From positions 1 to 51,294 of IMG/VR virus record IMGVR_UViG_3300035670_000302: a DNA stretch of 51,294 nt. One strand, written 5' to 3'. Below the pieces are notes generated by a model, which was not told where the DNA came from, did no database searches, and was given only the letters and a program-made list of their open reading frames with translations. Positions 1-51,294 of this stretch are shown here, in pieces (position 1 is the stretch's first letter; every line of letters starts with the position of its first letter). This stretch comes from a virus (taxonomy: Duplodnaviria > Caudoviricetes). Made by a program: the position numbers and the translations under genes.

Positions 1-38
1 ATCAGGTACCCCTGCCGGTCTACGGCCTAGTACCAAAG

Positions 39-66
39 AGTATACACACGGTCAAGATATTTGCAA
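39..66 (-). promoter_or_regulatory. Candidate sigma70-type promoter pointing off the left edge (towards the portal if the genome is circular)
   Basis: Minus strand TTGCAA (66-61), N16, TATACT (44-39), just downstream of the terminase terminator. Confidence 0.35.
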
Positions 67-111
67 AAGCAAATAGAAACACCCCTGAACTAACGGCTTA
101 GAGCAGGGGTG
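66..111 (-). terminator. Rho-independent terminator after the large terminase
   Basis: CACCCCTG/CAGGGGTG outer stem and CTAA/TTAG inner stem (80-111), followed on the minus strand by TTTCTATTTGCTTTT. Confidence 0.65.
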
Positions 112-166
112 CCGACGAGATACACTGTGGAGGTGTAGCGCCGTCAAGTATACTGGATGTTGACTA

Positions 167-2434
167 CTATGTCCAACCTGCGGCGTGGACCCGCTTCACT
201 TCACGCTTGGCGGCAGTCACCGCCCCAACTGGGCTATCCACATGCAACATTAGGTACTGGAGTGCCTCGGCGACGTGCGAGTGCTTGTTCTTGTCGATCA
301 CGTTGTCCTGCTTCTGCTTGTAGCGATAACCCCCCATCATCGCGGCCTTGAGCCGCGTACACCGGGGGTCCACGACGAACGCCGGGTCGCCATCGACCTG
401 CCTCATAAGGTACTCGTCAACCGCGTTCACACGCGCAGAGATATTATTAGTCTTGGCAGGGATGACCCTGAGATTCTCAGCCTTGATGATGTCCACGGCA
501 CTGCGCTCGTCCGTCTGCGCCCTCTGCACCCCCGCCGGGTCGACCACGACGAGTATGGGAGACCCCGCGAACCGCTCATATAGTAGTGGCTTCAACTCCG
601 TCCGGATGAACCGCTGTATGCCCATGTCAAACGAGACCCTCTCGTCCAGTATCAGCACCCGCCCACGGGCGTCCTGCTGACCAATAATTGCCGCAGGTGT
701 CAACCCGAGGTCCATCCCCACGATGATGGGCCGAGCGCCGTTGGCGATGGGTCGTAGCGGGCCGGAGGCCATGTGGTAGTCCGGCCGGAAGTACTTGTAC
801 ACCGGCGTCCCCGCCAGCGACAGGCCGTACTCACCATCTATATAGACGCGGATGTACTCGTCACTGCGCCCTTGGATGTCGTAGTACCCCTCGGGCAGGT
901 TCTCTATGTTCTCGGCGTAGGCACTGCGCCCCGAGGGCTGTTTGTACACCGCCCACCCGTTGTTGTTAGGCGAGACGCCATCCTTGGGATCAAGCCCCTC
1001 CATTTGGAAGTACCACCAAGTGTCCATCGTGGGCGGGTTAGTGTCACCCCACATGCCAAACCACGTCGGCCCGCCATCCTTCGACGACGGATAACGACCA
1101 ATACGTTTTGACATGGCATCCACGATGTCCGGGTGGATGTCCCTGCACTCGTTGAACCACGCACCGGTCAACTCCAGCGAGTTGAGGTTAGCCACATCGT
1201 CCGCGTCGTCCAGTGCGCGGAACATAATCTCAGCCTCGACATCCCCGACCTTGAAGAAATAAGTCTTCGTCGTCCGCATGTACTCGCCACACTGCCCCGG
1301 CGGGAACCAATCCAGAAATGTCTTTATGGTGGTGTCCTGTAACTGGCGCACGGTCTCTCTGACCACCGCCCACCGCGACTTACGCACCCCTCGCGGGTTA
1401 GGGTTCTGCATACTCGCCCGACGAATCAACTCAAAACAACAAGTCACGCTCTTACCACTGTTGTGGTGGATAGTCCCGTCGGCAGTCACATAGTTGTTGG
1501 TATCGAGGACCTGCAAATCCCAATACGACCGCTTGCGCGCCTCCCGCTCAATTGATACTATGGGCCTGTCGGATACGGAGGTTAAGTAGAATGACTCATC
1601 ATAAATCTCAGAACACTCAGCGGATCGTGGCGCTTGCGGATGGCACTCTGTCCTCCACGCAGATCGCGCAGTCCGTTGGGCTGTCCCCTCGCTATGTGCG
1701 GAAAGTAATGCTCCGGCTGGACTTGCCCCGGCTAACAGAGGGTGCGCAACCGGGGAAACAAAACCACCAATACCAGTCAGGACGCCGGATAGACCAAGAC
1801 GGGTATGTGCTTGTAACCGCTCCCAAAGACCACCCGTACGCAAGACTTCGGACGCACCGGGATACCAAGTTGATGTTTGAGCATCGACTTGTTCTTGAAC
1901 AAACTCTAGGTCGATACCTTCTTCCTGAAGAAGTTGTAGACCATATCGACGGGCTGACGCTGCATAACGCGCCAGAGAACCTCCGGCTGTTCGCCTCGAA
2001 CGCCGATCATCTTTCTGCGACAAAAGCAGGCTGTGGGCCAAGGTTGTCAGCGGCTGGGAGCCGGAATACTGGGATACGGACTGACCTTGGGAAAGAGATC
2101 GAACGTGTCGATATGCACGCGACCCGTCGTAAACGAGGTGATGTTCGTTTGCGGCAAATTCTCCTTGCGGCGTTGTCACTCGGTATAGATAGTCCGTACC
2201 TTTCGGGAAGCTCCCCCCACACCAAGAAAGCTGGAATCGACATGACGTCTCGTTCCACGATAGAACGCGCATTGGCCGATCTATACGCGCGATGGGAAGC
2301 AGGCCATACTCAGTAACCACGAGGGTTTCGGGCGCTAAGCACCCTACAGGCCCCATGAGAACCCGCATTTTGCGGTTGTCCTGCATGAATTTCGCCCCTG
2401 TCGGGGGCGGCGTGTAGTCAATTGACAGCGACAT
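167..2434 (-). CDS. terL: Terminase large subunit, intein-containing (755-aa precursor, about 461 aa after splicing)
   Basis: Walker A GPVG|SGKS split by an insertion, Walker B GAWFNE, coupling motif DTNPP, RNaseH-like nuclease VGMDLG...VDPAG...SHVAEALQY; lies downstream of the small terminase. Confidence 0.95.
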   Translation of the reverse strand: MSLSIDYTPPPTGAKFMQDNRKMRVLMGPVGCLAPETLVVTEYGLLPIARIDRPMRVLSWNETSCRFQLSWCGGSFPKGTDYLYRVTTPQGEFAANEHHLVYDGSRAYRHVRSLSQGQSVSQYSGSQPLTTLAHSLLLSQKDDRRSRRTAGGSLARYAASARRYGLQLLQEEGIDLEFVQEQVDAQTSTWYPGASEVLRTGGLWERLQAHTRLGLSGVLTGIGGFVSPVAHPLLAGASPAGALLSAHSEGTAQRTARSAWRTECHPQAPRSAECSEIYDESFYLTSVSDRPIVSIEREARKRSYWDLQVLDTNNYVTADGTIHHNSGKSVTCCFELIRRASMQNPNPRGVRKSRWAVVRETVRQLQDTTIKTFLDWFPPGQCGEYMRTTKTYFFKVGDVEAEIMFRALDDADDVANLNSLELTGAWFNECRDIHPDIVDAMSKRIGRYPSSKDGGPTWFGMWGDTNPPTMDTWWYFQMEGLDPKDGVSPNNNGWAVYKQPSGRSAYAENIENLPEGYYDIQGRSDEYIRVYIDGEYGLSLAGTPVYKYFRPDYHMASGPLRPIANGARPIIVGMDLGLTPAAIIGQQDARGRVLILDERVSFDMGIQRFIRTELKPLLYERFAGSPILVVVDPAGVQRAQTDERSAVDIIKAENLRVIPAKTNNISARVNAVDEYLMRQVDGDPAFVVDPRCTRLKAAMMGGYRYKQKQDNVIDKNKHSHVAEALQYLMLHVDSPVGAVTAAKREVKRVHAAGWT
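1533..1581 (+). promoter_or_regulatory. Candidate promoter and Shine-Dalgarno for the antisense HNH gene
   Basis: TTGCGC (1533-38), N17, TACTAT (1556-61) preceded by TGn (extended -10); GGAGG at 1577-81, 9 nt before ATG 1591. Confidence 0.6.
1591..2316 (+). CDS. HNH homing endonuclease with N-terminal HTH, encoded antisense inside the intein
   Basis: HTH-like SSTQIAQSVGLSPRYVRKVM, then DGYVLV...HPYA...EHRLVLEQTLGRYLLPEEVVDHIDGLTLHNAPENLRLF (phage HNH_3-type motif); good SD before ATG 1591. Confidence 0.88.
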   Translation: MTHHKSQNTQRIVALADGTLSSTQIAQSVGLSPRYVRKVMLRLDLPRLTEGAQPGKQNHQYQSGRRIDQDGYVLVTAPKDHPYARLRTHRDTKLMFEHRLVLEQTLGRYLLPEEVVDHIDGLTLHNAPENLRLFASNADHLSATKAGCGPRLSAAGSRNTGIRTDLGKEIERVDMHATRRKRGDVRLRQILLAALSLGIDSPYLSGSSPHTKKAGIDMTSRSTIERALADLYARWEAGHTQ

Positions 2435-2639
2435 GGGCAGGCACCAGCGGTTCCAGCAACATAACCACGAACTTACGCCCCGAGCGCTTGGTTTTGACGA
2501 TCTTCGTCCTGAAAGAGACGTTGTTTCGCTTCAGAGCGAGGGTGAAATTGTGGTATTCCGCTGAATTATGTAGCTCAGCCGTGGGTAAACCCTCAAAAAC
2601 TGTCGAGAATTTACTCATCAACGCCATCGGAATAGCCAT
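2418..2639 (-). CDS. Hypothetical protein between the terminase subunits
   Basis: 73 aa, SD GAGGTG, overlaps both neighbours in the operon. Confidence 0.7.
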   Translation of the reverse strand: MAIPMALMSKFSTVFEGLPTAELHNSAEYHNFTLALKRNNVSFRTKIVKTKRSGRKFVVMLLEPLVPAHVAVN

Positions 2640-3099
2640 CTGACACCTCTTCGGGGGTATTTTCGTGTTCTATCACCGTCGCTTCGTGGGATTGACCACC
2701 AAGATTGATCGTAATTCGTACACCACCGGCCAATCCAGAGGCATCTACGTCGTTTTTTGGCTCCAACCCACCCCATTTGACCGTCGATTTGATGAGGTCA
2801 GCCTTCACAGCGGGGCTTACAGACGGGTCGTGGATCAATAACCACGATGTTGTCAGGAGTTCTTCGGCTTGGGCGCGGGCTTTGAGACGGAAGGTGACAC
2901 CTTTATCCCTGACTTCTCCACGGTAATGCTCCACTTTCTTCAGAAAGGAAGCGTCCTGCTTGAAAACCAGCAAGTCCGTGACGGAAATGTTGTTCCTCGC
3001 TATGACTTCGTTGACCGTTTCTCCACTGCCCTCAAGAAGTAGGGCAACGTCGAATGCCAAGCGATCTGACCAGCGAGGGCGGGGTGCCATGTAAGTCAT
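2611..3099 (-). CDS. terS: Probable terminase small subunit
   Basis: 162 aa, helical, C-terminal VRITINLG beta-strand, positioned upstream of terL. Confidence 0.65.
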   Translation of the reverse strand: MTYMAPRPRWSDRLAFDVALLLEGSGETVNEVIARNNISVTDLLVFKQDASFLKKVEHYRGEVRDKGVTFRLKARAQAEELLTTSWLLIHDPSVSPAVKADLIKSTVKWGGLEPKNDVDASGLAGGVRITINLGGQSHEATVIEHENTPEEVSDGYSDGVDE

Positions 3100-3134
3100 A
3101 GGGGGAGTGTAGACAATGGGGCGGGTGTTGTCTA
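3100..3134 (-). promoter_or_regulatory. Promoter for the terminase operon overlapped by an inverted repeat
   Basis: TAGACA (3134-29), N17, TACACT (3111-06), 6 nt from ATG 3099; TAGACAA-N11-TTGTCTA dyad at 3110-3134. Confidence 0.6.
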
Positions 3135-3359
3135 GTGGGACTATGGTGCCAGTTTAGTGTGTAGGGGCGGGGATTTTTTGGGGGGCGCGACAAATTGGGT
3201 CTCGGTTGGGGGTGGGTGTAACTTTACACGTTGGTTTTTTGGGTGGTGTCGTGTGTGACTTACCATCATACGGGGGGAGGGGGCACAGCCAGTCCGACTG
3301 CCCCCCTGCAAGCCTAGTGGGGGGATGCTGGCGCAAGCGTTTCAGCCTATAAAACAAGC

Positions 3360-3418
3360 GAAAAAGATGAAAACAGCGTCGAATTAAACTTGACACGGAT
3401 GTCAGGTTATGGGAATCT
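3360..3418 (+). promoter_or_regulatory. Early promoter candidate
   Basis: A-rich UP-like tract, TTGACA (3390-95), N17, GAATCT preceded by TGn. Confidence 0.5.
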
Positions 3419-3498
3419 AAGGGTGTCGGCGATCACACCTGAATCGCCACGCAAACGAAGGACTACCTTCGGCGCGGATGGGACGACCATACGCAAAG

Positions 3499-3509
3499 GC
3501 TCTTTAACA
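3499..3509 (+). promoter_or_regulatory. boxA antitermination element
   Basis: GCTCTTTAACA matches the rrn/lambdoid boxA consensus (T)GCTCTTTAACA and lies in an untranslated leader after a promoter. Confidence 0.65.
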
Positions 3510-3595
3510 GTTCGGACAACAGGCGCGTCTGCATCCAGTGTAAGCGTGTGGACGTGACCTGAAACCTGCAATCCACAATGTAGAAGGACAGTGTT

Positions 3596-3922
3596 ATGTC
3601 ACGCGTATTCAACGGTAGCGTTTCGATCACCACTAAAGTCACCAAGGCAGGAGTCAAGGTTCTCACCTTGAAGCCTGACCAGAATGGCAAGTGGAACAGC
3701 GACAACGTCGGAGAGTGCCTCAAGAAAGTGATGGAGTTGCACAAGTCGGAGGGGTTGCCCCTCGATGAGTGGATGTTGTTTAGCCCGAAGCTCGCCAAGG
3801 GCGAAAAGGCATCGCCGGTACTCCTCGCTCGCAAGCGCTTCGGCACCCCGTATATCGCGCTGCTCGCAGCGCAGAAAACGGCGGTAGCCGCTAAGGTCGA
3901 GACCAAGCCACAAGTGTGGTGA
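3596..3922 (+). CDS. Hypothetical basic early protein
   Basis: 108 aa, SD AAGGA, first gene after the boxA leader. Confidence 0.8.
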   Translation: MSRVFNGSVSITTKVTKAGVKVLTLKPDQNGKWNSDNVGECLKKVMELHKSEGLPLDEWMLFSPKLAKGEKASPVLLARKRFGTPYIALLAAQKTAVAAKVETKPQVW

Positions 3923-3930
3923 CACAAACC

Positions 3931-3955
3931 GGCCCCAAGGATGGGGCCACCTTTT
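3931..3955 (+). terminator. Possible weak terminator or stabilising hairpin
   Basis: GGCCCCA-AGGA-TGGGGCC followed by ACCTTTT. Confidence 0.35.
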
Positions 3956-3966
3956 AGGAGAATGAA

Positions 3967-4062
3967 ATGAAGATGGCAAGCTGGAAAAATGAAAAGGTCT
4001 CACGCTGGCACGACTTCTGCTTCTGGGCAGTCGTCATACTGATCTGCGTCAAGTGGGACTGA
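3967..4062 (+). CDS. Small hydrophobic peptide (31 aa, not in ORF track)
   Basis: AGGAG SD 6 nt upstream; MKMASWKNEKVSRWHDFCFWAVVILICVKWD. Confidence 0.6.
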   Translation: MKMASWKNEKVSRWHDFCFWAVVILICVKWD

Positions 4063-4110
4063 TCGAATGGGGTGGCGCAAGCCGCCCCAACCTTAATGAA
4101 GGAGATTGAT

Positions 4111-4347
4111 ATGAGTCTGTTAACAGATCAAGGGCAGTCCCTTGTGGACGCCCACGGCGGCTACGTCGCCGCTATCACGGCCCTGCGTCAGCAGGGCTAC
4201 ACCGTGGCTGATGGTCTCGCCGTAGATGGTGGTGTGCGCCTAGCGAAACGTGGCGGTGGTTACCAAACCGCTGTCCACTGCACCAACGACGTAATCGCGC
4301 TGGTGCGGGGTTGCCCCGCCAGCCACGCAGTCGTGGCATATAAGTGA
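4111..4347 (+). CDS. Hypothetical protein
   Basis: AAGGAG SD before ATG 4111; ends just before a terminator. Confidence 0.75.
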   Translation: MSLLTDQGQSLVDAHGGYVAAITALRQQGYTVADGLAVDGGVRLAKRGGGYQTAVHCTNDVIALVRGCPASHAVVAYK

Positions 4348-4352
4348 CCAAA

Positions 4353-4378
4353 GCCCCGCCGAAAGGCGGGGTTTTTTT
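4353..4378 (+). terminator. Rho-independent terminator
   Basis: GCCCCGCC-GAAA-GGCGGGG followed by 7 T. Confidence 0.9.
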
Positions 4379-4384
4379 GTGCCT

Positions 4385-5200
4385 GAAACTTGACAACTTT
4401 ACACGTCAGGGCTGGCCGATCTAGGCCTGTAACTTGACAACTTGACACGGGGTTAGCTATCTAGCAGGTGAACCCTTCACCCATACGTCGGGGGGATGTA
4501 GGGCGCTACTTTACACAGGTACAGTACAGTAGGTACCGAACACCGAGTATGTAGTATATACTTGACATGTCAAGTTGTCAAGTTAGCGTGTATAGTTATG
4601 ATAACTTGACACGTCATGTCAAGTTAGACGTGTAAAGTTATGGTGTAAAGTTAGCATAACTTGACACGTAGTGTCAAGTTAGACGTGTAAAGTTAATAAC
4701 TTGACGTGTAAAGTTACCTACAACTATCTACGATTTTGGCCAACTATCTACAAATCTAGGCGAAAAACAGCCCCAAAAGCCATGGGTGCTAACTTTACAA
4801 CTTGACATGACCAAAGCCTTGATCCACAAGGATTTTCTTTCTTACTATACATATTTACTATCTAAACTATCTAAAGTATCTATGATTTTTTCCTACCCTT
4901 TCGCGTAGGAAATTTTTTTTTAAGCCGCTACAACTCTAGGACGATCGTATCATTTTCCAACAGATAGATACCTAAACCACCTACCTCTTCCGTAACCCCT
5001 TGATTTTACTACACTTAGCCTTCCCAAAATGTAAAGTTATCCCCAAACTATACACGCCAAAATCTAGATAGCACAGATAGTTCCGCGCCCTCCCTTCTCG
5101 CTAAGTCCTTGTTTTCTGGATATATTCTGTTCCAGCCGTGTAAAGTTACTCCCCTTTACCTAGTCCCTATTCCCCCCTAACCCCCCAAAACTTGACACGG
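4385..5200. repeat. Non-coding array of about 25 direct and inverted 9-mers (AACTTGACA/AACTTTACA/AACTATACA) plus ACTATCTA repeats; candidate origin or packaging/terminus region
   Basis: Counted by eye; includes a 40-bp direct repeat at 4601-4640 and 4656-4695 (2 mismatches), the palindrome CTTGACATGTCAAG, and an AT-rich stretch at about 4830-4925. Confidence 0.85.
4993..5005. promoter_or_regulatory. IHF-like binding site (near matches also at 4812-4824 and 5102-5114)
   Basis: TAACCCCTTGATT matches YAANNNNTTGATW, the reverse complement of the IHF consensus WATCAANNNNTTR. Confidence 0.5.
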
Positions 5201-5221
5201 CGGCCGGCCCCGTGCCATGCT
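5192..5221 (+). promoter_or_regulatory. Promoter candidate for the main early operon
   Basis: TTGACA (5192-97), N18, CATGCT preceded by TGn; shares AAACTTGACACGG with the 3390 promoter. Confidence 0.5.
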
Positions 5222-5277
5222 GATGGGGTCGAGGCAGTTCGCCCCGACATTCATGAAAATTTTGAGGTAACGACCTT

Positions 5278-5529
5278 ATGAACAAACATATTAAACAATA
5301 CAAAGCCCGTAGCGGTGTAATGATGTTCAAACCTAGTGTCCAACTGATCCAACAGATGGATGACGACATGCAAGGCTTCTGCCTTGCATGTGGAAACGTT
5401 AACGACTCTGTAGAACCCGATGCCCAACGGTATGAGTGTGAGTGCTGTGGTGAAGAGAAAGTATACGGCGCTTCCGAACTCGCCCTGATGGGTCTCTGCT
5501 TCGACGCTGAGGTAACGACCAATGCGTAA
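5278..5529 (+). CDS. Zn-ribbon protein
   Basis: CLAC...CECC pairs; motif-linked SD. Confidence 0.8.
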   Translation: MNKHIKQYKARSGVMMFKPSVQLIQQMDDDMQGFCLACGNVNDSVEPDAQRYECECCGEEKVYGASELALMGLCFDAEVTTNA

Positions 5530-5752
5530 GCATAACTTTACGATTGAAGTAACTGACACCTATGGTGGTGAGGCCAACTACGCTTGGGTCAAGAGACTCA
5601 AGGTGGTGGCCACCACAGCAAGAGGCGCTGTCCGGATGGTATCCAAAGATACCGGCTTCAAGTTCCGTCTGTCTTGGTTCGACGGCGAGACTTGGCGCTA
5701 CGATGCCAAGAACGCTTGTATCTGCCTTTTCATCAACCACGAAACCTTCTGA
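5522..5752 (+). CDS. Hypothetical early protein
   Basis: Motif-linked SD, tight operon packing. Confidence 0.8.
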   Translation: MRKHNFTIEVTDTYGGEANYAWVKRLKVVATTARGAVRMVSKDTGFKFRLSWFDGETWRYDAKNACICLFINHETF

Positions 5753-5763
5753 GGTAACGACCC

Positions 5764-6018
5764 ATGGATAAACAACAGCACCTAGACTACCTCTGTGAGG
5801 CCGCAGAATGGTCTCTCAGAAGCGGAGTAGATGTAACCGTATCACCCCACGGTAGTGTCGAGATCGTCGTCCACAGGACGACTGTGGCCCTGTTGGAAGG
5901 ACATCAGGCCGATGCCTTCCTCGACGAAGCCAAGTTCCTGTGGGAGGAACTGGAAGAAATCGCCCTTGACTGGGTGTATCTAGCCCTTGCAAAACCCTAT
6001 GTGGAGAACTCCATATGA
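5764..6018 (+). CDS. Hypothetical acidic early protein
   Basis: Motif-linked SD. Confidence 0.8.
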   Translation: MDKQQHLDYLCEAAEWSLRSGVDVTVSPHGSVEIVVHRTTVALLEGHQADAFLDEAKFLWEELEEIALDWVYLALAKPYVENSI

Positions 6019-6374
6019 GCAGACTCTGGAAAGTCGAGACCCGTATGCCCCGTATCAACAACAACGAAGCACGGCGGTACGTACAACACCGTTGCTCATT
6101 CAAGGCGAGCAATCTGTTCGCCGAACGCAAGGACATCGGCGGACTGTATGTAGTCTACAGCTATGGTCACCACTGGCCACTGTGGGTCTACGACCCCAAG
6201 GCTGAGGTGTGGTTGGAGAACACCAGCAAGTACGGACAGACGACAACTGTCCACAAGTCCAGAACCAACCCGTATGTCGAGAATGCCATCGGCATGACCA
6301 CTGACGATCTGAAGTTTTTGATCGTCTTGGGTGGTCTGGCAGAGTACACCGCCGTAAGAATGGGGGCCGCATGA
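6015..6374 (+). CDS. Hypothetical phage protein
   Basis: ATGA overlap with upstream gene; YVVYSYGHHWPL...KYGQTTTVH resembles a recurrent phage early-protein motif. Confidence 0.75.
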   Translation: MSRLWKVETRMPRINNNEARRYVQHRCSFKASNLFAERKDIGGLYVVYSYGHHWPLWVYDPKAEVWLENTSKYGQTTTVHKSRTNPYVENAIGMTTDDLKFLIVLGGLAEYTAVRMGAA

Positions 6375-6571
6375 TGTACTTGATACAGTTACCTAATGAC
6401 GCCGTCTCCGTTGGATACCGGCAAACTAAGCCGTTCCACCATGAACAAGTATTTACGTCCAGCCAGCACGGCTTCACTGGCACAGAAGCCGAGTTTGTAC
6501 AGGCTGGCATCGCATATCGGTATATCCAACTGGATAACCATTCCCGTGTAACTAACAGCAACCAGAGGTAA
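6371..6571 (+). CDS. Hypothetical protein
   Basis: ATGA overlap; stop codon falls inside the junction motif. Confidence 0.65.
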   Translation: MMYLIQLPNDAVSVGYRQTKPFHHEQVFTSSQHGFTGTEAEFVQAGIAYRYIQLDNHSRVTNSNQR

Positions 6572-6576
6572 CGACC

Positions 6577-6804
6577 ATGTCCACTCAAGCAGAGCGTAAA
6601 TCGGTGCAATACGCCCGATACAACCGACTGAATACGATACTCTTGGCCGTTGGCCGAGACGTTGAGCGATACCTCGACGACCCAGTGGCGTACCTGTCGG
6701 GGGAGTATTTCCCCGAGGTATTGGAACTAATCCGCGAAGCACAGGAGCTTGGCAAGCTCCTGCGTGAAGACCTGAAAGTAACCAACCAGCCAGCCAAGAG
6801 GTAA
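6577..6804 (+). CDS. Hypothetical protein
   Basis: Motif-linked SD; stop codon falls inside the next motif copy. Confidence 0.8.
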   Translation: MSTQAERKSVQYARYNRLNTILLAVGRDVERYLDDPVAYLSGEYFPEVLELIREAQELGKLLREDLKVTNQPAKR

Positions 6805-6810
6805 CGACCA

Positions 6811-7041
6811 ATGAAATTCCTAGAAGAGACCGAGTACGCCAAGATACCTTGGGGTGACTACATGATCCCCGTGGATATGCTCCCCGAATTTATCCGCCGT
6901 GCCCGTAGGGTACAGACGGACTATGAGAATAACGTCAGTGACGCACAGACCATCGGGGATGTCCGTATTATCCCCATGGAGAACGCGATAGCGTTCAACG
7001 TGGCCAATGCACTGACCCAACCCAAACCTAGCAAGAAGTGA
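6811..7041 (+). CDS. Hypothetical protein
   Basis: Motif-linked SD. Confidence 0.8.
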   Translation: MKFLEETEYAKIPWGDYMIPVDMLPEFIRRARRVQTDYENNVSDAQTIGDVRIIPMENAIAFNVANALTQPKPSKK

Positions 7042-7048
7042 CCAACTT

Positions 7049-7092
7049 CAAGCCCACTCAGTGAGTGGGCTTGTGGATTGTCACTGACAATC
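7049..7092. promoter_or_regulatory. Two adjacent palindromes upstream of the ATPase gene
   Basis: CAAGCCCACTCA-G-TGAGTGGGCTTG (7049-73) and GATTGTCA-C-TGACAATC (7076-92). Confidence 0.6.
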
Positions 7093-7126
7093 ACAAACTT
7101 ATTTCCAAACCAATGAGGTAACGACC

Positions 7127-8107
7127 ATGAGAGCTTCAACACTCGCCAAAACTATCCAAGCCATGTACCCCACTCGCAGAACTATCTGCATCGAAGGCGC
7201 TCCGGGGGGTGGCAAGACCAGTATCATTCGCCAAGCGGCAGAGACCCTCGGTGTTCCATACATCGAGGTGGCTGTTGCCACCAAGTTGATCGAGGATTTT
7301 GGGGCACCAGTACCCCAAGATGGCCGTCTGGCCTACACAGTACCTGACTGGTTCCCCGTCAAGGGCGAACACCCTGACGAGGGTATACTCTGTTTCGACG
7401 ACAGCAACCAAGCGGATACGGACATACAGAAAGTACTGGCGAACATCTGCCAGTCCCGTACTCTCCACGGCCACCAGATGGCTAACGTGATGGTGGTTCG
7501 TACCGGTAACCGCAAGGCTGACCGGACGGGGTCTAACAGGGTTCTGCCCCACCTCCGCAATCGTGAAAACTTCTTTACGCTTGAGACTCACCATGAGGAC
7601 TGTATCTCATGGGCAGTACAGAACGACGTTCATGAAGCGGTGATTGCCTTCTGGAACTTCCAGCCCAACACCATACACCAGTATGACGCTGATGCTGAGG
7701 CGTTCCCAAGCCCACGGTCATGGGTCGAGGGTGTCAGTAACCTTATCGGTTATGTACCCCCAGAAGCCGAGCTTGAGGTATTCACTGGTGCCATCGGTGC
7801 CGGTGCGGCGGCTACCTTCGTCGGGTTCATGAAGATTTACCGTGGTCTACCCAACCCTGACGCAATCATCATGCATCCCAAAACGGCAGAGGTGCCGACA
7901 GACATGGCGACACAGTACGCTCTGTCCGGTGCCTTGAGTCACCGCGCGACGACACAGAACTTCGGACGTATCATGGAGTACCTTGACCGTCTGTCTCCGG
8001 AGATCAACGTGGCTACCGTCAGCACTGCGATCAAGCGTGACAAGGCCCTACAGAATACCCAAGCCTTCGTCCAGTGGGCACTCAAGTTCAACAACTACAT
8101 CTACTGA
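7127..8107 (+). CDS. MoxR-like AAA+ ATPase
   Basis: Walker A GAPGGGKT, Walker B ILCFDD, sensor TGNR, PSPRSW motif; upstream of a vWA gene. Confidence 0.85.
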   Translation: MRASTLAKTIQAMYPTRRTICIEGAPGGGKTSIIRQAAETLGVPYIEVAVATKLIEDFGAPVPQDGRLAYTVPDWFPVKGEHPDEGILCFDDSNQADTDIQKVLANICQSRTLHGHQMANVMVVRTGNRKADRTGSNRVLPHLRNRENFFTLETHHEDCISWAVQNDVHEAVIAFWNFQPNTIHQYDADAEAFPSPRSWVEGVSNLIGYVPPEAELEVFTGAIGAGAAATFVGFMKIYRGLPNPDAIIMHPKTAEVPTDMATQYALSGALSHRATTQNFGRIMEYLDRLSPEINVATVSTAIKRDKALQNTQAFVQWALKFNNYIY

Positions 8108-8132
8108 TCAACCAACAAACGAGGTAACGACC

Positions 8133-8984
8133 ATGAGCATTCAACTTAACGACCGTGCCCTGCTGGTGCAACTCAGCATCAGTCAATGGACAGCCCAAAA
8201 GCGTGACAAGCGGGCAAGCCGTGAGGTTACGGACAATAACCGTGTCGTCGAGGGTATGGCACGGGTAAACAAGTCTCTGGTTCTGTCCACAGAACTGGAG
8301 GCGATCCACTCGATGTCCGGTGCCATCCGGAACAAGTACTACCAGAACACCCTGCCGTGGGGTCTGGATGGCACACAGATTCTCGCCAGCCAGAACTATC
8401 TGGCCTACATGACGGAGTTCCGTACTGACAAATCCCACTGGGATAAGTTGGTGGAAGACTTCGTGAAGGTCTACCCTTCACTGGCAAACAGGGCACGGAC
8501 TCAGCTTGGCGCACTCTACAACGCCAATGATTACCCTGACGTGGATGCCGTCAAGGCCAAGTTCTCAATCGACCTCGCAGTCTTTCCCGTACCCAAGGGA
8601 GACTTCAGGGTGTCCATCGCTGATGAAGAACTGACTCGCATCCAGCAGGATGTCGAGGCCCGAGTGCAGAAAGCACAGGGTAATGCCATGAGGGAGGCAT
8701 GGCAGAGACTGTACGACCGAGTCCAAAAGATTCAGGAGAAACTCGCCGATCCCAAGGCGATCTTCCGAGACTCACTGATCGAGAACGCACAGGAGATTTG
8801 CACACTTCTGCCACGTCTCAACCTGACCGACGATCCTGAACTGGAGGCTATGCGACAGGAGGTGGAGAAGTCCCTGCTGGTGCATCCTGATGCACTCCGA
8901 ACCAACGTAACAACACGAGAATCAACCGCCGAAAAGGCGAAAGCAATCATGGACAAAATGTCCGTATTCATGGGAGCAAGGTAA
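8133..8984 (+). CDS. Helical/coiled-coil phage protein in the MoxR-vWA cluster (possibly DUF3150-like)
   Basis: Start reassigned to ATG 8133 by the motif SD; the family guess is from memory only. Confidence 0.75.
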   Translation: MSIQLNDRALLVQLSISQWTAQKRDKRASREVTDNNRVVEGMARVNKSLVLSTELEAIHSMSGAIRNKYYQNTLPWGLDGTQILASQNYLAYMTEFRTDKSHWDKLVEDFVKVYPSLANRARTQLGALYNANDYPDVDAVKAKFSIDLAVFPVPKGDFRVSIADEELTRIQQDVEARVQKAQGNAMREAWQRLYDRVQKIQEKLADPKAIFRDSLIENAQEICTLLPRLNLTDDPELEAMRQEVEKSLLVHPDALRTNVTTRESTAEKAKAIMDKMSVFMGAR

Positions 8985-10153
8985 TGACCAGTGTAATGCC
9001 AACCAAAACCAAGAAACGCAAACAGAAGGCCGTCGACATGACCCAACTCAAGTTCCGACTGGACAAGGCCAAGATCAAGTTGATCCTTGATCACCCGTTC
9101 TTCGGTGTGATCGCCATGAAACTCCCCGTTGTGTGGACAGAGAAAGTCCCCACGGCGGCAGTCGATGGGCGGCAGATGTTCTTCAACCCCCACTTCGTTG
9201 ACGGTCTTACCGACGACGAGCTTGTGTTCTTGGTAGCACATGAGTGTATGCACCTCATGATGGAACACTGTCTCCGTCGAGGTGCCCGTGATCCACGGCG
9301 ATGGAATATCGCGGCAGACTATGTGGGTAATCACCACCTGATCGCCGACCGCATCGGCCAGATGCCAGAGGGCGGGCTTCACAGCCCCGACCTCACTGAC
9401 AACGGTAAACGTACTACCGAGCAGGTCTACGACCTGTTGCCAGATGACGGTGGTCAGGGTGAAGGTGGCGACCAAGGCGGTGGTCAGGGTGGTGATCCCC
9501 TCGACGAGATCATTGACAGCACTGATCCCACACTGGCTGACGAGACCAAGGTACTGGTAGCCCAAGCGGCACAGGCCGCACAGGCCGCTGGTAACTTGTC
9601 GGCGGGTCTCAAGCGTCTGGTCGACTCACTGATCAACCCCAAGGTCAGATGGTTTGAGGTACTCCGTGACTTCATGGTGCGGAGTCGGACGACCAAGCGT
9701 ACCTACGCCAGACCTAATCGTCGGGCGATGTTCAACAACAGCCCCGTATTGATCCCGTCGATCACGGGGTCTGTGATGGGCGAGGTGGTGGTGTTTGTCG
9801 ACTGCTCCGGTAGTATCGACGATGCCCTGCTCAAAGTCTTCGGTGCTGAACTGCGTGGTATTCAGGCAGACACCAGCCCCGAGAAACTCCACGTTATCTA
9901 CTTCGACTCGCAGGTACTTCACCACGACGAGTTTGAGGATGACGAGGTGACGGTCAATCCCCACGGCGGTGGTGGCACAGCGTTCTCTCCGCTGTTTGCC
10001 TACATCAACGACAAGGGTATTGATCCAGTATGTGCAGTGGTGCTGACTGACCTCTGCTGTAGTGACTTCGGGCCGGCACCAGCCTATCCCGTACTGTGGG
10101 TATCCACAGAGAAAACGACCGCCCCATGGGGTCAGGTCATCAAGATCAACTAA
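8984..10153 (+). CDS. Putative metallopeptidase with vWA domain (DUF2201-like)
   Basis: TAAVDG..FFNP, HECMH zincin motif, WNIAAD, Gly-rich linker, MIDAS DCSGS, GGGGT, LTD. Confidence 0.88.
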   Translation: MTSVMPTKTKKRKQKAVDMTQLKFRLDKAKIKLILDHPFFGVIAMKLPVVWTEKVPTAAVDGRQMFFNPHFVDGLTDDELVFLVAHECMHLMMEHCLRRGARDPRRWNIAADYVGNHHLIADRIGQMPEGGLHSPDLTDNGKRTTEQVYDLLPDDGGQGEGGDQGGGQGGDPLDEIIDSTDPTLADETKVLVAQAAQAAQAAGNLSAGLKRLVDSLINPKVRWFEVLRDFMVRSRTTKRTYARPNRRAMFNNSPVLIPSITGSVMGEVVVFVDCSGSIDDALLKVFGAELRGIQADTSPEKLHVIYFDSQVLHHDEFEDDEVTVNPHGGGGTAFSPLFAYINDKGIDPVCAVVLTDLCCSDFGPAPAYPVLWVSTEKTTAPWGQVIKIN

Positions 10154-10192
10154 TCAACCAACCAACGACTGATAAATCAAGAGGTAATGACC

Positions 10193-10873
10193 ATGGCTAC
10201 TGTAAATATGTCCGACACATTGCGCCAGAAAGTTCGTGTGAGAATCCAAGATATATTCTCTGACCGTGAGATTATGTTGACACAGCAAATCCACGACCAG
10301 ATCACACCGCAACAAGTTTATGAGACGCTGTTCCGCGACGAGTTGCACCTGCTGTCCAGCTTGTCCGATGCGTATGTCACCAAAGCAGGTGAGATCGCAC
10401 TGGAAATGACCTTCCCTGACGTGTCTGGAGAGGTCAATAAAACCCTCCGGTTCAAGCCACCCCGTGGGATTTTCAGACTCCCACCACGGGTGAAGGAGGT
10501 CAAGCCCGCAGTCTACGGACTGGTCAAGCACCACCACTACTCGGACAATATCTTTCTCATCGACACCACCGATCCACGGTGGGAGTACTTCATGGCTATC
10601 GCCATGCCGGTCTTCGCTGAGATCGGCAACCTCCGGCGGGAGCATAGGGACACCCGTCAACAGGTGAATAACCTGATGGAGAAATGCAAGACCCTCCAGC
10701 AAGCACTGACTGCATACCCCATGCTGATCGAGTTGGTGCCGGAGGATGTCAAACAGAAACACTTTGAGAAGGTCGAGAAGAAACCCCGTGTCAAGGCTGA
10801 GGTCGAGACACTCAAGCTCGACATCCTGACCAGTGCGGTCGTAGCCAACAAGATCGGAGGCGGCAATGCATAA
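10193..10873 (+). CDS. Hypothetical protein (possibly Nmad5-like)
   Basis: Variant motif SD; C-terminal TLQQALTAYPMLIELVP resembles Nmad5-type proteins (tentative). Confidence 0.7.
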   Translation: MATVNMSDTLRQKVRVRIQDIFSDREIMLTQQIHDQITPQQVYETLFRDELHLLSSLSDAYVTKAGEIALEMTFPDVSGEVNKTLRFKPPRGIFRLPPRVKEVKPAVYGLVKHHHYSDNIFLIDTTDPRWEYFMAIAMPVFAEIGNLRREHRDTRQQVNNLMEKCKTLQQALTAYPMLIELVPEDVKQKHFEKVEKKPRVKAEVETLKLDILTSAVVANKIGGGNA

Positions 10874-11594
10874 CCCTGTCCCACTCAGGCAAAAGTTGCG
10901 AGGTGGTGGTGACGATCCCGTCACTGCCCTCAGACGGAAGTTCAACCCCATAGGCTCAAAGGATTGGGCTGACACAGCGGGTGGTGATGTCGTCATCAAC
11001 TTCGATGGCATACCCCTACTCCGGTGTACTGACACACCGGAGGGGTACACTATCACCATGCTATGCCAGCCGGCACAGTATCTGTACGGTGCCCACTGGG
11101 CGGTCAACAAAACAATCAAGAGTATCTTTGCACTGCCGATCAACGTGCATCGTGTCCATACGATGGCGTCTGTCGGTGATCTAGGCGATGAGAATGATAA
11201 AAGTCTGCTGTACCAAGGGCTGACCGTGGACTTCACCTGCCAGACTCCGGTGCGGTGCAGTTACAAGATACGGCGCAGGGTCGACATCTGGGATGAGTCA
11301 ATCGTCCCGTATGACCATGTGCTGGATCACGTCAGAACGTGTGATCGGTTGGGTTACTTCGCCGACGCTCAGGTTCCAACCAAGTTCCGTATGCATGAGG
11401 AGATGGGGGGTGACGTGGCGTACTCCCTGATACGTTCTGCTGTGGTCGACAGGGACTACAGTACGCAGTTCATGGACTTGTTGGGTCAAGCCAAGAGCAG
11501 AAACGCTCACAACTGCCCCGTCAAGGTAGCCGAGGACATGATCCACATGCACATGGGACAACTCAAGGCAGACAACTTATGCACCCACACATAA
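10866..11594 (+). CDS. Hypothetical protein
   Basis: 242 aa, GGAGG SD, overlaps the upstream stop. Confidence 0.75.
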   Translation: MHNPVPLRQKLRGGGDDPVTALRRKFNPIGSKDWADTAGGDVVINFDGIPLLRCTDTPEGYTITMLCQPAQYLYGAHWAVNKTIKSIFALPINVHRVHTMASVGDLGDENDKSLLYQGLTVDFTCQTPVRCSYKIRRRVDIWDESIVPYDHVLDHVRTCDRLGYFADAQVPTKFRMHEEMGGDVAYSLIRSAVVDRDYSTQFMDLLGQAKSRNAHNCPVKVAEDMIHMHMGQLKADNLCTHT

Positions 11595-11611
11595 GACTAG
11601 GTGATCAAACC

Positions 11612-11755
11612 TTGACAGAGCAGGACGTGCGTAAACTACACTACCTGTTCGACTTGATTGATTACATGATGCAGACAGACCCACACTTCCGGTCTATGGT
11701 GATAGCCCATAAGACCAAAAACAGATTGACGAATGAGGATGTTAACGATGAATAA
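11612..11755 (+). CDS. Small hypothetical protein (47 aa, TTG start, not in ORF track)
   Basis: AGGTGA SD; (M)TEQDVRKLHYLFDLIDYMMQTDPHFRSMVIAHKTKNRL...; fills the intergenic gap. Confidence 0.5.
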   Translation: MTEQDVRKLHYLFDLIDYMMQTDPHFRSMVIAHKTKNRLTNEDVNDE

Positions 11756-12113
11756 CAGTCACCGGCCACAACTTGGCCTCCGTAAAGCCCCGATTGTCCA
11801 CAGATCAGCCGTGGTCACATGCAAGTACTGCGGTAACACACAACTCCAGTGGCGTGAGACCGACGCCGGATTCAAACTCTTCAGTCTCGACGGCGACCGG
11901 CATATCTGTGAGGGTATGACCAAGCAGGCAGAGTATCGCCGTGAACGTGAGAGGGAGCGGGATACAACACCTGTAAACAAGTTGGTGAAGAAGATCGCAG
12001 AAGAAATGCAAACACAACTGGACACAAAGAACGAGGAATACTTATGGGATCGGGAAGAAGTGATGTCGATGCTGGAACGTGCTTCACTGAAAGCGTTACT
12101 CCAGATCGTGTGA
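11748..12113 (+). CDS. Hypothetical protein with Zn-ribbon-like N-terminus
   Basis: CKYC...HIC; GAGGA SD before ATG 11748. Confidence 0.7.
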   Translation: MNNSHRPQLGLRKAPIVHRSAVVTCKYCGNTQLQWRETDAGFKLFSLDGDRHICEGMTKQAEYRRERERERDTTPVNKLVKKIAEEMQTQLDTKNEEYLWDREEVMSMLERASLKALLQIV

Positions 12114-12262
12114 GTAAAGCGTGGAGAGTGGTCAACTCCTGTGAGAACGCCGGCCAAGCAGAGGTAGCGTTACGCTACCTCGCCCTCTTGGCAGAGGCGT
12201 ACCCAGAGGTGGATGTCACACCACTCCAGCGGGAACTTAAAACATTATTTGATTTGAGGTAA
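12110..12262 (+). CDS. Small hypothetical protein
   Basis: GTGA overlap start; SKAWRVVNSCEN..QAEVALRY. Confidence 0.6.
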   Translation: MSKAWRVVNSCENAGQAEVALRYLALLAEAYPEVDVTPLQRELKTLFDLR

Positions 12263-12267
12263 GTGTT

Positions 12268-12603
12268 ATGGACAAGGTGCCAAGTATGACACTGCGCGAT
12301 TACTTTGCGGCGAAGGCTATGCAGGGACTGGTTGTCGCAGGGAATTTACACAGACCGACTATTGCCAGAACTGCATACGACCAAGCAGACGAAATGCTGA
12401 AGGCGACGGGGGCAGGGATGGACAAAAAAGATTACGAAGCCCTGTTAAAAGCGGCAGAACTTGCGCTTGAATCACTTGATGAATGTTCGATTAGCCCCGA
12501 CGAAATTAGTTGGGGGCCAGCATACGAGTCTGCCAAAAGACGGCGGGCACAAGCTATTAACGCATTGAGAGATTCAATCGACAAGGCAAGGGGGCAGGAA
12601 TGA
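12268..12603 (+). CDS. Hypothetical phage protein with MTLRDYFAAKAMQG motif
   Basis: Widespread phage motif; GAGGT SD. Confidence 0.8.
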   Translation: MDKVPSMTLRDYFAAKAMQGLVVAGNLHRPTIARTAYDQADEMLKATGAGMDKKDYEALLKAAELALESLDECSISPDEISWGPAYESAKRRRAQAINALRDSIDKARGQE

Positions 12604-12767
12604 AACAAGAATGGTACATACGTTTGCTTTGGTGGACGTGCGAGAAGCTAGGACATTTTGGGAAAGGCGGTTGGGTTTACAACGGTCACTACCACCAAAA
12701 TTGCAGAGTATGCAAACGCATAATAAGCGAACCGCTGAAAGACGATGATGCAAGGAGGCAGGGATGA
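12600..12767 (+). CDS. Small Cys/His protein (55 aa, not in ORF track)
   Basis: ATGA overlaps on both sides; C..LGH...CRVC. Confidence 0.6.
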   Translation: MKQEWYIRLLWWTCEKLGHFGKGGWVYNGHYHQNCRVCKRIISEPLKDDDARRQG

Positions 12768-12940
12768 ACGAGGAAGATTTTGACAAGGCGCATGAGGTAC
12801 TTGTGGTGTACCAAGATGCAATCGTCGCACTGGGTGCGGTCATGCTCAAAGGTTTAACTGATGAACAGCGTGAGTACGTCATCGACAAATGCCATGACGA
12901 GTTTCGTTTCTGGCGGGTGTCGGATGAACTCAACAAATAA
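12764..12940 (+). CDS. Small acidic protein (58 aa, not in ORF track)
   Basis: AGGAGG SD; MNEEDFDKAHEVLVVYQDAIVALGAVML... Confidence 0.65.
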   Translation: MNEEDFDKAHEVLVVYQDAIVALGAVMLKGLTDEQREYVIDKCHDEFRFWRVSDELNK

Positions 12941-12984
12941 AATCAAACACTTAACTGATGGTACCCTCACGAATGAGGGTACCA
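12941..12984 (+). promoter_or_regulatory. IHF-like site and 11-bp hairpin upstream of the DNA polymerase
   Basis: AATCAAACACTTA (12941-53) fits WATCAANNNNTTR; TGGTACCCTCA-CGAA-TGAGGGTACCA (12959-84). Confidence 0.5.
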
Positions 12985-13000
12985 AACCAAGGAACAAGCA

Positions 13001-14857
13001 ATGGATATAGTTACGATTGACTTTGAAACGTACTACTCAAAAGAGTATTCACTCTCCAAGATGACGACAGAAGAGTACGTCAGGTCGAAAGACTTTCAGG
13101 TGATCGGTGTGGGCGTCAAGGTCAATGACCACCCCACTGACTGGTACACTGGGACAAACCCGTCGAGGTTCCTGAAGTCGCTGGACTACAGTGACAAGGC
13201 GATACTGTGTCACAACACAGTATTCGATGGGGCGATACTGGGTCTGCACTTCAACATCCACCCCAAGCTGTGGCTGGATACCCTGTCGATGGCACGACCA
13301 CTCCACGCCAACACCACGGGCTGTTCACTCAAGGCACTGACCGACCACTACGGGATCGGGGTCAAGGGTACTGAGGTGCTGGATGCCCTTGGCAAACGAC
13401 GTGAGGACTTCACTCCCGCCGAAATGGAGGCATATGGTAAATACTGCATCAACGATGTGGAAATGACCTACAAGTTGTTCCAGATTCTCAAGAAGCACTA
13501 CAAAGTAGGGGAACTGCGGGTCATCGACCTGCTTCTCCGGTGCTACACCGAGCCGACGATTGAACTGGACGTACCCCTGCTGGAACAACACCTCCAGAAC
13601 ACACGGGATGCCAAGTCGTCATTGCTCAAGGCGCTGGCCAAGGACGGTGACGAGGACAAGCTCAAAGATATTCTCATGAGCAACGACAAGTTCGCCGCTC
13701 TGCTCCAAGCCCTCAAGGTAACACCTCCAACCAAGATCAGTCAGCGTACCGGCAAGGAGGCATGGGCCTTCAGCAAGACCGACCTTGAGTTCACCGCCCT
13801 GCTGGAGCATCCCAACCCCAAGGTACAGGCGGCAGTCGCCGCTCGACTGGGTACCAAGTCCACCATCGAAGAGACCCGCACAGAGAACCTGCTGGCGGTA
13901 GCAAAGCGGGGGAGACTGCCCATCCTGTTGAACTACTGGGGTGCCCACACCGGACGGCTGTCCGGCGGGGACGGGATGAATCTCCAGAACTTACCCTCCC
14001 GTGGTAATACCACGATCCGGAGGGCGCTCCGTGCCCCTGTGGGTTACGAACTGATCGCTTGCGACTCCAGCCAGATCGAAGCCCGTATCGTGGCGTGGCT
14101 GGCAGGACAGGACGATCTGGTGCAGGCGTTCCGTGAGGGGAGGGACATCTACTCCGAGTTTGCCACTGACGTGTATGGTCGTTTAATAACCAAAGCTGAT
14201 AAGACGGAGCGATTTGTAGGCAAAACCTGCATACTCGGACTAGGCTACGGGATGGGTGCCGCGAAGCTACAACGTACTCTGGAACTGGGTATGGGTGGGA
14301 TCAGCGTCAAGCTGGAACTGGGCGAGGCCGAGCGTATCGTCAGGCTCTACCGCCAGAAGTATCACAAGATACCGATGCTGTGGCGACAGTGTGATAACTT
14401 GTTAGCAGGTATCGTTACAGCCAGCGATGGCATGGTTGGCGATGTAGTTCCGTACAACGCCAAGGGTGTCCGGCTTCCCAACGGGATGTACTTGCAGTAC
14501 CCACACCTGCGACCGTCGACCAACGGCTATGAGTACATTGCCGAGCGCAAGGAACTGGCGAAGTTCAAGCGTGGAGAACCCGCCGAGTTCGACAAGATAT
14601 ACGGCGGCAAGGTAACGGAGAACATAGTACAGGCACTGGCGGCACAGGTCATCAGGGAGCAGATGGTCGAGGCAGTCAACGCCAAGATGAAGATCGTACT
14701 GCAAGTACACGACGAGATCGTGGTGTCAGTACCCAAGGAATCCGGCGAGGCGATGGAGGCCAAGCTGGTTGAGATCATGTCGACCCCGCCCAAGTGGGCG
14801 GCGGGTCTTCCCGTGGCGTGTGAGGCAGGGAGGGCCGACAACTACGGGGATACCTGA
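13001..14857 (+). CDS. polA: DNA polymerase, family A, with 3'-5' exonuclease
   Basis: Exo DFETY, HNTVFD, YCINDV; TGRLS, NLQNLP, motif A DSSQIEAR, motif B RFVGKTCILGLGYG, motif C VHDEIV. Confidence 0.96.
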   Translation: MDIVTIDFETYYSKEYSLSKMTTEEYVRSKDFQVIGVGVKVNDHPTDWYTGTNPSRFLKSLDYSDKAILCHNTVFDGAILGLHFNIHPKLWLDTLSMARPLHANTTGCSLKALTDHYGIGVKGTEVLDALGKRREDFTPAEMEAYGKYCINDVEMTYKLFQILKKHYKVGELRVIDLLLRCYTEPTIELDVPLLEQHLQNTRDAKSSLLKALAKDGDEDKLKDILMSNDKFAALLQALKVTPPTKISQRTGKEAWAFSKTDLEFTALLEHPNPKVQAAVAARLGTKSTIEETRTENLLAVAKRGRLPILLNYWGAHTGRLSGGDGMNLQNLPSRGNTTIRRALRAPVGYELIACDSSQIEARIVAWLAGQDDLVQAFREGRDIYSEFATDVYGRLITKADKTERFVGKTCILGLGYGMGAAKLQRTLELGMGGISVKLELGEAERIVRLYRQKYHKIPMLWRQCDNLLAGIVTASDGMVGDVVPYNAKGVRLPNGMYLQYPHLRPSTNGYEYIAERKELAKFKRGEPAEFDKIYGGKVTENIVQALAAQVIREQMVEAVNAKMKIVLQVHDEIVVSVPKESGEAMEAKLVEIMSTPPKWAAGLPVACEAGRADNYGDT

Positions 14858-14974
14858 GTGAAGAAGAAATGGGAGAAAGTCGTGGTTGATGTGGTCGTCG
14901 CCACGACTATCCTGTCAGTGCTGACATTGGCGCTTTGGCTACTGGTGTCGAGGCTAGGTAGTGGTCTACACTGA
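14858..14974 (+). CDS. Small membrane peptide (38 aa, GTG start)
   Basis: Basic N-terminus then hydrophobic VVVATTILSVLTLALWLLV; fills the gap. Confidence 0.45.
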   Translation: MKKKWEKVVVDVVVATTILSVLTLALWLLVSRLGSGLH

Positions 14975-14983
14975 GGGGGTAAC

Positions 14984-15199
14984 ATGAAACTTGCATACGA
15001 CATTTGCAGATGTAACGGCCAGTTGGTCGGGTACGCCTGTCCTCGCAGGGAAGGGTGCGCTCGCTATCTGGCTGAACCAGTGAGGGACAATCCGTATGTG
15101 AATGTCCCTCATGCGGACTATCTGTGCGACGACTATTTTGATTTCCAGATACCTGTGGAGCGTGATGAAGATGGAACAATTGGAATTAGATTTCGGTGA
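14984..15199 (+). CDS. Small Cys-rich protein
   Basis: DICRC...CPRREGCARY...C; GAGGGGG SD. Confidence 0.65.
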   Translation: MKLAYDICRCNGQLVGYACPRREGCARYLAEPVRDNPYVNVPHADYLCDDYFDFQIPVERDEDGTIGIRFR

Positions 15200-15455
15200 C
15201 GAGCATCGCCTTGCGGCGATAGCTCAGAACGGTAACACGGGGGAACACTATGACATGGTGAACCACCCACCACACTACACCTCCCACCCATCAGGGATTG
15301 AGTGCATAACGGTGACAGAACACATGACGTTCTGTATCGGCAACGCCATCAAATATCTGTGGCGTGTAGGGCTGAAGTCCGACAATGCGATCCAAGACTT
15401 GGAGAAAGCACGGTGGTATATCGACCGTGAGATCGCACGGAGAAAAAAGAAATGA
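15165..15455 (+). CDS. DUF3310 (SaV-like / T7 gp1.7-related) protein
   Basis: VNHPPHY...IECI...GNAIKYLWR.G.K...DLEKARWY; start position uncertain. Confidence 0.85.
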   Translation: MKMEQLELDFGDEHRLAAIAQNGNTGEHYDMVNHPPHYTSHPSGIECITVTEHMTFCIGNAIKYLWRVGLKSDNAIQDLEKARWYIDREIARRKKK

Positions 15456-15541
15456 TGGCCTTCCTGTTTTTCGTAGGGTTGGGTTTTGCTGTGACGTTCA
15501 TGGTTGTCGAACTGGCCGAGTGGTTCAGGAGAAACGAATGA
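15452..15541 (+). CDS. Small membrane peptide (29 aa)
   Basis: ATGA overlaps at both ends; MMAFLFFVGLGFAVTFMVVELAEWFRRNE. Confidence 0.55.
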   Translation: MMAFLFFVGLGFAVTFMVVELAEWFRRNE

Positions 15542-16200
15542 GACTCGCCCATTCGTACTCATCCATAAAGCTGTTTGAGAACTGCCCGCAACGGTACTAC
15601 CGCCAGCGGATTATCAAGGACATCAAGGACGAGTCCAGTGATGCCAGTGTGTACGGGGATCGCGTACACAAGATGTTGGAGGAACGACTCAAGAGTGACA
15701 CGGAGTTACCGCAGGAGGTCGAGCGGTATGAGTCACTGTGTCGTGCTGTCGAGAAGCTGGTGGCTATCGGTGGGCAACTGCACATCGAGAAAGAACTTGT
15801 CCTGACAGAGAACCTGACACCTACCGGTTGGTGGGATGGCGATGCGTGGCTCCGCTCCAAGCTGGACGTGCTGATCATCCACGGCACAACGGCTGTGGTC
15901 ATGGACTGGAAGACTGGCAAGCGGCGTCCTGATTTCTTCCAGATGCAGATGTTCGCGGCGCAGGTATTCAAGCACTACCCAGAGGTGATGACGGTCAAGG
16001 CTACGCTTGTCTGGCTGAAAGACATGGCGATGGACACTGAAATCTACAAGCGTGAATACGTTAATAGTGTATGGGCCGACATCATGCGGCGCATCAAACG
16101 TATATACGATGCACTGGAGCATGACACATGGCCGGCGAAACCCAGTGGGTTATGTAACTACTGCCCTGCGAAACACGACTGCAAATTCTCACAGAAGTAA
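15538..16200 (+). CDS. PD-(D/E)XK exonuclease (RecB/Cas4-like)
   Basis: SYSS...CP, G..VH, KLD...DWKTGK, Q...F, C-terminal C..CP...C; start reassigned to ATG 15538. Confidence 0.88.
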   Translation: MRLAHSYSSIKLFENCPQRYYRQRIIKDIKDESSDASVYGDRVHKMLEERLKSDTELPQEVERYESLCRAVEKLVAIGGQLHIEKELVLTENLTPTGWWDGDAWLRSKLDVLIIHGTTAVVMDWKTGKRRPDFFQMQMFAAQVFKHYPEVMTVKATLVWLKDMAMDTEIYKREYVNSVWADIMRRIKRIYDALEHDTWPAKPSGLCNYCPAKHDCKFSQK

Positions 16201-16220
16201 CTTGACGGAAGTGTAACGCT

Positions 16221-16550
16221 ATGGCTAGACTAACTCCAGAAAGTAAAGTTAAGGCGAGGATTACCACGTTACTGAAGAGTTACGGTGTGTGGTATTTCTT
16301 TCCAGCGATGAATGGCTTTGGTACGGCAGGTGTCCCTGACATTATCTGCTGTGTCGATGGGATATTCGTCGGAGTCGAAGCGAAGGCAGACAAAACCAAG
16401 AAGCCTACCAAGTTGCAGGTACTATGCGGCGAACGCATACAGGCAAGCGGGGGCTACTGGATGGTAGTTTGTGACGAGGATTCGATTAAAAAATTGGAAG
16501 ACCTGATATGCGTATTGTTGAAAACGCGAGGGCAATCGCTCTCAAATTGA
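16221..16550 (+). CDS. VRR-NUC domain nuclease / resolvase
   Basis: PESKVK...GVPDII...GVEAK...TKLQ. Confidence 0.85.
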   Translation: MARLTPESKVKARITTLLKSYGVWYFFPAMNGFGTAGVPDIICCVDGIFVGVEAKADKTKKPTKLQVLCGERIQASGGYWMVVCDEDSIKKLEDLICVLLKTRGQSLSN

Positions 16551-18061
16551 ATAACCCTAACAGGGTGCTAGACAGCATACCCACGGCGAAGCCTCTGAGT
16601 CATGCAGGTATTGACTTGGCGGTGGTGCCTCATCGTCTCGATGAGGTGCGGGTACTGCGGAACCTTGGTATCAAGGCTCCGTCACCGATCCTGCACTACT
16701 ACAACTGGCCCGGTCAGTACAAACCGTATGACCACCAGCGTGAGACGGCGGCGTTCCTGACGCTACACCGGCGTGGGTTGGTACTGAACGACATCGGTAC
16801 GGGCAAGACCATGAGTTGCCTGTGGGCGGCTGACTACCTCATCCGTACCAAGGCAGTCCGTAAGGTGCTGATCCTCTCCCCGCTGTCCACACTGCAACGG
16901 GTGTGGGGTGATGCGATCTTCACCAACTTCATCGACCGTGAGTTTGTTGTACTGCACGGGTCGGCAGAGCGCAGGAAGAAGTTACTGGCTACTGATGTGG
17001 ACTTCTACATCATCAACCACGATGGTTTCCCGATCATCGCCGACAGTACGATAGGTATGTTTGACCTTGTGATCGTGGACGAGGCGGCGGTTCTGCGTAA
17101 CGCCCAGACCCAACGGTACAAGATGTTTGCCCGTTACATGGACAAGAGTCCGGAGTCGTGGCTATGGTTGATGACTGGGACGCCGACACCCAACGCACCT
17201 ACCGATGCGTGGGCTTTGGCCAAGCTGGTGCAGTCGCCGTTCTGTGCGAGGACATACACTGCGTTCCGTGATCAGGTGATGCACAAGGTCACACAGTTCA
17301 AGTGGATACCCAAGCCTGAGTCCGTGGAGATCGTGAAGCACGTTCTCCAGCCGGCAGTGCGGTACACACGGGACGAGTGCCTTGACTTGCCTGACACGGT
17401 TATCCAGACACGGCAGGTGGCCCTGACTCCCGAGCAGAAGAAGCACTACCAGACTATGCTCAAACATTTCTCCGTGCAGATGGCATCCGAGGGGTCTATC
17501 ACTGCGGTCAACGAGGCGGTGAAGTTGCAGAAGCTGGTGCAGATCGCTTGCGGTGTGGCCTACGGCGATGATGGGCGGCACATTGAACTCGACGCATCGC
17601 CACGGGTGAACTTGGTACGGGACTTGATCGAAGAGGTGGGTGAGAAGGTCATCGTGTTTGTGCCACTGACCGGCACACTGCACATGCTGGAGAAGGAATT
17701 ATCCAGATATTTCACGGTGGCTGTGGTAAACGGGGAGGTGTCTGCCACCAAGCGGTCGGAGATATTCCGACAGTTTCAGGATGAGCGTGACCCTCATGTA
17801 CTGATTGCACACCCCGGCACGATGGCACACGGTCTGACGCTGACCACGGCTTCTACGATTATCTGGTATGGCCCGAGCAACAGTAATGAGACATACCAGC
17901 AGGCCAATGGTCGCATCGAACGTATCGGTAAGAAGCACGTCTCCAACGTAATACATATTGAGGGGACAGAGTTGGAGGCGAAGATGTACGAACGCCTCCG
18001 TAACAAACAGAAACTACAGGGCTTACTGCTCGACTTGATCCAAGAACAAACGAGGAAATAA
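16508..18061 (+). CDS. SNF2-family (SF2) helicase
   Basis: DIGTGKT, DEAA, MTGTP, HGLTLT, QANGRIERIG. Confidence 0.92.
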   Translation: MRIVENARAIALKLNNPNRVLDSIPTAKPLSHAGIDLAVVPHRLDEVRVLRNLGIKAPSPILHYYNWPGQYKPYDHQRETAAFLTLHRRGLVLNDIGTGKTMSCLWAADYLIRTKAVRKVLILSPLSTLQRVWGDAIFTNFIDREFVVLHGSAERRKKLLATDVDFYIINHDGFPIIADSTIGMFDLVIVDEAAVLRNAQTQRYKMFARYMDKSPESWLWLMTGTPTPNAPTDAWALAKLVQSPFCARTYTAFRDQVMHKVTQFKWIPKPESVEIVKHVLQPAVRYTRDECLDLPDTVIQTRQVALTPEQKKHYQTMLKHFSVQMASEGSITAVNEAVKLQKLVQIACGVAYGDDGRHIELDASPRVNLVRDLIEEVGEKVIVFVPLTGTLHMLEKELSRYFTVAVVNGEVSATKRSEIFRQFQDERDPHVLIAHPGTMAHGLTLTTASTIIWYGPSNSNETYQQANGRIERIGKKHVSNVIHIEGTELEAKMYERLRNKQKLQGLLLDLIQEQTRK

Positions 18062-18063
18062 CA

Positions 18064-18318
18064 ATGGATGATATGTCTCCCGACCAGTTTATGGAGGGGG
18101 TATCGGATCGCGCTGGTAAAGTCCAAGACCTTATCCCCGCCGTTATGACGGTAAACGAATTGATACTGTGGACATCCGCACTCCTGCGAACCAGTGCTGA
18201 ACTGGTGCAGTGCGCGGGTTTCGATAGATCAGCAGTCGTGAAGATTTTTGAAGACTACCTCGCACAGGTAGAGCAACTGGCAAAAGACGGCGTATATACA
18301 CAGGAGCGAATACACTAA
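18064..18318 (+). CDS. Hypothetical protein
   Basis: GAGGA SD, operon packing. Confidence 0.7.
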   Translation: MDDMSPDQFMEGVSDRAGKVQDLIPAVMTVNELILWTSALLRTSAELVQCAGFDRSAVVKIFEDYLAQVEQLAKDGVYTQERIH

Positions 18319-18719
18319 TGAGTGTCACAGTGGAGCAAGCAATCGGCGCATACATGAAGTTGCGCCTACAGAAAGAAGAGATCGAAGGTCAGGTCAAGAC
18401 GCAAGTCGCCGAGATCAAGGCCAAGATGGAGAAGCTGGAAGCGTGGATCAAGGAACAGGCTGACGCCCAAGGCGTTACCAGTTTCAAGACCAAGGCCGGC
18501 ACGGCGTTCCTGACGACTGCGGACTTTGCGACCGTGGCCGACTGGGATGCACTGCTCAGTTTCATCCGTGAGAACGAGGCTTTCGATATGTTTGAGAAGC
18601 GCGTCAGCAAGATTGCTGTGCGTGGCTACATCGAAAAGTTGAAAGCTGTACCGCCCGGTGTCAACTACGGCACCAAACTTGAAGTCAACATCCGTAAACC
18701 AACTGCTAAGGTAGAGTAA
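18318..18719 (+). CDS. Conserved phage replication-module protein
   Basis: Coiled-coil N-terminus, V.DWDA...F, VPPGVN. Confidence 0.8.
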   Translation: MSVTVEQAIGAYMKLRLQKEEIEGQVKTQVAEIKAKMEKLEAWIKEQADAQGVTSFKTKAGTAFLTTADFATVADWDALLSFIRENEAFDMFEKRVSKIAVRGYIEKLKAVPPGVNYGTKLEVNIRKPTAKVE

Positions 18720-18720
18720 A

Positions 18721-19728
18721 ATGAGTAACCTCATTCCCGCTAACGTCAAAGTCCCCGCCCATCTTGTGGCTCGTATGAACCAACCTTCCGCTCTCGCCCA
18801 GTCCATGACTGGCGGTCTCGGTGGTGGTGAGTCCTTCCCCCGTATCTCCATCAAGGGCGGTCGCTTCCGCATCAAGGAAGGCGATGTCGAGACTATCCTC
18901 GACTCGACCAAGCTGGACGTGGTCATCGTGGGTGCCAACCCCAAACTTTCCAAAACTTATTACGCCAAGGAGTGGACGAAGGATGCAGAACCCGCCGCGC
19001 CAGACTGCTTCTCCCTCAACGGAACCAGCCCCGATGCGTCCGTGGAGAACCCGCAAAATGATCTCTGCGCCACATGCCCACACAACGCATGGGGATCAAA
19101 GACCACTGCCAACGGCCAGCAAGTTAAGGCTTGTTCTGATCAGAAGCGGCTTGCTGTCGTGGCGGCGGATGATCCAAGCGGCCCTGTGTATCTGCTTTCT
19201 GTTACTCCTGCGGCTCTCAAAGGGCTGAACACCTACCAGAAAGAACTCTCCATGCGTGGTATCCCGCCCGAAGTGGTCAAGACCCGTGTGTCTTTCGACA
19301 CTGACGCGAGCTTCCCCAAGCTGGTGTTTGGTTTCGGCGGCTTCCTCGACGAGGATACCCAAGCTATCGTTGACGAGTTGTTCGGTACGGACAAGGTGAA
19401 GGAGATCACTGGCGAACTGGTCAAGGCACAACCCGTGCAGATTCAGGCACCCCGTCAGTCTCCGGTCAAGCCGGCACCCGTGGCCGAGAAGCCCGCTCCC
19501 AAGGCCAAGCCTGCCCCGTCAGTCTTTGCCACAGAAGAGGAAGAGGAAGTGCCTGCTACCCCTGCACCCGCCGCTCCCAAGCGCGGCTTCGGTGCCAAAG
19601 CAGAGGCTCCTGCGGCGGCTGAGAAACCAGCACCCAAGGCCAAGGCGGCACCCAAGGCTGAACCCGCTGGTTCTTCACTGGCTGACGAGATTGCCGCACT
19701 GATTGGCGAGGTGGCCGACGATGAGTAA
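18721..19728 (+). CDS. Probable ssDNA-binding/recombination protein
   Basis: PRISIKGGRF, PDCFS, CATCPHN.WGS, KACS; Pro/Ala/Lys linker and acidic C-terminal tip. Confidence 0.65.
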   Translation: MSNLIPANVKVPAHLVARMNQPSALAQSMTGGLGGGESFPRISIKGGRFRIKEGDVETILDSTKLDVVIVGANPKLSKTYYAKEWTKDAEPAAPDCFSLNGTSPDASVENPQNDLCATCPHNAWGSKTTANGQQVKACSDQKRLAVVAADDPSGPVYLLSVTPAALKGLNTYQKELSMRGIPPEVVKTRVSFDTDASFPKLVFGFGGFLDEDTQAIVDELFGTDKVKEITGELVKAQPVQIQAPRQSPVKPAPVAEKPAPKAKPAPSVFATEEEEEVPATPAPAAPKRGFGAKAEAPAAAEKPAPKAKAAPKAEPAGSSLADEIAALIGEVADDE

Positions 19729-20002
19729 ACCCATCGACTTCACGAAGGTGGAGTCGCTGAGGCGTCACATGCTCCTGACGCAAGCTGATATGTCGGTTAT
19801 CTTGTCTGTCTCACGGATGACGTACTACTCTTGGGTGGGGGGTAAACCCCTACGCAAGAATAATGAGGTCAAGGTCAAAACTACAATCAAGAAGTTGTTG
19901 TCAGTTATGACCAAGCATGGTTGGCCCATGCCGGAAATCTGTGCGATGGATCAGAAAGGCCGGCGACAGCGGCTCTTGGAACTACTGGCCGACGAACAAT
20001 AA
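19721..20002 (+). CDS. HTH (Cro/XRE-like) DNA-binding protein
   Basis: LRRHMLLTQADMSVILSVSRMTYYSW; GAGGTG SD. Confidence 0.75.
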   Translation: MSKPIDFTKVESLRRHMLLTQADMSVILSVSRMTYYSWVGGKPLRKNNEVKVKTTIKKLLSVMTKHGWPMPEICAMDQKGRRQRLLELLADEQ

Positions 20003-20039
20003 CTATAGGGGGGAGTCGCCTCCCCCCATTGGGAGCAAT

Positions 20040-22877
20040 ATGGACACGCTGAGTTTTCTTCAGCGGGTTCTTCCAACTGACGGGCTGTACTGCGCCATGT
20101 TCCTGCAAGACGGGGCGGCGCGGCATGGTTTCTTCGGCTCTGTGGAGGGGCTTGCAGAGGCGTCGACTAAACTCGACGCACTAGGATTGAATGTTTATTA
20201 CGCGGTCTCGACCTTCAATGGGAAGAGACGCAAGCAGGACAACGTCTGCCAAACCAAGGTCATCGCCGTCGATCTCGACGTGGGTGAGGGGGAGAAGAAG
20301 TACCCCACATGGCAGGCGGCGCTGAAAGATTTAGGTCGGTTCATCACACAGGTGGGACTTCCCAAACCTGTGGTAATTCATTCTGGCGTGGGACTGCACG
20401 TCTACTGGGTACTCAGCGAAGCGCTGGTGCCCGCGCAGTGGCAACCTCTGGCAAGCGCCATGAAAGCCTGTGCCCTTGGTAATGGCCTGCGGATTGACCC
20501 GTCAGTGACAGCAGACAGTGCCCGTGTTCTACGGGCTATCGGGACGACAAACCGCAAGAATGACCAGCAAGTACGCTTACTGATCGACGCCCCTGACGTG
20601 GACGTTGACGACCTGACAAGTTGTTTTGGTACGAACGCCCCTGTCTCAGTACGCCCTGCACCACAGCGGTCGTCTGGACTGGCTGACTCACTGGCGGTCA
20701 AGTACGAGTTCCCACCGGCCAACGCCGAGACCGTGGTCAGCAAGTGCGCTCAGTTACGGTGGGCAGTCGAGAACCAGAAAGATGTTCCTGAACCATTCTG
20801 GTATTCCATCATGGGTATCGCGGCGTTCTGCCATGACCCAGAGGCGACAGCCCTGCGGTGGAGCAGTGACCACGAAGACTTCGACCCCAACTCCACACTC
20901 CGCAAGATGTACCAGTGGCAGAAGGCGGCGACAGGGCCGACAACCTGTAGCCGACTGGAGGCAGAGCGACCAGCAGGGTGTAAGGGTTGCCCTTACAAGG
21001 GCAAGATTGGTTCCCCCACCCGCCTCGGTGCCCAGTTCGACGAGGTAGCCGCGCCGACCAACGCCCCTGACCAGACGGCACTGGCAGTCCCAGTACCCAA
21101 GCCGTTCAAGCGGACGGCGTCTGGTATGAAGTTGACGATTGATGATACGGACATAGACATTTGTCCGTTTGATATATACCCAGTATCCTACGGTCGTGAT
21201 GACTCGCTGTCCTATGAGGTGGCACGGTTCAGTTGGAACCGCCCACACATAGGCTGGCAACCGCTGGTACTAAGACACGCATATCTTGCAGACGGACACC
21301 GTGAATTCTCGTCGGCCATCGCTGACCAAGGGATAGTCCTCTACAACAAGAAGCAGACGGAGTACTTTCAACTCATGCTCAGGTCATACCTAGAGTCCCT
21401 GAAACAGACGCGCACGATGACCAACCTCTACGCCACGATGGGCTGGAAGGAGAAGTTCTCGGAGTTCGTCATAGGTAACACCATCATCCGGCGTACTGAC
21501 ACGGGTGTGGTTGAGGACAGTATCAATCTGTCGTCCGGCTCACAGAAGCTAGGCAACGAACTCTGGACGCAGAGCGGGACGCTTGAAGACTGGGTGGCGT
21601 TCACCAACCTGCTCCAGAAGGCACAGATGCCGTGGCATATGTTCGCCCTTGCCGTGGGTATCTCCGCTCCGCTGTACGCCTTCACCGGTCTCAAGGGTAT
21701 GACCCTCTCGCTCTACGGCCCGACCGGCGGCGGCAAGACGCTCGTCCAGTACTGGCAACAGTCCGTATGGGGTAGCCCCGAGAAGCTACACTTCACCGCC
21801 AAGTTCACACAGAACGCTTTGTTCTCACGCCTTGGTCTGTACAGCCACCTGCCCATGACCATCGACGAAGCCACGATGGTGGACGACAAGGACGTGGGTG
21901 ACTTCCTGTACTGGGTTACGCAGGGCCGAGACAAGGCACGACTGACCCGTATGTCAGAGGAACGGGATGCAAGGACGTGGGCAACGCCCAACACTATCTC
22001 CACAAACAAATCATGGAATAGCAAGCTGACTGCCTCCGGCTTGGAGACTGACGCACAGATGGCCCGCTTGCTGGAGATCAACGTCCCACAGCACCCGCTG
22101 TTCATGAAGAACTCCAACGCCGGTCGGCGCATATACGAATTCCTGTCCACCAACCACGGGACGATGGGTCGAGCGTTCATCCACAAGTTGATCGCCCTTG
22201 GCGAGGATGGCATCCGTGCCATGATCGCAGAACACACAGAGAAGTTTCCACGCCTCTACAACTGCAAGTTCTCAGGGCAGGAGCGGTACTGGGAGCAGAT
22301 GGTCATACTCGCCGACCTTGCCGGTAAGCTGTGCCAAGAGTGGGGACTGATCGACTTTGAGTACACACTGGGTACCAACTGGGTACTGGAACAAATGGGT
22401 GCCATCCGTAAGAACTTGGCCGAGAACCGGATGGACATATTCGATCTGCTCACCGAGTACATGAACACCTACGCCAACACCGCCGTCACCGTCATGCACA
22501 CGGTCGGCCAGAAGCCCGTCCTAGACTACGCTCGTCTCCCCCGTGGCGACATCCGCATCCGCTTCGACATCTACCGTCCTGCCGCTACACAGCGGTTCGA
22601 CAGGGGTACAATGCTGATCGACCGCACCCACTTCCGGAAGTGGCTGTCTCTCCGTGGCGCAGACTATAAGACGTTTATGAATGAGGTAGAGGCTGAGCGG
22701 GTGGATGCCACACCCAAGTCTGGCAAGGCGTCCCTCGCCAAGGATACCCCAGTGAAGCTAGGCCAGTCGTATGTCTTCGGTCTGAACCTTAGCCATAAGC
22801 GACTGGCGGGTATCCTTGATGAGGTGGATCAGGCCGCTGACGACCTGATGTATGGCCAACTCAAGGCTGTGAAGTAG
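20040..22877 (+). CDS. Primase-helicase (RepB/AEP-like primase, Cys cluster, DUF927-like helicase)
   Basis: DLD, SGVGLHVYW, D.ARVLR, C...C..CPY, Walker A GPTGGGKT, TIDE; start reassigned to ATG 20040 (GGGAG SD). Confidence 0.88.
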   Translation: MDTLSFLQRVLPTDGLYCAMFLQDGAARHGFFGSVEGLAEASTKLDALGLNVYYAVSTFNGKRRKQDNVCQTKVIAVDLDVGEGEKKYPTWQAALKDLGRFITQVGLPKPVVIHSGVGLHVYWVLSEALVPAQWQPLASAMKACALGNGLRIDPSVTADSARVLRAIGTTNRKNDQQVRLLIDAPDVDVDDLTSCFGTNAPVSVRPAPQRSSGLADSLAVKYEFPPANAETVVSKCAQLRWAVENQKDVPEPFWYSIMGIAAFCHDPEATALRWSSDHEDFDPNSTLRKMYQWQKAATGPTTCSRLEAERPAGCKGCPYKGKIGSPTRLGAQFDEVAAPTNAPDQTALAVPVPKPFKRTASGMKLTIDDTDIDICPFDIYPVSYGRDDSLSYEVARFSWNRPHIGWQPLVLRHAYLADGHREFSSAIADQGIVLYNKKQTEYFQLMLRSYLESLKQTRTMTNLYATMGWKEKFSEFVIGNTIIRRTDTGVVEDSINLSSGSQKLGNELWTQSGTLEDWVAFTNLLQKAQMPWHMFALAVGISAPLYAFTGLKGMTLSLYGPTGGGKTLVQYWQQSVWGSPEKLHFTAKFTQNALFSRLGLYSHLPMTIDEATMVDDKDVGDFLYWVTQGRDKARLTRMSEERDARTWATPNTISTNKSWNSKLTASGLETDAQMARLLEINVPQHPLFMKNSNAGRRIYEFLSTNHGTMGRAFIHKLIALGEDGIRAMIAEHTEKFPRLYNCKFSGQERYWEQMVILADLAGKLCQEWGLIDFEYTLGTNWVLEQMGAIRKNLAENRMDIFDLLTEYMNTYANTAVTVMHTVGQKPVLDYARLPRGDIRIRFDIYRPAATQRFDRGTMLIDRTHFRKWLSLRGADYKTFMNEVEAERVDATPKSGKASLAKDTPVKLGQSYVFGLNLSHKRLAGILDEVDQAADDLMYGQLKAVK

Positions 22878-25800
22878 GGTAGCTCAACAACGTATCCAGT
22901 TCCTCAATCGTCGCTTGGGCGGCTTTACCCACCGCCCTGAGCGACCGCTCCTTCGCTGGACGCTCCGCTTCCTTCAGTGCCCGTCTGGCATTGGCGACAA
23001 AGTCCCGAATCTCCAGCCCCGTCCCCTTCGCCCCTACGTTCCACTCCCTCACCGCCTCTTCGACTCGCCGCGCCTGCTCTGGGTCTTTACCGATCATGGC
23101 CTTCACCCATGCCCGCTTGTATGAACCACTAACTTCTCTCTGGTAGTCAGTGACACGGTTGGTCAGTTTGATCGTCTCGTAGGCTTCAGACGGTGCCGCC
23201 GGATAGAACCCACCCATCCGCGCCAGTACCGTCATCATGGTCACATCAGGCGTTACAACGTAGCCCTTCTTGTCGATGACTGCACCAGTCTGCGCGTAGA
23301 CGTATGCATCCCCCATGGCCCGCATCATCGTGACAGGTGACTCACGGAACACATCCGCAATGGATGTCTTCTCAGTTGTCGCCGCACTCAGGGCCGCACC
23401 CATGGAGGTCGCCGCTCCGATCATGGCTGACGCCGCAGGGCCGAGTATTTCCTTAACTTGTTGTCCTACGTCTGCACCTGCCAGCAGTATCTCCGTGCCC
23501 GGAATGAAGTCCCCCGTTGATACCCTTGACGCAATATCTACCGCCGACAGCGAGTTGAATACTCCTTTCAAGAGATACGGCGATACACCGGGAGCGATGC
23601 TGTCCAGCAACTTCGCCAGTTCAAACCGGACGCTACCCATGGACAGGCCGAGCTTCTGCGCGATGGTGTCGAGCAAGTCCTCAAAGTCTTCAGCGAACGG
23701 CATACCTGCCAGACCGGAGAGTAGCCACATACCCGCCAGCATTTGTATCTGCCCCGTTCGGGACAGGCGAGCGAGCGTCTGGATCGTGGTCGTCGGGTAC
23801 ACCTTGTACATATACAGGAACGATTGCAGACCACTACGCCATGCGGGAGGTCTGTTGATGACCGAGTACTCACCCATCGTGTAGCGGATGGCATCGACCG
23901 CAGACTTCCGAGCTTGCTCTATCGCCTGTGCTTCGCTCATCTTGGAGGCAATCGCACGGTTGTAGGCCAGACGGAAGGTCGCCAGTCCCAGTGACCGGCG
24001 AGCGGCTTGTTCTGTGGAGTTGAACGTCCACATCCACGCATCCATTAACTTCTGTCCAGCACCTGACGTGATACGCCCACGGGCTGTGTTCGCCAGTGCG
24101 TTGGACTGTGCGGGGATCATCACACCCTCACGGATTTCCTGCGCTATGAACTTGGCTTCAGCCTCGGTCAGTCCGTACTGCTTCTGCAAACGGTTGTCAC
24201 CCGCGATCCGGTCGTAGAACAGGGAAGTATTGAACTCCGAGTTACCGATGGCACGGGCGAGACCTACTTCACCTGACGCCTTGGAGAACGCGGCGACTGC
24301 GTTACCGTAGCCGAAGCCCTCACCGAAAGCTGTCTTCTCGTTGTAGGTAGCGAGGTAAGGGAAGCTGTTGGTGAACAGACCGATGTAGTTCAGTGCGCCA
24401 GTAGCCAGCGATCCACCGAGTTGCATCATGCTGGTGTACGCACGGATGGAGGACACGACTTTACCCGCACCGAAGTCAGACTCGTCGAGGCTCTTGTTGC
24501 TATCCAAGAACGTCAGCAAACGCGAGGCTTCGCTGTAGTACATATTGTCACGGCTTGCCCGCCCTTCAGGCTTGGTCTTGTCCACCATGTACTTGTACTC
24601 ATAGTACGCCCGCTTGGCCGCAGTCACCTGCTCCGGCGTGGCATCCGGCGTCTTACTCAGCCTGTCCCACTGGTCTTTGAGATACTTGAGCTTGGGGACC
24701 CCATCGACTTTCTCTTCGGCCTTCCATATGTCCATCGTGGACGGCAGGCTACGATCCATCAGTGCGTTGAGTTGCGGCCGCATTGCCACCTTGGCGATTG
24801 TAGAGGCACGGCTGTCGATGTGCTGTGACACAGCGGCAACGCCGTCCATGTCAGCACCGGGGACAAACGAGCGTTGCAGTCTCTTACGCGCCTTGTTGTC
24901 CTGCTTGGTCAACGCGACAATAACCTGCTCCATCTTGTTAGGCGTCAGCACGATACTGAACCGACGCAGTCCATGGATGAACTCGTTGAGGTTGAGAGCA
25001 GGCGGCGCGGCAACGCTGTTCAGCACCGCTCCGGATTCTGCACGGAGTATTACGTCCTGTAGCTCATAGCTTCCAGTGTTCTCATTGAACACCTCGATCT
25101 TATACGTCCGTACCTTGCCATCCTCTGCAAACAGTTGGTTGTTTATCAGGTTGGCCGCTTCAAGCGCGTCAGATTCCGTCTCATGTTGGGTGTAGCTGAG
25201 TTGGTCTTTGTACTCAGACTTCAGCCGCACTGGGTTACCTTCTTTGTCGTAGGCAACCACACGCACTTGGTAATCGCCCTTACGGAGCAATGGCAGATAG
25301 CCAGTAGCCAGCGTGGTCTTGGTGTACTTATCGCCCCCAAGGTTACTCAGTTCTGCCATGAGAACTTCTTTCAGTTTGTTCTGGACGAGGAACTTACGAT
25401 CCTCCGTCTTGGCAAACCGTTGCTTGAACTCCGTCAGTGAAGCGATGAGGTCGTCATACTGCTTGTCGAACGCAGTACCAGCCAGTACATCCTTGAGTTC
25501 TGCGTTCTTATCGGACTCGTTGGCGATGAGCAATTCATTCATCTTGGCGATGAACTCGTTGGCTTTGGTCATCGACTCTTCGCTATACGACTCATCCCCG
25601 TCCTTGTCCTTGATAGGGTTGGATGTCCATATCGTCTTATAGGTGTTGTACACCTTCTCCAAGAAGGCGTTGTCTGCGCCGGTCAGAGTGCCGTCGCGCA
25701 TGGCCTTGGCGATACTGCGATAGGCGTTCTTACTTTCCTGTATGAATGACGTGTACCGCGCCTGAAGAAGTTTCAGTTCGACATCTGCCATCGACTCACG

Positions 25801-28800
25801 GGTGGCTTCGTAGCCCTTCCAAATCGGGCTGTCCTTGGTAAGCCCCGGCACACCGTCGACATTGATCTTCTCCGTAACCTCGTTACCTTCTTTCAGGTAG
25901 GTCACGTTGTAAGAGAACCCATCACGCATCTGCTCAAACTTCAGCATACCAAGGTCGGTCAGCCGCTTGGCCTCGTCCATGTTTGGTTTGACTTGCCCCT
26001 CGTCGTCCACATAGAACAACGGCGTCTTACCCATGGCGCTCGACTTGTACTTACTGATGGCATACCGCTGGCCCTCGTAGAGCATACGGTTGACTTGGTT
26101 CAGTTCTTCCTCGGTAATACCGCCAAGGAAAGGTAACCGCTCAAAAGACCGATTAAGCACGACAGCCATGCGCTCGTTCATCAATACCTTGATGGACATT
26201 GCCATGTCACGACCGGCAGACAGTACGTCATGCAGGGCGCTGAGACCGGGGTTCTCACGGGTACGGAAGTTCAGGAGGCTAAAGAACTTCTCTTTGAACT
26301 TCTCAAAGCTGTTGCCGAAGTCCATGCCGGTAGCTTTAGCCCGCTGTAAATACTCAGCCAACTGGCTATAGTTCATCCCCTGTGCATCGCTGGTGTAGTT
26401 TGCCATCAGCGCGGCTTGCAGGTTGTCGTCCCGCAGGTTGGGCTTGCCAGAGTAACGACCCAGTTCGATGGTGTCTTCACCAGATTCCACGGACATCATC
26501 CGCAGGGCTACCGCAGAGTTGACGAACGTGTTGCCCGTCTTCCCTTCGTAAACATATCTGCGTGACTGACTGATCAGATACCGTGCCATGTCGTCTGAGA
26601 ACTTCACGCCGAGTTTGTTGAGGGCGTTCTTGATCGCCGCCCATACACGCGCCAACAAGTTATTGTTCAACGTACCGGCGAAGTCAGCGAGGTATTCCTC
26701 AACGGCTTCTGACTTGCTCATATCGGAGCTTGCCATTGCCGCATCGACAGCGTTGCGGATACCACCGCTGGACTCATAGACCTCGTTCATCAACGCGTCG
26801 AAGTCGCGGCCTGCCATCAGGCTACGCATACCGAAGTGGCCGATGGTCTCATGGGCCATGACGAAGTTCAGGTGGTCAGCAGAGAAGATGTTGTTGGAGA
26901 AGATGATGATGTTCTTCCCAAACGAATACCCTGATGCCAGCGTGTTGTCGAAGTCGCCCTCAACCCGCGCCGCCTTGGCTCGCCGATAGAGTTCGGGGTT
27001 CTGTACCTTGAGGTCGTTGATGTCGGCATAGACGTAGACCGTCGGCTTCATCTTCAACTTGGATACAAACTGGTTCACCAGCATCTTCACCCGACCGATA
27101 CCGATAGGCGTGGCATCGGTGTTGTCAGAGACGCGCTTATTTCTTCCTACACCCGTGTAACTGCTAGGTAAGTTTTTAGTCTTGGTAAGATTTAGCTGGT
27201 CAAGTATTCCAGCCTGCGCCGCCACTATGTACCACGGTGCCCTACCATTCTGTGCATCCAGTTTTGGGTTGGCGTTAAAGTTCGCTACCGCCGCCCGTAT
27301 CTGCTGTTCATAACTTACTGGCGCACTTACCTTTGGTTTTCTGTCCGGTGCAGTTTTCTTTTTCTCTTCTATACGTTCAGTTATTTTAAGCGCGTCACGG
27401 ATTTGGGTTTGCGTGGACTTCGCCTTCTCTTCCTCAAGGGTTTGCTTAACCAGTTCGTACCCAGAGACAGGCGTCGTAACCGGAGTGGTCTGTACTACAG
27501 GCTCACTTGAGTCGATTACGACTTCTGGCTTTTTTACGGCGGCAGTTTCCTTAGCCGTGGTAAGTTTCGTCTTACCGGCAGGTTTCGGTTTAGCCACAAA
27601 GCCCATGGCTCCAGCAGGAGCGGCAGGCGTAGGCGCGGGCTTAGGTGCCGGAGCGATCTCTACAGCAAGCGCTACGCTAGGATTCTCGTCATCAAAGACA
27701 GCCTTACGCCAACGCTCCTGCTGTTCTGGAGTGAGGGTATTCCACCTAACTTCGGAGAATTCTGCCCATCGTCTGCCTGCCAAGATTATCTGGCCGGCGC
27801 GTATCTGTGCGGCCACTCGGGGCGAAGTCTCGTCTTCGACTGCGGCTTTGGCCTCAGCTTTGGCCGCAGGTTTGAGTTTCGCCGCAGGCTTGGGCTTTGT
27901 CTCAACCTTGGGGGCAGGCTTAGGCTTCTTCAGCCCTTTGCCTTTCTCTGCTCCTTGCTCAGCGCCACGGCCACCGCTTGGCGCACCGCCTGCTTTTTGG
28001 CCTTCGGCCGGCTTGTTCCGATCTTCCCGCTTGACTGCCAGTCGTCCACGACCTTCTGTATCTTCGCGCTTACCCGCTTGTTCTTGGCTTTTGCCGCGTT
28101 TGAGTTTTGCACCTTTAGCTCCCGTGGGTACTGGTTGTGGGGTAGGGATCACCGCCGGCGCAACAGGGCCGGCTACATTTGGAAGGTTCTCTGCAAGCTG
28201 GAGTTCAACTTGGTTGAGTGCCGCTTGGTAATCAGCATCGCGCTGTGCCTGTCGTGCGGCTTCTTCTGCCGCCGCCCGTGCCGCTTCCTGTTCAGCGAAC
28301 AGAGGCGCGTTACGACCACGGGCAATAAGTTGCTCAAGCCCTCTACGCATTTGCGTGGGTTCCCCACGCCCCCAAGACTCAGGAGCGGCAGGGGCAAACT
28401 GGAGTGCACCCTGCTGTGGATTACGCACCGGCTCTACGGGTGGCGCACCCATGGGTATCGCTGTGCTTGGCATCATACGGGCGGCGAGTTCTTCCGCAGT
28501 GACAGGCTGTCCACCGAAGATGTCCAGAAGCCCCTGAGAACCGGCCTGTGCGCCGGGAGGTACGTTACCCTGCACCCCAAACAGAACGTCGCCTGCTTCG
28601 GCAGGACGCATCCCCTGTGGGCCAGCGACGAAGTCAGGAGTACCCAGTAACTGTAGTGGTGCCACAGGAGCGGCTGGTGCCGCCGGAGCCGGCAGTGCAG
28701 GCTGACCGAAGTTGAACTCCACCCCAGTAATATCTGGACCTTCTGGTTGCCCAGTGTAAGGAGCCAGCCCACCGCCCATCTGTAATCCGGCAACAGGCAC

Positions 28801-30369
28801 CAGCGGGTTGTATGTGCTTCGGAGTTCCGGAGGCAGGTTGTCCACCCACGCAGGGCGGTTAGGCGGTAGCTCTACCCCACGGGCAGGGGACACGCCGCGA
28901 GGCATATTCGGGCCAGCAACGGGCGGGCCTTGCTCCCACACTGGGCGATTGAGCGCTATCGACGCGGAGGCGGGGACTAAACCTTCCGGTAGTTTCAATC
29001 CCATGAATACGGTAGGCGCTGGCTCTTCTTCCTTTGGCACGTCAGTAATCAAGTTTACCGGCTCGCCACTGCTCATCGCCTCGCGTGGCCCACGGAGGTT
29101 AGAGACGCCACCGAGAACACCACCGACAGCGGCACCAGCCGCCGCCGCTTCAGCGATACGGAGCAGGTTCTCGTTGGATGTGAGTGGCTTACCGTTGAAT
29201 CCAAGCGCCGCGCTTGCGGACAGGAGCGAAGTGACTTCCTGTCCTGCTTCGGTGATGGCTTCAAGACCAGCGCCTTTTGCCGCGCCCTTGCCGCCACGCT
29301 TGAGCAACTCACCGGCTTTGCCTTTCACGCCGGTAATATCTTTCAGCGCAGTCTTACCTACGCCCCCACCAACAAGCGCCTTGGCATACGCAAGTTCTGG
29401 CAGAGTCTCCAGCGCCGCGTAAGGAATACCACCGAGGATAGCCGCCATGCGTCCACGCACTGTGTCCGCACCCTGCTCCTGCGTTTCGCCATAGATGTCG
29501 GCTACGCCCATTGTGTAGTTCTGGACGGCGGCACCGATAGCCGCGCCACCGGCACGGCCCGCAAACTTGAGCGCTTCTTGCTCAGTCTTGTCGAGGGCTT
29601 CACCAGCAAGATGTTTCTGCGTGGCGCGGGTCAGCGTAGCCCGGAGGGCGTCCTGACCTTCCTTGGATGAGAGGCGTACCCCCAACTCACGGACGAGCGC
29701 ACCACGGCCAGCGGCGAGGCTACCGCCTACAATCGCACCAGTACCAGCGGAGACGAGTGATGCAATCAGGTTAGGGACTTGCTGGCCGAGGTTGGCGACA
29801 ACAAATGCACCCATGTCCTCAGCAGACTTGATACTTCCAAGCCCACGCTGGAACGGCTCCAGCTTGGCTATATCCTGTCCTGCGGATTTAACAACGCCAG
29901 CACCAAATTCTTCAGCACCCAGAAACTGAGCAAGACTACCAAGCAACTGCTTACCGTTAGCCACGCCAATATCGACATTGCGACCGAAAAGCTCGCTAGT
30001 AGTAGGGTTCTTAATCCGTTCAAGGAACTGGCGATAGCTTCCTTCATCGACTGGTTCCCAACCTGCTTCTTGGGGAGTAAAGGCTTGCCCTATGAACTTC
30101 TCGGTATCAACCGCAGACGCATAGTCATCAGTATCAAACGCATATCCACCAACGGCGTACCGCTTACCATCGGCGCTACGGTAGACGGAATTTGTAGGTC
30201 TGGCCTCTGCCTCTGGCGCTTTAGCCATTGCGAACAGAGCGGCACGTTCTTTACCAAGCGCCGCCGTTTGTTCTGCTGACAAGCCTACTCTTGGTAACGC
30301 CCCTGAGAGTGATCCTATACCAAGTCCAAGCAACTCCGGATTACTGATAGACAACCCTGCGTTAGCCAT
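22861..30369 (-). CDS. Large internal virion / DNA ejection protein (polyvalent-like, 2502 aa)
   Basis: Last gene of the virion operon; Gly/Ala hydrophobic N-terminal region, Pro/Ala/Lys disordered middle, HETIGH motif, helical C-terminus. Confidence 0.75.
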   Translation of the reverse strand: MANAGLSISNPELLGLGIGSLSGALPRVGLSAEQTAALGKERAALFAMAKAPEAEARPTNSVYRSADGKRYAVGGYAFDTDDYASAVDTEKFIGQAFTPQEAGWEPVDEGSYRQFLERIKNPTTSELFGRNVDIGVANGKQLLGSLAQFLGAEEFGAGVVKSAGQDIAKLEPFQRGLGSIKSAEDMGAFVVANLGQQVPNLIASLVSAGTGAIVGGSLAAGRGALVRELGVRLSSKEGQDALRATLTRATQKHLAGEALDKTEQEALKFAGRAGGAAIGAAVQNYTMGVADIYGETQEQGADTVRGRMAAILGGIPYAALETLPELAYAKALVGGGVGKTALKDITGVKGKAGELLKRGGKGAAKGAGLEAITEAGQEVTSLLSASAALGFNGKPLTSNENLLRIAEAAAAGAAVGGVLGGVSNLRGPREAMSSGEPVNLITDVPKEEEPAPTVFMGLKLPEGLVPASASIALNRPVWEQGPPVAGPNMPRGVSPARGVELPPNRPAWVDNLPPELRSTYNPLVPVAGLQMGGGLAPYTGQPEGPDITGVEFNFGQPALPAPAAPAAPVAPLQLLGTPDFVAGPQGMRPAEAGDVLFGVQGNVPPGAQAGSQGLLDIFGGQPVTAEELAARMMPSTAIPMGAPPVEPVRNPQQGALQFAPAAPESWGRGEPTQMRRGLEQLIARGRNAPLFAEQEAARAAAEEAARQAQRDADYQAALNQVELQLAENLPNVAGPVAPAVIPTPQPVPTGAKGAKLKRGKSQEQAGKREDTEGRGRLAVKREDRNKPAEGQKAGGAPSGGRGAEQGAEKGKGLKKPKPAPKVETKPKPAAKLKPAAKAEAKAAVEDETSPRVAAQIRAGQIILAGRRWAEFSEVRWNTLTPEQQERWRKAVFDDENPSVALAVEIAPAPKPAPTPAAPAGAMGFVAKPKPAGKTKLTTAKETAAVKKPEVVIDSSEPVVQTTPVTTPVSGYELVKQTLEEEKAKSTQTQIRDALKITERIEEKKKTAPDRKPKVSAPVSYEQQIRAAVANFNANPKLDAQNGRAPWYIVAAQAGILDQLNLTKTKNLPSSYTGVGRNKRVSDNTDATPIGIGRVKMLVNQFVSKLKMKPTVYVYADINDLKVQNPELYRRAKAARVEGDFDNTLASGYSFGKNIIIFSNNIFSADHLNFVMAHETIGHFGMRSLMAGRDFDALMNEVYESSGGIRNAVDAAMASSDMSKSEAVEEYLADFAGTLNNNLLARVWAAIKNALNKLGVKFSDDMARYLISQSRRYVYEGKTGNTFVNSAVALRMMSVESGEDTIELGRYSGKPNLRDDNLQAALMANYTSDAQGMNYSQLAEYLQRAKATGMDFGNSFEKFKEKFFSLLNFRTRENPGLSALHDVLSAGRDMAMSIKVLMNERMAVVLNRSFERLPFLGGITEEELNQVNRMLYEGQRYAISKYKSSAMGKTPLFYVDDEGQVKPNMDEAKRLTDLGMLKFEQMRDGFSYNVTYLKEGNEVTEKINVDGVPGLTKDSPIWKGYEATRESMADVELKLLQARYTSFIQESKNAYRSIAKAMRDGTLTGADNAFLEKVYNTYKTIWTSNPIKDKDGDESYSEESMTKANEFIAKMNELLIANESDKNAELKDVLAGTAFDKQYDDLIASLTEFKQRFAKTEDRKFLVQNKLKEVLMAELSNLGGDKYTKTTLATGYLPLLRKGDYQVRVVAYDKEGNPVRLKSEYKDQLSYTQHETESDALEAANLINNQLFAEDGKVRTYKIEVFNENTGSYELQDVILRAESGAVLNSVAAPPALNLNEFIHGLRRFSIVLTPNKMEQVIVALTKQDNKARKRLQRSFVPGADMDGVAAVSQHIDSRASTIAKVAMRPQLNALMDRSLPSTMDIWKAEEKVDGVPKLKYLKDQWDRLSKTPDATPEQVTAAKRAYYEYKYMVDKTKPEGRASRDNMYYSEASRLLTFLDSNKSLDESDFGAGKVVSSIRAYTSMMQLGGSLATGALNYIGLFTNSFPYLATYNEKTAFGEGFGYGNAVAAFSKASGEVGLARAIGNSEFNTSLFYDRIAGDNRLQKQYGLTEAEAKFIAQEIREGVMIPAQSNALANTARGRITSGAGQKLMDAWMWTFNSTEQAARRSLGLATFRLAYNRAIASKMSEAQAIEQARKSAVDAIRYTMGEYSVINRPPAWRSGLQSFLYMYKVYPTTTIQTLARLSRTGQIQMLAGMWLLSGLAGMPFAEDFEDLLDTIAQKLGLSMGSVRFELAKLLDSIAPGVSPYLLKGVFNSLSAVDIASRVSTGDFIPGTEILLAGADVGQQVKEILGPAASAMIGAATSMGAALSAATTEKTSIADVFRESPVTMMRAMGDAYVYAQTGAVIDKKGYVVTPDVTMMTVLARMGGFYPAAPSEAYETIKLTNRVTDYQREVSGSYKRAWVKAMIGKDPEQARRVEEAVREWNVGAKGTGLEIRDFVANARRALKEAERPAKERSLRAVGKAAQATIEELDTLLSYPTSQP

Positions 30370-30388
30370 TGTTCACTCCAAGAATCTA

Positions 30389-31912
30389 TTATTGAAAGTA
30401 TTGCTGTGCGGCGCTCAATGGAATACGAATAGTCGTCGGACTAGCCACGCCGTTCGCATCAACTCTAGCTTCTGCGTTGGGGTTGTAGATGATGAGTTCG
30501 TTACCATCCCGCTGGACAAATCCGTTAGCCCCTATGGCTATCGGAGTTGACTTGCCATCTTTATCCAGCCTTGATTCAAACAGCAACTTACGCAGGTCGT
30601 TATTACTCAGCACTTGCAACTTGGCAATTTCTGCATCGAGTCCGTACTGCGCCTTGGCCGCTTCTTTCCGGAGACCAAGCAACGTCTTGTATTCAAGGTC
30701 TGCGCGTTCAGCCATCCGCTTAGTGTAGTCGGTATCGAACGTAGAGCGTACTGAACCAATGAGTTCGTCTTGGGTAAGCCCTTCTTCGACGATCTGTCCG
30801 TTAGCGAGGTAGTTGTAGGTACCGTCCGTCCGCATCTGGATGTCGACGGGGCCACCGCTGATGAAAGTCAGTACACCGGACAGACGACGTGGGTCGTTGA
30901 ATCTGGAAAGTTCAGTAATCCCCTGCATCCCTTGGAGATACAACAGACTCTCGTCGGTCTCGTTGATCTTGTCCAGAGTCGCAGAATACTCCGCACCAAG
31001 ACCAGCGGCACGATACATATTCGCCACCCGCACCAACTGCTCCCGCTTGTTCATCGCCTGTTGCATACTTGGGGTAACAAGTTCAGGGTTACCGAGGTAG
31101 ACCTGCGACGGGTTGAGTTGTATCTGCCGCTTCGCCTCAGCCGGCATACCAGCCGTGACAGAATTTATCGTGGCGCTAACCGCATCAAGTCCTCGACTAA
31201 GACCGGCCTCGCTTATGGGGGACACACCCGCCGCAGGTGCGGCTGGCGGTCCTTCTCCCGTGGGAGTCTGCGGCCCATCGGTCGCGTCGACAACGAGCGG
31301 CATCTGTCCATTGCGGGGAGTTACTGCTGGCTCTGGTGTACGTTGCGCAGGTGTAGGAGCCGGAGCCGGAGCCGGAGCCGGAGCAGGCGTAGTAGCCGCA
31401 GGTTTTGCGGGGGGTGTAACTCCGGCGGTTTGTGCCGCCTGTTGTCGCTGATATGCTCCGCTACGGACACCTGCCGCTGTGGCCTCTGCTTTAGGCGTAA
31501 CTCCGTATAGATACTGCCCACTACGAATAGTCTCTGCCGTGGCTGGTATAGGATTAACAGCCGCAGGAGCCGGAGCAGGCGTAGTAGCCGCCGGTGCAGG
31601 TGCAGGTGCAGGTGCAGGTGCAGGCTTTGCGGCAGGTTTAGCGGCAGGTTTAGCGGCAGGAGCGGCAACAGCTTCTGCGACAGGCGCGACAGGAGTCGTG
31701 GCTAGACCAACGGCTTGCCGCGAAGGAATGTTTTTGGCGGCGGCAACATCATACATGAACGCTTCACGGTTCACGACTTCCTGACGGAACTTGGCGTCAC
31801 GCAGGGCTTGCAGTTGAGCGCGTTGGGCCTCAGCTTCACGCTGGGCGGCTTCGCCTTCCTGCATCCCTTGGGCAATACGCCCTGCACCAGCGAGTACGTT
31901 GAAGATACTCAT
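30389..31912 (-). CDS. Probable internal virion/ejection protein with Pro-Ala linker
   Basis: Position in the operon, composition, PAPAPA repeats. Confidence 0.65.
   Translation of the reverse strand: MSIFNVLAGAGRIAQGMQEGEAAQREAEAQRAQLQALRDAKFRQEVVNREAFMYDVAAAKNIPSRQAVGLATTPVAPVAEAVAAPAAKPAAKPAAKPAPAPAPAPAPAATTPAPAPAAVNPIPATAETIRSGQYLYGVTPKAEATAAGVRSGAYQRQQAAQTAGVTPPAKPAATTPAPAPAPAPAPTPAQRTPEPAVTPRNGQMPLVVDATDGPQTPTGEGPPAAPAAGVSPISEAGLSRGLDAVSATINSVTAGMPAEAKRQIQLNPSQVYLGNPELVTPSMQQAMNKREQLVRVANMYRAAGLGAEYSATLDKINETDESLLYLQGMQGITELSRFNDPRRLSGVLTFISGGPVDIQMRTDGTYNYLANGQIVEEGLTQDELIGSVRSTFDTDYTKRMAERADLEYKTLLGLRKEAAKAQYGLDAEIAKLQVLSNNDLRKLLFESRLDKDGKSTPIAIGANGFVQRDGNELIIYNPNAEARVDANGVASPTTIRIPLSAAQQYFQ
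31356..31665. repeat. Coding microsatellites (GGAGCC)n and (GCAGGT)n, 12-bp GCGGCAGGTTTA repeats and a duplicated about 26-bp segment
   Basis: Directly visible; encode PA and AAKP repeats. Confidence 0.85.
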
Positions 31913-33048
31913 GCTCTTACTCCCCGCTCTTCTTCCAACTTTCTCAGGCGCTCTTCTTCACGGCGGCGGTTTTGTTCTTGCTCGTAACGGCCAGTGATGT
32001 CACCGAAGAGTCTGCCCACGTCGAGACCGCCACGCATGGCGTCTGATGCCTGACCACCGTAGTAGTTGGCAAGGCTGGAGTAATCAGTGCGTGGTGCGCT
32101 ACCCAGTGATTCTATGGCGGCTTGGGTCAGGCGCGTCTTTTGTTCCACGCCAGTGCCGTAGCCTACGTCATACGCAGTGCCGGTTCCACGGGCAGTTGCC
32201 AACTGACCACGGCGCTTCTCGGCCATCCGCAGACCGGGCTTGTAGAACGGTGCCGCTTGCTCTGCCTCACGGGTTGCCAGTGCGCCAGCCTCCTGCATAC
32301 GACGTGCAGACTGAAGTCCGAAGTACTCGGGGTTGGTGGCGGCGGCTTGCTCTTCAAGACTCTTGGAGAGTGCCTCACGGCGGGCGAAGATGTTAGCCTC
32401 AAGTTGACGTTGACGTTCGATCTCAGCCGCCTGTTGCTTCGCGTAGTCGTCTGCTTGTTCTTGCGCTTCTGCCGCCTGTTGCTGACCGAGGTAGGCCGCA
32501 CCCAGTTGGATACCCGCAGGGACGTAGACGCTTGGGCCACCGAGGGCTTCGCCAACGCCGGAGAGAAGTCCGGGGGAAGAGGCGGCTGAAGGGCCGCTGA
32601 AGCCTGCACCACCAAGTCCGGGCATCGGGCTGGCTGGTACAGTTGTACCACCAAGTCCGGGCAAGGGGCTACTCGGGATACCCGCAGTGGTAGGTTGCAT
32701 CATGAACCCACTGGTATCCGTCACCGATGTTGGGAGTGTCGGCGCACTTGGGGTAGCCGGAGTGCTTGCGGCGGCTTGCGCGGCGTCTGCGCCGCCCGTC
32801 GGAGTGTAGTTATACCCGGCAATACCGCCACCTATCGCGCCTAGCGTGGCACCCTTACGCCAGTCACCACCTTGGAGGTTAGCGCCCAAAGCGCCGCCCA
32901 GTGCGCCTATACCCGCCGACCCCAGTACGGCCGACATACCGCCAGCGTTGACAAGGGATGGGGCCATAACTCCAAGTATATTAGGAGCGTAGTACGGAAT
33001 GGCGATAGCCGCCGCCACACCCAAAGCCATCTTTACTTTCTTACTCAT
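31909..33048 (-). CDS. Probable ejection/pilot protein
   Basis: Gly/Ala-rich hydrophobic N-terminus, Gln/Ala coiled-coil C-terminus. Confidence 0.65.
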   Translation of the reverse strand: MSKKVKMALGVAAAIAIPYYAPNILGVMAPSLVNAGGMSAVLGSAGIGALGGALGANLQGGDWRKGATLGAIGGGIAGYNYTPTGGADAAQAAASTPATPSAPTLPTSVTDTSGFMMQPTTAGIPSSPLPGLGGTTVPASPMPGLGGAGFSGPSAASSPGLLSGVGEALGGPSVYVPAGIQLGAAYLGQQQAAEAQEQADDYAKQQAAEIERQRQLEANIFARREALSKSLEEQAAATNPEYFGLQSARRMQEAGALATREAEQAAPFYKPGLRMAEKRRGQLATARGTGTAYDVGYGTGVEQKTRLTQAAIESLGSAPRTDYSSLANYYGGQASDAMRGGLDVGRLFGDITGRYEQEQNRRREEERLRKLEEERGVRA

Positions 33049-33057
33049 GGTCTTCTC

Positions 33058-33486
33058 CTAGAGCGTCATGCGGACATACGCGCATGACTTGTCAAACCCA
33101 AACTTGTTCATGTAAATCTTGGCTAAGCGGTCAGGGGCGTAGGCATCGACATACTTGACGCCATTGGCTCGTAACCACTCCAGTATAGACGGCCAGTAAG
33201 CTGACTTAAACTTCATCAGCCCCTTACCCGCCATAACAATCACATCGGCAGTCTTGGCATCGCCCGTCATGTAGAACTGGAGGGCCATCACCATGGACAA
33301 CTCGCAGTCCTCAAACCCGGCAAAGATCACACAGGTGTCAGTCTGCGACATGACGAACACATCCTCGGCTGTGATCTCATCCTCTGCAATGGCATGGCCC
33401 TTACAGGCCGACGCAATCATTGGTTGTAGGTGGGGCCATAGCTCCACCACCCGAGGCGGCTCCAGCATTTCGATGGTTAGCATCAC
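33058..33486 (-). CDS. GNAT-fold-like virion assembly protein
   Basis: About 140 aa in the T7 gp13-like position; ends Y..KFGF. Confidence 0.5.
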   Translation of the reverse strand: MMLTIEMLEPPRVVELWPHLQPMIASACKGHAIAEDEITAEDVFVMSQTDTCVIFAGFEDCELSMVMALQFYMTGDAKTADVIVMAGKGLMKFKSAYWPSILEWLRANGVKYVDAYAPDRLAKIYMNKFGFDKSCAYVRMTL

Positions 33487-34136
33487 TTCTCCGCGTACTT
33501 GGAGATCAGGTTGTCGAAGAACTCTTTGCCCTTCATTTGGACAACGTGTTTGGGAATGACGTACTCACCTTCGTGAGCCATGATGGGAACTCCACCGTCA
33601 TCCCGCTTGGACTGTGGCACCGTGCCGCCCATCTTCATCGCGGGCATACCGGCAGGCGTACCGCCCTGCATCATGTTCTGACCGCCCATACCCCGTTGCA
33701 TAGCCTTGGCAACCGTCAGGAGAACCATGACCAACGCAGGGTCGTACTGCTCGGAGATTTCTTCCGGAGTCACCAGCCCCTGCTGGATGGCGAACCTACG
33801 CACGTTAGGATACATTTCAGGGTTCTGCGCGGCCACCGTCGCCAACTGGACGATCATGTTCAACTCTTGCGGAGTGAGTTCGCCGGACTGCATGGCTTCC
33901 ATGAACACCTGCGCGATCTGCTCCATCTGCTGAGGATTCTGCGCGGCGAACTGGTTGACCTGCATGTCCATGGCTTCTGCACCCATGGGAGCGGCAGGTG
34001 CGCCCTGCGGCGCTACACCCACTGGTTGCCCGCCGGGGCCGATCATACCGCCCTGCTGGTAGCTTGGTAGCCGCGAGGGCATTGCCATCAACTGAGCCAG
34101 TTGGGGAGGAAGGTCGAGCGAGTTACCGTAGGGCAT
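33483..34136 (-). CDS. Virion-associated protein
   Basis: Gln/Met/Pro-rich, with C-terminal GG.V...VPIMAHEGEYVIP motif. Confidence 0.65.
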   Translation of the reverse strand: MPYGNSLDLPPQLAQLMAMPSRLPSYQQGGMIGPGGQPVGVAPQGAPAAPMGAEAMDMQVNQFAAQNPQQMEQIAQVFMEAMQSGELTPQELNMIVQLATVAAQNPEMYPNVRRFAIQQGLVTPEEISEQYDPALVMVLLTVAKAMQRGMGGQNMMQGGTPAGMPAMKMGGTVPQSKRDDGGVPIMAHEGEYVIPKHVVQMKGKEFFDNLISKYAEK

Positions 34137-34140
34137 TGTC

Positions 34141-34476
34141 TTAGCCTCGTAGTTGTGAAATTAGCGTATTAACGGTTTGCCGGAGGGTTGCTACGTCAGC
34201 GGCCAATGTCTGTACGTCAGTGATGAGTTTGGCATAGTCATCATAACCTGCAACCATCTGTCCACCTACTGTGAACCCTTGGCCTTGCGCGGTTACTCCC
34301 ACGAAAGTGCCTGTCGCCCCCGAGAGGGTGATCTGTCCTGACACCACTGCATGAGTGGCCTTGTCCCCGCGAGCGCCGGTAAGAAGTTCTACGTTCTCTT
34401 TGAGCGCGTTGAGGACGAGGCCGGCGGCACCGCCGGCTCCTGTTGGTATCGTTGGTACGGAAGTGAACCTAGCCAT
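34141..34476 (-). CDS. Hypothetical tail-associated protein
   Basis: Coupled to the nozzle gene; C-terminal coiled coil. Confidence 0.7.
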   Translation of the reverse strand: MARFTSVPTIPTGAGGAAGLVLNALKENVELLTGARGDKATHAVVSGQITLSGATGTFVGVTAQGQGFTVGGQMVAGYDDYAKLITDVQTLAADVATLRQTVNTLISQLRG

Positions 34477-37400
34477 TAGACCTCCTTCAACCCGGTGGGG
34501 GTTTCAGCCACATGGATCGACCGGATGCGGATGTCACCTTCGACGCCTACTTCAAAGGTGTCAGACTTGTACCCCGCCGGCAAACGGAAGACTTTGCTGT
34601 CAGTGATGGGCACCGTCGCCAGTAGTTCTTTATCAACCCACAGTTTGAAATTGATAGGCGATGCGGCGTTCCACGACAGGGTTGTCGTTGGCAATCCTGA
34701 AGGTACAGTCCCAGTGCTGTTAGTCACAGTAAAACCTGTGGGGATTGCATACGACAGAGAAGAAGGGTTGAAATCAACCCCGACAGTAAATGCGCCTATT
34801 GCGTTATTAAGATTATTTACCCCTGCATACACGTATAATTCGTTGTTGGGAGTAAACTCCCACACGTGCCCGGTTCCTGCTTCTGGGTCGCCGCTCCAGA
34901 TACCCTTAGACCCTACCCACAATTTACCGGCGTCGAAGTCAATAGCGACCATAATCTTTTCCCCGGCGTTATAGATTTTCGTAACCGCAGGGTCTATGGT
35001 CGACGTTGACGTAGTGTAGAGGCCGCTTCCGGGATTAAATTTTTGACCGACACTTGAGATTGGTGCTGGAGTTGGCGCACCGCTTGCCGGGGTAAGCCCC
35101 ACAAAATTAAAAGCACAGAACTCTACTTCCTTGAATTGCGGGAGAGCCGGCCCACCACCAGTCGTACCCGCTGGCTGGTAGTTAAGGTCCATACCCCCTT
35201 CCCCAAAAGTTAAGAAGCATTCCGCTTGCGGGTCAGTTATAAGATTACCCCCTGCGTACCCATTAGCCTCAAAATAAATCTTACCGGAAGTGGTAGAAAA
35301 TTCAGAAACGCCAAAGTCGTAATTAGGCGGGCCTATAAGAGTGCTAGATATAGAGTTTGATGAGACATTGAGGCCGTTAAAACCTATGGCGTACAAATCT
35401 TGGTTAAAACTGTTGTATTGACTAGGGTTGTTTTGGTTCCAAGGTTTGTATCCGGTTGGTGGTGTATACGCAAAAGCACTGTCACCAAAGTTTGCGGTAA
35501 CTTTTTGCGTAGTTGACGTCCCATCAAGCGTAACGTATGGAGCAAGAAACGCAGAATAGGGAGTAAGCGGTTGGCTATTCAAAACAAAAATACTTGCCCC
35601 ACCAGAGAGGGTTGCCGGGTTACCGTTAAACCAAACACCATTTCGCCCAAACCATACCTTGCCCCCCATCAAGTTTCCGGGTACCCAACCGTTGTTGTCC
35701 CCACATCTTACAGCGACCATTAAGACATCGCCCTGTTGGGCGTCTCCAAAAGCGGACAGGTCATCCTGTGTGATAGAAATATTGGTTACTTCGTTAAGGG
35801 TTACTCCTGCGCCGTCTGCAATATATCCAGAACCGCAGGCACTGGCGTTAAATCCGATCTTTGTATTCTGATCATACAGAGCTTCCCCAACCCCAATAGA
35901 CAGAACACACGCCGGGTCTTTGACAGTGTATGTCAGTTCGAAATAATAAAACCCTGTAGCCCACGTCTTAACCGCTCTGGCATTAAGGAATGCCGATACA
36001 GACGTACCATCATGTTGAATGGCATGTCCGTTATCAGTGATCGACACTCCGGAAGCGCTGTGTCCTTGGCTCCATAAGGCGTTATACGTCAGAGTTGTAG
36101 ACGCAGAGGGAGGGATCGGCACTGGTGAGGCGTACCAATAATCCGTAACGTCCTCCCAGTCCACGGCTAGGTCACCGGCTCCTGTGTAGTCAGCGACAAC
36201 GCGGGCCGCGCCCAAGTTGATAGGCTCCTTAGTGATGAACACCTTAGACTTCCAATCCATCGAAGCGGCTGGTTGTGTCAGGTCATTCCACTGGGAGATA
36301 TTGAATACGCCGGGATTGCTCCCTTCTGTCGGGCCAGCGAGGAAAAGCTGGTCGGCAACAGGGTCGTACCATGTAGCCTCTATGTCCACAAGGCTGTCAG
36401 TCAGCGTGACAAATGTAGGTGGGTTAGCCCCGTAGTCAAATGCAAAGCCGCCGGTCGAGTGCGTCGCAATATACGTCTCTTCGGATACCCCGCCGACTAT
36501 CGTGGACGGCACAAGTTCTGCGGCCCACGTCTCAGAGTTGAACGCATACTTGGTAATGATGTTTGGCGAAGACCCCGGACTCAGGGCTACCAGACCGTCG
36601 TTGGAGGCATAGATGATACCGCCTGTGATCGTGGCTACGCTCCGCTTGGACACACATGGGAACAGTGCGTCGATCTTGGATGGCGTCATATTCGCCGGAT
36701 CGTTACCTGTGATCAGGTAGGGGTACCCATTGGTCAGCGCGATGAGGGTGCCATTAGACTGCACAAGCGCAACGACCTTATGCTCCAGCTTGATGACGTA
36801 CTTAGCCGGCCATGCGGAAGGCATACCGACGCGACTGAAGTAAACCTCATGCTCTACGAATCCGGCGAGGATGTCGTTCTGGGCCTCCGTAATGCCGCTG
36901 AGGTTTTCAGGCGGTGGGTCGTTGTCTTCGGAATCCAGAATAGTGAACAGTTCTTTGGAGTCGAAGTCGTCTATGAAATCGTACGCCCCGTCTTCCGCGT
37001 AGTAGCGCGGAGCGTCAGTAATAGGATTCTGCGAAACGTCGTAGTACAAGGTCGCCGCGAAGAATACCCCGGTAGCGGTAACTGCGAAGTCACTGCCCGT
37101 GTTGGCGAACGTAAAATTATAAGGATCAACCACCTCGGTAACGACGCCTTCGCCGTTGATACCGGCGGCAGTACCCGTAGCACCAAGGATTTGGAACCGA
37201 TCACCTACCCCCAGTTTGTGCGGGACTAGGAATCCGACAGAGGCGACGTTGCTGGTACGAGAGGCGACAAACAATCCAGTTGGGTACCACAGAGTAACCA
37301 GTTTGTAGTACTGCGTACCGGACAACGCCGGTAGAGTACGGTAGATATTTACTGCCCGGACGCGGTAGAAGTCAGAGGGAAGATGTGCGTTGGCCCCGTA

Positions 37401-39230
37401 AACAAACGCATTCGCCCAAGGTATACCATCACCTGTGTCAGCAGTCCCTACGCCACGGGCAGGTAGCGTTACCGGGTCACCATCGTAAGTGTATATCTCT
37501 TCAGACGGCTCAGACGGGATAGACTCTTCGTCCCACTGGGACAGCCAAGTATAGACGTACGTCCGCGCTTGCTTAGTGCCGCCGCGAGAGATAGTACCTG
37601 TGTCGTCGATATTACGTGTCTCAGGATACGCAAATCCCGGACGGTAGTAAGTGAATGTGTAATCGTCAACGACCTGAACTTCTACATTCGGCGCGTTGAA
37701 GCTACTGAAATCCAGTCGTACAACCCCAGTCATGGGGTCAGTGGTATTTGGTATGTTAATCTGGAATGAGTTAGCGTCAACGACTGACGAAACAGAGTAG
37801 ATACCGCTCTGTGCGTTACCTGTAGTGAAAGTCAGTTGTATCTGCTGGTTCAACGTAAGCTGATGCGACGGCAGGGTGACAAGCAGTGTAGTGTTATTGA
37901 CTTTACTGTAGGTACCCGTGATGTACTTCATGTTGGCTATCGTCACCAACAGCCCCGAAGTAAGTTTGTGCGCTATCGGAAATTCCCTGACTCCCGTCGT
38001 ACCGCCGGAAGTATTGAATATCTCCCACACCTTTGCCGTTATACGTTTCGCGCCTATGTCGGCACCGTTCGATATCCACTGAATTGTGTATTTGTATTCG
38101 GTACTACCAAGGGGCAGATTAACCGTAGTACGCACATAACCAATAATTTGTGCGCCGGTGACGGCGGTATTGAAGTTACTGTCGGATGCGTCCGTTAGCC
38201 GGATGTAGTCTCCAGCGGCAAACTTCTCAAACAATGACCGCCCCGGAGTACTGTCTTTAAGTGCTGTAACGTAGGTAAGAGTCACTACGTTACTTGAGCG
38301 GGAAATACGGAGCGTGGCAGACCGCTGTTCAGGAATAATCCCGTAACTTATAGTATTCCCTGAACTACCCGTAGTCGAGTTAAACACTGAAAGTGTACCC
38401 GACGTGGACAACGACGTGGCCGCAGTATAGGTAAATGTGTTGGTGGTAACGGAACTTACAGCATAAAGTCCGTCTACCGCTGTACCAGACAGTATGTCCA
38501 CCGCGATAACATCATTCGCATTAAATCCGTGGTTGGCGTAGCTGACCGTAACAGTAGTACCTGCCTGCGTATAAGTGGGCACCACGCTAGGTGCATCAGT
38601 CGTGGCGTACCCCACGCACTTGATGGTCACAATCCCGCTGTTGTCACGGGAGAATTTGAACGTGCGCTCCGATGACCCCCCGATATTAACGAACGGATTG
38701 ACTGTAGTAAGAAGTTTGTCCCCGTCCTCGGGTATCGGCATACCGAGCTTGAGGTACTGCGGATCGCCCCACTTACTGGTGAGGGCGCTGTACCAACCGT
38801 TGATATACCACGACGCCTTCTCACTGTTGGTTGGGTCGTTCGCCAACGCGAACACCCACCACAACTCCATGATGGCATAGCTGGACTGGCGCGGCTCACC
38901 GTCGCCGGTGTAGTAGAACCGCCGTTCGCTACGGTACCCGTTGACCGCAGGGACGAACACAAGGTCGGAGTTACCGCTCTCTACCACATCCACGTCGGCT
39001 TCAAAGACGAGCCACTTGATCTCGTTATTGTACCCACGAACAGGTCGGAAGTATTGGATGTTGTTGGTGGCGTACTGCCCCGTGACTACCTTGGGTGTGG
39101 GGTAGGGGATCAAGTCTCCGGAATAGAGCTTGGTATTCTCAGCCACCTGCGCCGATGTCATCTCTGGCAACAGTTCAGGGGATACCTTGGGCTGAATCCC
39201 AAGAAACTTTAGAAGCTTGATCCCGGCCAT
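34476..39230 (-). CDS. Tail nozzle/stabilisation protein (tail tubular B-like) with inserted beta-repeat and SPRY-like domains
   Basis: N-terminal F.GI.PK..PELLP...AQ.A.N; core RTYVYT..EES.PS, EVYFS..PSAWP, PCVSKRS, YASNDGLV; C-terminal FRLPAGY. Confidence 0.75.
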   Translation of the reverse strand: MAGIKLLKFLGIQPKVSPELLPEMTSAQVAENTKLYSGDLIPYPTPKVVTGQYATNNIQYFRPVRGYNNEIKWLVFEADVDVVESGNSDLVFVPAVNGYRSERRFYYTGDGEPRQSSYAIMELWWVFALANDPTNSEKASWYINGWYSALTSKWGDPQYLKLGMPIPEDGDKLLTTVNPFVNIGGSSERTFKFSRDNSGIVTIKCVGYATTDAPSVVPTYTQAGTTVTVSYANHGFNANDVIAVDILSGTAVDGLYAVSSVTTNTFTYTAATSLSTSGTLSVFNSTTGSSGNTISYGIIPEQRSATLRISRSSNVVTLTYVTALKDSTPGRSLFEKFAAGDYIRLTDASDSNFNTAVTGAQIIGYVRTTVNLPLGSTEYKYTIQWISNGADIGAKRITAKVWEIFNTSGGTTGVREFPIAHKLTSGLLVTIANMKYITGTYSKVNNTTLLVTLPSHQLTLNQQIQLTFTTGNAQSGIYSVSSVVDANSFQINIPNTTDPMTGVVRLDFSSFNAPNVEVQVVDDYTFTYYRPGFAYPETRNIDDTGTISRGGTKQARTYVYTWLSQWDEESIPSEPSEEIYTYDGDPVTLPARGVGTADTGDGIPWANAFVYGANAHLPSDFYRVRAVNIYRTLPALSGTQYYKLVTLWYPTGLFVASRTSNVASVGFLVPHKLGVGDRFQILGATGTAAGINGEGVVTEVVDPYNFTFANTGSDFAVTATGVFFAATLYYDVSQNPITDAPRYYAEDGAYDFIDDFDSKELFTILDSEDNDPPPENLSGITEAQNDILAGFVEHEVYFSRVGMPSAWPAKYVIKLEHKVVALVQSNGTLIALTNGYPYLITGNDPANMTPSKIDALFPCVSKRSVATITGGIIYASNDGLVALSPGSSPNIITKYAFNSETWAAELVPSTIVGGVSEETYIATHSTGGFAFDYGANPPTFVTLTDSLVDIEATWYDPVADQLFLAGPTEGSNPGVFNISQWNDLTQPAASMDWKSKVFITKEPINLGAARVVADYTGAGDLAVDWEDVTDYWYASPVPIPPSASTTLTYNALWSQGHSASGVSITDNGHAIQHDGTSVSAFLNARAVKTWATGFYYFELTYTVKDPACVLSIGVGEALYDQNTKIGFNASACGSGYIADGAGVTLNEVTNISITQDDLSAFGDAQQGDVLMVAVRCGDNNGWVPGNLMGGKVWFGRNGVWFNGNPATLSGGASIFVLNSQPLTPYSAFLAPYVTLDGTSTTQKVTANFGDSAFAYTPPTGYKPWNQNNPSQYNSFNQDLYAIGFNGLNVSSNSISSTLIGPPNYDFGVSEFSTTSGKIYFEANGYAGGNLITDPQAECFLTFGEGGMDLNYQPAGTTGGGPALPQFKEVEFCAFNFVGLTPASGAPTPAPISSVGQKFNPGSGLYTTSTSTIDPAVTKIYNAGEKIMVAIDFDAGKLWVGSKGIWSGDPEAGTGHVWEFTPNNELYVYAGVNNLNNAIGAFTVGVDFNPSSLSYAIPTGFTVTNSTGTVPSGLPTTTLSWNAASPINFKLWVDKELLATVPITDSKVFRLPAGYKSDTFEVGVEGDIRIRSIHVAETPTGLKEV

Positions 39231-39240
39231 CGTAGTACCT

Positions 39241-39705
39241 CTATGTGGTCAACCCTTGGAGGTAGACCGTCTTGCCATCTTTACGGGTTGCCGTCAGCAC
39301 TTGCTTGCGTAGGTCTTGAGCGTCGTAGGACACATGGACCCACCCGCTGTCGGGGATACCCGGAGTATAGAACTCCAGAATGACTTGTGTGAACGGGAGG
39401 TTGTCCCAAATGTACCGAGCCAGCGTGGGGTTGGAGATACCGGGAATCTCTATATCAGCCGCACACCCTGTCATGTGGTCAGAGGTCTTGGCCCCGCCTA
39501 TGGCGCGGTTCAGTTCTGCCGAGCGGTACCCGCTGGAGACGATGATCGGACGCCCGTAGTGATCTCGCACAGGCTGTAGGATATTCCCCACAAGAAGTTT
39601 AAGGTTGGCAATGACAACCTGCGAGGGGGTGTTGTCGATCCCCAAGCGCTCAGCCTGTTGGCTCTTGGTCAACTCCGCAAGGGAGAAGTTCTTACTCAGT
39701 TGCAT
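39241..39705 (-). CDS. Endolysin, peptidase M15 family
   Basis: LSKNFSLAEL..S, SGYRS..LN..IGG...SDHM.G.AAD, WVHVS. Confidence 0.9.
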   Translation of the reverse strand: MQLSKNFSLAELTKSQQAERLGIDNTPSQVVIANLKLLVGNILQPVRDHYGRPIIVSSGYRSAELNRAIGGAKTSDHMTGCAADIEIPGISNPTLARYIWDNLPFTQVILEFYTPGIPDSGWVHVSYDAQDLRKQVLTATRKDGKTVYLQGLTT

Positions 39706-39886
39706 CTTTTTTGTCCGGGGTGACGATGCCTACGCCACCGGCAAGGGCAAGCCCCACGGTGATGATCGCCTCGCCCATAGCCGGAGCAATGGGTACACCG
39801 ACAGCGGTCAACAGGAGGATAACCCCACGCCACGTTGAGGGTTCTTTCAGCCGAGCCTTGATGTACTTCTTGGTATTAGGACTCAT
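39692..39886 (-). CDS. Holin candidate
   Basis: RLKEPSTWRG plus two transmembrane segments, adjacent to the endolysin. Confidence 0.75.
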   Translation of the reverse strand: MSPNTKKYIKARLKEPSTWRGVILLLTAVGVPIAPAMGEAIITVGLALAGGVGIVTPDKKDATE

Positions 39887-40113
39887 TTCAGCAACTCCTT
39901 CAGGGATACGTTACCGATAATCAGGGCAGTGACCACCGCCCCAACCATCCAGAAGACCTTATGGACTACGCTCTTACCGACCGATGCATACACCTCCGTG
40001 GTCATTTTTGCTACGGCCAACTCAGCGGCTCTTTGAGCGATATGCTCTATTTGCTCGTCGGTTAGGGCAGGCGCACGGCGGCGCTCTACTCCGGTGTATG
40101 CTTCTTCGTCCAT
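39883..40113 (-). CDS. Membrane protein in the lysis cluster
   Basis: YTGVERR N-terminus, single C-terminal TM segment. Confidence 0.7.
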   Translation of the reverse strand: MDEEAYTGVERRRAPALTDEQIEHIAQRAAELAVAKMTTEVYASVGKSVVHKVFWMVGAVVTALIIGNVSLKELLK

Positions 40114-40117
40114 GTCA

Positions 40118-40264
40118 CTACGCCTTCTTGCCTTTCATAAGGCACTTGCCAGCGGCCTTGCACTTGGCTGGTGTAGGACATCCGGGGCAGGGCTTGAAGA
40201 CCATACCGCCTTTCTTGTACGCCGGCATTTTGGATTTACCTGAAGCAGGTTTCTTGTTCATCAT
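40118..40264 (-). CDS. Small basic Cys-rich protein (48 aa, not in ORF track)
   Basis: AAGGGG SD; MMNKKPASGKSKMPAYKKGGMVFKPCPGCPTPAKCKAAGKCLMKGKKA. Confidence 0.7.
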   Translation of the reverse strand: MMNKKPASGKSKMPAYKKGGMVFKPCPGCPTPAKCKAAGKCLMKGKKA

Positions 40265-40275
40265 GGTGGTTCCCC

Positions 40276-40578
40276 TTAGTGTCTGTCTTCGTCTTCGCGG
40301 CCAAGGCGAACGACAACGGAGCTACCCGCGCCAAGTTCGCCACTCTTGATCCCAATACGGTAGTACATCAACTCCGGGTCGAAACCGTAGTCTTCCGTAG
40401 CCCCTGTAAAGGTGTCAACGTCATACCACGTCGCACCGTTGTCGATGTTCCGCTGGACGGTGATCGTCGTCCCGGTATTGATGGTGCCACTGATGCTCAG
40501 GTTGAAGTACCCCTCCAACCGCGCTGAAGCAGTGAAGGTGTCGTCAGTGGTGATGGTGTCGCTGATTAGAGTTGCCAT
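40276..40578 (-). CDS. Hypothetical beta-rich virion protein
   Basis: AGGAG SD; TITVQRNIDNGATWYDV. Confidence 0.75.
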   Translation of the reverse strand: MATLISDTITTDDTFTASARLEGYFNLSISGTINTGTTITVQRNIDNGATWYDVDTFTGATEDYGFDPELMYYRIGIKSGELGAGSSVVVRLGREDEDRH

Positions 40579-40581
40579 GGA

Positions 40582-40722
40582 TTACTCCTGCGGAGGCTGA
40601 ACCTGCGGTTGGGCTTGGGTCTTGATCTTCTCAACCAAGGGGAACACGGCCTTGTAAGGCAGTTCACCAAGGGCTTGAAGGAGGAAGTTTACTTCTTCAA
40701 CAGTAAGATCCAGCTTGATCAC
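40582..40722 (-). CDS. Small tail-fibre-associated protein (46 aa, GTG start, not in ORF track)
   Basis: (M)IKLDLTVEEVNFLLQALGELPYKAVFPLVEKIKTQAQPQV; AAGGAG SD. Confidence 0.7.
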   Translation of the reverse strand: MIKLDLTVEEVNFLLQALGELPYKAVFPLVEKIKTQAQPQVQPPQE

Positions 40723-41051
40723 GCAGAGGCTCCTTGCGCCCATGGCAGAGCAGGGCTAACGATGGGTGGGTTGATTTGGTTGTCGATTTGGGCCTGAACA
40801 GCCGCCTCGGTAGCATCCTTGTCCACACCGTTTGCCCAACACCAGCCCAATACCTGATCCAAAGTCAGGTCTTCATAGGGGGTGAAGTCGCCTTCCGGTG
40901 CAGGGAAGGAACAGGTGGCGTACACGGAACCAGTGTAGTTCTCATCTACGCCAGTGCAACGCCAGTGAGCGGTTACCACCACATCGGAGTATTCACCCTC
41001 AGACGGTTTGCAGTTCAATTGGGAGATTTCCCAAGTCATTACGGTTGCCAT
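40719..41051 (-). CDS. Tail-fibre-associated (chaperone-like) protein
   Basis: TWEISQL...VVVTAHWRC...FTPYEDLT..QVLGW...LPW; directly downstream of the fibre gene. Confidence 0.7.
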   Translation of the reverse strand: MATVMTWEISQLNCKPSEGEYSDVVVTAHWRCTGVDENYTGSVYATCSFPAPEGDFTPYEDLTLDQVLGWCWANGVDKDATEAAVQAQIDNQINPPIVSPALPWAQGASA

Positions 41052-41069
41052 GTCATATGCTCCTGTTGA

Positions 41070-42944
41070 TTATGGGCCAGCGTCACGCCACTGACCGCCT
41101 GAGTAAAAGTAAAGTTTGTTGTTGGTGGTATCGACCACGATTGGGGCAGTACCGGTTTGCGTGGTTGGCGTTCCAGTAGGAGTGCCTGCACAAGTGGGGA
41201 CGTAGAGGAAGCCGTCAGTAGCCGTGGTGGCAAGAGCGGCAGTACCCACTACCATGCCGCCTGCTGCGGGGATGCGGGCGCGTTCTGTGTTGTTGGTTTC
41301 AAAAACAAGTGGCGTATTTGCAATGTTTCGGAGTGCGGCAGCGTCTGTGCTGTATCGACCTGCCTTGTCATACATCAAATAAACACCATAACCTCCGTTG
41401 TCATTCACGCCCATACCGCGAACACCTGCGGCTGGCGTATTTATTTGAATATCAAAGTTGTTGTCGACACTGCTGGTCGTCCCAACCAACAAATTCCCAC
41501 TAGCATCCAGCGTCATTGCTTGGGTGAAAGTGATGGCGTTACCTGCGGTGCCGGATGGAGCGTTGAACCACTGATGCGCCCCATTCTGCTGCGTGTATCG
41601 GGTGGCTGCGGCGCTTGTGGTGTACGTCCATGTACCGCTGCCATAGAACGTATTTGACATATAATGCGCGTTCGGGCCAGCGGTTGCGATCATGCCGCCG
41701 TTCTTCATCTCAAATGCAGGTTCAACCCACGCGCTCAGCGTAACCCCGAGGCCGAGGTTGCCGCTCGCATCCAACGTCATTGCTTGCGTGAAGCTGATGG
41801 CGTTACCGGCAGTGCCTGATGGAGCGGTGTCCCATTTATGAGTTCCATTTACTTGCTCATAACGAGTAGCAGCTTGGGTTGTTTTGTAAATCCAATTTGA
41901 ACCGTTGAAATACGCATTTGCTCCAGATGACAGAACGCCGGATGTGCTGTAAACGTATGCGTTTCCATTTAGCTCTAAGATGCCGGGGCCAACTCCGCTC
42001 CAAGCACTAGGCGTAACCCCGAGGCCGAGGTTGCCGGAGGAGTCGATACGCATACGTTCTGTGTTGCTGGTATCAAACGCTAAGTATCCGGCTTTGTCGT
42101 TGTGAACATTCCAGTTAGTACCATCTGGAGTTCCAACATACCCAAGGCGCGTAGAAGTATTGGTTTCGTAAAAATCTATAAAGTTGCCGGTGTTTACGTT
42201 TCTGAATCGAGCAGTAGTCCCGCCGGATGTAGATACAACGTCTAATTTTGCACCGGGCGAACCCGTATCAATCCCCACGTTGCCTGTGGAGGTGATCCGC
42301 ATACGTTCGGTGGTGTTGGTGAACCAAATATGGTGCTGAGCAGCCATATACTGGTTATTGAAATCCGCGCCGTCAAACTGGTTGCCAACATATCCAGTAG
42401 TAGATCCACCAAACTTAAAAGTTAGCCTGGTTCCTGCTGCGGTGTTTGCGCTTGAGTTAGTCAGAACCAGCCCAATAGGTGATGCTACGTTTTGAGAGTT
42501 TGCTAGGTTTGTCCCATCAAACGACAACGAAGAACCGGTAGTTATGGCTTTTGAAGCATCGAGGTAAGCAACACCATTAACTGTGCCTCCGCTTAATGTG
42601 GCAGTCCCCGAAACGCTAAGGTTTACAAAGTTGCCATCAGCGCCGCCTTCAACCCGTTGCCATACGGAACCGTTGAATACCGCCCAATCACCCACTCCCC
42701 AGTTGGTAACACCGTTCAGATTCGTATTACCCGCAACAGAGACGATGTAGAACTGTCCGAGTGTACCCACACTGGAAGTCAGTGTGGGGGTATTTGTGGA
42801 AGCGTTCCACGCACCCTCATAGTCCAGCCCGGAGAAGGTGTTACCGTTGATCACGATAGGCCCTTCAATACTGAGGGTTCCCTCAACCGTAACGTCGTTG
42901 AAAGTTGGATTGCGTCCGAAGATGCCGCCGTGCTTCTTAATCAT
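41070..42944 (-). CDS. Tail fibre / receptor-binding protein with repeated modules
   Basis: Y.GAWNASTNTPTL N-terminal domain; repeated TERMRI.S.GN.G and TQAMTLDASGNL units. Confidence 0.85.
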   Translation of the reverse strand: MIKKHGGIFGRNPTFNDVTVEGTLSIEGPIVINGNTFSGLDYEGAWNASTNTPTLTSSVGTLGQFYIVSVAGNTNLNGVTNWGVGDWAVFNGSVWQRVEGGADGNFVNLSVSGTATLSGGTVNGVAYLDASKAITTGSSLSFDGTNLANSQNVASPIGLVLTNSSANTAAGTRLTFKFGGSTTGYVGNQFDGADFNNQYMAAQHHIWFTNTTERMRITSTGNVGIDTGSPGAKLDVVSTSGGTTARFRNVNTGNFIDFYETNTSTRLGYVGTPDGTNWNVHNDKAGYLAFDTSNTERMRIDSSGNLGLGVTPSAWSGVGPGILELNGNAYVYSTSGVLSSGANAYFNGSNWIYKTTQAATRYEQVNGTHKWDTAPSGTAGNAISFTQAMTLDASGNLGLGVTLSAWVEPAFEMKNGGMIATAGPNAHYMSNTFYGSGTWTYTTSAAATRYTQQNGAHQWFNAPSGTAGNAITFTQAMTLDASGNLLVGTTSSVDNNFDIQINTPAAGVRGMGVNDNGGYGVYLMYDKAGRYSTDAAALRNIANTPLVFETNNTERARIPAAGGMVVGTAALATTATDGFLYVPTCAGTPTGTPTTQTGTAPIVVDTTNNKLYFYSGGQWRDAGP

Positions 42945-42947
42945 TTA

Positions 42948-43619
42948 TCACGCTCCAAAAGGTGGTATGCGGACGGACATGGCCCCGCGCATGTTGCCGA
43001 GGTTAGCCCGTGCCCGCCGCTCAGTGAGCTTGGACAGGTACTGTCTCATGTGGTATGCCGCCGCTTCACGGTCAGACCAGTTTTGGTTGGGGAGCATCAG
43101 GAGCCGTTGGAGCGTATTGTGGACAATCGCTTCCTCAAGTTCGTTGAACACCGCCTCGTCCATGTTGGTCGCTGACTTGGTAGGCTTGATCGCCAGAGTC
43201 AGAACAAGGTTGTAGGTGGAACCCGTCTCCGGCTTGGGGAGAAGGATATACTGCGTCGTGTTGATCTGGCAGAAGACCTGCGGCTGGCTTGCCTGATCCG
43301 TCGAATCCCATTTGGGAAACCGCTTCAGCGCCGTGTCGAGCGTCAACGGCTCAAGCGAAGGGCCGTCCACCAGCGTAGCGTCGAAGACTGCGTGTACCTC
43401 AGCCGCAAGCGGGGTAACCCCGTCTACGAGCGCGGGGTATGAATAGGTAGACTGGAGCGGAGTCAGCGCGATGTTACCCGTCCGATACCGCCAGAAGAGA
43501 GTGCGCTCACAGGCTTCGATTGCCGCCTTGCGGACGTACTCAATGATCGTAGGCGTAGGGCATCCCGGCGCACTCGCCGCGATGGTAGGCACAAGGGTAG
43601 AGAACAGCCGTGTAGCCAT
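42948..43619 (-). CDS. Head-tail adaptor / tail tubular A-like protein
   Basis: PGCP...I...VRKAAIE.CERT.FWR; position in the virion operon. Confidence 0.65.
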   Translation of the reverse strand: MATRLFSTLVPTIAASAPGCPTPTIIEYVRKAAIEACERTLFWRYRTGNIALTPLQSTYSYPALVDGVTPLAAEVHAVFDATLVDGPSLEPLTLDTALKRFPKWDSTDQASQPQVFCQINTTQYILLPKPETGSTYNLVLTLAIKPTKSATNMDEAVFNELEEAIVHNTLQRLLMLPNQNWSDREAAAYHMRQYLSKLTERRARANLGNMRGAMSVRIPPFGA

Positions 43620-44290
43620 TAGATTACCTGCCTCTGCGGTCTAACGTAACCGGGTTGAGGGGAGAGTCCTGCGTCCTCAGTGTCCGTCAACGGACGAAGT
43701 TGGAGGTTGACCCCCAACGACTGAACAAACGAGTCGTAGTACAGCTTAGCCCGACCAGAGTTAATATGCTCGTCATCCTGCGACTCAGCCAGAAACACTA
43801 CGCAGTCTATAAGCGACGGTAGGTAGGTATCAGGTAGTTCAGTGATGGTATTCCCCGTTGCTGTGTACGTCGCAGGCGTATTGACGTATTCACCTATCAG
43901 GACGACCCCACTCGTAGGTCTTGGGTAGACGAAGAACTTGGTCGGGTTACGCACATGCCGTGCGTAGTTCACCGGCGTCCCCGCCGTGTCGCTCACCCAA
44001 CCCGGCGTTGACTGGTCTAACATTTCGCGGCTGACTTCAGTCAGTGCGTTGCCGCCACTGACGGAGAACAGTTCGACCAGCCGTACCCCACCGGCAGGAA
44101 TAGACTGGATAACCGTGTCCTGAGTCAGCGATATATTCCCGATAGTCGTGAAGAGATCGGGGCGAAGGTAAACCATCCGCTTCAGTGCTTGGTTCACAAA
44201 GCCAATCAATACGGAATCGCTGAAGCGATACGTCACTTTCGTATCTTGTAACAGCACCCGCGCTTGTCCGATCACATCACTCACAAGCAT
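43619..44290 (-). CDS. Head-tail adaptor-like virion protein
   Basis: VI..ARVLLQD...RFSD..L..FVN, FFVYPRP. Confidence 0.65.
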   Translation of the reverse strand: MLVSDVIGQARVLLQDTKVTYRFSDSVLIGFVNQALKRMVYLRPDLFTTIGNISLTQDTVIQSIPAGGVRLVELFSVSGGNALTEVSREMLDQSTPGWVSDTAGTPVNYARHVRNPTKFFVYPRPTSGVVLIGEYVNTPATYTATGNTITELPDTYLPSLIDCVVFLAESQDDEHINSGRAKLYYDSFVQSLGVNLQLRPLTDTEDAGLSPQPGYVRPQRQVI

Positions 44291-44292
44291 GA

Positions 44293-44556
44293 TTACAGCC
44301 CTCTGGAGGCGTCAATGTTCAACTCATCGGGCGAGAACAGCGGTGCTTCTGGTACTTCCTCGGTGGCAAGGTCGAGCTTAGACTTGCGCTTGGCGCGAGT
44401 CTTCACCACCTGCTCAATCTGCTCTTCTACCACAGGCGTAATGAACCGCTCAGGGAACGCTTCCTGCTCGCTGACTTCTTCGCACAGCGGGTTCTCTGCG
44501 AGGATCGGATGCCACTCGTAGATGAACCCGTCTTTCTTGTTGCGGAGGTATTTCAT
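44293..44556 (-). CDS. Hypothetical protein
   Basis: 87 aa, operon packing. Confidence 0.7.
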   Translation of the reverse strand: MKYLRNKKDGFIYEWHPILAENPLCEEVSEQEAFPERFITPVVEEQIEQVVKTRAKRKSKLDLATEEVPEAPLFSPDELNIDASRGL

Positions 44557-44732
44557 TTCTTCATCCCCTTGAGGGTTTTGGCAAGCCGCGCCCGCTGACC
44601 CAGTTTACCCGGAGCCTTCGCCGCTTTCTCAAGCGCCTTAGCGGGGATAGTCCCCCCTTTCTTCACGCCCATCTGCTCACGCAGGGCACCCGGTTTCTTG
44701 ATCGCGTCCTGTATCCACTTCTTGCCAGCCAT
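44553..44732 (-). CDS. Small highly basic protein (59 aa, not in ORF track)
   Basis: AGGTGA SD; MAGKKWIQDAIKKPGALREQMGVKKGGTIPAKALEKAAKAPGKLGQRARLAKTLKGMKK. Confidence 0.8.
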   Translation of the reverse strand: MAGKKWIQDAIKKPGALREQMGVKKGGTIPAKALEKAAKAPGKLGQRARLAKTLKGMKK

Positions 44733-44735
44733 AGG

Positions 44736-45131
44736 TCACCTATACTTCGCTGTTTTCTTTGCCACGGATTCGGGCTGTTTAACGAACTGCTTGCCCGACT
44801 TGGTACCTTCGCGCTTGGCACGGGTTGTCGCCGCGTACTCCGCAGAGGTCAGGGCTTCTCTGGCCTTCTTCGGAAGATACCGCTCACCTGTAGCTTGCGG
44901 ACCCTGCGTCGAGGGCTTACCGGACTTGGTTCCCCAGTCTTCTTTGGTCCACTTGGAGAGCGACTTCTGCGAAGAGGTCTTCCCACCAGTATAGCCACCT
45001 CCAGCCTTCTCGTACTCTTGCGCGACGATCTGTGCTTTGCGCGCAGACCACTGACCCGGTTGCCCACCTTTACCCCCTGCCATCACGCGGTCTTTGATCC
45101 GCTCCCGCAGATCAGGCTTGGTGTATGCCAT
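44736..45131 (-). CDS. Basic conserved protein (DUF5872-like)
   Basis: YTKPDLRERIK...GGKGG.PGQWSARKAQ...Y...GGGY.G...SLSKWTKEDW. Confidence 0.75.
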   Translation of the reverse strand: MAYTKPDLRERIKDRVMAGGKGGQPGQWSARKAQIVAQEYEKAGGGYTGGKTSSQKSLSKWTKEDWGTKSGKPSTQGPQATGERYLPKKAREALTSAEYAATTRAKREGTKSGKQFVKQPESVAKKTAKYR

Positions 45132-45133
45132 GG

Positions 45134-45421
45134 CTACCACTTCGCCTTGTCGGCCCAATACGCCGCAGACATCTTCCCTTTGGCGATATTTGAGGCGTGG
45201 CGGGCTTTGAAAGACTCCCGGCGCTTGCGGTATGACTCGCTCTCACCCTCTTTCTTGGGCGATCCTGAGACACCCTGCTGGCCGAATCTGATGGTCTTCA
45301 CCTGATCCCCAACCTTCGCCACGACGACATGACTCTTGGTTGGGTGGTTCGGGGTCCGCTTCGGCTGGTTGTATCCGCTGACGCCTGCGCGAGCAAGGCG
45401 TGGGTCTTTCGTTGTTGGCAT
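45134..45421 (-). CDS. Basic conserved phage protein
   Basis: KSHVVVAK.GD..KTIRFGQQG...RRESFKARH...SAAYWA. Confidence 0.8.
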   Translation of the reverse strand: MPTTKDPRLARAGVSGYNQPKRTPNHPTKSHVVVAKVGDQVKTIRFGQQGVSGSPKKEGESESYRKRRESFKARHASNIAKGKMSAAYWADKAKW

Positions 45422-46545
45422 TACGCAACCGCTCCTTTGATAACCGCAAACTGAATTACGGGAGACTCTGTGCCCGCCGCAGGGACGGTGGAGTTGTCGA
45501 GGTTACCGACAGAGATAACACAGGAACCTGCCGTAGTTTCTACAACACTGACTTGGTAGTACTTCCGCGTACCCGCCGCACATCCGCTCTTGATGGACGC
45601 AACGATAATGTCGTTGGCGGCGATGGTGCTGTTAGTGAGTGTGAACTCATCAGCCTCATGGCCGGAAATACTGGCGGCAAACAGGACGATCTCGCCTGTA
45701 ATCTTGTTGAGCGTAACACCAGTGGTGCGGCTGGTGCCCTGCGTAACCGTTCCCCCCGTCCCTGTCGGGTATCCGATAGACGTAGTGGCCTCCAGCTTGG
45801 TGGCGGTGACAGAGCCGGTACCGTTGGGGGTTATCGTAATGTTCCCGTTGACGCCATCATAGATGCGGATGACGCCGCTGTTCGTACCGGCGTTGGTATT
45901 GAGGATCAAGTCCCCCGTACCGCTGGTGGTCAGTGTGGCGTCGACGTTTGAGTCGCCGATCTGCACAGTATCCGCGCTGAGGATAACGTCGCCCGTACCG
46001 TTGGGAGTCAGCGTGATGTTGCCGTTCGCCCCGTCAAAGATGCGGATGATGCCGGAGTTAGTCCCGCTGTTGGTACTGATGATCATGTCACCCGTACCGT
46101 TTGTCGTGAGCGTGGCATCTACGTTGGAGTCGCCCATGCGGACAGTGTCGGCATCCAACTGCACATCGCCCGTGCCGTTGGGGGCGATCACGACGTTACC
46201 GTTGGTGTTGGTGCTGGACAACGTGTTGCTCGTCATCCGCAGGTTACCGCCGTTGACGGTGGTACCCGTGAACGTAGTCGTTCCGGTGAAGTTCGGATTG
46301 GACAGAACTACCTGCCCCGTACCGTTAGGCGTGAGGTAGATATTCCCGTTGGTGTCTACGGACGAAATGGTGTTACCGTCAAGCTGAAGGTTATCAACAG
46401 CAACGGCAAGCGTACTGACTTGGAGCGCAGTCGCCGTCCCCGTGCCGCTATAGACCGTCTTCAACGTACTGGTCGGCCCATCACTAACGTGCAACAACTG
46501 GTTGTACGTTGACGTAATAGTGTTGTTCGTCAAATTTGTAGGCAT
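45421..46545 (-). CDS. Fibre-like virion protein with tandem repeats of about 59 aa
   Basis: Repeated GNI.LTPNGTG.V...GDSNVDATLTT.GTGD; C-terminal GGTVTQGTSRTTGVTLN domain. Confidence 0.75.
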   Translation of the reverse strand: MPTNLTNNTITSTYNQLLHVSDGPTSTLKTVYSGTGTATALQVSTLAVAVDNLQLDGNTISSVDTNGNIYLTPNGTGQVVLSNPNFTGTTTFTGTTVNGGNLRMTSNTLSSTNTNGNVVIAPNGTGDVQLDADTVRMGDSNVDATLTTNGTGDMIISTNSGTNSGIIRIFDGANGNITLTPNGTGDVILSADTVQIGDSNVDATLTTSGTGDLILNTNAGTNSGVIRIYDGVNGNITITPNGTGSVTATKLEATTSIGYPTGTGGTVTQGTSRTTGVTLNKITGEIVLFAASISGHEADEFTLTNSTIAANDIIVASIKSGCAAGTRKYYQVSVVETTAGSCVISVGNLDNSTVPAAGTESPVIQFAVIKGAVA

Positions 46546-46558
46546 GGTAACACCCTAT

Positions 46559-46582
46559 AAAAACAGGGGCCGAAGCCCCTGC
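46559..46582 (-). terminator. Rho-independent terminator after the capsid cluster
   Basis: CAGGGGC-TTCG-GCCCCTG followed by TTTTT on the minus strand. Confidence 0.85.
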
Positions 46583-46584
46583 TA

Positions 46585-46959
46585 TCAGCCTGCGGCCATC
46601 ACAATCCAGTTGGTTCCGTCGCAGACAAGCGTCGCCCACTTACCGGCAGTACCAGCAAGAATAGCGGTACCCGCCGTGTTGGAATCAACAGGCTTGACGT
46701 TGGACGAAGCAGAGACAACCGTCTGCGCGGCGATGGTCTTGATCGTAACTACACGACCTGCATTAGCAGAAGCCGTAGGGAAAGTTACAGCAATCGAACC
46801 AGAGCCGTTACAGACTATGAAGTTCTCGGTCGCGGCCAACGTGAACGCCGCTGTTTTAGTGACAGGCGCAGTAGACTTCACCGTGTTGAGCGTGAAGTTG
46901 CTGGCTTGACCACTGTTGATTGTCAGGTTGTCCTGAGCAATACCAGTATAAAGACCCAT
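46585..46959 (-). CDS. Capsid decoration / head fibre-like protein
   Basis: Thr/Ala-rich, ends CDGTNWIV; in the capsid cluster. Confidence 0.6.
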   Translation of the reverse strand: MGLYTGIAQDNLTINSGQASNFTLNTVKSTAPVTKTAAFTLAATENFIVCNGSGSIAVTFPTASANAGRVVTIKTIAAQTVVSASSNVKPVDSNTAGTAILAGTAGKWATLVCDGTNWIVMAAG

Positions 46960-46974
46960 GAGCGTACCCTCTTA

Positions 46975-46997
46975 GAAAGGGGGCTTGCGCCCCCTTG
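46975..46997 (-). terminator. Hairpin / weak terminator between decoration genes
   Basis: AAGGGGGC-GCAA-GCCCCCTT followed by TCT on the minus strand. Confidence 0.5.
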
Positions 46998-47000
46998 GGA

Positions 47001-47453
47001 TTAGTTGGTGTCGATGACAACCGCAAAGACCTTCACAACGCAGTCGGTCGGAACCGCAGTGTTGAGCAGAAGGTCAATCGTGTCAGCAGAAGCAACAACC
47101 GTGGGGTTGGCAAGGTCAGCGGCCTTCAGACCCGTGCTATTGGAAGCAAGGTCATTACCGTAGGCGTTGGCGGCGGCAGGTGAACCGCCGGTGTAGCCGA
47201 GGTCGAAGGTAGCCGTGGTGTTGGTCGTCTCAGCCGTGGTGATATTAAGACCAGCGGAGAGTACAACCGTGCCAGCGGGCAGGCTGATGATCTGGAGCGT
47301 GTCGCCAGCGGCCAGTGCAGTAGCACTAGCGGCAGAACGAGCGGCTACGATCTTGGCGAAATCCAACTCTACAGAGTACTTGGAAATGCCAGTGCCATCA
47401 GGGTACGCGGCGGTGCCTTTGTTAAAGCCAAGGGAGTCAGTGTAAGCGGCCAT
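47001..47453 (-). CDS. Capsid-associated (cement/decoration) protein
   Basis: Directly after the MCP; beta-rich, LPAGTVV. Confidence 0.65.
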   Translation of the reverse strand: MAAYTDSLGFNKGTAAYPDGTGISKYSVELDFAKIVAARSAASATALAAGDTLQIISLPAGTVVLSAGLNITTAETTNTTATFDLGYTGGSPAAANAYGNDLASNSTGLKAADLANPTVVASADTIDLLLNTAVPTDCVVKVFAVVIDTN

Positions 47454-47503
47454 GTGAGTATCCTCTTAAAATGGGTAGAGCGGGGGCTATTCACCCCCGA
47501 TCA

Positions 47504-48427
47504 TTAGAACGTGATAACAGCTTGTGACAGAGCTTCGGGCTTGACGACCTTGTAGCCATACACCTGAAGACCACGGATGATGTTTCCGAAGGTGCTTTCA
47601 GAGCGGATGGTTTCCATGTTGGTCATCTGCGAAGCAAAGGTGAAGCCCATCTTGTGGCCGGCAATGATGCTGTACTTGCCGCTGGACACGTTCAGGTTGT
47701 GGCTCATGTAGACCGTGAAGCGGTCGATCATACCGAGGCGACCGTTACGAACGATGGAGGTGCCGTCGCCAGTCAGCGAGGCGTCCTTCAGTTCGGACTT
47801 CTTGATCAGACCGGCCATCTTGGCAGGGATAACGATGAAGCGACCGCCTTCAGGAGCGTTGGCTTCGTCGAGTACCGTGCCCATGTCGACGATCAGATCA
47901 ACGACAGAGACCGTACCGCCAGCGCCGTCTTTGGTGACGGTGATGGGGCTACCGGTCGTGCCGAGGTTGAACGAAGAAGAGATACGGCCAGCCGTTGCAC
48001 CTTTGTTCTGCGCGGAAATGTCCGGCAGGAGGTCGGTCAGAACGCGCTGGTCAATCTTGATCTTCATACGCTCAGAGGCGTCCTTCGACCAAGTGTCCAT
48101 CAGGTTGATGTCAGACTGCACCTTGTCAACGTCGTCCTCGACGCAAGCGAAGTACTCGCCCTTGTCGATGATAAGCTGGAGCTTAGGCTTGTCAGGGTTC
48201 TCTACGGAGAGCGTCTGACCCTTGACGTAGGTCTTGATGGTGATTTCAGGAGTGGTACGGATGTTGACCGTGTCACCCATCTGACGGATTTCACCTTCGT
48301 AATCGGTGTTGGAGATAGCGGCAAGGACAGTCGCATCGTAGAAGTTCTCGATGAGTTTGCCAGACCAAATTTCTGGGATGAAGTTGCCGCTGTAATTAGG
48401 ACGGCCCGGTGCTACTGGAAATGACAT
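47504..48427 (-). CDS. Major capsid protein
   Basis: FIPEIWSGKL...NTDYEGEI..GDTVNI, G.IDRF.VY.SHNL, RGLQVYG.KVV; between scaffold and decoration genes. Confidence 0.92.
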   Translation of the reverse strand: MSFPVAPGRPNYSGNFIPEIWSGKLIENFYDATVLAAISNTDYEGEIRQMGDTVNIRTTPEITIKTYVKGQTLSVENPDKPKLQLIIDKGEYFACVEDDVDKVQSDINLMDTWSKDASERMKIKIDQRVLTDLLPDISAQNKGATAGRISSSFNLGTTGSPITVTKDGAGGTVSVVDLIVDMGTVLDEANAPEGGRFIVIPAKMAGLIKKSELKDASLTGDGTSIVRNGRLGMIDRFTVYMSHNLNVSSGKYSIIAGHKMGFTFASQMTNMETIRSESTFGNIIRGLQVYGYKVVKPEALSQAVITF

Positions 48428-48449
48428 GGTTATTCACCTCTAATGAAAG

Positions 48450-49457
48450 TTATGCGGTTATCCGACCGTCACGTTGCGCGGCAAAAATGTCGCGCTCAAT
48501 GCGGTCACGTTCAGCTTCACGACCTTTGTACTTCCCAGAGCGGACATCGTTGAAGAATTCACGGATGTCTGCCGGACTGTATACATTAGTCTTGCTGGCG
48601 GCTACGGTGCTACCACTCTTGGCGCGTCCCGGAGCTACCTGCCTCTCCAATTCAGAAGTAGCTGACTTCCGATTGGGCTGAGCAACGGTGGTCTTTCCAG
48701 AGACCTCAAGCCATGTGCGGAAGAAGTTTGCCACCCGGCGGGGGTCAAGCACCCGCTGAGCGTCTTCAAGGTACGTCTGCCGCGTAATCCCGGTAAGCGG
48801 GTCTGCTTCCAACAACCAGTTGTGAAACTCCTGATCGTTGTTGACCGCCTGCCAGTTAGGTACTGCACTGGTGAGGTCAGCCCAAAACTGCTGTTCCGCT
48901 GTCGCGGCCTGCTGTTTGGCGACTGCCTGCACCTGCGGTACCACACTCGTCTGCATCTGCTGGATGTAGGATTTCAGTTGGTTGATCTCACCATGGAGAT
49001 TACCCACCTCTTCCTGATACACCCGACGCATCACGTCAATCGAATCCCCATACTCGTCAATGTCGGCTTGGGTCACGACCTTCTGTTTCTGCGTCGAGGC
49101 AGTCTGTCCCTGTGCCGGCTGAGCCGACAACGAGGCCAACAACTGCTCCAACTGAGCAACACGGGAATTTAGCTCCTTGTTCTGCGAGTGCAGACGAGGA
49201 ACTTCCGCGTTATACATTCCCTGAAGCGTCCTGTATTTTTGCAACAGTCCGTCTTCCGTAGGCTTTTCGGCGGGAGCTTGCTCATTCCCCACCGATTGAG
49301 TAGCAGTATTCTCCTGCTGGTCGGCATCGCCCTCGTTCTGCACCTCTGCTACCGGCTCGTCCGCTTCGCTCTGCGCGTTCGCGGGTTCCTCAGTGAGTTG
49401 CTTGTAGAGGTCTTGTACTGCCTCCGCTTGTTTCCGAATCTGCTCTGGCATAGCCAT
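48450..49457 (-). CDS. Capsid scaffolding protein
   Basis: Acidic disordered N-terminus, coiled coil, ends I..A..DGRI; upstream of the MCP. Confidence 0.8.
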   Translation of the reverse strand: MAMPEQIRKQAEAVQDLYKQLTEEPANAQSEADEPVAEVQNEGDADQQENTATQSVGNEQAPAEKPTEDGLLQKYRTLQGMYNAEVPRLHSQNKELNSRVAQLEQLLASLSAQPAQGQTASTQKQKVVTQADIDEYGDSIDVMRRVYQEEVGNLHGEINQLKSYIQQMQTSVVPQVQAVAKQQAATAEQQFWADLTSAVPNWQAVNNDQEFHNWLLEADPLTGITRQTYLEDAQRVLDPRRVANFFRTWLEVSGKTTVAQPNRKSATSELERQVAPGRAKSGSTVAASKTNVYSPADIREFFNDVRSGKYKGREAERDRIERDIFAAQRDGRITA

Positions 49458-49499
49458 GTTGAACGCTCCTAATCGGTATGCGTGTGGGTAACCGGCGAG

Positions 49500-49721
49500 T
49501 TAAAGGTGTAACTTTGCCGCTATCTCAGGGGCTTCTTTGACGAACTTATGCAGTTCGCCCAACACCTGACACCGCCCCTGCTTCAGTGCCGTGTGTTCTA
49601 TAGCGTGTGGGAGTTGCTCAAGCTCATGCGCTCTCCACCCCGCAAGCCACTCCAGAAACTCCGGATGCTGTCGGGATATGAGCGCCATGATCTTTGTCAC
49701 CCGATGATCTGGTTTGATCAT
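49500..49721 (-). CDS. Small conserved protein after the portal
   Basis: 73 aa, QGRCQVL motif, ATGA overlap. Confidence 0.7.
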   Translation of the reverse strand: MIKPDHRVTKIMALISRQHPEFLEWLAGWRAHELEQLPHAIEHTALKQGRCQVLGELHKFVKEAPEIAAKLHL

Positions 49722-51294
49722 GGTTGACCACTCACACGACTACTAACCGTATTGCCCTCGGTGCCGCCTTTCTGCGACCCGTCAGGCTGTACATTCTGTG
49801 GGCCGGCAGGCTGTGCGGCCTGCATCTGCGCCTCTACCTTACTAACATAGTCCAACTTCTCACGGGATGGAACTATGTCATCTGCCGGCATCTGGAGTCC
49901 CTTGGCGATCTCACGCAGTATCGCCGCTCTGCCGTCCTTGCCGATGATCTCAATGTCTACCGGGTTGGCGGTGGCATTCAGGAACTCTATGCGCCGGACG
50001 TTGGTCGTCTCTTTCGTAGCGAGGTTGATGGCACCACGGGGCAGGACTTGCACGTCGCCCTTGATGCTCTCGTCCTCGTCGTACCTCATATTGTAGACGA
50101 ACTGACGGCTGACAACAGGTTTTACGATGTCAGCGTCGATGTGCATGACGACCTGTCGGATGGATTTACCGGCCGCGCCCATGAGCATCGACAGACCGGA
50201 CGAAGTACGGCCTGCACCCTGCACATTCAGATCGCCGTAGACGTAGGCAGGGATACCGGAATGATCATCAGCCAGACGGCTAAACTTCTCGTAGACCGCC
50301 ATCAACTCACTGGCGTTACTGACCGGCTGTGTGAAGCGTATAGCTGGCGCACTTGATCCCACGGGATCGTTTGTAGTCTGCCAGATTTTCCAAGGGTGTA
50401 ACTGAGTAATGTCTTCATTAGGAGGGATTCGCTCAAGGTTGACTTCAACCTGCGGGCCAGACGAAATACCCATATTGTTGACAAGTGATCTCGCAGCCGC
50501 GTTACACACGCCCTGCAAATCCTCGATAATTTTTGGAATACCTTTGCCCCAAAACGCTCCCGGCGCTTTGATGAATGAGGTCTTGGCATAGGGCTTCTCC
50601 CCAAGCGGGTCGTAGTTCAGAACCGCTTTGATGACGTAGTTCCCTACCAACCACACGTTGGCGTCATACTCACGGGCGTCGTCCGGCACATCTTCCTCCG
50701 ACATGCCCCACTCAATCAGCATCTTGCCGCTGACCTTGCCCCAGAACTCCAGCGCGTCATACATTTCGGTCGGACGCATGTAGGAGTAATACTTCCGCTC
50801 TTCCTCGTTCTTGGTCAACTCAACGTCTTCGTTGATCCAAGACTGACCGTTGCCAATCTCCAGCACCTTGCGGATGGCCTCGTCATCATACCCCGGCACC
50901 CCGATCAGGTCAGACAAGTCCATCCGGCTGAGGCGGTGATGCTCAAACAGGTAGCCATCGTCGATGTTGGTAATCGCCGGTTCCGGGTAGATGCGGAACG
51001 GATCAACCCGGCGGTACTCGGGGGCGAGAATCTCCTTGGGGGCTACTACGGTGCGACCAAACTCGTCGGTCGTCCAACCCAGAACACGTTGCCGCGTGAC
51101 GATTGGCCCCTTGATGAACGCACAGGGGAACGTCACCAAGTCAGTAATGAAGGCGTTGAACGCCTCCTCCCACCCGCCTTGCGCGAACTGGTCACTGATC
51201 TTGAGCTTCATTTTGTCGACGCGAAGCTGAGCTTCCTGCATCATCTTGAAGCGGAAATCCTGCGCGACCATTTCCCGAAGCTGGAGCATTTCCA
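49718..51294 (-). CDS. Portal protein (5' end beyond the window)
   Basis: Frame open to the window edge; RVDPF.IYP, EFWG, FWGKGIP, RTSSGLSML; upstream of scaffold and MCP. Confidence 0.88.
   Translation of the reverse strand, partial: EMLQLREMVAQDFRFKMMQEAQLRVDKMKLKISDQFAQGGWEEAFNAFITDLVTFPCAFIKGPIVTRQRVLGWTTDEFGRTVVAPKEILAPEYRRVDPFRIYPEPAITNIDDGYLFEHHRLSRMDLSDLIGVPGYDDEAIRKVLEIGNGQSWINEDVELTKNEEERKYYSYMRPTEMYDALEFWGKVSGKMLIEWGMSEEDVPDDAREYDANVWLVGNYVIKAVLNYDPLGEKPYAKTSFIKAPGAFWGKGIPKIIEDLQGVCNAAARSLVNNMGISSGPQVEVNLERIPPNEDITQLHPWKIWQTTNDPVGSSAPAIRFTQPVSNASELMAVYEKFSRLADDHSGIPAYVYGDLNVQGAGRTSSGLSMLMGAAGKSIRQVVMHIDADIVKPVVSRQFVYNMRYDEDESIKGDVQVLPRGAINLATKETTNVRRIEFLNATANPVDIEIIGKDGRAAILREIAKGLQMPADDIVPSREKLDYVSKVEAQMQAAQPAGPQNVQPDGSQKGGTEGNTVSSRVSGQP

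What the first reader, a model, noticed from the sequence alone, without database searches (positions are those of the whole stretch)
1460..2341. Intein whose homing endonuclease is a separate gene on the antisense strand
Seen: a canonical intein (Cys1, block B His, terminal HN/S) splits the terminase Walker A, but its central roughly 170 aa show no LAGLIDADG or HNH motif and read like a shadow frame. The opposite strand carries a 241-aa HTH+HNH ORF (1591-2316) entirely within the intein. Both frames stay stop-free over 726 nt, in an offset register (codon position 3 of one pairs with position 2 of the other), which is not the in-register antisense frame that usually produces spurious shadow ORFs. 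Established: intein endonucleases are normally in-frame domains released by splicing. Inference: this is a two-strand mobile element in which the sense strand supplies splicing and the antisense strand supplies homing, decoupling nuclease expression from late terminase expression. I do not know it as a described architecture but cannot verify novelty.
Basis: partly seen in the sequence, partly recalled or inferred. Interest (0 to 1): 0.93.

Follow-up and report, generated by a model that had tools for sequence, protein, structure and literature searches.

The report
Terminase intein with antisense HNH nuclease

Summary
Minus-strand ORF 167-2434 is a terminase large subunit. A 294-aa class-1 intein (1460-2341) splits its Walker A motif (GPVG|C...HHN|SGKS). 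Plus-strand ORF 1591-2316 is a full-length HTH + HNH_3 endonuclease (PHROG 10730, E 1e-53).

- Both frames are open, in one register, in all 84 related records examined (69 distinct sequences).
- Synonymous resampling of the HNH gene leaves the sense frame open in only 0.045% of trials.
- Codon-position diversity shows which frame is selected. In the exteins and intein ends it is the sense frame. In the 155-codon loop it is the HNH frame. In 86 codons of the N-terminal splicing domain both are constrained.
- The element is mobile. 75 of the 80 closest terminase alleles lack it precisely. Intein presence needs at least 5 changes on the extein tree. A near-isogenic intein-free allele shows a roughly 45-nt co-conversion tract.
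- A sigma70-like promoter, Shine-Dalgarno site and ATG for the HNH lie inside the C-terminal splicing-domain coding region.

Antisense nucleases in inteins are already in print for LAGLIDADG and VSR-like enzymes. My searches found none for HNH, so I rate this a new variant of a known kind. Splicing, cleavage and transcription are untested.

The parts
167..2434 (-). Terminase large subunit precursor ORF (755 aa, stop codon included), read through the intein
   Evidence: phrog_2 E 1.2e-21; no stop in the sense frame
2342..2434 (-). N-extein (31 aa), ending in MGPVG, the first half of Walker A
   Evidence: intein-free alleles read MGPVG|SGKSV
1460..2341 (-). Class-1 intein, 294 aa (Cys1 ... His293-Asn294, +1 Ser)
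   Evidence: 75 of 80 close alleles lack exactly this segment
2057..2341 (-). N-terminal Hint half (intein aa 1-95, blocks A and B, invariant H68). Residues 9-95 are also read on the other strand as the HNH C-terminal module
   Evidence: AF2 pLDDT 91-97; diversity at the three codon positions 0.26/0.30/0.35, so both frames are constrained
1592..2056 (-). Sense-frame loop (intein aa 96-250) at the usual endonuclease insertion point. It is kept stop-free but is not selected as protein
   Evidence: pLDDT below 50 for aa 153-250; diversity is highest at sense position 2 (0.35/0.62/0.28); no Pfam domain
1460..1591 (-). C-terminal Hint half (intein aa 251-294, blocks F and G: WDxQV...NYVTxDGxxHHN)
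   Evidence: pLDDT 80-96; invariant D275, H292, H293, N294; diversity 0.33/0.22/0.53
170..1459 (-). C-extein (430 aa), starting SGKS, the second half of Walker A
1415..1459 (-). Putative co-conversion tract or altered target: the first ~45 nt of the C-extein
   Evidence: 58% identity to the intein-free sister allele L118 here, against 93% at nt 46-90, 95% at nt 91-200, 97% at nt 201-600 and on the N side, and 300 of 300 identical at nt 91-390 upstream of the junction
1591..2316 (+). HTH-HNH endonuclease gene (241 aa plus stop), lying wholly inside the intein on the opposite strand
   Evidence: HNH_3 in 22 of 23 aligned relatives
1609..1716 (+). Winged-HTH region of the nuclease (aa 7-42)
   Evidence: weak Pfam HTH hits; helices with pLDDT ~85; Foldseek wHTH matches, weak
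1783..2025 (+). HNH (beta-beta-alpha-metal) core, aa 65-145. Invariant: H98, R99, D117, H118, D120, G121, H125, N126, N130, N137, H140
2113..2307 (+). C-terminal helical module of the nuclease (aa 175-239), encoded opposite the N-terminal Hint half. It is specific to the window's clade
   Evidence: pLDDT 75-89. Only the top ~42 of 150 listed representatives cover profile positions beyond ~185; the others stop at ~165
1533..1561 (+). Candidate sigma70-type promoter of the HNH gene: TTGCGC, 17 nt, TACTAT, with TG at 1553-1554
   Evidence: read; family consensus TTGACA-17-TACAAT; score of 9 or more in 42 of 54 relatives against 19 of 641 control windows
1577..1581 (+). Shine-Dalgarno GGAGG, 9 nt before the ATG at 1591
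   Evidence: a core of 4 or more bases in 45 of 54 evaluable relatives; start codon ATG in 51 and GTG in 3

Best explanation
This is a mobile class-1 intein in the Walker A (P-loop) codons of a podovirus-like phage's terminase large subunit. Its homing endonuclease is not an in-frame domain. It is a separate 241-aa wHTH-HNH_3 protein encoded on the opposite strand.

Shown by sequence comparison:
- The sense frame is kept stop-free, so the terminase is made as one 755-aa precursor.
- Its two Hint halves (aa 1-95 and 251-294) form a complete mini-intein fold around a ~155-aa loop that is not selected as protein.
- The loop is the coding sequence of the HNH gene read backwards, and selection there acts on the HNH frame.
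- The last ~85 codons of the HNH gene overlap the N-terminal splicing domain, and there both frames are constrained.
- The element is present or absent among near-identical terminase alleles, with a flanking tract of replaced sequence.

Inferred:
- Host RNA polymerase transcribes the HNH gene from a sigma70-like promoter embedded in the C-terminal splicing-domain codons. This would be independent of the late, opposite-strand terminase transcript.
- In a mixed infection the HNH nicks or cuts an intein-free terminase allele within a few tens of bases on the C-extein side of the insertion point.
- Recombinational repair copies the intein, the nuclease gene and ~45 nt of flank into the recipient.
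- Protein splicing then restores an intact Walker A, so the insertion costs the phage little.
For: 1. Real proteins on both strands.
- HNH: HNH_3 at 28.7 bits (cut-off 24.8); phrog_10730 at E 9.7e-54 over nearly the full profile; HNH_3 in 22 of 23 relatives; catalytic-type residues invariant.
- Intein: the AF2 model has pLDDT above 90 for aa 1-95 and 251-294. Foldseek hits mini-inteins, including NpuDnaB 4o1r (E 4.8e-7, TM-target 0.84) and Mtu RecA 3ifj (TM-target 0.85).

2. Both frames open.
- Window plus 36 loci found through the HNH.
- 80 of 80 loci found independently through the intein profile, these being the best 80 of 134 relatives.
- 3 of 3 MAG contigs.
- 69 distinct intein sequences among 84 records, always in the same register.
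- Chance of an open sense frame given the HNH protein: 0.00045.
- Phe followed by I/M/T/N/K, which would force a sense-frame stop, occurs 0 times against 46 expected.

3. Frame-specific selection, 68 sequences, diversity at sense positions 1/2/3.
- C-extein: 0.47/0.37/0.66.
- Hint-C: 0.33/0.22/0.53.
- Loop: 0.35/0.62/0.28 (position 3 minus position 2 = -0.34, CI -0.38 to -0.30).
- Hint-N overlap: 0.26/0.30/0.35.

4. Mobility.
- 75 of the 80 closest C-extein relatives (81-96% aa identity) read MGPVG|SGKSV with no insert.
- Six intein-bearing rows need at least 5 changes on the extein tree. The window's sister, with support 100, is the intein-free L118.
- Window against L118: 300 of 300 identical at nt 91-390 upstream of the junction; 58% in the first 45 nt of the C-extein, then 93-97%.
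- HNH identity and extein identity disagree. L079 is 69% and 45%; L081 is 61% and 87%. Ymer, PHS3 and L100 have terminases that barely align.

5. Expression signals.
- ATG or GTG start in 54 of 54 evaluable relatives, and a Shine-Dalgarno core in 45 of 54.
- A promoter-like site in 42 of 54 against 19 of 641 controls, with low third-position diversity at the -35 codons.

6. Not needed for packaging. Five complete intein-free relatives (55-58 kb) have no match to the HNH profile.
Against: - No experiment or transcript supports splicing, cleavage or antisense transcription.
- The promoter call rests on my own consensus scoring. The tool's stricter scan did not list it in the window, where the -35 hexamer matches only 3 of 6. 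Part of its conservation is forced by the sense-frame residues (Ile/Val codons).
- Sense residues 98-150 of the loop are predicted helical at pLDDT 65-85. Some role for that part of the sense polypeptide is therefore not excluded, although codon-position diversity there favours the HNH frame.
- Foldseek on the whole HNH model gave only weak wHTH matches and no His-Me finger hit. The profile search against solved structures also found no nuclease.
- The block B Thr is not conserved (N/S/A/G/T at residue 65).
- The co-conversion reading rests mainly on one very close pair. Other pairs show the same trend but are more diverged.
- Loci are metagenome assemblies, and many are related by descent, so counts are not independent events.
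Confidence: 0.85

Rival explanations
1. Fractured gene. The terminase is made as two polypeptides that carry split-intein halves and are joined by trans-splicing, with a free-standing nuclease gene lying between them, as in the loci of Dassa et al. 2009.
For: GenBank annotators of phage PHS3 split the gene into a 391-aa 'terminase large subunit' plus a separate HNH gene. Fractured terminase loci with split inteins exist (PMC2677866, passages read).
Against: The sense frame has no stop in any of 84 records or 3 MAG loci, although about 6.5 stops are expected by chance. In PHS3 the 708-aa frame is open through the HNH region. Stop-forcing dipeptides are absent from the HNH protein, 0 against 46 expected. 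This shows selection to keep read-through.
Confidence: 0.03
2. The plus-strand ORF is a shadow frame, or a decaying relic of an inverted nuclease domain, and is not expressed. On this view the intein is a vertically inherited mini-intein with a long loop.
For: No RNA or protein evidence was obtainable. Long antisense frames do occur in GC-rich genes: in this antisense register the longest open run in an unrelated gene of the window is 169 codons.
Against: Strong family matches. The highest diversity falls at HNH third positions across 68 sequences. Catalytic residues are invariant down to 44% identity. Start codon, Shine-Dalgarno site and promoter-like site are conserved. The distribution is sporadic and there is a co-conversion footprint.
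Confidence: 0.02
3. The HNH is expressed and active but its main role is not intein homing. It could be a terminase-associated packaging nuclease, or a weapon against co-infecting relatives or host DNA.
For: HNH genes next to terminase genes that assist packaging are common in phages (abstract of PMC3592412 as listed; the packaging role is otherwise recalled). Cutting a rival's intein-free terminase gene would also exclude that rival.
Against: Five complete intein-free relatives lack any homologue, and 75 of 80 close alleles lack it, so packaging does not need it. It is always found inside an intein at the same P-loop site: 58 of 92 more distant loci show the xHN|[S/T/C]GK[S/T] junction and another 22 are nested in a long antisense ORF. 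The flanking replaced tract fits repair-mediated copying.
Confidence: 0.07

Closest known systems
Inteins with an antisense LAGLIDADG homing endonuclease (Synechocystis DnaX, Chloroflexus SpoVR-like; credited to Gorbalenya 1998 and Gogarten 2002 in bioRxiv 10.1101/2025.01.02.630785; actinophage examples in that preprint; dnaX re-analysis in bioRxiv 10.64898/2026.09.14.751524)
   Same: A continuous intein ORF whose centre has no fold of its own; the nuclease read from another frame of the same DNA; frame-dependent selection; sporadic distribution.
   Different: The nuclease here is a wHTH-HNH_3 (His-Me finger), not LAGLIDADG. The hosts are terminases of environmental, Pectobacterium and Pseudoalteromonas phages. 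[quoted passage not shown] The original 1998 paper was not held.
Actinophage inteins with antisense VSR-like or out-of-frame EndoVII-like nucleases (Gosselin, Arsenault, Gogarten, bioRxiv 10.1101/2025.01.02.630785)
   Same: Phage inteins, many of them in the terminase large subunit, with the nuclease on the antisense strand or in another frame. The proposed origin is invasion of a mini-intein by a free-standing nuclease gene.
   Different: That survey lists HNH only as an in-frame domain (passages of sections 3 and 8). The family here is antisense HNH, outside PhagesDB hosts.
[quoted passage not shown] 1997, as cited)
   Same: A Hint splicing domain combined with an HNH-type homing nuclease in one mobile element.
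   Different: There the nuclease is part of the intein polypeptide and is released by splicing. Here it is a separate protein with its own promoter-like site, Shine-Dalgarno site and start on the other strand.
Fractured genes: split inteins with a free-standing nuclease gene between the halves (Dassa et al. 2009, PMC2677866)
   Same: A free-standing-type nuclease gene sits at the usual endonuclease insertion point of an intein in phage genes, terminase included.
   Different: The host gene there is broken into two ORFs and trans-spliced, and the nucleases are GIY-YIG or VSR-like. Here the sense frame is continuous in every copy.
ShiLan-type hidden out-of-frame HNH insertions in phage methylase genes (Arsenault et al. 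2025, PMC11855218; abstract and one passage read)
   Same: An HNH homing nuclease hidden in an alternative frame of an insertion that stays stop-free in the host gene's frame.
   Different: That element has no splicing domain, and the HNH is described as out-of-frame (a GTG start 18 bp into the insertion). Here a complete Hint domain removes the insert, and the HNH is antisense.

Membership tests
Intein (class 1, Hint fold) | In-frame insertion at a conserved site of a host protein, with homologues that lack exactly the insert | tested here: met
   75 of the 80 closest alleles read MGPVG|SGKSV without the 294 codons
Intein (class 1, Hint fold) | N-terminal Cys/Ser nucleophile; block B His; block F Asp; terminal His-Asn; +1 Ser/Thr/Cys | tested here: met
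   C1, H68, D275, H293 and N294 are invariant in 23 sequences. The +1 residue is Ser or Thr in all junctions listed. The block B Thr position varies.
Intein (class 1, Hint fold) | Hint (horseshoe beta) fold assembled from the N- and C-terminal parts | tested here: met
   AF2 pLDDT above 90 for aa 1-95 and 251-294. Foldseek hits mini-inteins 4o1r, 3ifj and 1mi8 with TM-target 0.81-0.85.
Intein (class 1, Hint fold) | Protein splicing activity | not testable with these tools
   Needs an expression and splicing assay
HNH_3 / His-Me finger endonuclease | Profile match above the curated threshold, with conserved His, Asn and His/Asp metal-site residues | tested here: met
   HNH_3 at 28.7-28.8 bits against a cut-off of 24.8; found in 22 of 23 relatives; H98, D117, H118, N126, N130 and H140 invariant
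HNH_3 / His-Me finger endonuclease | Beta-beta-alpha-metal fold confirmed against solved structures | tested here: inconclusive
   The model has strands 73-77, 93-96 and 115-118 and helices 97-106 and 137-143 at pLDDT 81-92. Foldseek on the whole model returned only weak wHTH hits, and the PDB profile search found no nuclease.
HNH_3 / His-Me finger endonuclease | Site-specific nicking or cleavage of the intein-free allele | not testable with these tools
   Needs purified protein and target DNA
Non-canonical intein with the nuclease in another frame or strand | A continuous intein ORF plus a complete nuclease ORF on the antisense strand inside it, both conserved | tested here: met
   Both open in 84 of 84 records and 3 of 3 MAG loci; selection switches frame
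Non-canonical intein with the nuclease in another frame or strand | Signs of continuing mobility (sporadic distribution, conflict with the extein phylogeny) | tested here: met
   At least 5 changes for 6 intein-bearing rows on the extein tree; discordant identities; a replaced flanking tract
Fractured gene / split intein with a free-standing nuclease gene | Host gene broken into two ORFs (a stop after the N-intein half, a new start before the C-intein half) | tested here: not met
   0 sense-frame stops in every copy, against ~6.5 expected
Terminase-associated packaging HNH | Present as a required partner gene in related phages using the same terminase | tested here: not met
   0 of 5 complete intein-free relatives have a match to the HNH profile

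The most novel reading that the evidence does not exclude
P-loop (terminase) inteins with an antisense wHTH-HNH form one large, old and so far unannotated superfamily of phage mobile elements. All members share a single reading register, which points to one founding invasion of a mini-intein by a free-standing HNH gene. In the window's clade the nuclease then grew a ~70-85-aa C-terminal helical domain by overprinting the N-terminal splicing domain. On this reading 86 codons encode two functional, co-evolving protein parts on opposite strands. The element also carries its promoter and ribosome-binding site inside the other splicing half. That would make it a fully autonomous two-strand selfish gene, and a natural example of de novo domain birth under dual coding.
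Probability: 0.4. Interest if true: 0.8.

Novelty: new variant of a known kind. Interest (0 to 1): 0.62.

Why it matters
- **Evolution of inteins.** It supports the 'splicing domain first, nuclease invades later' view of intein evolution, and it adds the HNH family to the nucleases known to use the antisense strand of an intein.
- **Annotation.** It exposes a sizeable blind spot. Gene callers and curators label these terminases 'hypothetical protein' or split them (Ymer, PHS3). A few hundred copies sit in IMG/VR: the intein profile found 134 relatives and a more distant HNH found 229.
- **Dual coding.** The 86-codon segment in which a splicing domain and a nuclease module are both constrained on opposite strands is an unusually clean natural test case for how much sequence space two overlapping functional proteins can share.
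- **Tractable tests.** The near-isogenic intein-free allele with a short replaced tract gives a concrete, testable prediction of where the nuclease cuts. Cultured members exist, so splicing, transcription and homing can be tested directly.

Tried and rejected
- **Whole-model fold search of the HNH.** Only weak wHTH hits, nothing on the nuclease core or the C-terminal module.
- **ESM Atlas search with HNH residues 160-241.** No usable hit.
- **Profile searches against solved structures.** No nuclease for the HNH alignment; only a weak DnaB mini-intein hit for the intein alignment.
- **Megablast of window 1-6000 against GenBank phages.** No match.
- **Rfam on 1-4000.** No family reached its gathering score, so no self-splicing intron is detected there.
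- **The tool's sigma70 scan of 1-3700.** It listed no plus-strand site. The candidate promoter comes from my own family-wide scoring.
- **Expression.** No RNA holder listed. I laid X1, X5, X6 and X18. All are contigs, with no strand information and no joint that skips the intein. X18 is only guessed to be RNA. None of this bears on expression or on absence of the intein-free form.
- **Split intein, shadow ORF and packaging HNH readings.** Considered and rejected, as set out under rival explanations.
- **Ser+1 codon.** AGY occurs in 23 of 51 intein-bearing alleles against 10 of 75 intein-free alleles (Fisher p 1.4e-4). I keep this only as a hint, because it is not corrected for relatedness and the two sets differ in breadth.
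- **Literature.** None of the seven searches turned up a description of an antisense HNH in an intein. The library lacks most subscription journals. Gorbalenya 1998 was not held. Supplements were closed, and those of the 2025 preprint may list further nuclease types.


Full report
**What is there**

The window is a 93%-complete, 51.3-kb virus record. It has a family-A DNA polymerase, helicase, primase, an internal virion protein and a portal.

At its left end the minus strand carries a 755-aa ORF (167..2434). This ORF matches terminase large subunit (phrog_2, E 1.2e-21) and has a weak Pfam Intein_splicing hit at residues 287-325. The protein reads ...MGPVG|CLAPET...TIHHN|SGKSV... A 294-aa insert (window 1460-2341) therefore splits the Walker A motif GPVGSGKS.

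The plus strand carries an ORF at 1591..2316 (241 aa), wholly inside that insert.
- It matches Pfam HNH_3 above the curated cut-off (28.7 against 24.8 bits).
- It matches PHROG 10730 'HNH endonuclease' at E 9.7e-54 over almost the whole profile.
- It has weak winged-HTH hits at its N-terminus.

**More than chance**

I resampled the HNH gene's synonymous codons with the window's own codon usage.
- The sense frame stayed open in 0.045% of 20,000 trials. The mean was 6.5 stops and none is observed.
- In this antisense register, the longest open run in an unrelated gene of the window is 169 codons.

**Relatives**

- *GenBank phages.* A tblastn of the HNH against GenBank phages found 28 records, 9 of them covering at least 80% of the query. 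I opened three of those: Pectobacterium phages Ymer and Taid, and Pseudoalteromonas phage PHS3. All three have the same arrangement, although annotators called the terminase 'hypothetical protein' or split it.
- *IMG/VR through the HNH.* A scan with the HNH gave 33 loci at 54-78% identity. In the window and all 36 loci both frames are open; two contigs are cut by their ends.
- *IMG/VR through the intein.* An independent scan with the sense-frame intein profile found 134 relatives. In the best 80, 80 of 80 have no sense stop and an antisense open frame of 222-295 codons. 79 of 80 pass my simple HNH motif test. The exception, L096, has Gly in place of the Asp of the conserved Asp-His pair.
- *Prokaryote genomes.* Three MAG contigs are the only hits, and they show the same arrangement.
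- *Distinct sequences.* Together these give 69 distinct intein sequences among 84 records, all in one register.

**Which frame is selected where**

I built a codon alignment of 68 distinct sequences and measured nucleotide diversity at sense codon positions 1, 2 and 3 (a 30-sequence version agrees).

| Region | Pos 1 | Pos 2 | Pos 3 | Reading |
|---|---|---|---|---|
| N-extein | 0.49 | 0.35 | 0.66 | ordinary coding in the sense frame |
| Intein residues 1-8 | 0.39 | 0.19 | 0.69 | ordinary coding in the sense frame |
| C-terminal Hint half | 0.33 | 0.22 | 0.53 | ordinary coding in the sense frame |
| C-extein | 0.47 | 0.37 | 0.66 | ordinary coding in the sense frame |
| Loop, residues 96-250 | 0.35 | 0.62 | 0.28 | most variable site is the HNH third position |
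| Residues 10-95, N-terminal Hint half | 0.26 | 0.30 | 0.35 | all positions held down |

- In the loop the bootstrap CI of position 3 minus position 2 is -0.38 to -0.30, so the HNH frame is the one under selection there.
- Residues 10-95 lie opposite the last ~85 HNH codons, so both proteins are constrained there.
- The HNH protein itself is shaped by the overlap. Phe followed by I/M/T/N/K would force a sense-frame stop. It occurs 0 times against 46 expected. Ile before an A-starting codon is always ATA.

**Structures**

- *Intein.* With a 23-sequence alignment the intein model has pLDDT above 90 for residues 1-95 and 251-294, and below 50 for 153-250. Residues 98-150 are helical at 65-85. Foldseek matches mini-inteins: NpuDnaB 4o1r (E 4.8e-7, TM-target 0.84), Mtu RecA splicing domain (0.85) and Ssp DnaB. 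C1, H68, D275, H293 and N294 are invariant.
- *HNH.* The model (pLDDT 72.6) has an HTH at residues 7-42, a beta-beta-alpha core at 65-145 (81-92) and C-terminal helices at 175-239 (75-89). H98, D117, H118, N126, N130 and H140 are invariant. Structure searches did not independently confirm the nuclease fold.

**Mobility**

- Among the 80 IMG/VR loci whose C-extein is closest to the window's (81-96% aa identity), 75 have an uninterrupted MGPVG|SGKSV and 5 have the intein.
- On a tree of C-extein DNA with the junction-proximal 120 nt left out, the six intein-bearing rows need at least 5 changes. The window's sister, with support 100, is the intein-free L118.
- Against L118 the window is identical at 300 of 300 bases at nt 91-390 upstream of the junction and at 28 of the last 30 bases. 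It is only 58% identical over the first 45 nt of the C-extein, then 93-97%.
- That is the pattern expected if the intein arrived by break repair that also copied a short flanking tract. It suggests that the nuclease site lies on the C-extein side. Less close pairs show the same trend.
- Nuclease identity and extein identity are uncoupled. L079 is 69% and 45%; L081 is 61% and 87%. Ymer, PHS3 and L100 carry terminases that barely align with the window's.
- Five complete intein-free relatives have no homologue of the nuclease, so it is not a packaging component.

**Expression signals**

- In 54 evaluable distinct sequences (15 others failed my anchor pattern and were not scored), the HNH start is ATG in 51 and GTG in 3. 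A Shine-Dalgarno core of at least 4 bases lies 4-13 nt upstream in 45.
- Upstream of that, on the HNH strand and inside the codons of the C-terminal Hint half, the family consensus reads TTGACA, 17 nt, TACAAT. The -10 hexamer ends 26-29 nt before the ATG.
- My score reaches 9 or more in 42 of 54 sequences, against 19 of 641 control antisense windows.
- The two sense codons under the -35 hexamer have unusually low third-position diversity, 0.27 and 0.24.
- In the window the site is TTGCGC (1533-1538), 17 nt, TACTAT (1556-1561), with TG at 1553-1554, then GGAGG at 1577-1581 and the ATG at 1591 (read).
- This is in-silico evidence only. No RNA evidence could be obtained.

**A wider family**

- A profile search of 1.84 billion representatives found 6,824 proteins at E 1e-10 or better. 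Only the top ~42 of the 150 listed cover the C-terminal module. The rest match the HTH and HNH core only.
- I took two such shorter representatives back to IMG/VR and obtained 92 loci. 80 have an antisense frame open across the HNH. 58 show an xHN|[S/T/C]GK[S/T] junction. All 50 distinct ones are in the same register. 6 look free-standing, and in 6 my pattern found no HNH frame.
- So antisense HNH genes in P-loop inteins are widespread. The window's clade is the subset in which the nuclease has an extra C-terminal module laid over the N-terminal splicing domain.

**Comparison with what is known**

- Antisense nucleases in inteins are in print. LAGLIDADG examples are credited to Gorbalenya 1998 and Gogarten 2002. 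Antisense VSR-like and out-of-frame EndoVII-like nucleases in actinophage inteins are described in bioRxiv 10.1101/2025.01.02.630785 (abstract, section 15 and passages read). [quoted passage not shown]
- A 2026 preprint shows frame-dependent selection for the dnaX intein's out-of-frame LAGLIDADG (abstract and sections 14 and 17 read).
- A hidden out-of-frame HNH without any splicing domain is described in a phage methylase (PMC11855218; abstract and one passage read).
- Split-intein 'fractured genes' are the nearest alternative (PMC2677866; passages read). They are excluded here by the continuous sense frame.
- None of my seven searches found an antisense HNH intein. Supplements were closed and the 1998 paper was not held.

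**Verdict**

The observation and the two-strand reading stand. The kind is known.

Noticed in passing
L001 1631-3895 (Pectobacterium phage Ymer), L003 (Taid), L002 1691-3817 (Pseudoalteromonas phage PHS3): GenBank annotations miss the intein. The 754-aa Ymer and Taid terminases are labelled 'hypothetical protein' with no HNH gene called. PHS3 is annotated as a 391-aa terminase plus a separate HNH, although a 708-aa frame is open through it.
   Followed up: yes
L035 / L078 (same contig), HNH stop 20 nt beyond the intein N-terminus; also one locus at -47: In a few relatives the HNH ORF runs past the intein's first codon into the N-extein, so the nuclease gene overlaps host-protein codons as well. 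These alleles also have the Walker A variant S-T-K-T after the junction.
   Followed up: partly
L096 antisense ORF: One relative has Gly instead of the invariant Asp in the conserved Asp-His pair of the HNH core, while both frames stay open. It may be an inactive or altered nuclease.
   Followed up: no
window 1457-1459 (Ser+1 codon) and homologous codons: The Ser codon just after the intein is AGY in 23 of 51 intein-bearing alleles but in only 10 of 75 intein-free alleles. This is a possible target-immunity or co-conversion marker. It is not corrected for relatedness.
   Followed up: partly
window 3100-3400: A G-rich, strongly GC-skewed (up to +0.36) non-coding stretch lies between the divergent minus-strand (packaging and structural) and plus-strand (replication) gene blocks. 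It is followed at 4500-5100 by an AT-rich segment (GC 0.36-0.39). It could be a control or origin region.
   Followed up: no
window 22861-30369 (-): A 2,502-aa ORF whose only family match is to the C-terminal end of an uncharacterised 3,431-position PHROG (phrog_11358, E 4.6e-35).
   Followed up: no
window 1-3227 in runs X5 and X6: Contigs from two other studies carry this terminase with the intein (51 and 87 differences). Of the differences listed for X5, 39 lie outside 1395-2516 and none lies inside. 118 rows were not shown, so it remains open whether the intein is less diverged than its flanks.
   Followed up: partly
window intein residues 98-150 (about 1892-2050, minus strand): This part of the sense-frame loop is predicted helical at pLDDT 65-85, although codon-position diversity says the HNH frame is the selected one there. 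It may be an alignment echo of the other frame, or a real spacer helix.
   Followed up: no

Follow-up and report, generated by a model that had tools for sequence, protein, structure and literature searches.

A fixed 12-nucleotide tag at the ribosome-binding sites of phage early genes, with gene loss and exchange at its copies

The closest described counterparts of the repeat reported here are the SAS elements of Cluster K mycobacteriophages, described by Pope et al. 2011 (PMC3203893) and revisited in a survey of 188 genomes (PMC12699233). As presented in the available text of these papers, SAS is a short asymmetric repeat of 13 bp with a Shine-Dalgarno core, placed in a single orientation a few nucleotides ahead of start codons, mostly ATG, and at non-structural genes only. 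It has symmetric outer letters, sometimes encloses the upstream stop codon and is conserved more strongly than pairing with 16S rRNA accounts for; about half of its copies have an extended SAS of 17-bp imperfect inverted repeats upstream. According to both sources its function is still unknown, and the 2025 paper (PMC12699233) still asks for experimental verification of its role. A SAS-like repeat of 26 bp, with another sequence, appears in the genome announcement of the Citrobacter myophage Mordin (PMC4611695), which contains neither comparison nor mechanism. The promoter-early stem-loop (PeSL) cassettes of T4-type phages (Arbiol et al. 2010, PMC2839356; Comeau et al. 2014, PMC4122927) are, in the text available, repeated regulatory cassettes beside small non-essential early genes, each made of a sigma-70-type promoter and a terminator stem-loop acting on transcription, and recombination between their copies accounts for insertions, deletions and replacements among closely related phages. 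In the available text of PMC3945230, phage mosaicism is attributed to phage recombinases.

We analysed a tailed-phage record (Caudoviricetes) of 51,294 nucleotides, hereafter the window, in which the 12-mer GAGGTAACGACC, hereafter the tag, precedes most genes of an early block (Table 1). The tag occurs in seven exact copies where 0.01 are expected, a number reached by none of 100 shuffles, and all copies lie on the plus strand with an ATG 0-2 nt downstream, as the first-pass annotation, made from the letters alone, had counted. Of the two variants that it listed, the one-letter variant at 10181 stands, while that at 8978 is doubtful because its ATG falls inside the variant and a GGGAG lies upstream. 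The degenerate form GGTAAYGACC matches ten times against 0.30 expected, nine times on the plus strand within 5266-10192 and once on the minus strand (47150-47159), inside a late gene and away from any start; when up to two mismatches to the tag are allowed, 14 matches are found against 4.77 expected. The eight copies with at most one mismatch are all confined to 5264-10192, in agreement with the claim that none occur in the replication or virion regions. Eleven plus-strand genes start between 5278 and 10193, eight of them behind a clear tag and one behind the doubtful copy, and the untagged starts (6015 and 6371) each overlap the stop codon of the gene before. The tag was absent from the other called gene starts of the window (56 genes called overall), and the ribosome sites of late genes are varied and differ from it. 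Two further details of the annotation were recovered: the internal TAA of the tag is the stop codon of the upstream gene at 6571, 6804 and 8984, and C/A-rich tracts precede several copies, the C+A content of the 20 nt upstream being 0.70-0.80 for six of nine copies against a background of 0.50 ± 0.12. Ten copies aligned with 40-nt flanks displayed no conservation outside the 12-mer, nor any extended-SAS inverted repeat.

Table 1. Tag copies and associated genes in the early block of the window.
Position	Strand	Feature	Remarks
5264..5275	+	Exact tag, TT, then ATG of g5278	Motif search; identical in L122 despite differing flanks
ATG 5278	+	g5278, 83 aa, zinc-ribbon-like, first gene of early operon	
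5509..5520	+	Exact tag, A, then ATG of g5522	Upstream gene runs through tag, stop 5527-5529
5522..5752	+	g5522, 76 aa	With one tag copy, 242-nt unit missing in L122
5751..5762	+	Exact tag, C, then ATG of g5764	Upstream TGA overlaps tag letters 1-2; identical in L122
6371..6571	+	g6371, 66 aa, untagged start, ATGA-overlap coupling	
6565..6576	+	Exact tag, ATG of g6577 immediately after	Internal TAA is g6371 stop
6577..6804	+	g6577, 75 aa	With one tag copy, 233-nt unit skipped in X12 contig
6798..6809	+	Exact tag, A, then ATG of g6811	Internal TAA is g6577 stop
7115..7126	+	Exact tag, ATG of AAA_5 (MoxR-like) ATPase immediately after	C/A-rich intergenic leader upstream
8121..8132	+	Exact tag, ATG 8133 of conserved 283-aa protein immediately after	
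8978..8989	+	Doubtful variant AAGGTAATGACC	TAA is stop of upstream gene
ATG 8984 or 8996	+	DUF2201 metallopeptidase/VWA gene	ATG 8984 lies inside the 8978 variant
10181..10192	+	One-letter variant GAGGTAATGACC directly before ATG 10193	Variant's own ATG 10187 in frame with 10193
12256..12267	+	Partial look-alike GAGGTAAGTGTT before ATG 12268	One X13 contig joint begins at 12261

The tag had been regarded as private to the window phage, but an unrelated group of lambdoid prophages has the identical 12-mer in its early operons. In the Enterovibrio genome G005 the 11-mer AGGTAACGACC is present 15 times, and 13 of these occurrences, divergently arranged, fall within 17 kb of a single prophage. Among 201 genomes of the family of G005, clusters of the 12-mer were found only in G005 itself (9 copies) and in G094 (three, on one contig), the remaining genomes holding 0-3 scattered copies each, which is the control level. 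Prophage-group genes behind the tag encode lambda-P-like, RecT-like (a label resting on the N-terminal sequence of the protein), RdgC and excisionase-like products, and no early protein common to the window and the prophage group was detected (blastp E <= 1e-5). When five genomes were pooled (219 kb), a start codon 0-3 nt away, opening an ORF of at least 40 aa, was found for 25 of 26 exact and 9 of 13 one-mismatch copies; the start was ATG in 33 of these 34, the gap was 0, 1, 2 or 3 nt in 13, 15, 5 and 1 copies, respectively, and the internal TAA was the upstream stop in only 5 of the 39 copies. The closest distinct relative of the window, L008/G004, has no tag copy at all, even at orthologous genes, and the tag is therefore dispensable. 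Its AAA_5 ATPase orthologue carries a different ribosome site, and the homologues of g5522 in L008 (48.5%) and G003 (34%) lack the tag upstream.

The tag resembles the SAS of Cluster K mycobacteriophages, being a start-proximal repeat with a Shine-Dalgarno core, in one orientation and at non-structural genes, with 12 letters instead of 13 and with the further likenesses of symmetric outer letters, occasional internal stops and excess conservation. Membership of the SAS family proper (GGGATAGGAGCCC, up to two mismatches) was rejected, since the sequence and the phage group differ and no extended SAS is present; the host phylum differs as well. Two aspects set the tag apart from the known SAS: the tag is identical across phages without common early genes, whereas SAS is reported to be confined to one phage cluster, and recombination is seen at and within tag copies, whereas at SAS copies it is not reported in the available text of PMC3203893 and PMC12699233. 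The tag also differs from PeSL in being 12 nt long and placed at the ribosome-binding site. Identity with PeSL was discarded, as a promoter scan of 3900-13200 detected no promoter and no terminator-like site at any tag copy and the predicted fold of the tag is negligible. Indeed, 12 nt are too short to hold a promoter.

The conservation of the tag past the Shine-Dalgarno core into the spacer, already noticed in the window, is also found between genomes. In 19 orthologous pairs at nine junctions, chosen as those with the tag or a one-letter variant in all orthologues (junctions iv and ix were left out, one orthologue having an ordinary site at each), 221 of 228 tag letters are identical (97%), against 155 of 456 (34%) in the 24 nt upstream and 164 of 342 in the 18 nt after the ATG. 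A normal core, GAGG, followed by a fixed spacer at a normal distance to the start would suit a strong ribosome-binding site of the ordinary kind, its repetition being due to chance or to simple common descent of duplicated genes. This reading, to which we give next to no credence, is already refuted by the window count and by the host-genome counts. The proteins encoded downstream of the window tags are mutually unrelated, the flanks of the tags are unalignable, and late genes use varied sites. A plain optimal ribosome site should also serve host genes, and the lack of the tag at host genes counts against that view; the tag is not a host-typical ribosome site. The spacer has no complementarity beyond chance to the 16S rRNA of Enterovibrio G005, a host that may not be that of the window phage, the best duplex between tag and 16S rRNA reaching -8.8 kcal/mol, a level of pairing that shuffled spacers match in 92 of 200 cases.

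The GGT-N4-ACC hairpin proposed by the first-pass annotation is self-complementary on paper, and its stem is intact in all three types of variant observed, which differ at letters 1, 8 and 9, a pattern that would fit a structural mRNA signal with a GGU-AACG-ACC mini-hairpin as the functional unit. As a fold, however, it is negligible (-0.6 kcal/mol, equalled by 23 of 200 shuffles), and it appears in two of eight predicted folds of copies in 67-nt context. Moreover, three variant types would spare 6 of 12 letters with a chance of about 1 in 8, and the searches mostly demanded intact stem letters, so that stem variants were invisible. We therefore consider a structural role of this kind extremely improbable.

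In phage T4, the RegB endoribonuclease and the RegA translational repressor jointly shut off numerous early messages by targeting their initiation regions, RegB cutting at the four letters GGAG inside the Shine-Dalgarno site. The tag is not a RegB target site, as it reads GAGG followed by T, and none of 30 window proteins scanned matched a RegB- or RegA-type family. An mRNA operator of some other sort, through which a trans-acting regulator (protein, small RNA or endoribonuclease) would switch the whole early set together, is the other of the two readings in the first-pass annotation and an idea also weighed by the SAS authors, as presented in the available text of PMC3203893. It would account for a spacer fixed far past the needs of ribosome pairing and identical across unrelated lineages, for the limitation to early genes, for the all-or-none use per genome (nine copies in the window against none in the relative G004), and for the extra stand-alone ACGACCA copies on the sense strand of early leaders in the prophage group. 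Nevertheless, we regard it as unlikely. With no early protein in common at the threshold given above, a factor shared by these phages would need to have diverged beyond detection or to be encoded by the host; no reverse-complement copy (up to two mismatches) occurs in the non-coding DNA of the window, nor any Rfam family or tRNA in the window; a stable structure for protein recognition is absent; and the one small zinc-ribbon protein that stands out as a candidate, g5278, has no match to an RNA-binding family.

A binding site on DNA for a repressor that blocks transcription elongation, encoded by the phage and comparable to the orientation-specific stoperators of Cluster A mycobacteriophages (named as a contrast case to SAS in the available text of PMC3203893), would suit a tag that is asymmetric and multicopy, always points with transcription and, in temperate prophages, is present on each of the two divergent early arms. 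A DNA operator needs neither an internal Shine-Dalgarno core nor a fixed distance to the start, and the tag has both (0-3 nt in 34 of 39 copies), while no recognised repressor or integrase was found among the window proteins scanned. A repressor site is, on these grounds, very unlikely.

The check put forward together with the first observation, whether genes gained or lost between related genomes have their breakpoints at the motif, gave a positive result. Relative L122 lacks exactly g5522 and one tag copy. An X12-run contig of 1963 nt lacks exactly g6577 and one tag copy, with a joint (6563->6797) at which 14 letters fit both sides; it is the single X12 contig covering this place, and as the X12 library is labelled cDNA, a reverse-transcriptase jump is conceivable, though no X12 contig covers the skipped part. 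Provirus L283, a member of the unrelated prophage group, is a chimera whose crossover falls inside the tag, in the interval from letter 8 to the 3' edge, an exchange placed to within a few letters, and in this group non-homologous genes fill one slot flanked by a tag copy on each side. Recombination between copies, as in PeSL, is accordingly found in L122, the X12 contig, L283, G001 and G002, and these cases provide sequence-level evidence for the turnover of small early genes of unknown function at the ribosome-binding site. Deletion between any direct repeats is expected, and mosaic breakpoints favour gene boundaries anyway; the indels thus show recombination at the tag, not the reason for which it is kept. 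Recombination genes comprise the RecT-like gene and RdgC in the prophage group and a PD-(D/E)XK nuclease in the window, where no annealing recombinase was identified among the proteins scanned.

Taken with the position of the tag, these cases lead us to conclude that the 12-mer is probably a standardised translation-start adaptor doubling as a short joint at which ready-to-express early genes recombine. The micro-homology joint of the earlier interpretation is retained here and its mini-hairpin is dropped. The adaptor consists of the GAGG core and a fixed spacer made up of TAACGACC and, in the window, 0-2 further nt, with the ATG 8-10 nt past the core. It lies mostly in early-gene leaders that are poor in G, rich in C and A and weakly structured, six of eight window contexts being less folded than their own shuffles. 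With the adaptor in front, a gene would gain a ribosome landing site ready for use, and some copies also hold the stop codon of the preceding gene. As exact copies at gene boundaries, the tags further constitute short direct repeats, and recombination at these could delete, insert or exchange whole genes in immediately expressible form. We infer that the tag drives efficient initiation or re-initiation and that its 12-14 nt of identity serve as a substrate for annealing-type phage recombinases, the two roles presumably acting jointly to keep the letters fixed. The exact identity of the five spacer letters CGACC is left unexplained by this reading.

Integron cassettes are promoterless single genes exchanged at a short conserved boundary element, attC, and integrons need a dedicated integrase together with a folded attC site of about 60-120 nt. 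Unlike them, the tag system has no such integrase among the window proteins scanned and its boundary element is the ribosome site itself. We tentatively raise the possibility, somewhat doubtful as it stands, that unrelated phages share an exact 12-nt adaptor acting like an integron without integrase, in which ordinary annealing recombination would carry any adaptor-bounded ORF to a new place, in one phage or from one phage to another, ready for immediate translation. On this view the modular exchange of early genes would have the ribosome-binding site as its unit, and compatibility with a shared pool of accessory genes would keep the letters of that site fixed.

The presence of the exact tag in lambdoid prophages of a culturable Vibrionaceae genome makes the open SAS question testable, as reporters, ribosome profiling and pull-downs are feasible there. 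In contigs of uncultured phages the tag also points out true start codons as well as early genes, and it may serve as a portable translation-start part. Two further joints were observed beside those described above: in an X13 contig 38 other letters replace g6371 (joint 6374->6598), and a minor X5 contig skips g6371 together with g6577 (joint 6374->6811).

The 12-letter tag GAGGTAACGACC occurs seven times in the window against 0.01 copies expected, and all seven copies lie on the + strand with an ATG 0-2 nt downstream, which agrees with the repeat and the position described in the first-pass annotation. Its placement before early genes only was also borne out, as were the C/A-rich leaders upstream: all copies with at most one mismatch fall within 5264-10192, and the late genes have varied Shine-Dalgarno sites and spacers. 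Among the 11 genes starting in this block the tag is clear at eight, while two of those without it (6015 and 6371) have starts that overlap the preceding stop codon. The ATG at 10193 is directly preceded by a one-letter variant; another variant, at 8978, contains an ATG and is therefore doubtful. As that annotation stated, the internal TAA is the stop codon of the upstream gene at three of nine window copies; over five genomes the figure is only 5 of 39 copies. Beyond the 12 letters, no conservation was found among the window copies and their flanks.

Constraint on the letters was assessed in 19 orthologous pairs from nine gene junctions. Over those pairs, drawn from junctions where the tag, exact or with one letter changed, is present in all orthologues (two further junctions with one ordinary-site orthologue were left out), identity amounted to 221/228 within the 12-mer, against 155/456 in the 24 nt upstream and 164/342 in the 18 nt after the ATG. 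As judged from this sequence comparison, the tag is under constraint. The variants alter letters 1, 8 and 9, and a T at letter 8 creates an ATG inside the tag that shares the reading frame of the real start in all four start-associated cases.

The mini-hairpin originally proposed (GGU-AACG-ACC) fared poorly, with a folding energy of -0.6 kcal/mol that was equalled by 23 of 200 shuffles, which rules it out as a stable structure, and it formed in only two of eight folds of tag copies in context. Six of eight tag contexts were less structured than their own shuffles, and this weak structure fits open initiation regions. Extended pairing of the spacer with 16S rRNA was likewise rejected: 92 of 200 shuffled spacers paired equally well with the 16S rRNA of Enterovibrio sp. 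27052020O, the host of tag-bearing prophages, which may not be the host of the window phage. A trans-acting factor could account for the fixed spacer letters CGACC, a possibility hinted at by additional ACGACCA words standing alone in the leaders of prophages; against it, we found no protein common to the lineages, no reverse-complement tag copy outside coding DNA of the window that would point to an antisense small RNA, and no known RNA family, Rfam and tRNA scans of the window giving zero matches. As a candidate regulator, the zinc-ribbon-like 83-aa product of the gene at 5278 was set aside, its zinc-finger match being sub-threshold only. The RfaH ops element, tRNA mimicry and Hfq or CsrA sites are presumably poor fits to the tag.

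The tag is not private to the window phage: identical copies are present in proviruses and in a prophage of Enterovibrio sp. 27052020O. Of the 15 copies of the 11-mer in that genome, 13 lie inside 17 kb of one prophage, in two divergent arms pointing outwards, and precede lambda-P-like, RecT-like (a label read from N-terminal sequence only), RdgC, DUF3268 and excisionase-like genes; these are early operons of a lambdoid prophage. The 10-mer GGTAAYGACC was counted seven times in provirus G001, six times in provirus G002 and twice in G003. G001, G002 and the Enterovibrio prophage are mutually related, and no early proteins common to this group and the window were found. An 18-letter version of the tag matched 21 stretches in IMG/VR, most of them from the prophage group, against about two by chance in our own estimate. 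Tag clusters occurred in only that Enterovibrio genome and one other among 201 genomes of the family, so the tag is not characteristic of the host genomes.

Broader pattern scans, with the 12-mer recounted in the loci retrieved, yielded little more. In IMG/VR, 105 stretches came up in a 15-mer scan with one match apiece, about chance level, and the recount (Y at letter 8) found at least two copies in three of these loci. A two-copy pattern had zero matches in IMG/VR, and in metagenomes it retrieved a true relative of the window, contig L122, and an unrelated tandem array, L121. The 16-mer scan of bacterial genomes returned at least 120 stretches, the 80 listed being taxonomically scattered; among the matches listed only L143 was prominent (five copies), L144 carried one copy on each strand, and no host for the window phage appeared. 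Searching the literature for the 11-mer string, with subscription journals and supplements outside the search, gave 15 papers, none of them a phage paper as judged by titles.

The window record is linear, 93% complete by CheckV estimate at 51,294 bases, and its + strand block encodes an AAA_5 (MoxR-like) ATPase, a DUF2201 metallopeptidase/VWA protein, a DNA polymerase, a PD-(D/E)XK nuclease, a helicase and a primase. The large - strand ORFs are taken for virion genes; the product of 47504-48427 (- strand), the sole large ORF searched, matches major capsid proteins. The nearest named phages are both distant, Rhizobium phage RHph_TM3_14A sharing 55% identity in the capsid and 38% in the polymerase, and Pseudomonas phage KPP25 36% in the polymerase; blastn of 5000-12000 against GenBank phages gave zero matches. 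The closest distinct relative, L008/G004 (ATPase 54%, polymerase 68.5%), has zero tag copies and other ribosome sites at the orthologous genes, and eight loci found via the ATPase (51-54% identity) contain neither the tag nor a comparable repeated 10-mer.

Gene gain or loss with breakpoints at the tag, a check proposed with the original reading, was observed in two relatives, each without one gene plus one copy. In L122, 91.5% identical to the window in the control region, a single tag copy links homologues of g5278 and g5764 (genes named by start position), both diverged, and a 242-nt unit comprising g5522 and one copy is missing. A 1963-nt contig from sequencing run X12, with approximately 89-93% identity to the window, runs from 6563 directly into 6797, thereby skipping 233 nt (g6577 and one copy), with 14 letters matching either side; no X12 contigs cover the skipped unit. 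Logan assembly uses 31-letter words, so a repeat of this length should not produce a mis-join, and a reverse-transcription jump is a small possibility at this joint because the library is labelled cDNA. X12 is presumably derived from RNA; a look for expression evidence listed no RNA data set containing the window. Other contigs are without g6371, or without g6371 and g6577, their ends being gene boundaries 2-22 nt from a tag copy. Joints with a shorter side of fewer than 30 letters were left out (5775 to 5883, 8362 to 8627, 8374 to 8943, 8653 to 8736, 8962 to 10076 and 9985 to 10084); the joints 5288 to 5372 and 10404 to 10466 lie inside genes, away from tag copies.

Exchange was seen among the proviruses. 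G001 and G002 carry non-homologous genes in one slot flanked by two tag copies, an RdgC-like gene of about 300 aa (302-320 aa) versus an unrelated one of about 420 aa, and homology ends at the outer edges of both flanking copies. In provirus L283 the upstream flank and the tag variant (T at letter 8) are both of the G001 type and are fused directly to the G002-type downstream gene, which maps the crossover to the stretch from letter 8 to the tag's 3' edge. The indels prove recombination at the tag, but not that recombination is the reason for the tag being kept.

Most likely, the tag has two roles, one as a standard adaptor for ribosome landing at early genes and one as a short joint for gene loss, gain and exchange. 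As an adaptor it would give early genes a standard ribosome landing site, and as exact repeats at gene boundaries it would allow genes to be lost, gained and exchanged in expressible form. Two known systems come closest. The start-associated sequences (SAS) of Cluster K mycobacteriophages (PMC3203893 and PMC12699233) resemble it in position, orientation, gene class and a conserved spacer left without explanation, and their function is described there as still unsettled; the tag differs in its sequence, in lacking an extended repeat and in being present in unrelated phages. In T4-type phages, the promoter-early stem-loop (PeSL) cassettes are regulatory and repeated, and recombination between their copies shuffles small early genes (PMC2839356), whereas the tag has neither promoter nor terminator.

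Features with coordinates in the window and in tag-bearing prophages
Feature	Location	Strand	Description
Gene block	window 5278-22877	+	small genes without known function, and named replication and other genes
Single ORF of 2502 aa	window 22861-30369	-	opposite strand, after the primase gene
Stand-alone ACGACCA leader	G005:C1 ~2,083,790-2,083,900		Enterovibrio sp. 27052020O
Stand-alone ACGACCA leader	G001 26040-26140		lambdoid provirus
Stand-alone ACGACCA leader	G002 50400-50530		lambdoid provirus

Several further repeats were observed. The rightward early-operon leaders of the lambdoid prophages hold several sense-strand copies of (A)ACGACCA(A/G), some in apparent hairpin loops as judged by eye, together with a tag copy without a start codon behind it; these words could be a binding site with a core common to the tag spacer. 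In G003, tag copies at 13236 and 13587 (- strand), 351 nt apart, have 20 letters in common upstream of the 12-mer, which suggests that the whole leader plus tag was recently duplicated or converted. The L121 array (Ga0206125_10033064, 2390-2740) has repeat units of about 52-76 nt; of its six listed copies, five are GAGGTAACGACC and one is without the leading G, and none of those listed lies ahead of a start codon.

Window positions 4380-5200, between divergent gene blocks, are dense in AACTT(G/T)ACA(CG) words and the inverted form (C)GTGTAAAGTTA, with at least seven direct copies, 23 inverted pairs and adjoining ACTATCTA words. This array, 91.5% identical in L122 and conserved far above the adjoining genes, probably acts as an operator, promoter or origin; the TTGACA at 5190-5195, with CATGCT 17 nt further on, appears to be the early promoter. 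In RHph_TM3_14A (MN988472.1, 12000-60889) there are 44 AGGTAAC sites, 22 per strand, most with a TTACC-type word, mostly (G)TTACC, 4-5 nt upstream, so that they form the palindrome GTTACC-N-GGTAAC; it is scattered over coding and non-coding DNA and absent from the window, and we know of no described function for it.

Synteny of the gene trio at 7127-10153 (the AAA_5 ATPase, a 283-aa protein without family and the DUF2201 protein) extends to five related viral contigs (L008, L011, L012, L013 and L015; 41-58% identity) and, at least in part, to a sixth (L010), and RHph_TM3_14A has the ATPase and metallopeptidase genes in the window's order. Giant ORFs like that of the window, of 3000-3400 aa, occur in G001 and G002. 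Finally, read depth spikes at 12286-12324, inside g12268 (N-terminus matching phrog_2201), in all four runs (275 in X5, 113 in X9), and the loose ends of dozens of contigs fall exactly at 12284-12288 and 12323-12326, which points to a segment of about 39 nt common to many otherwise different sequences.
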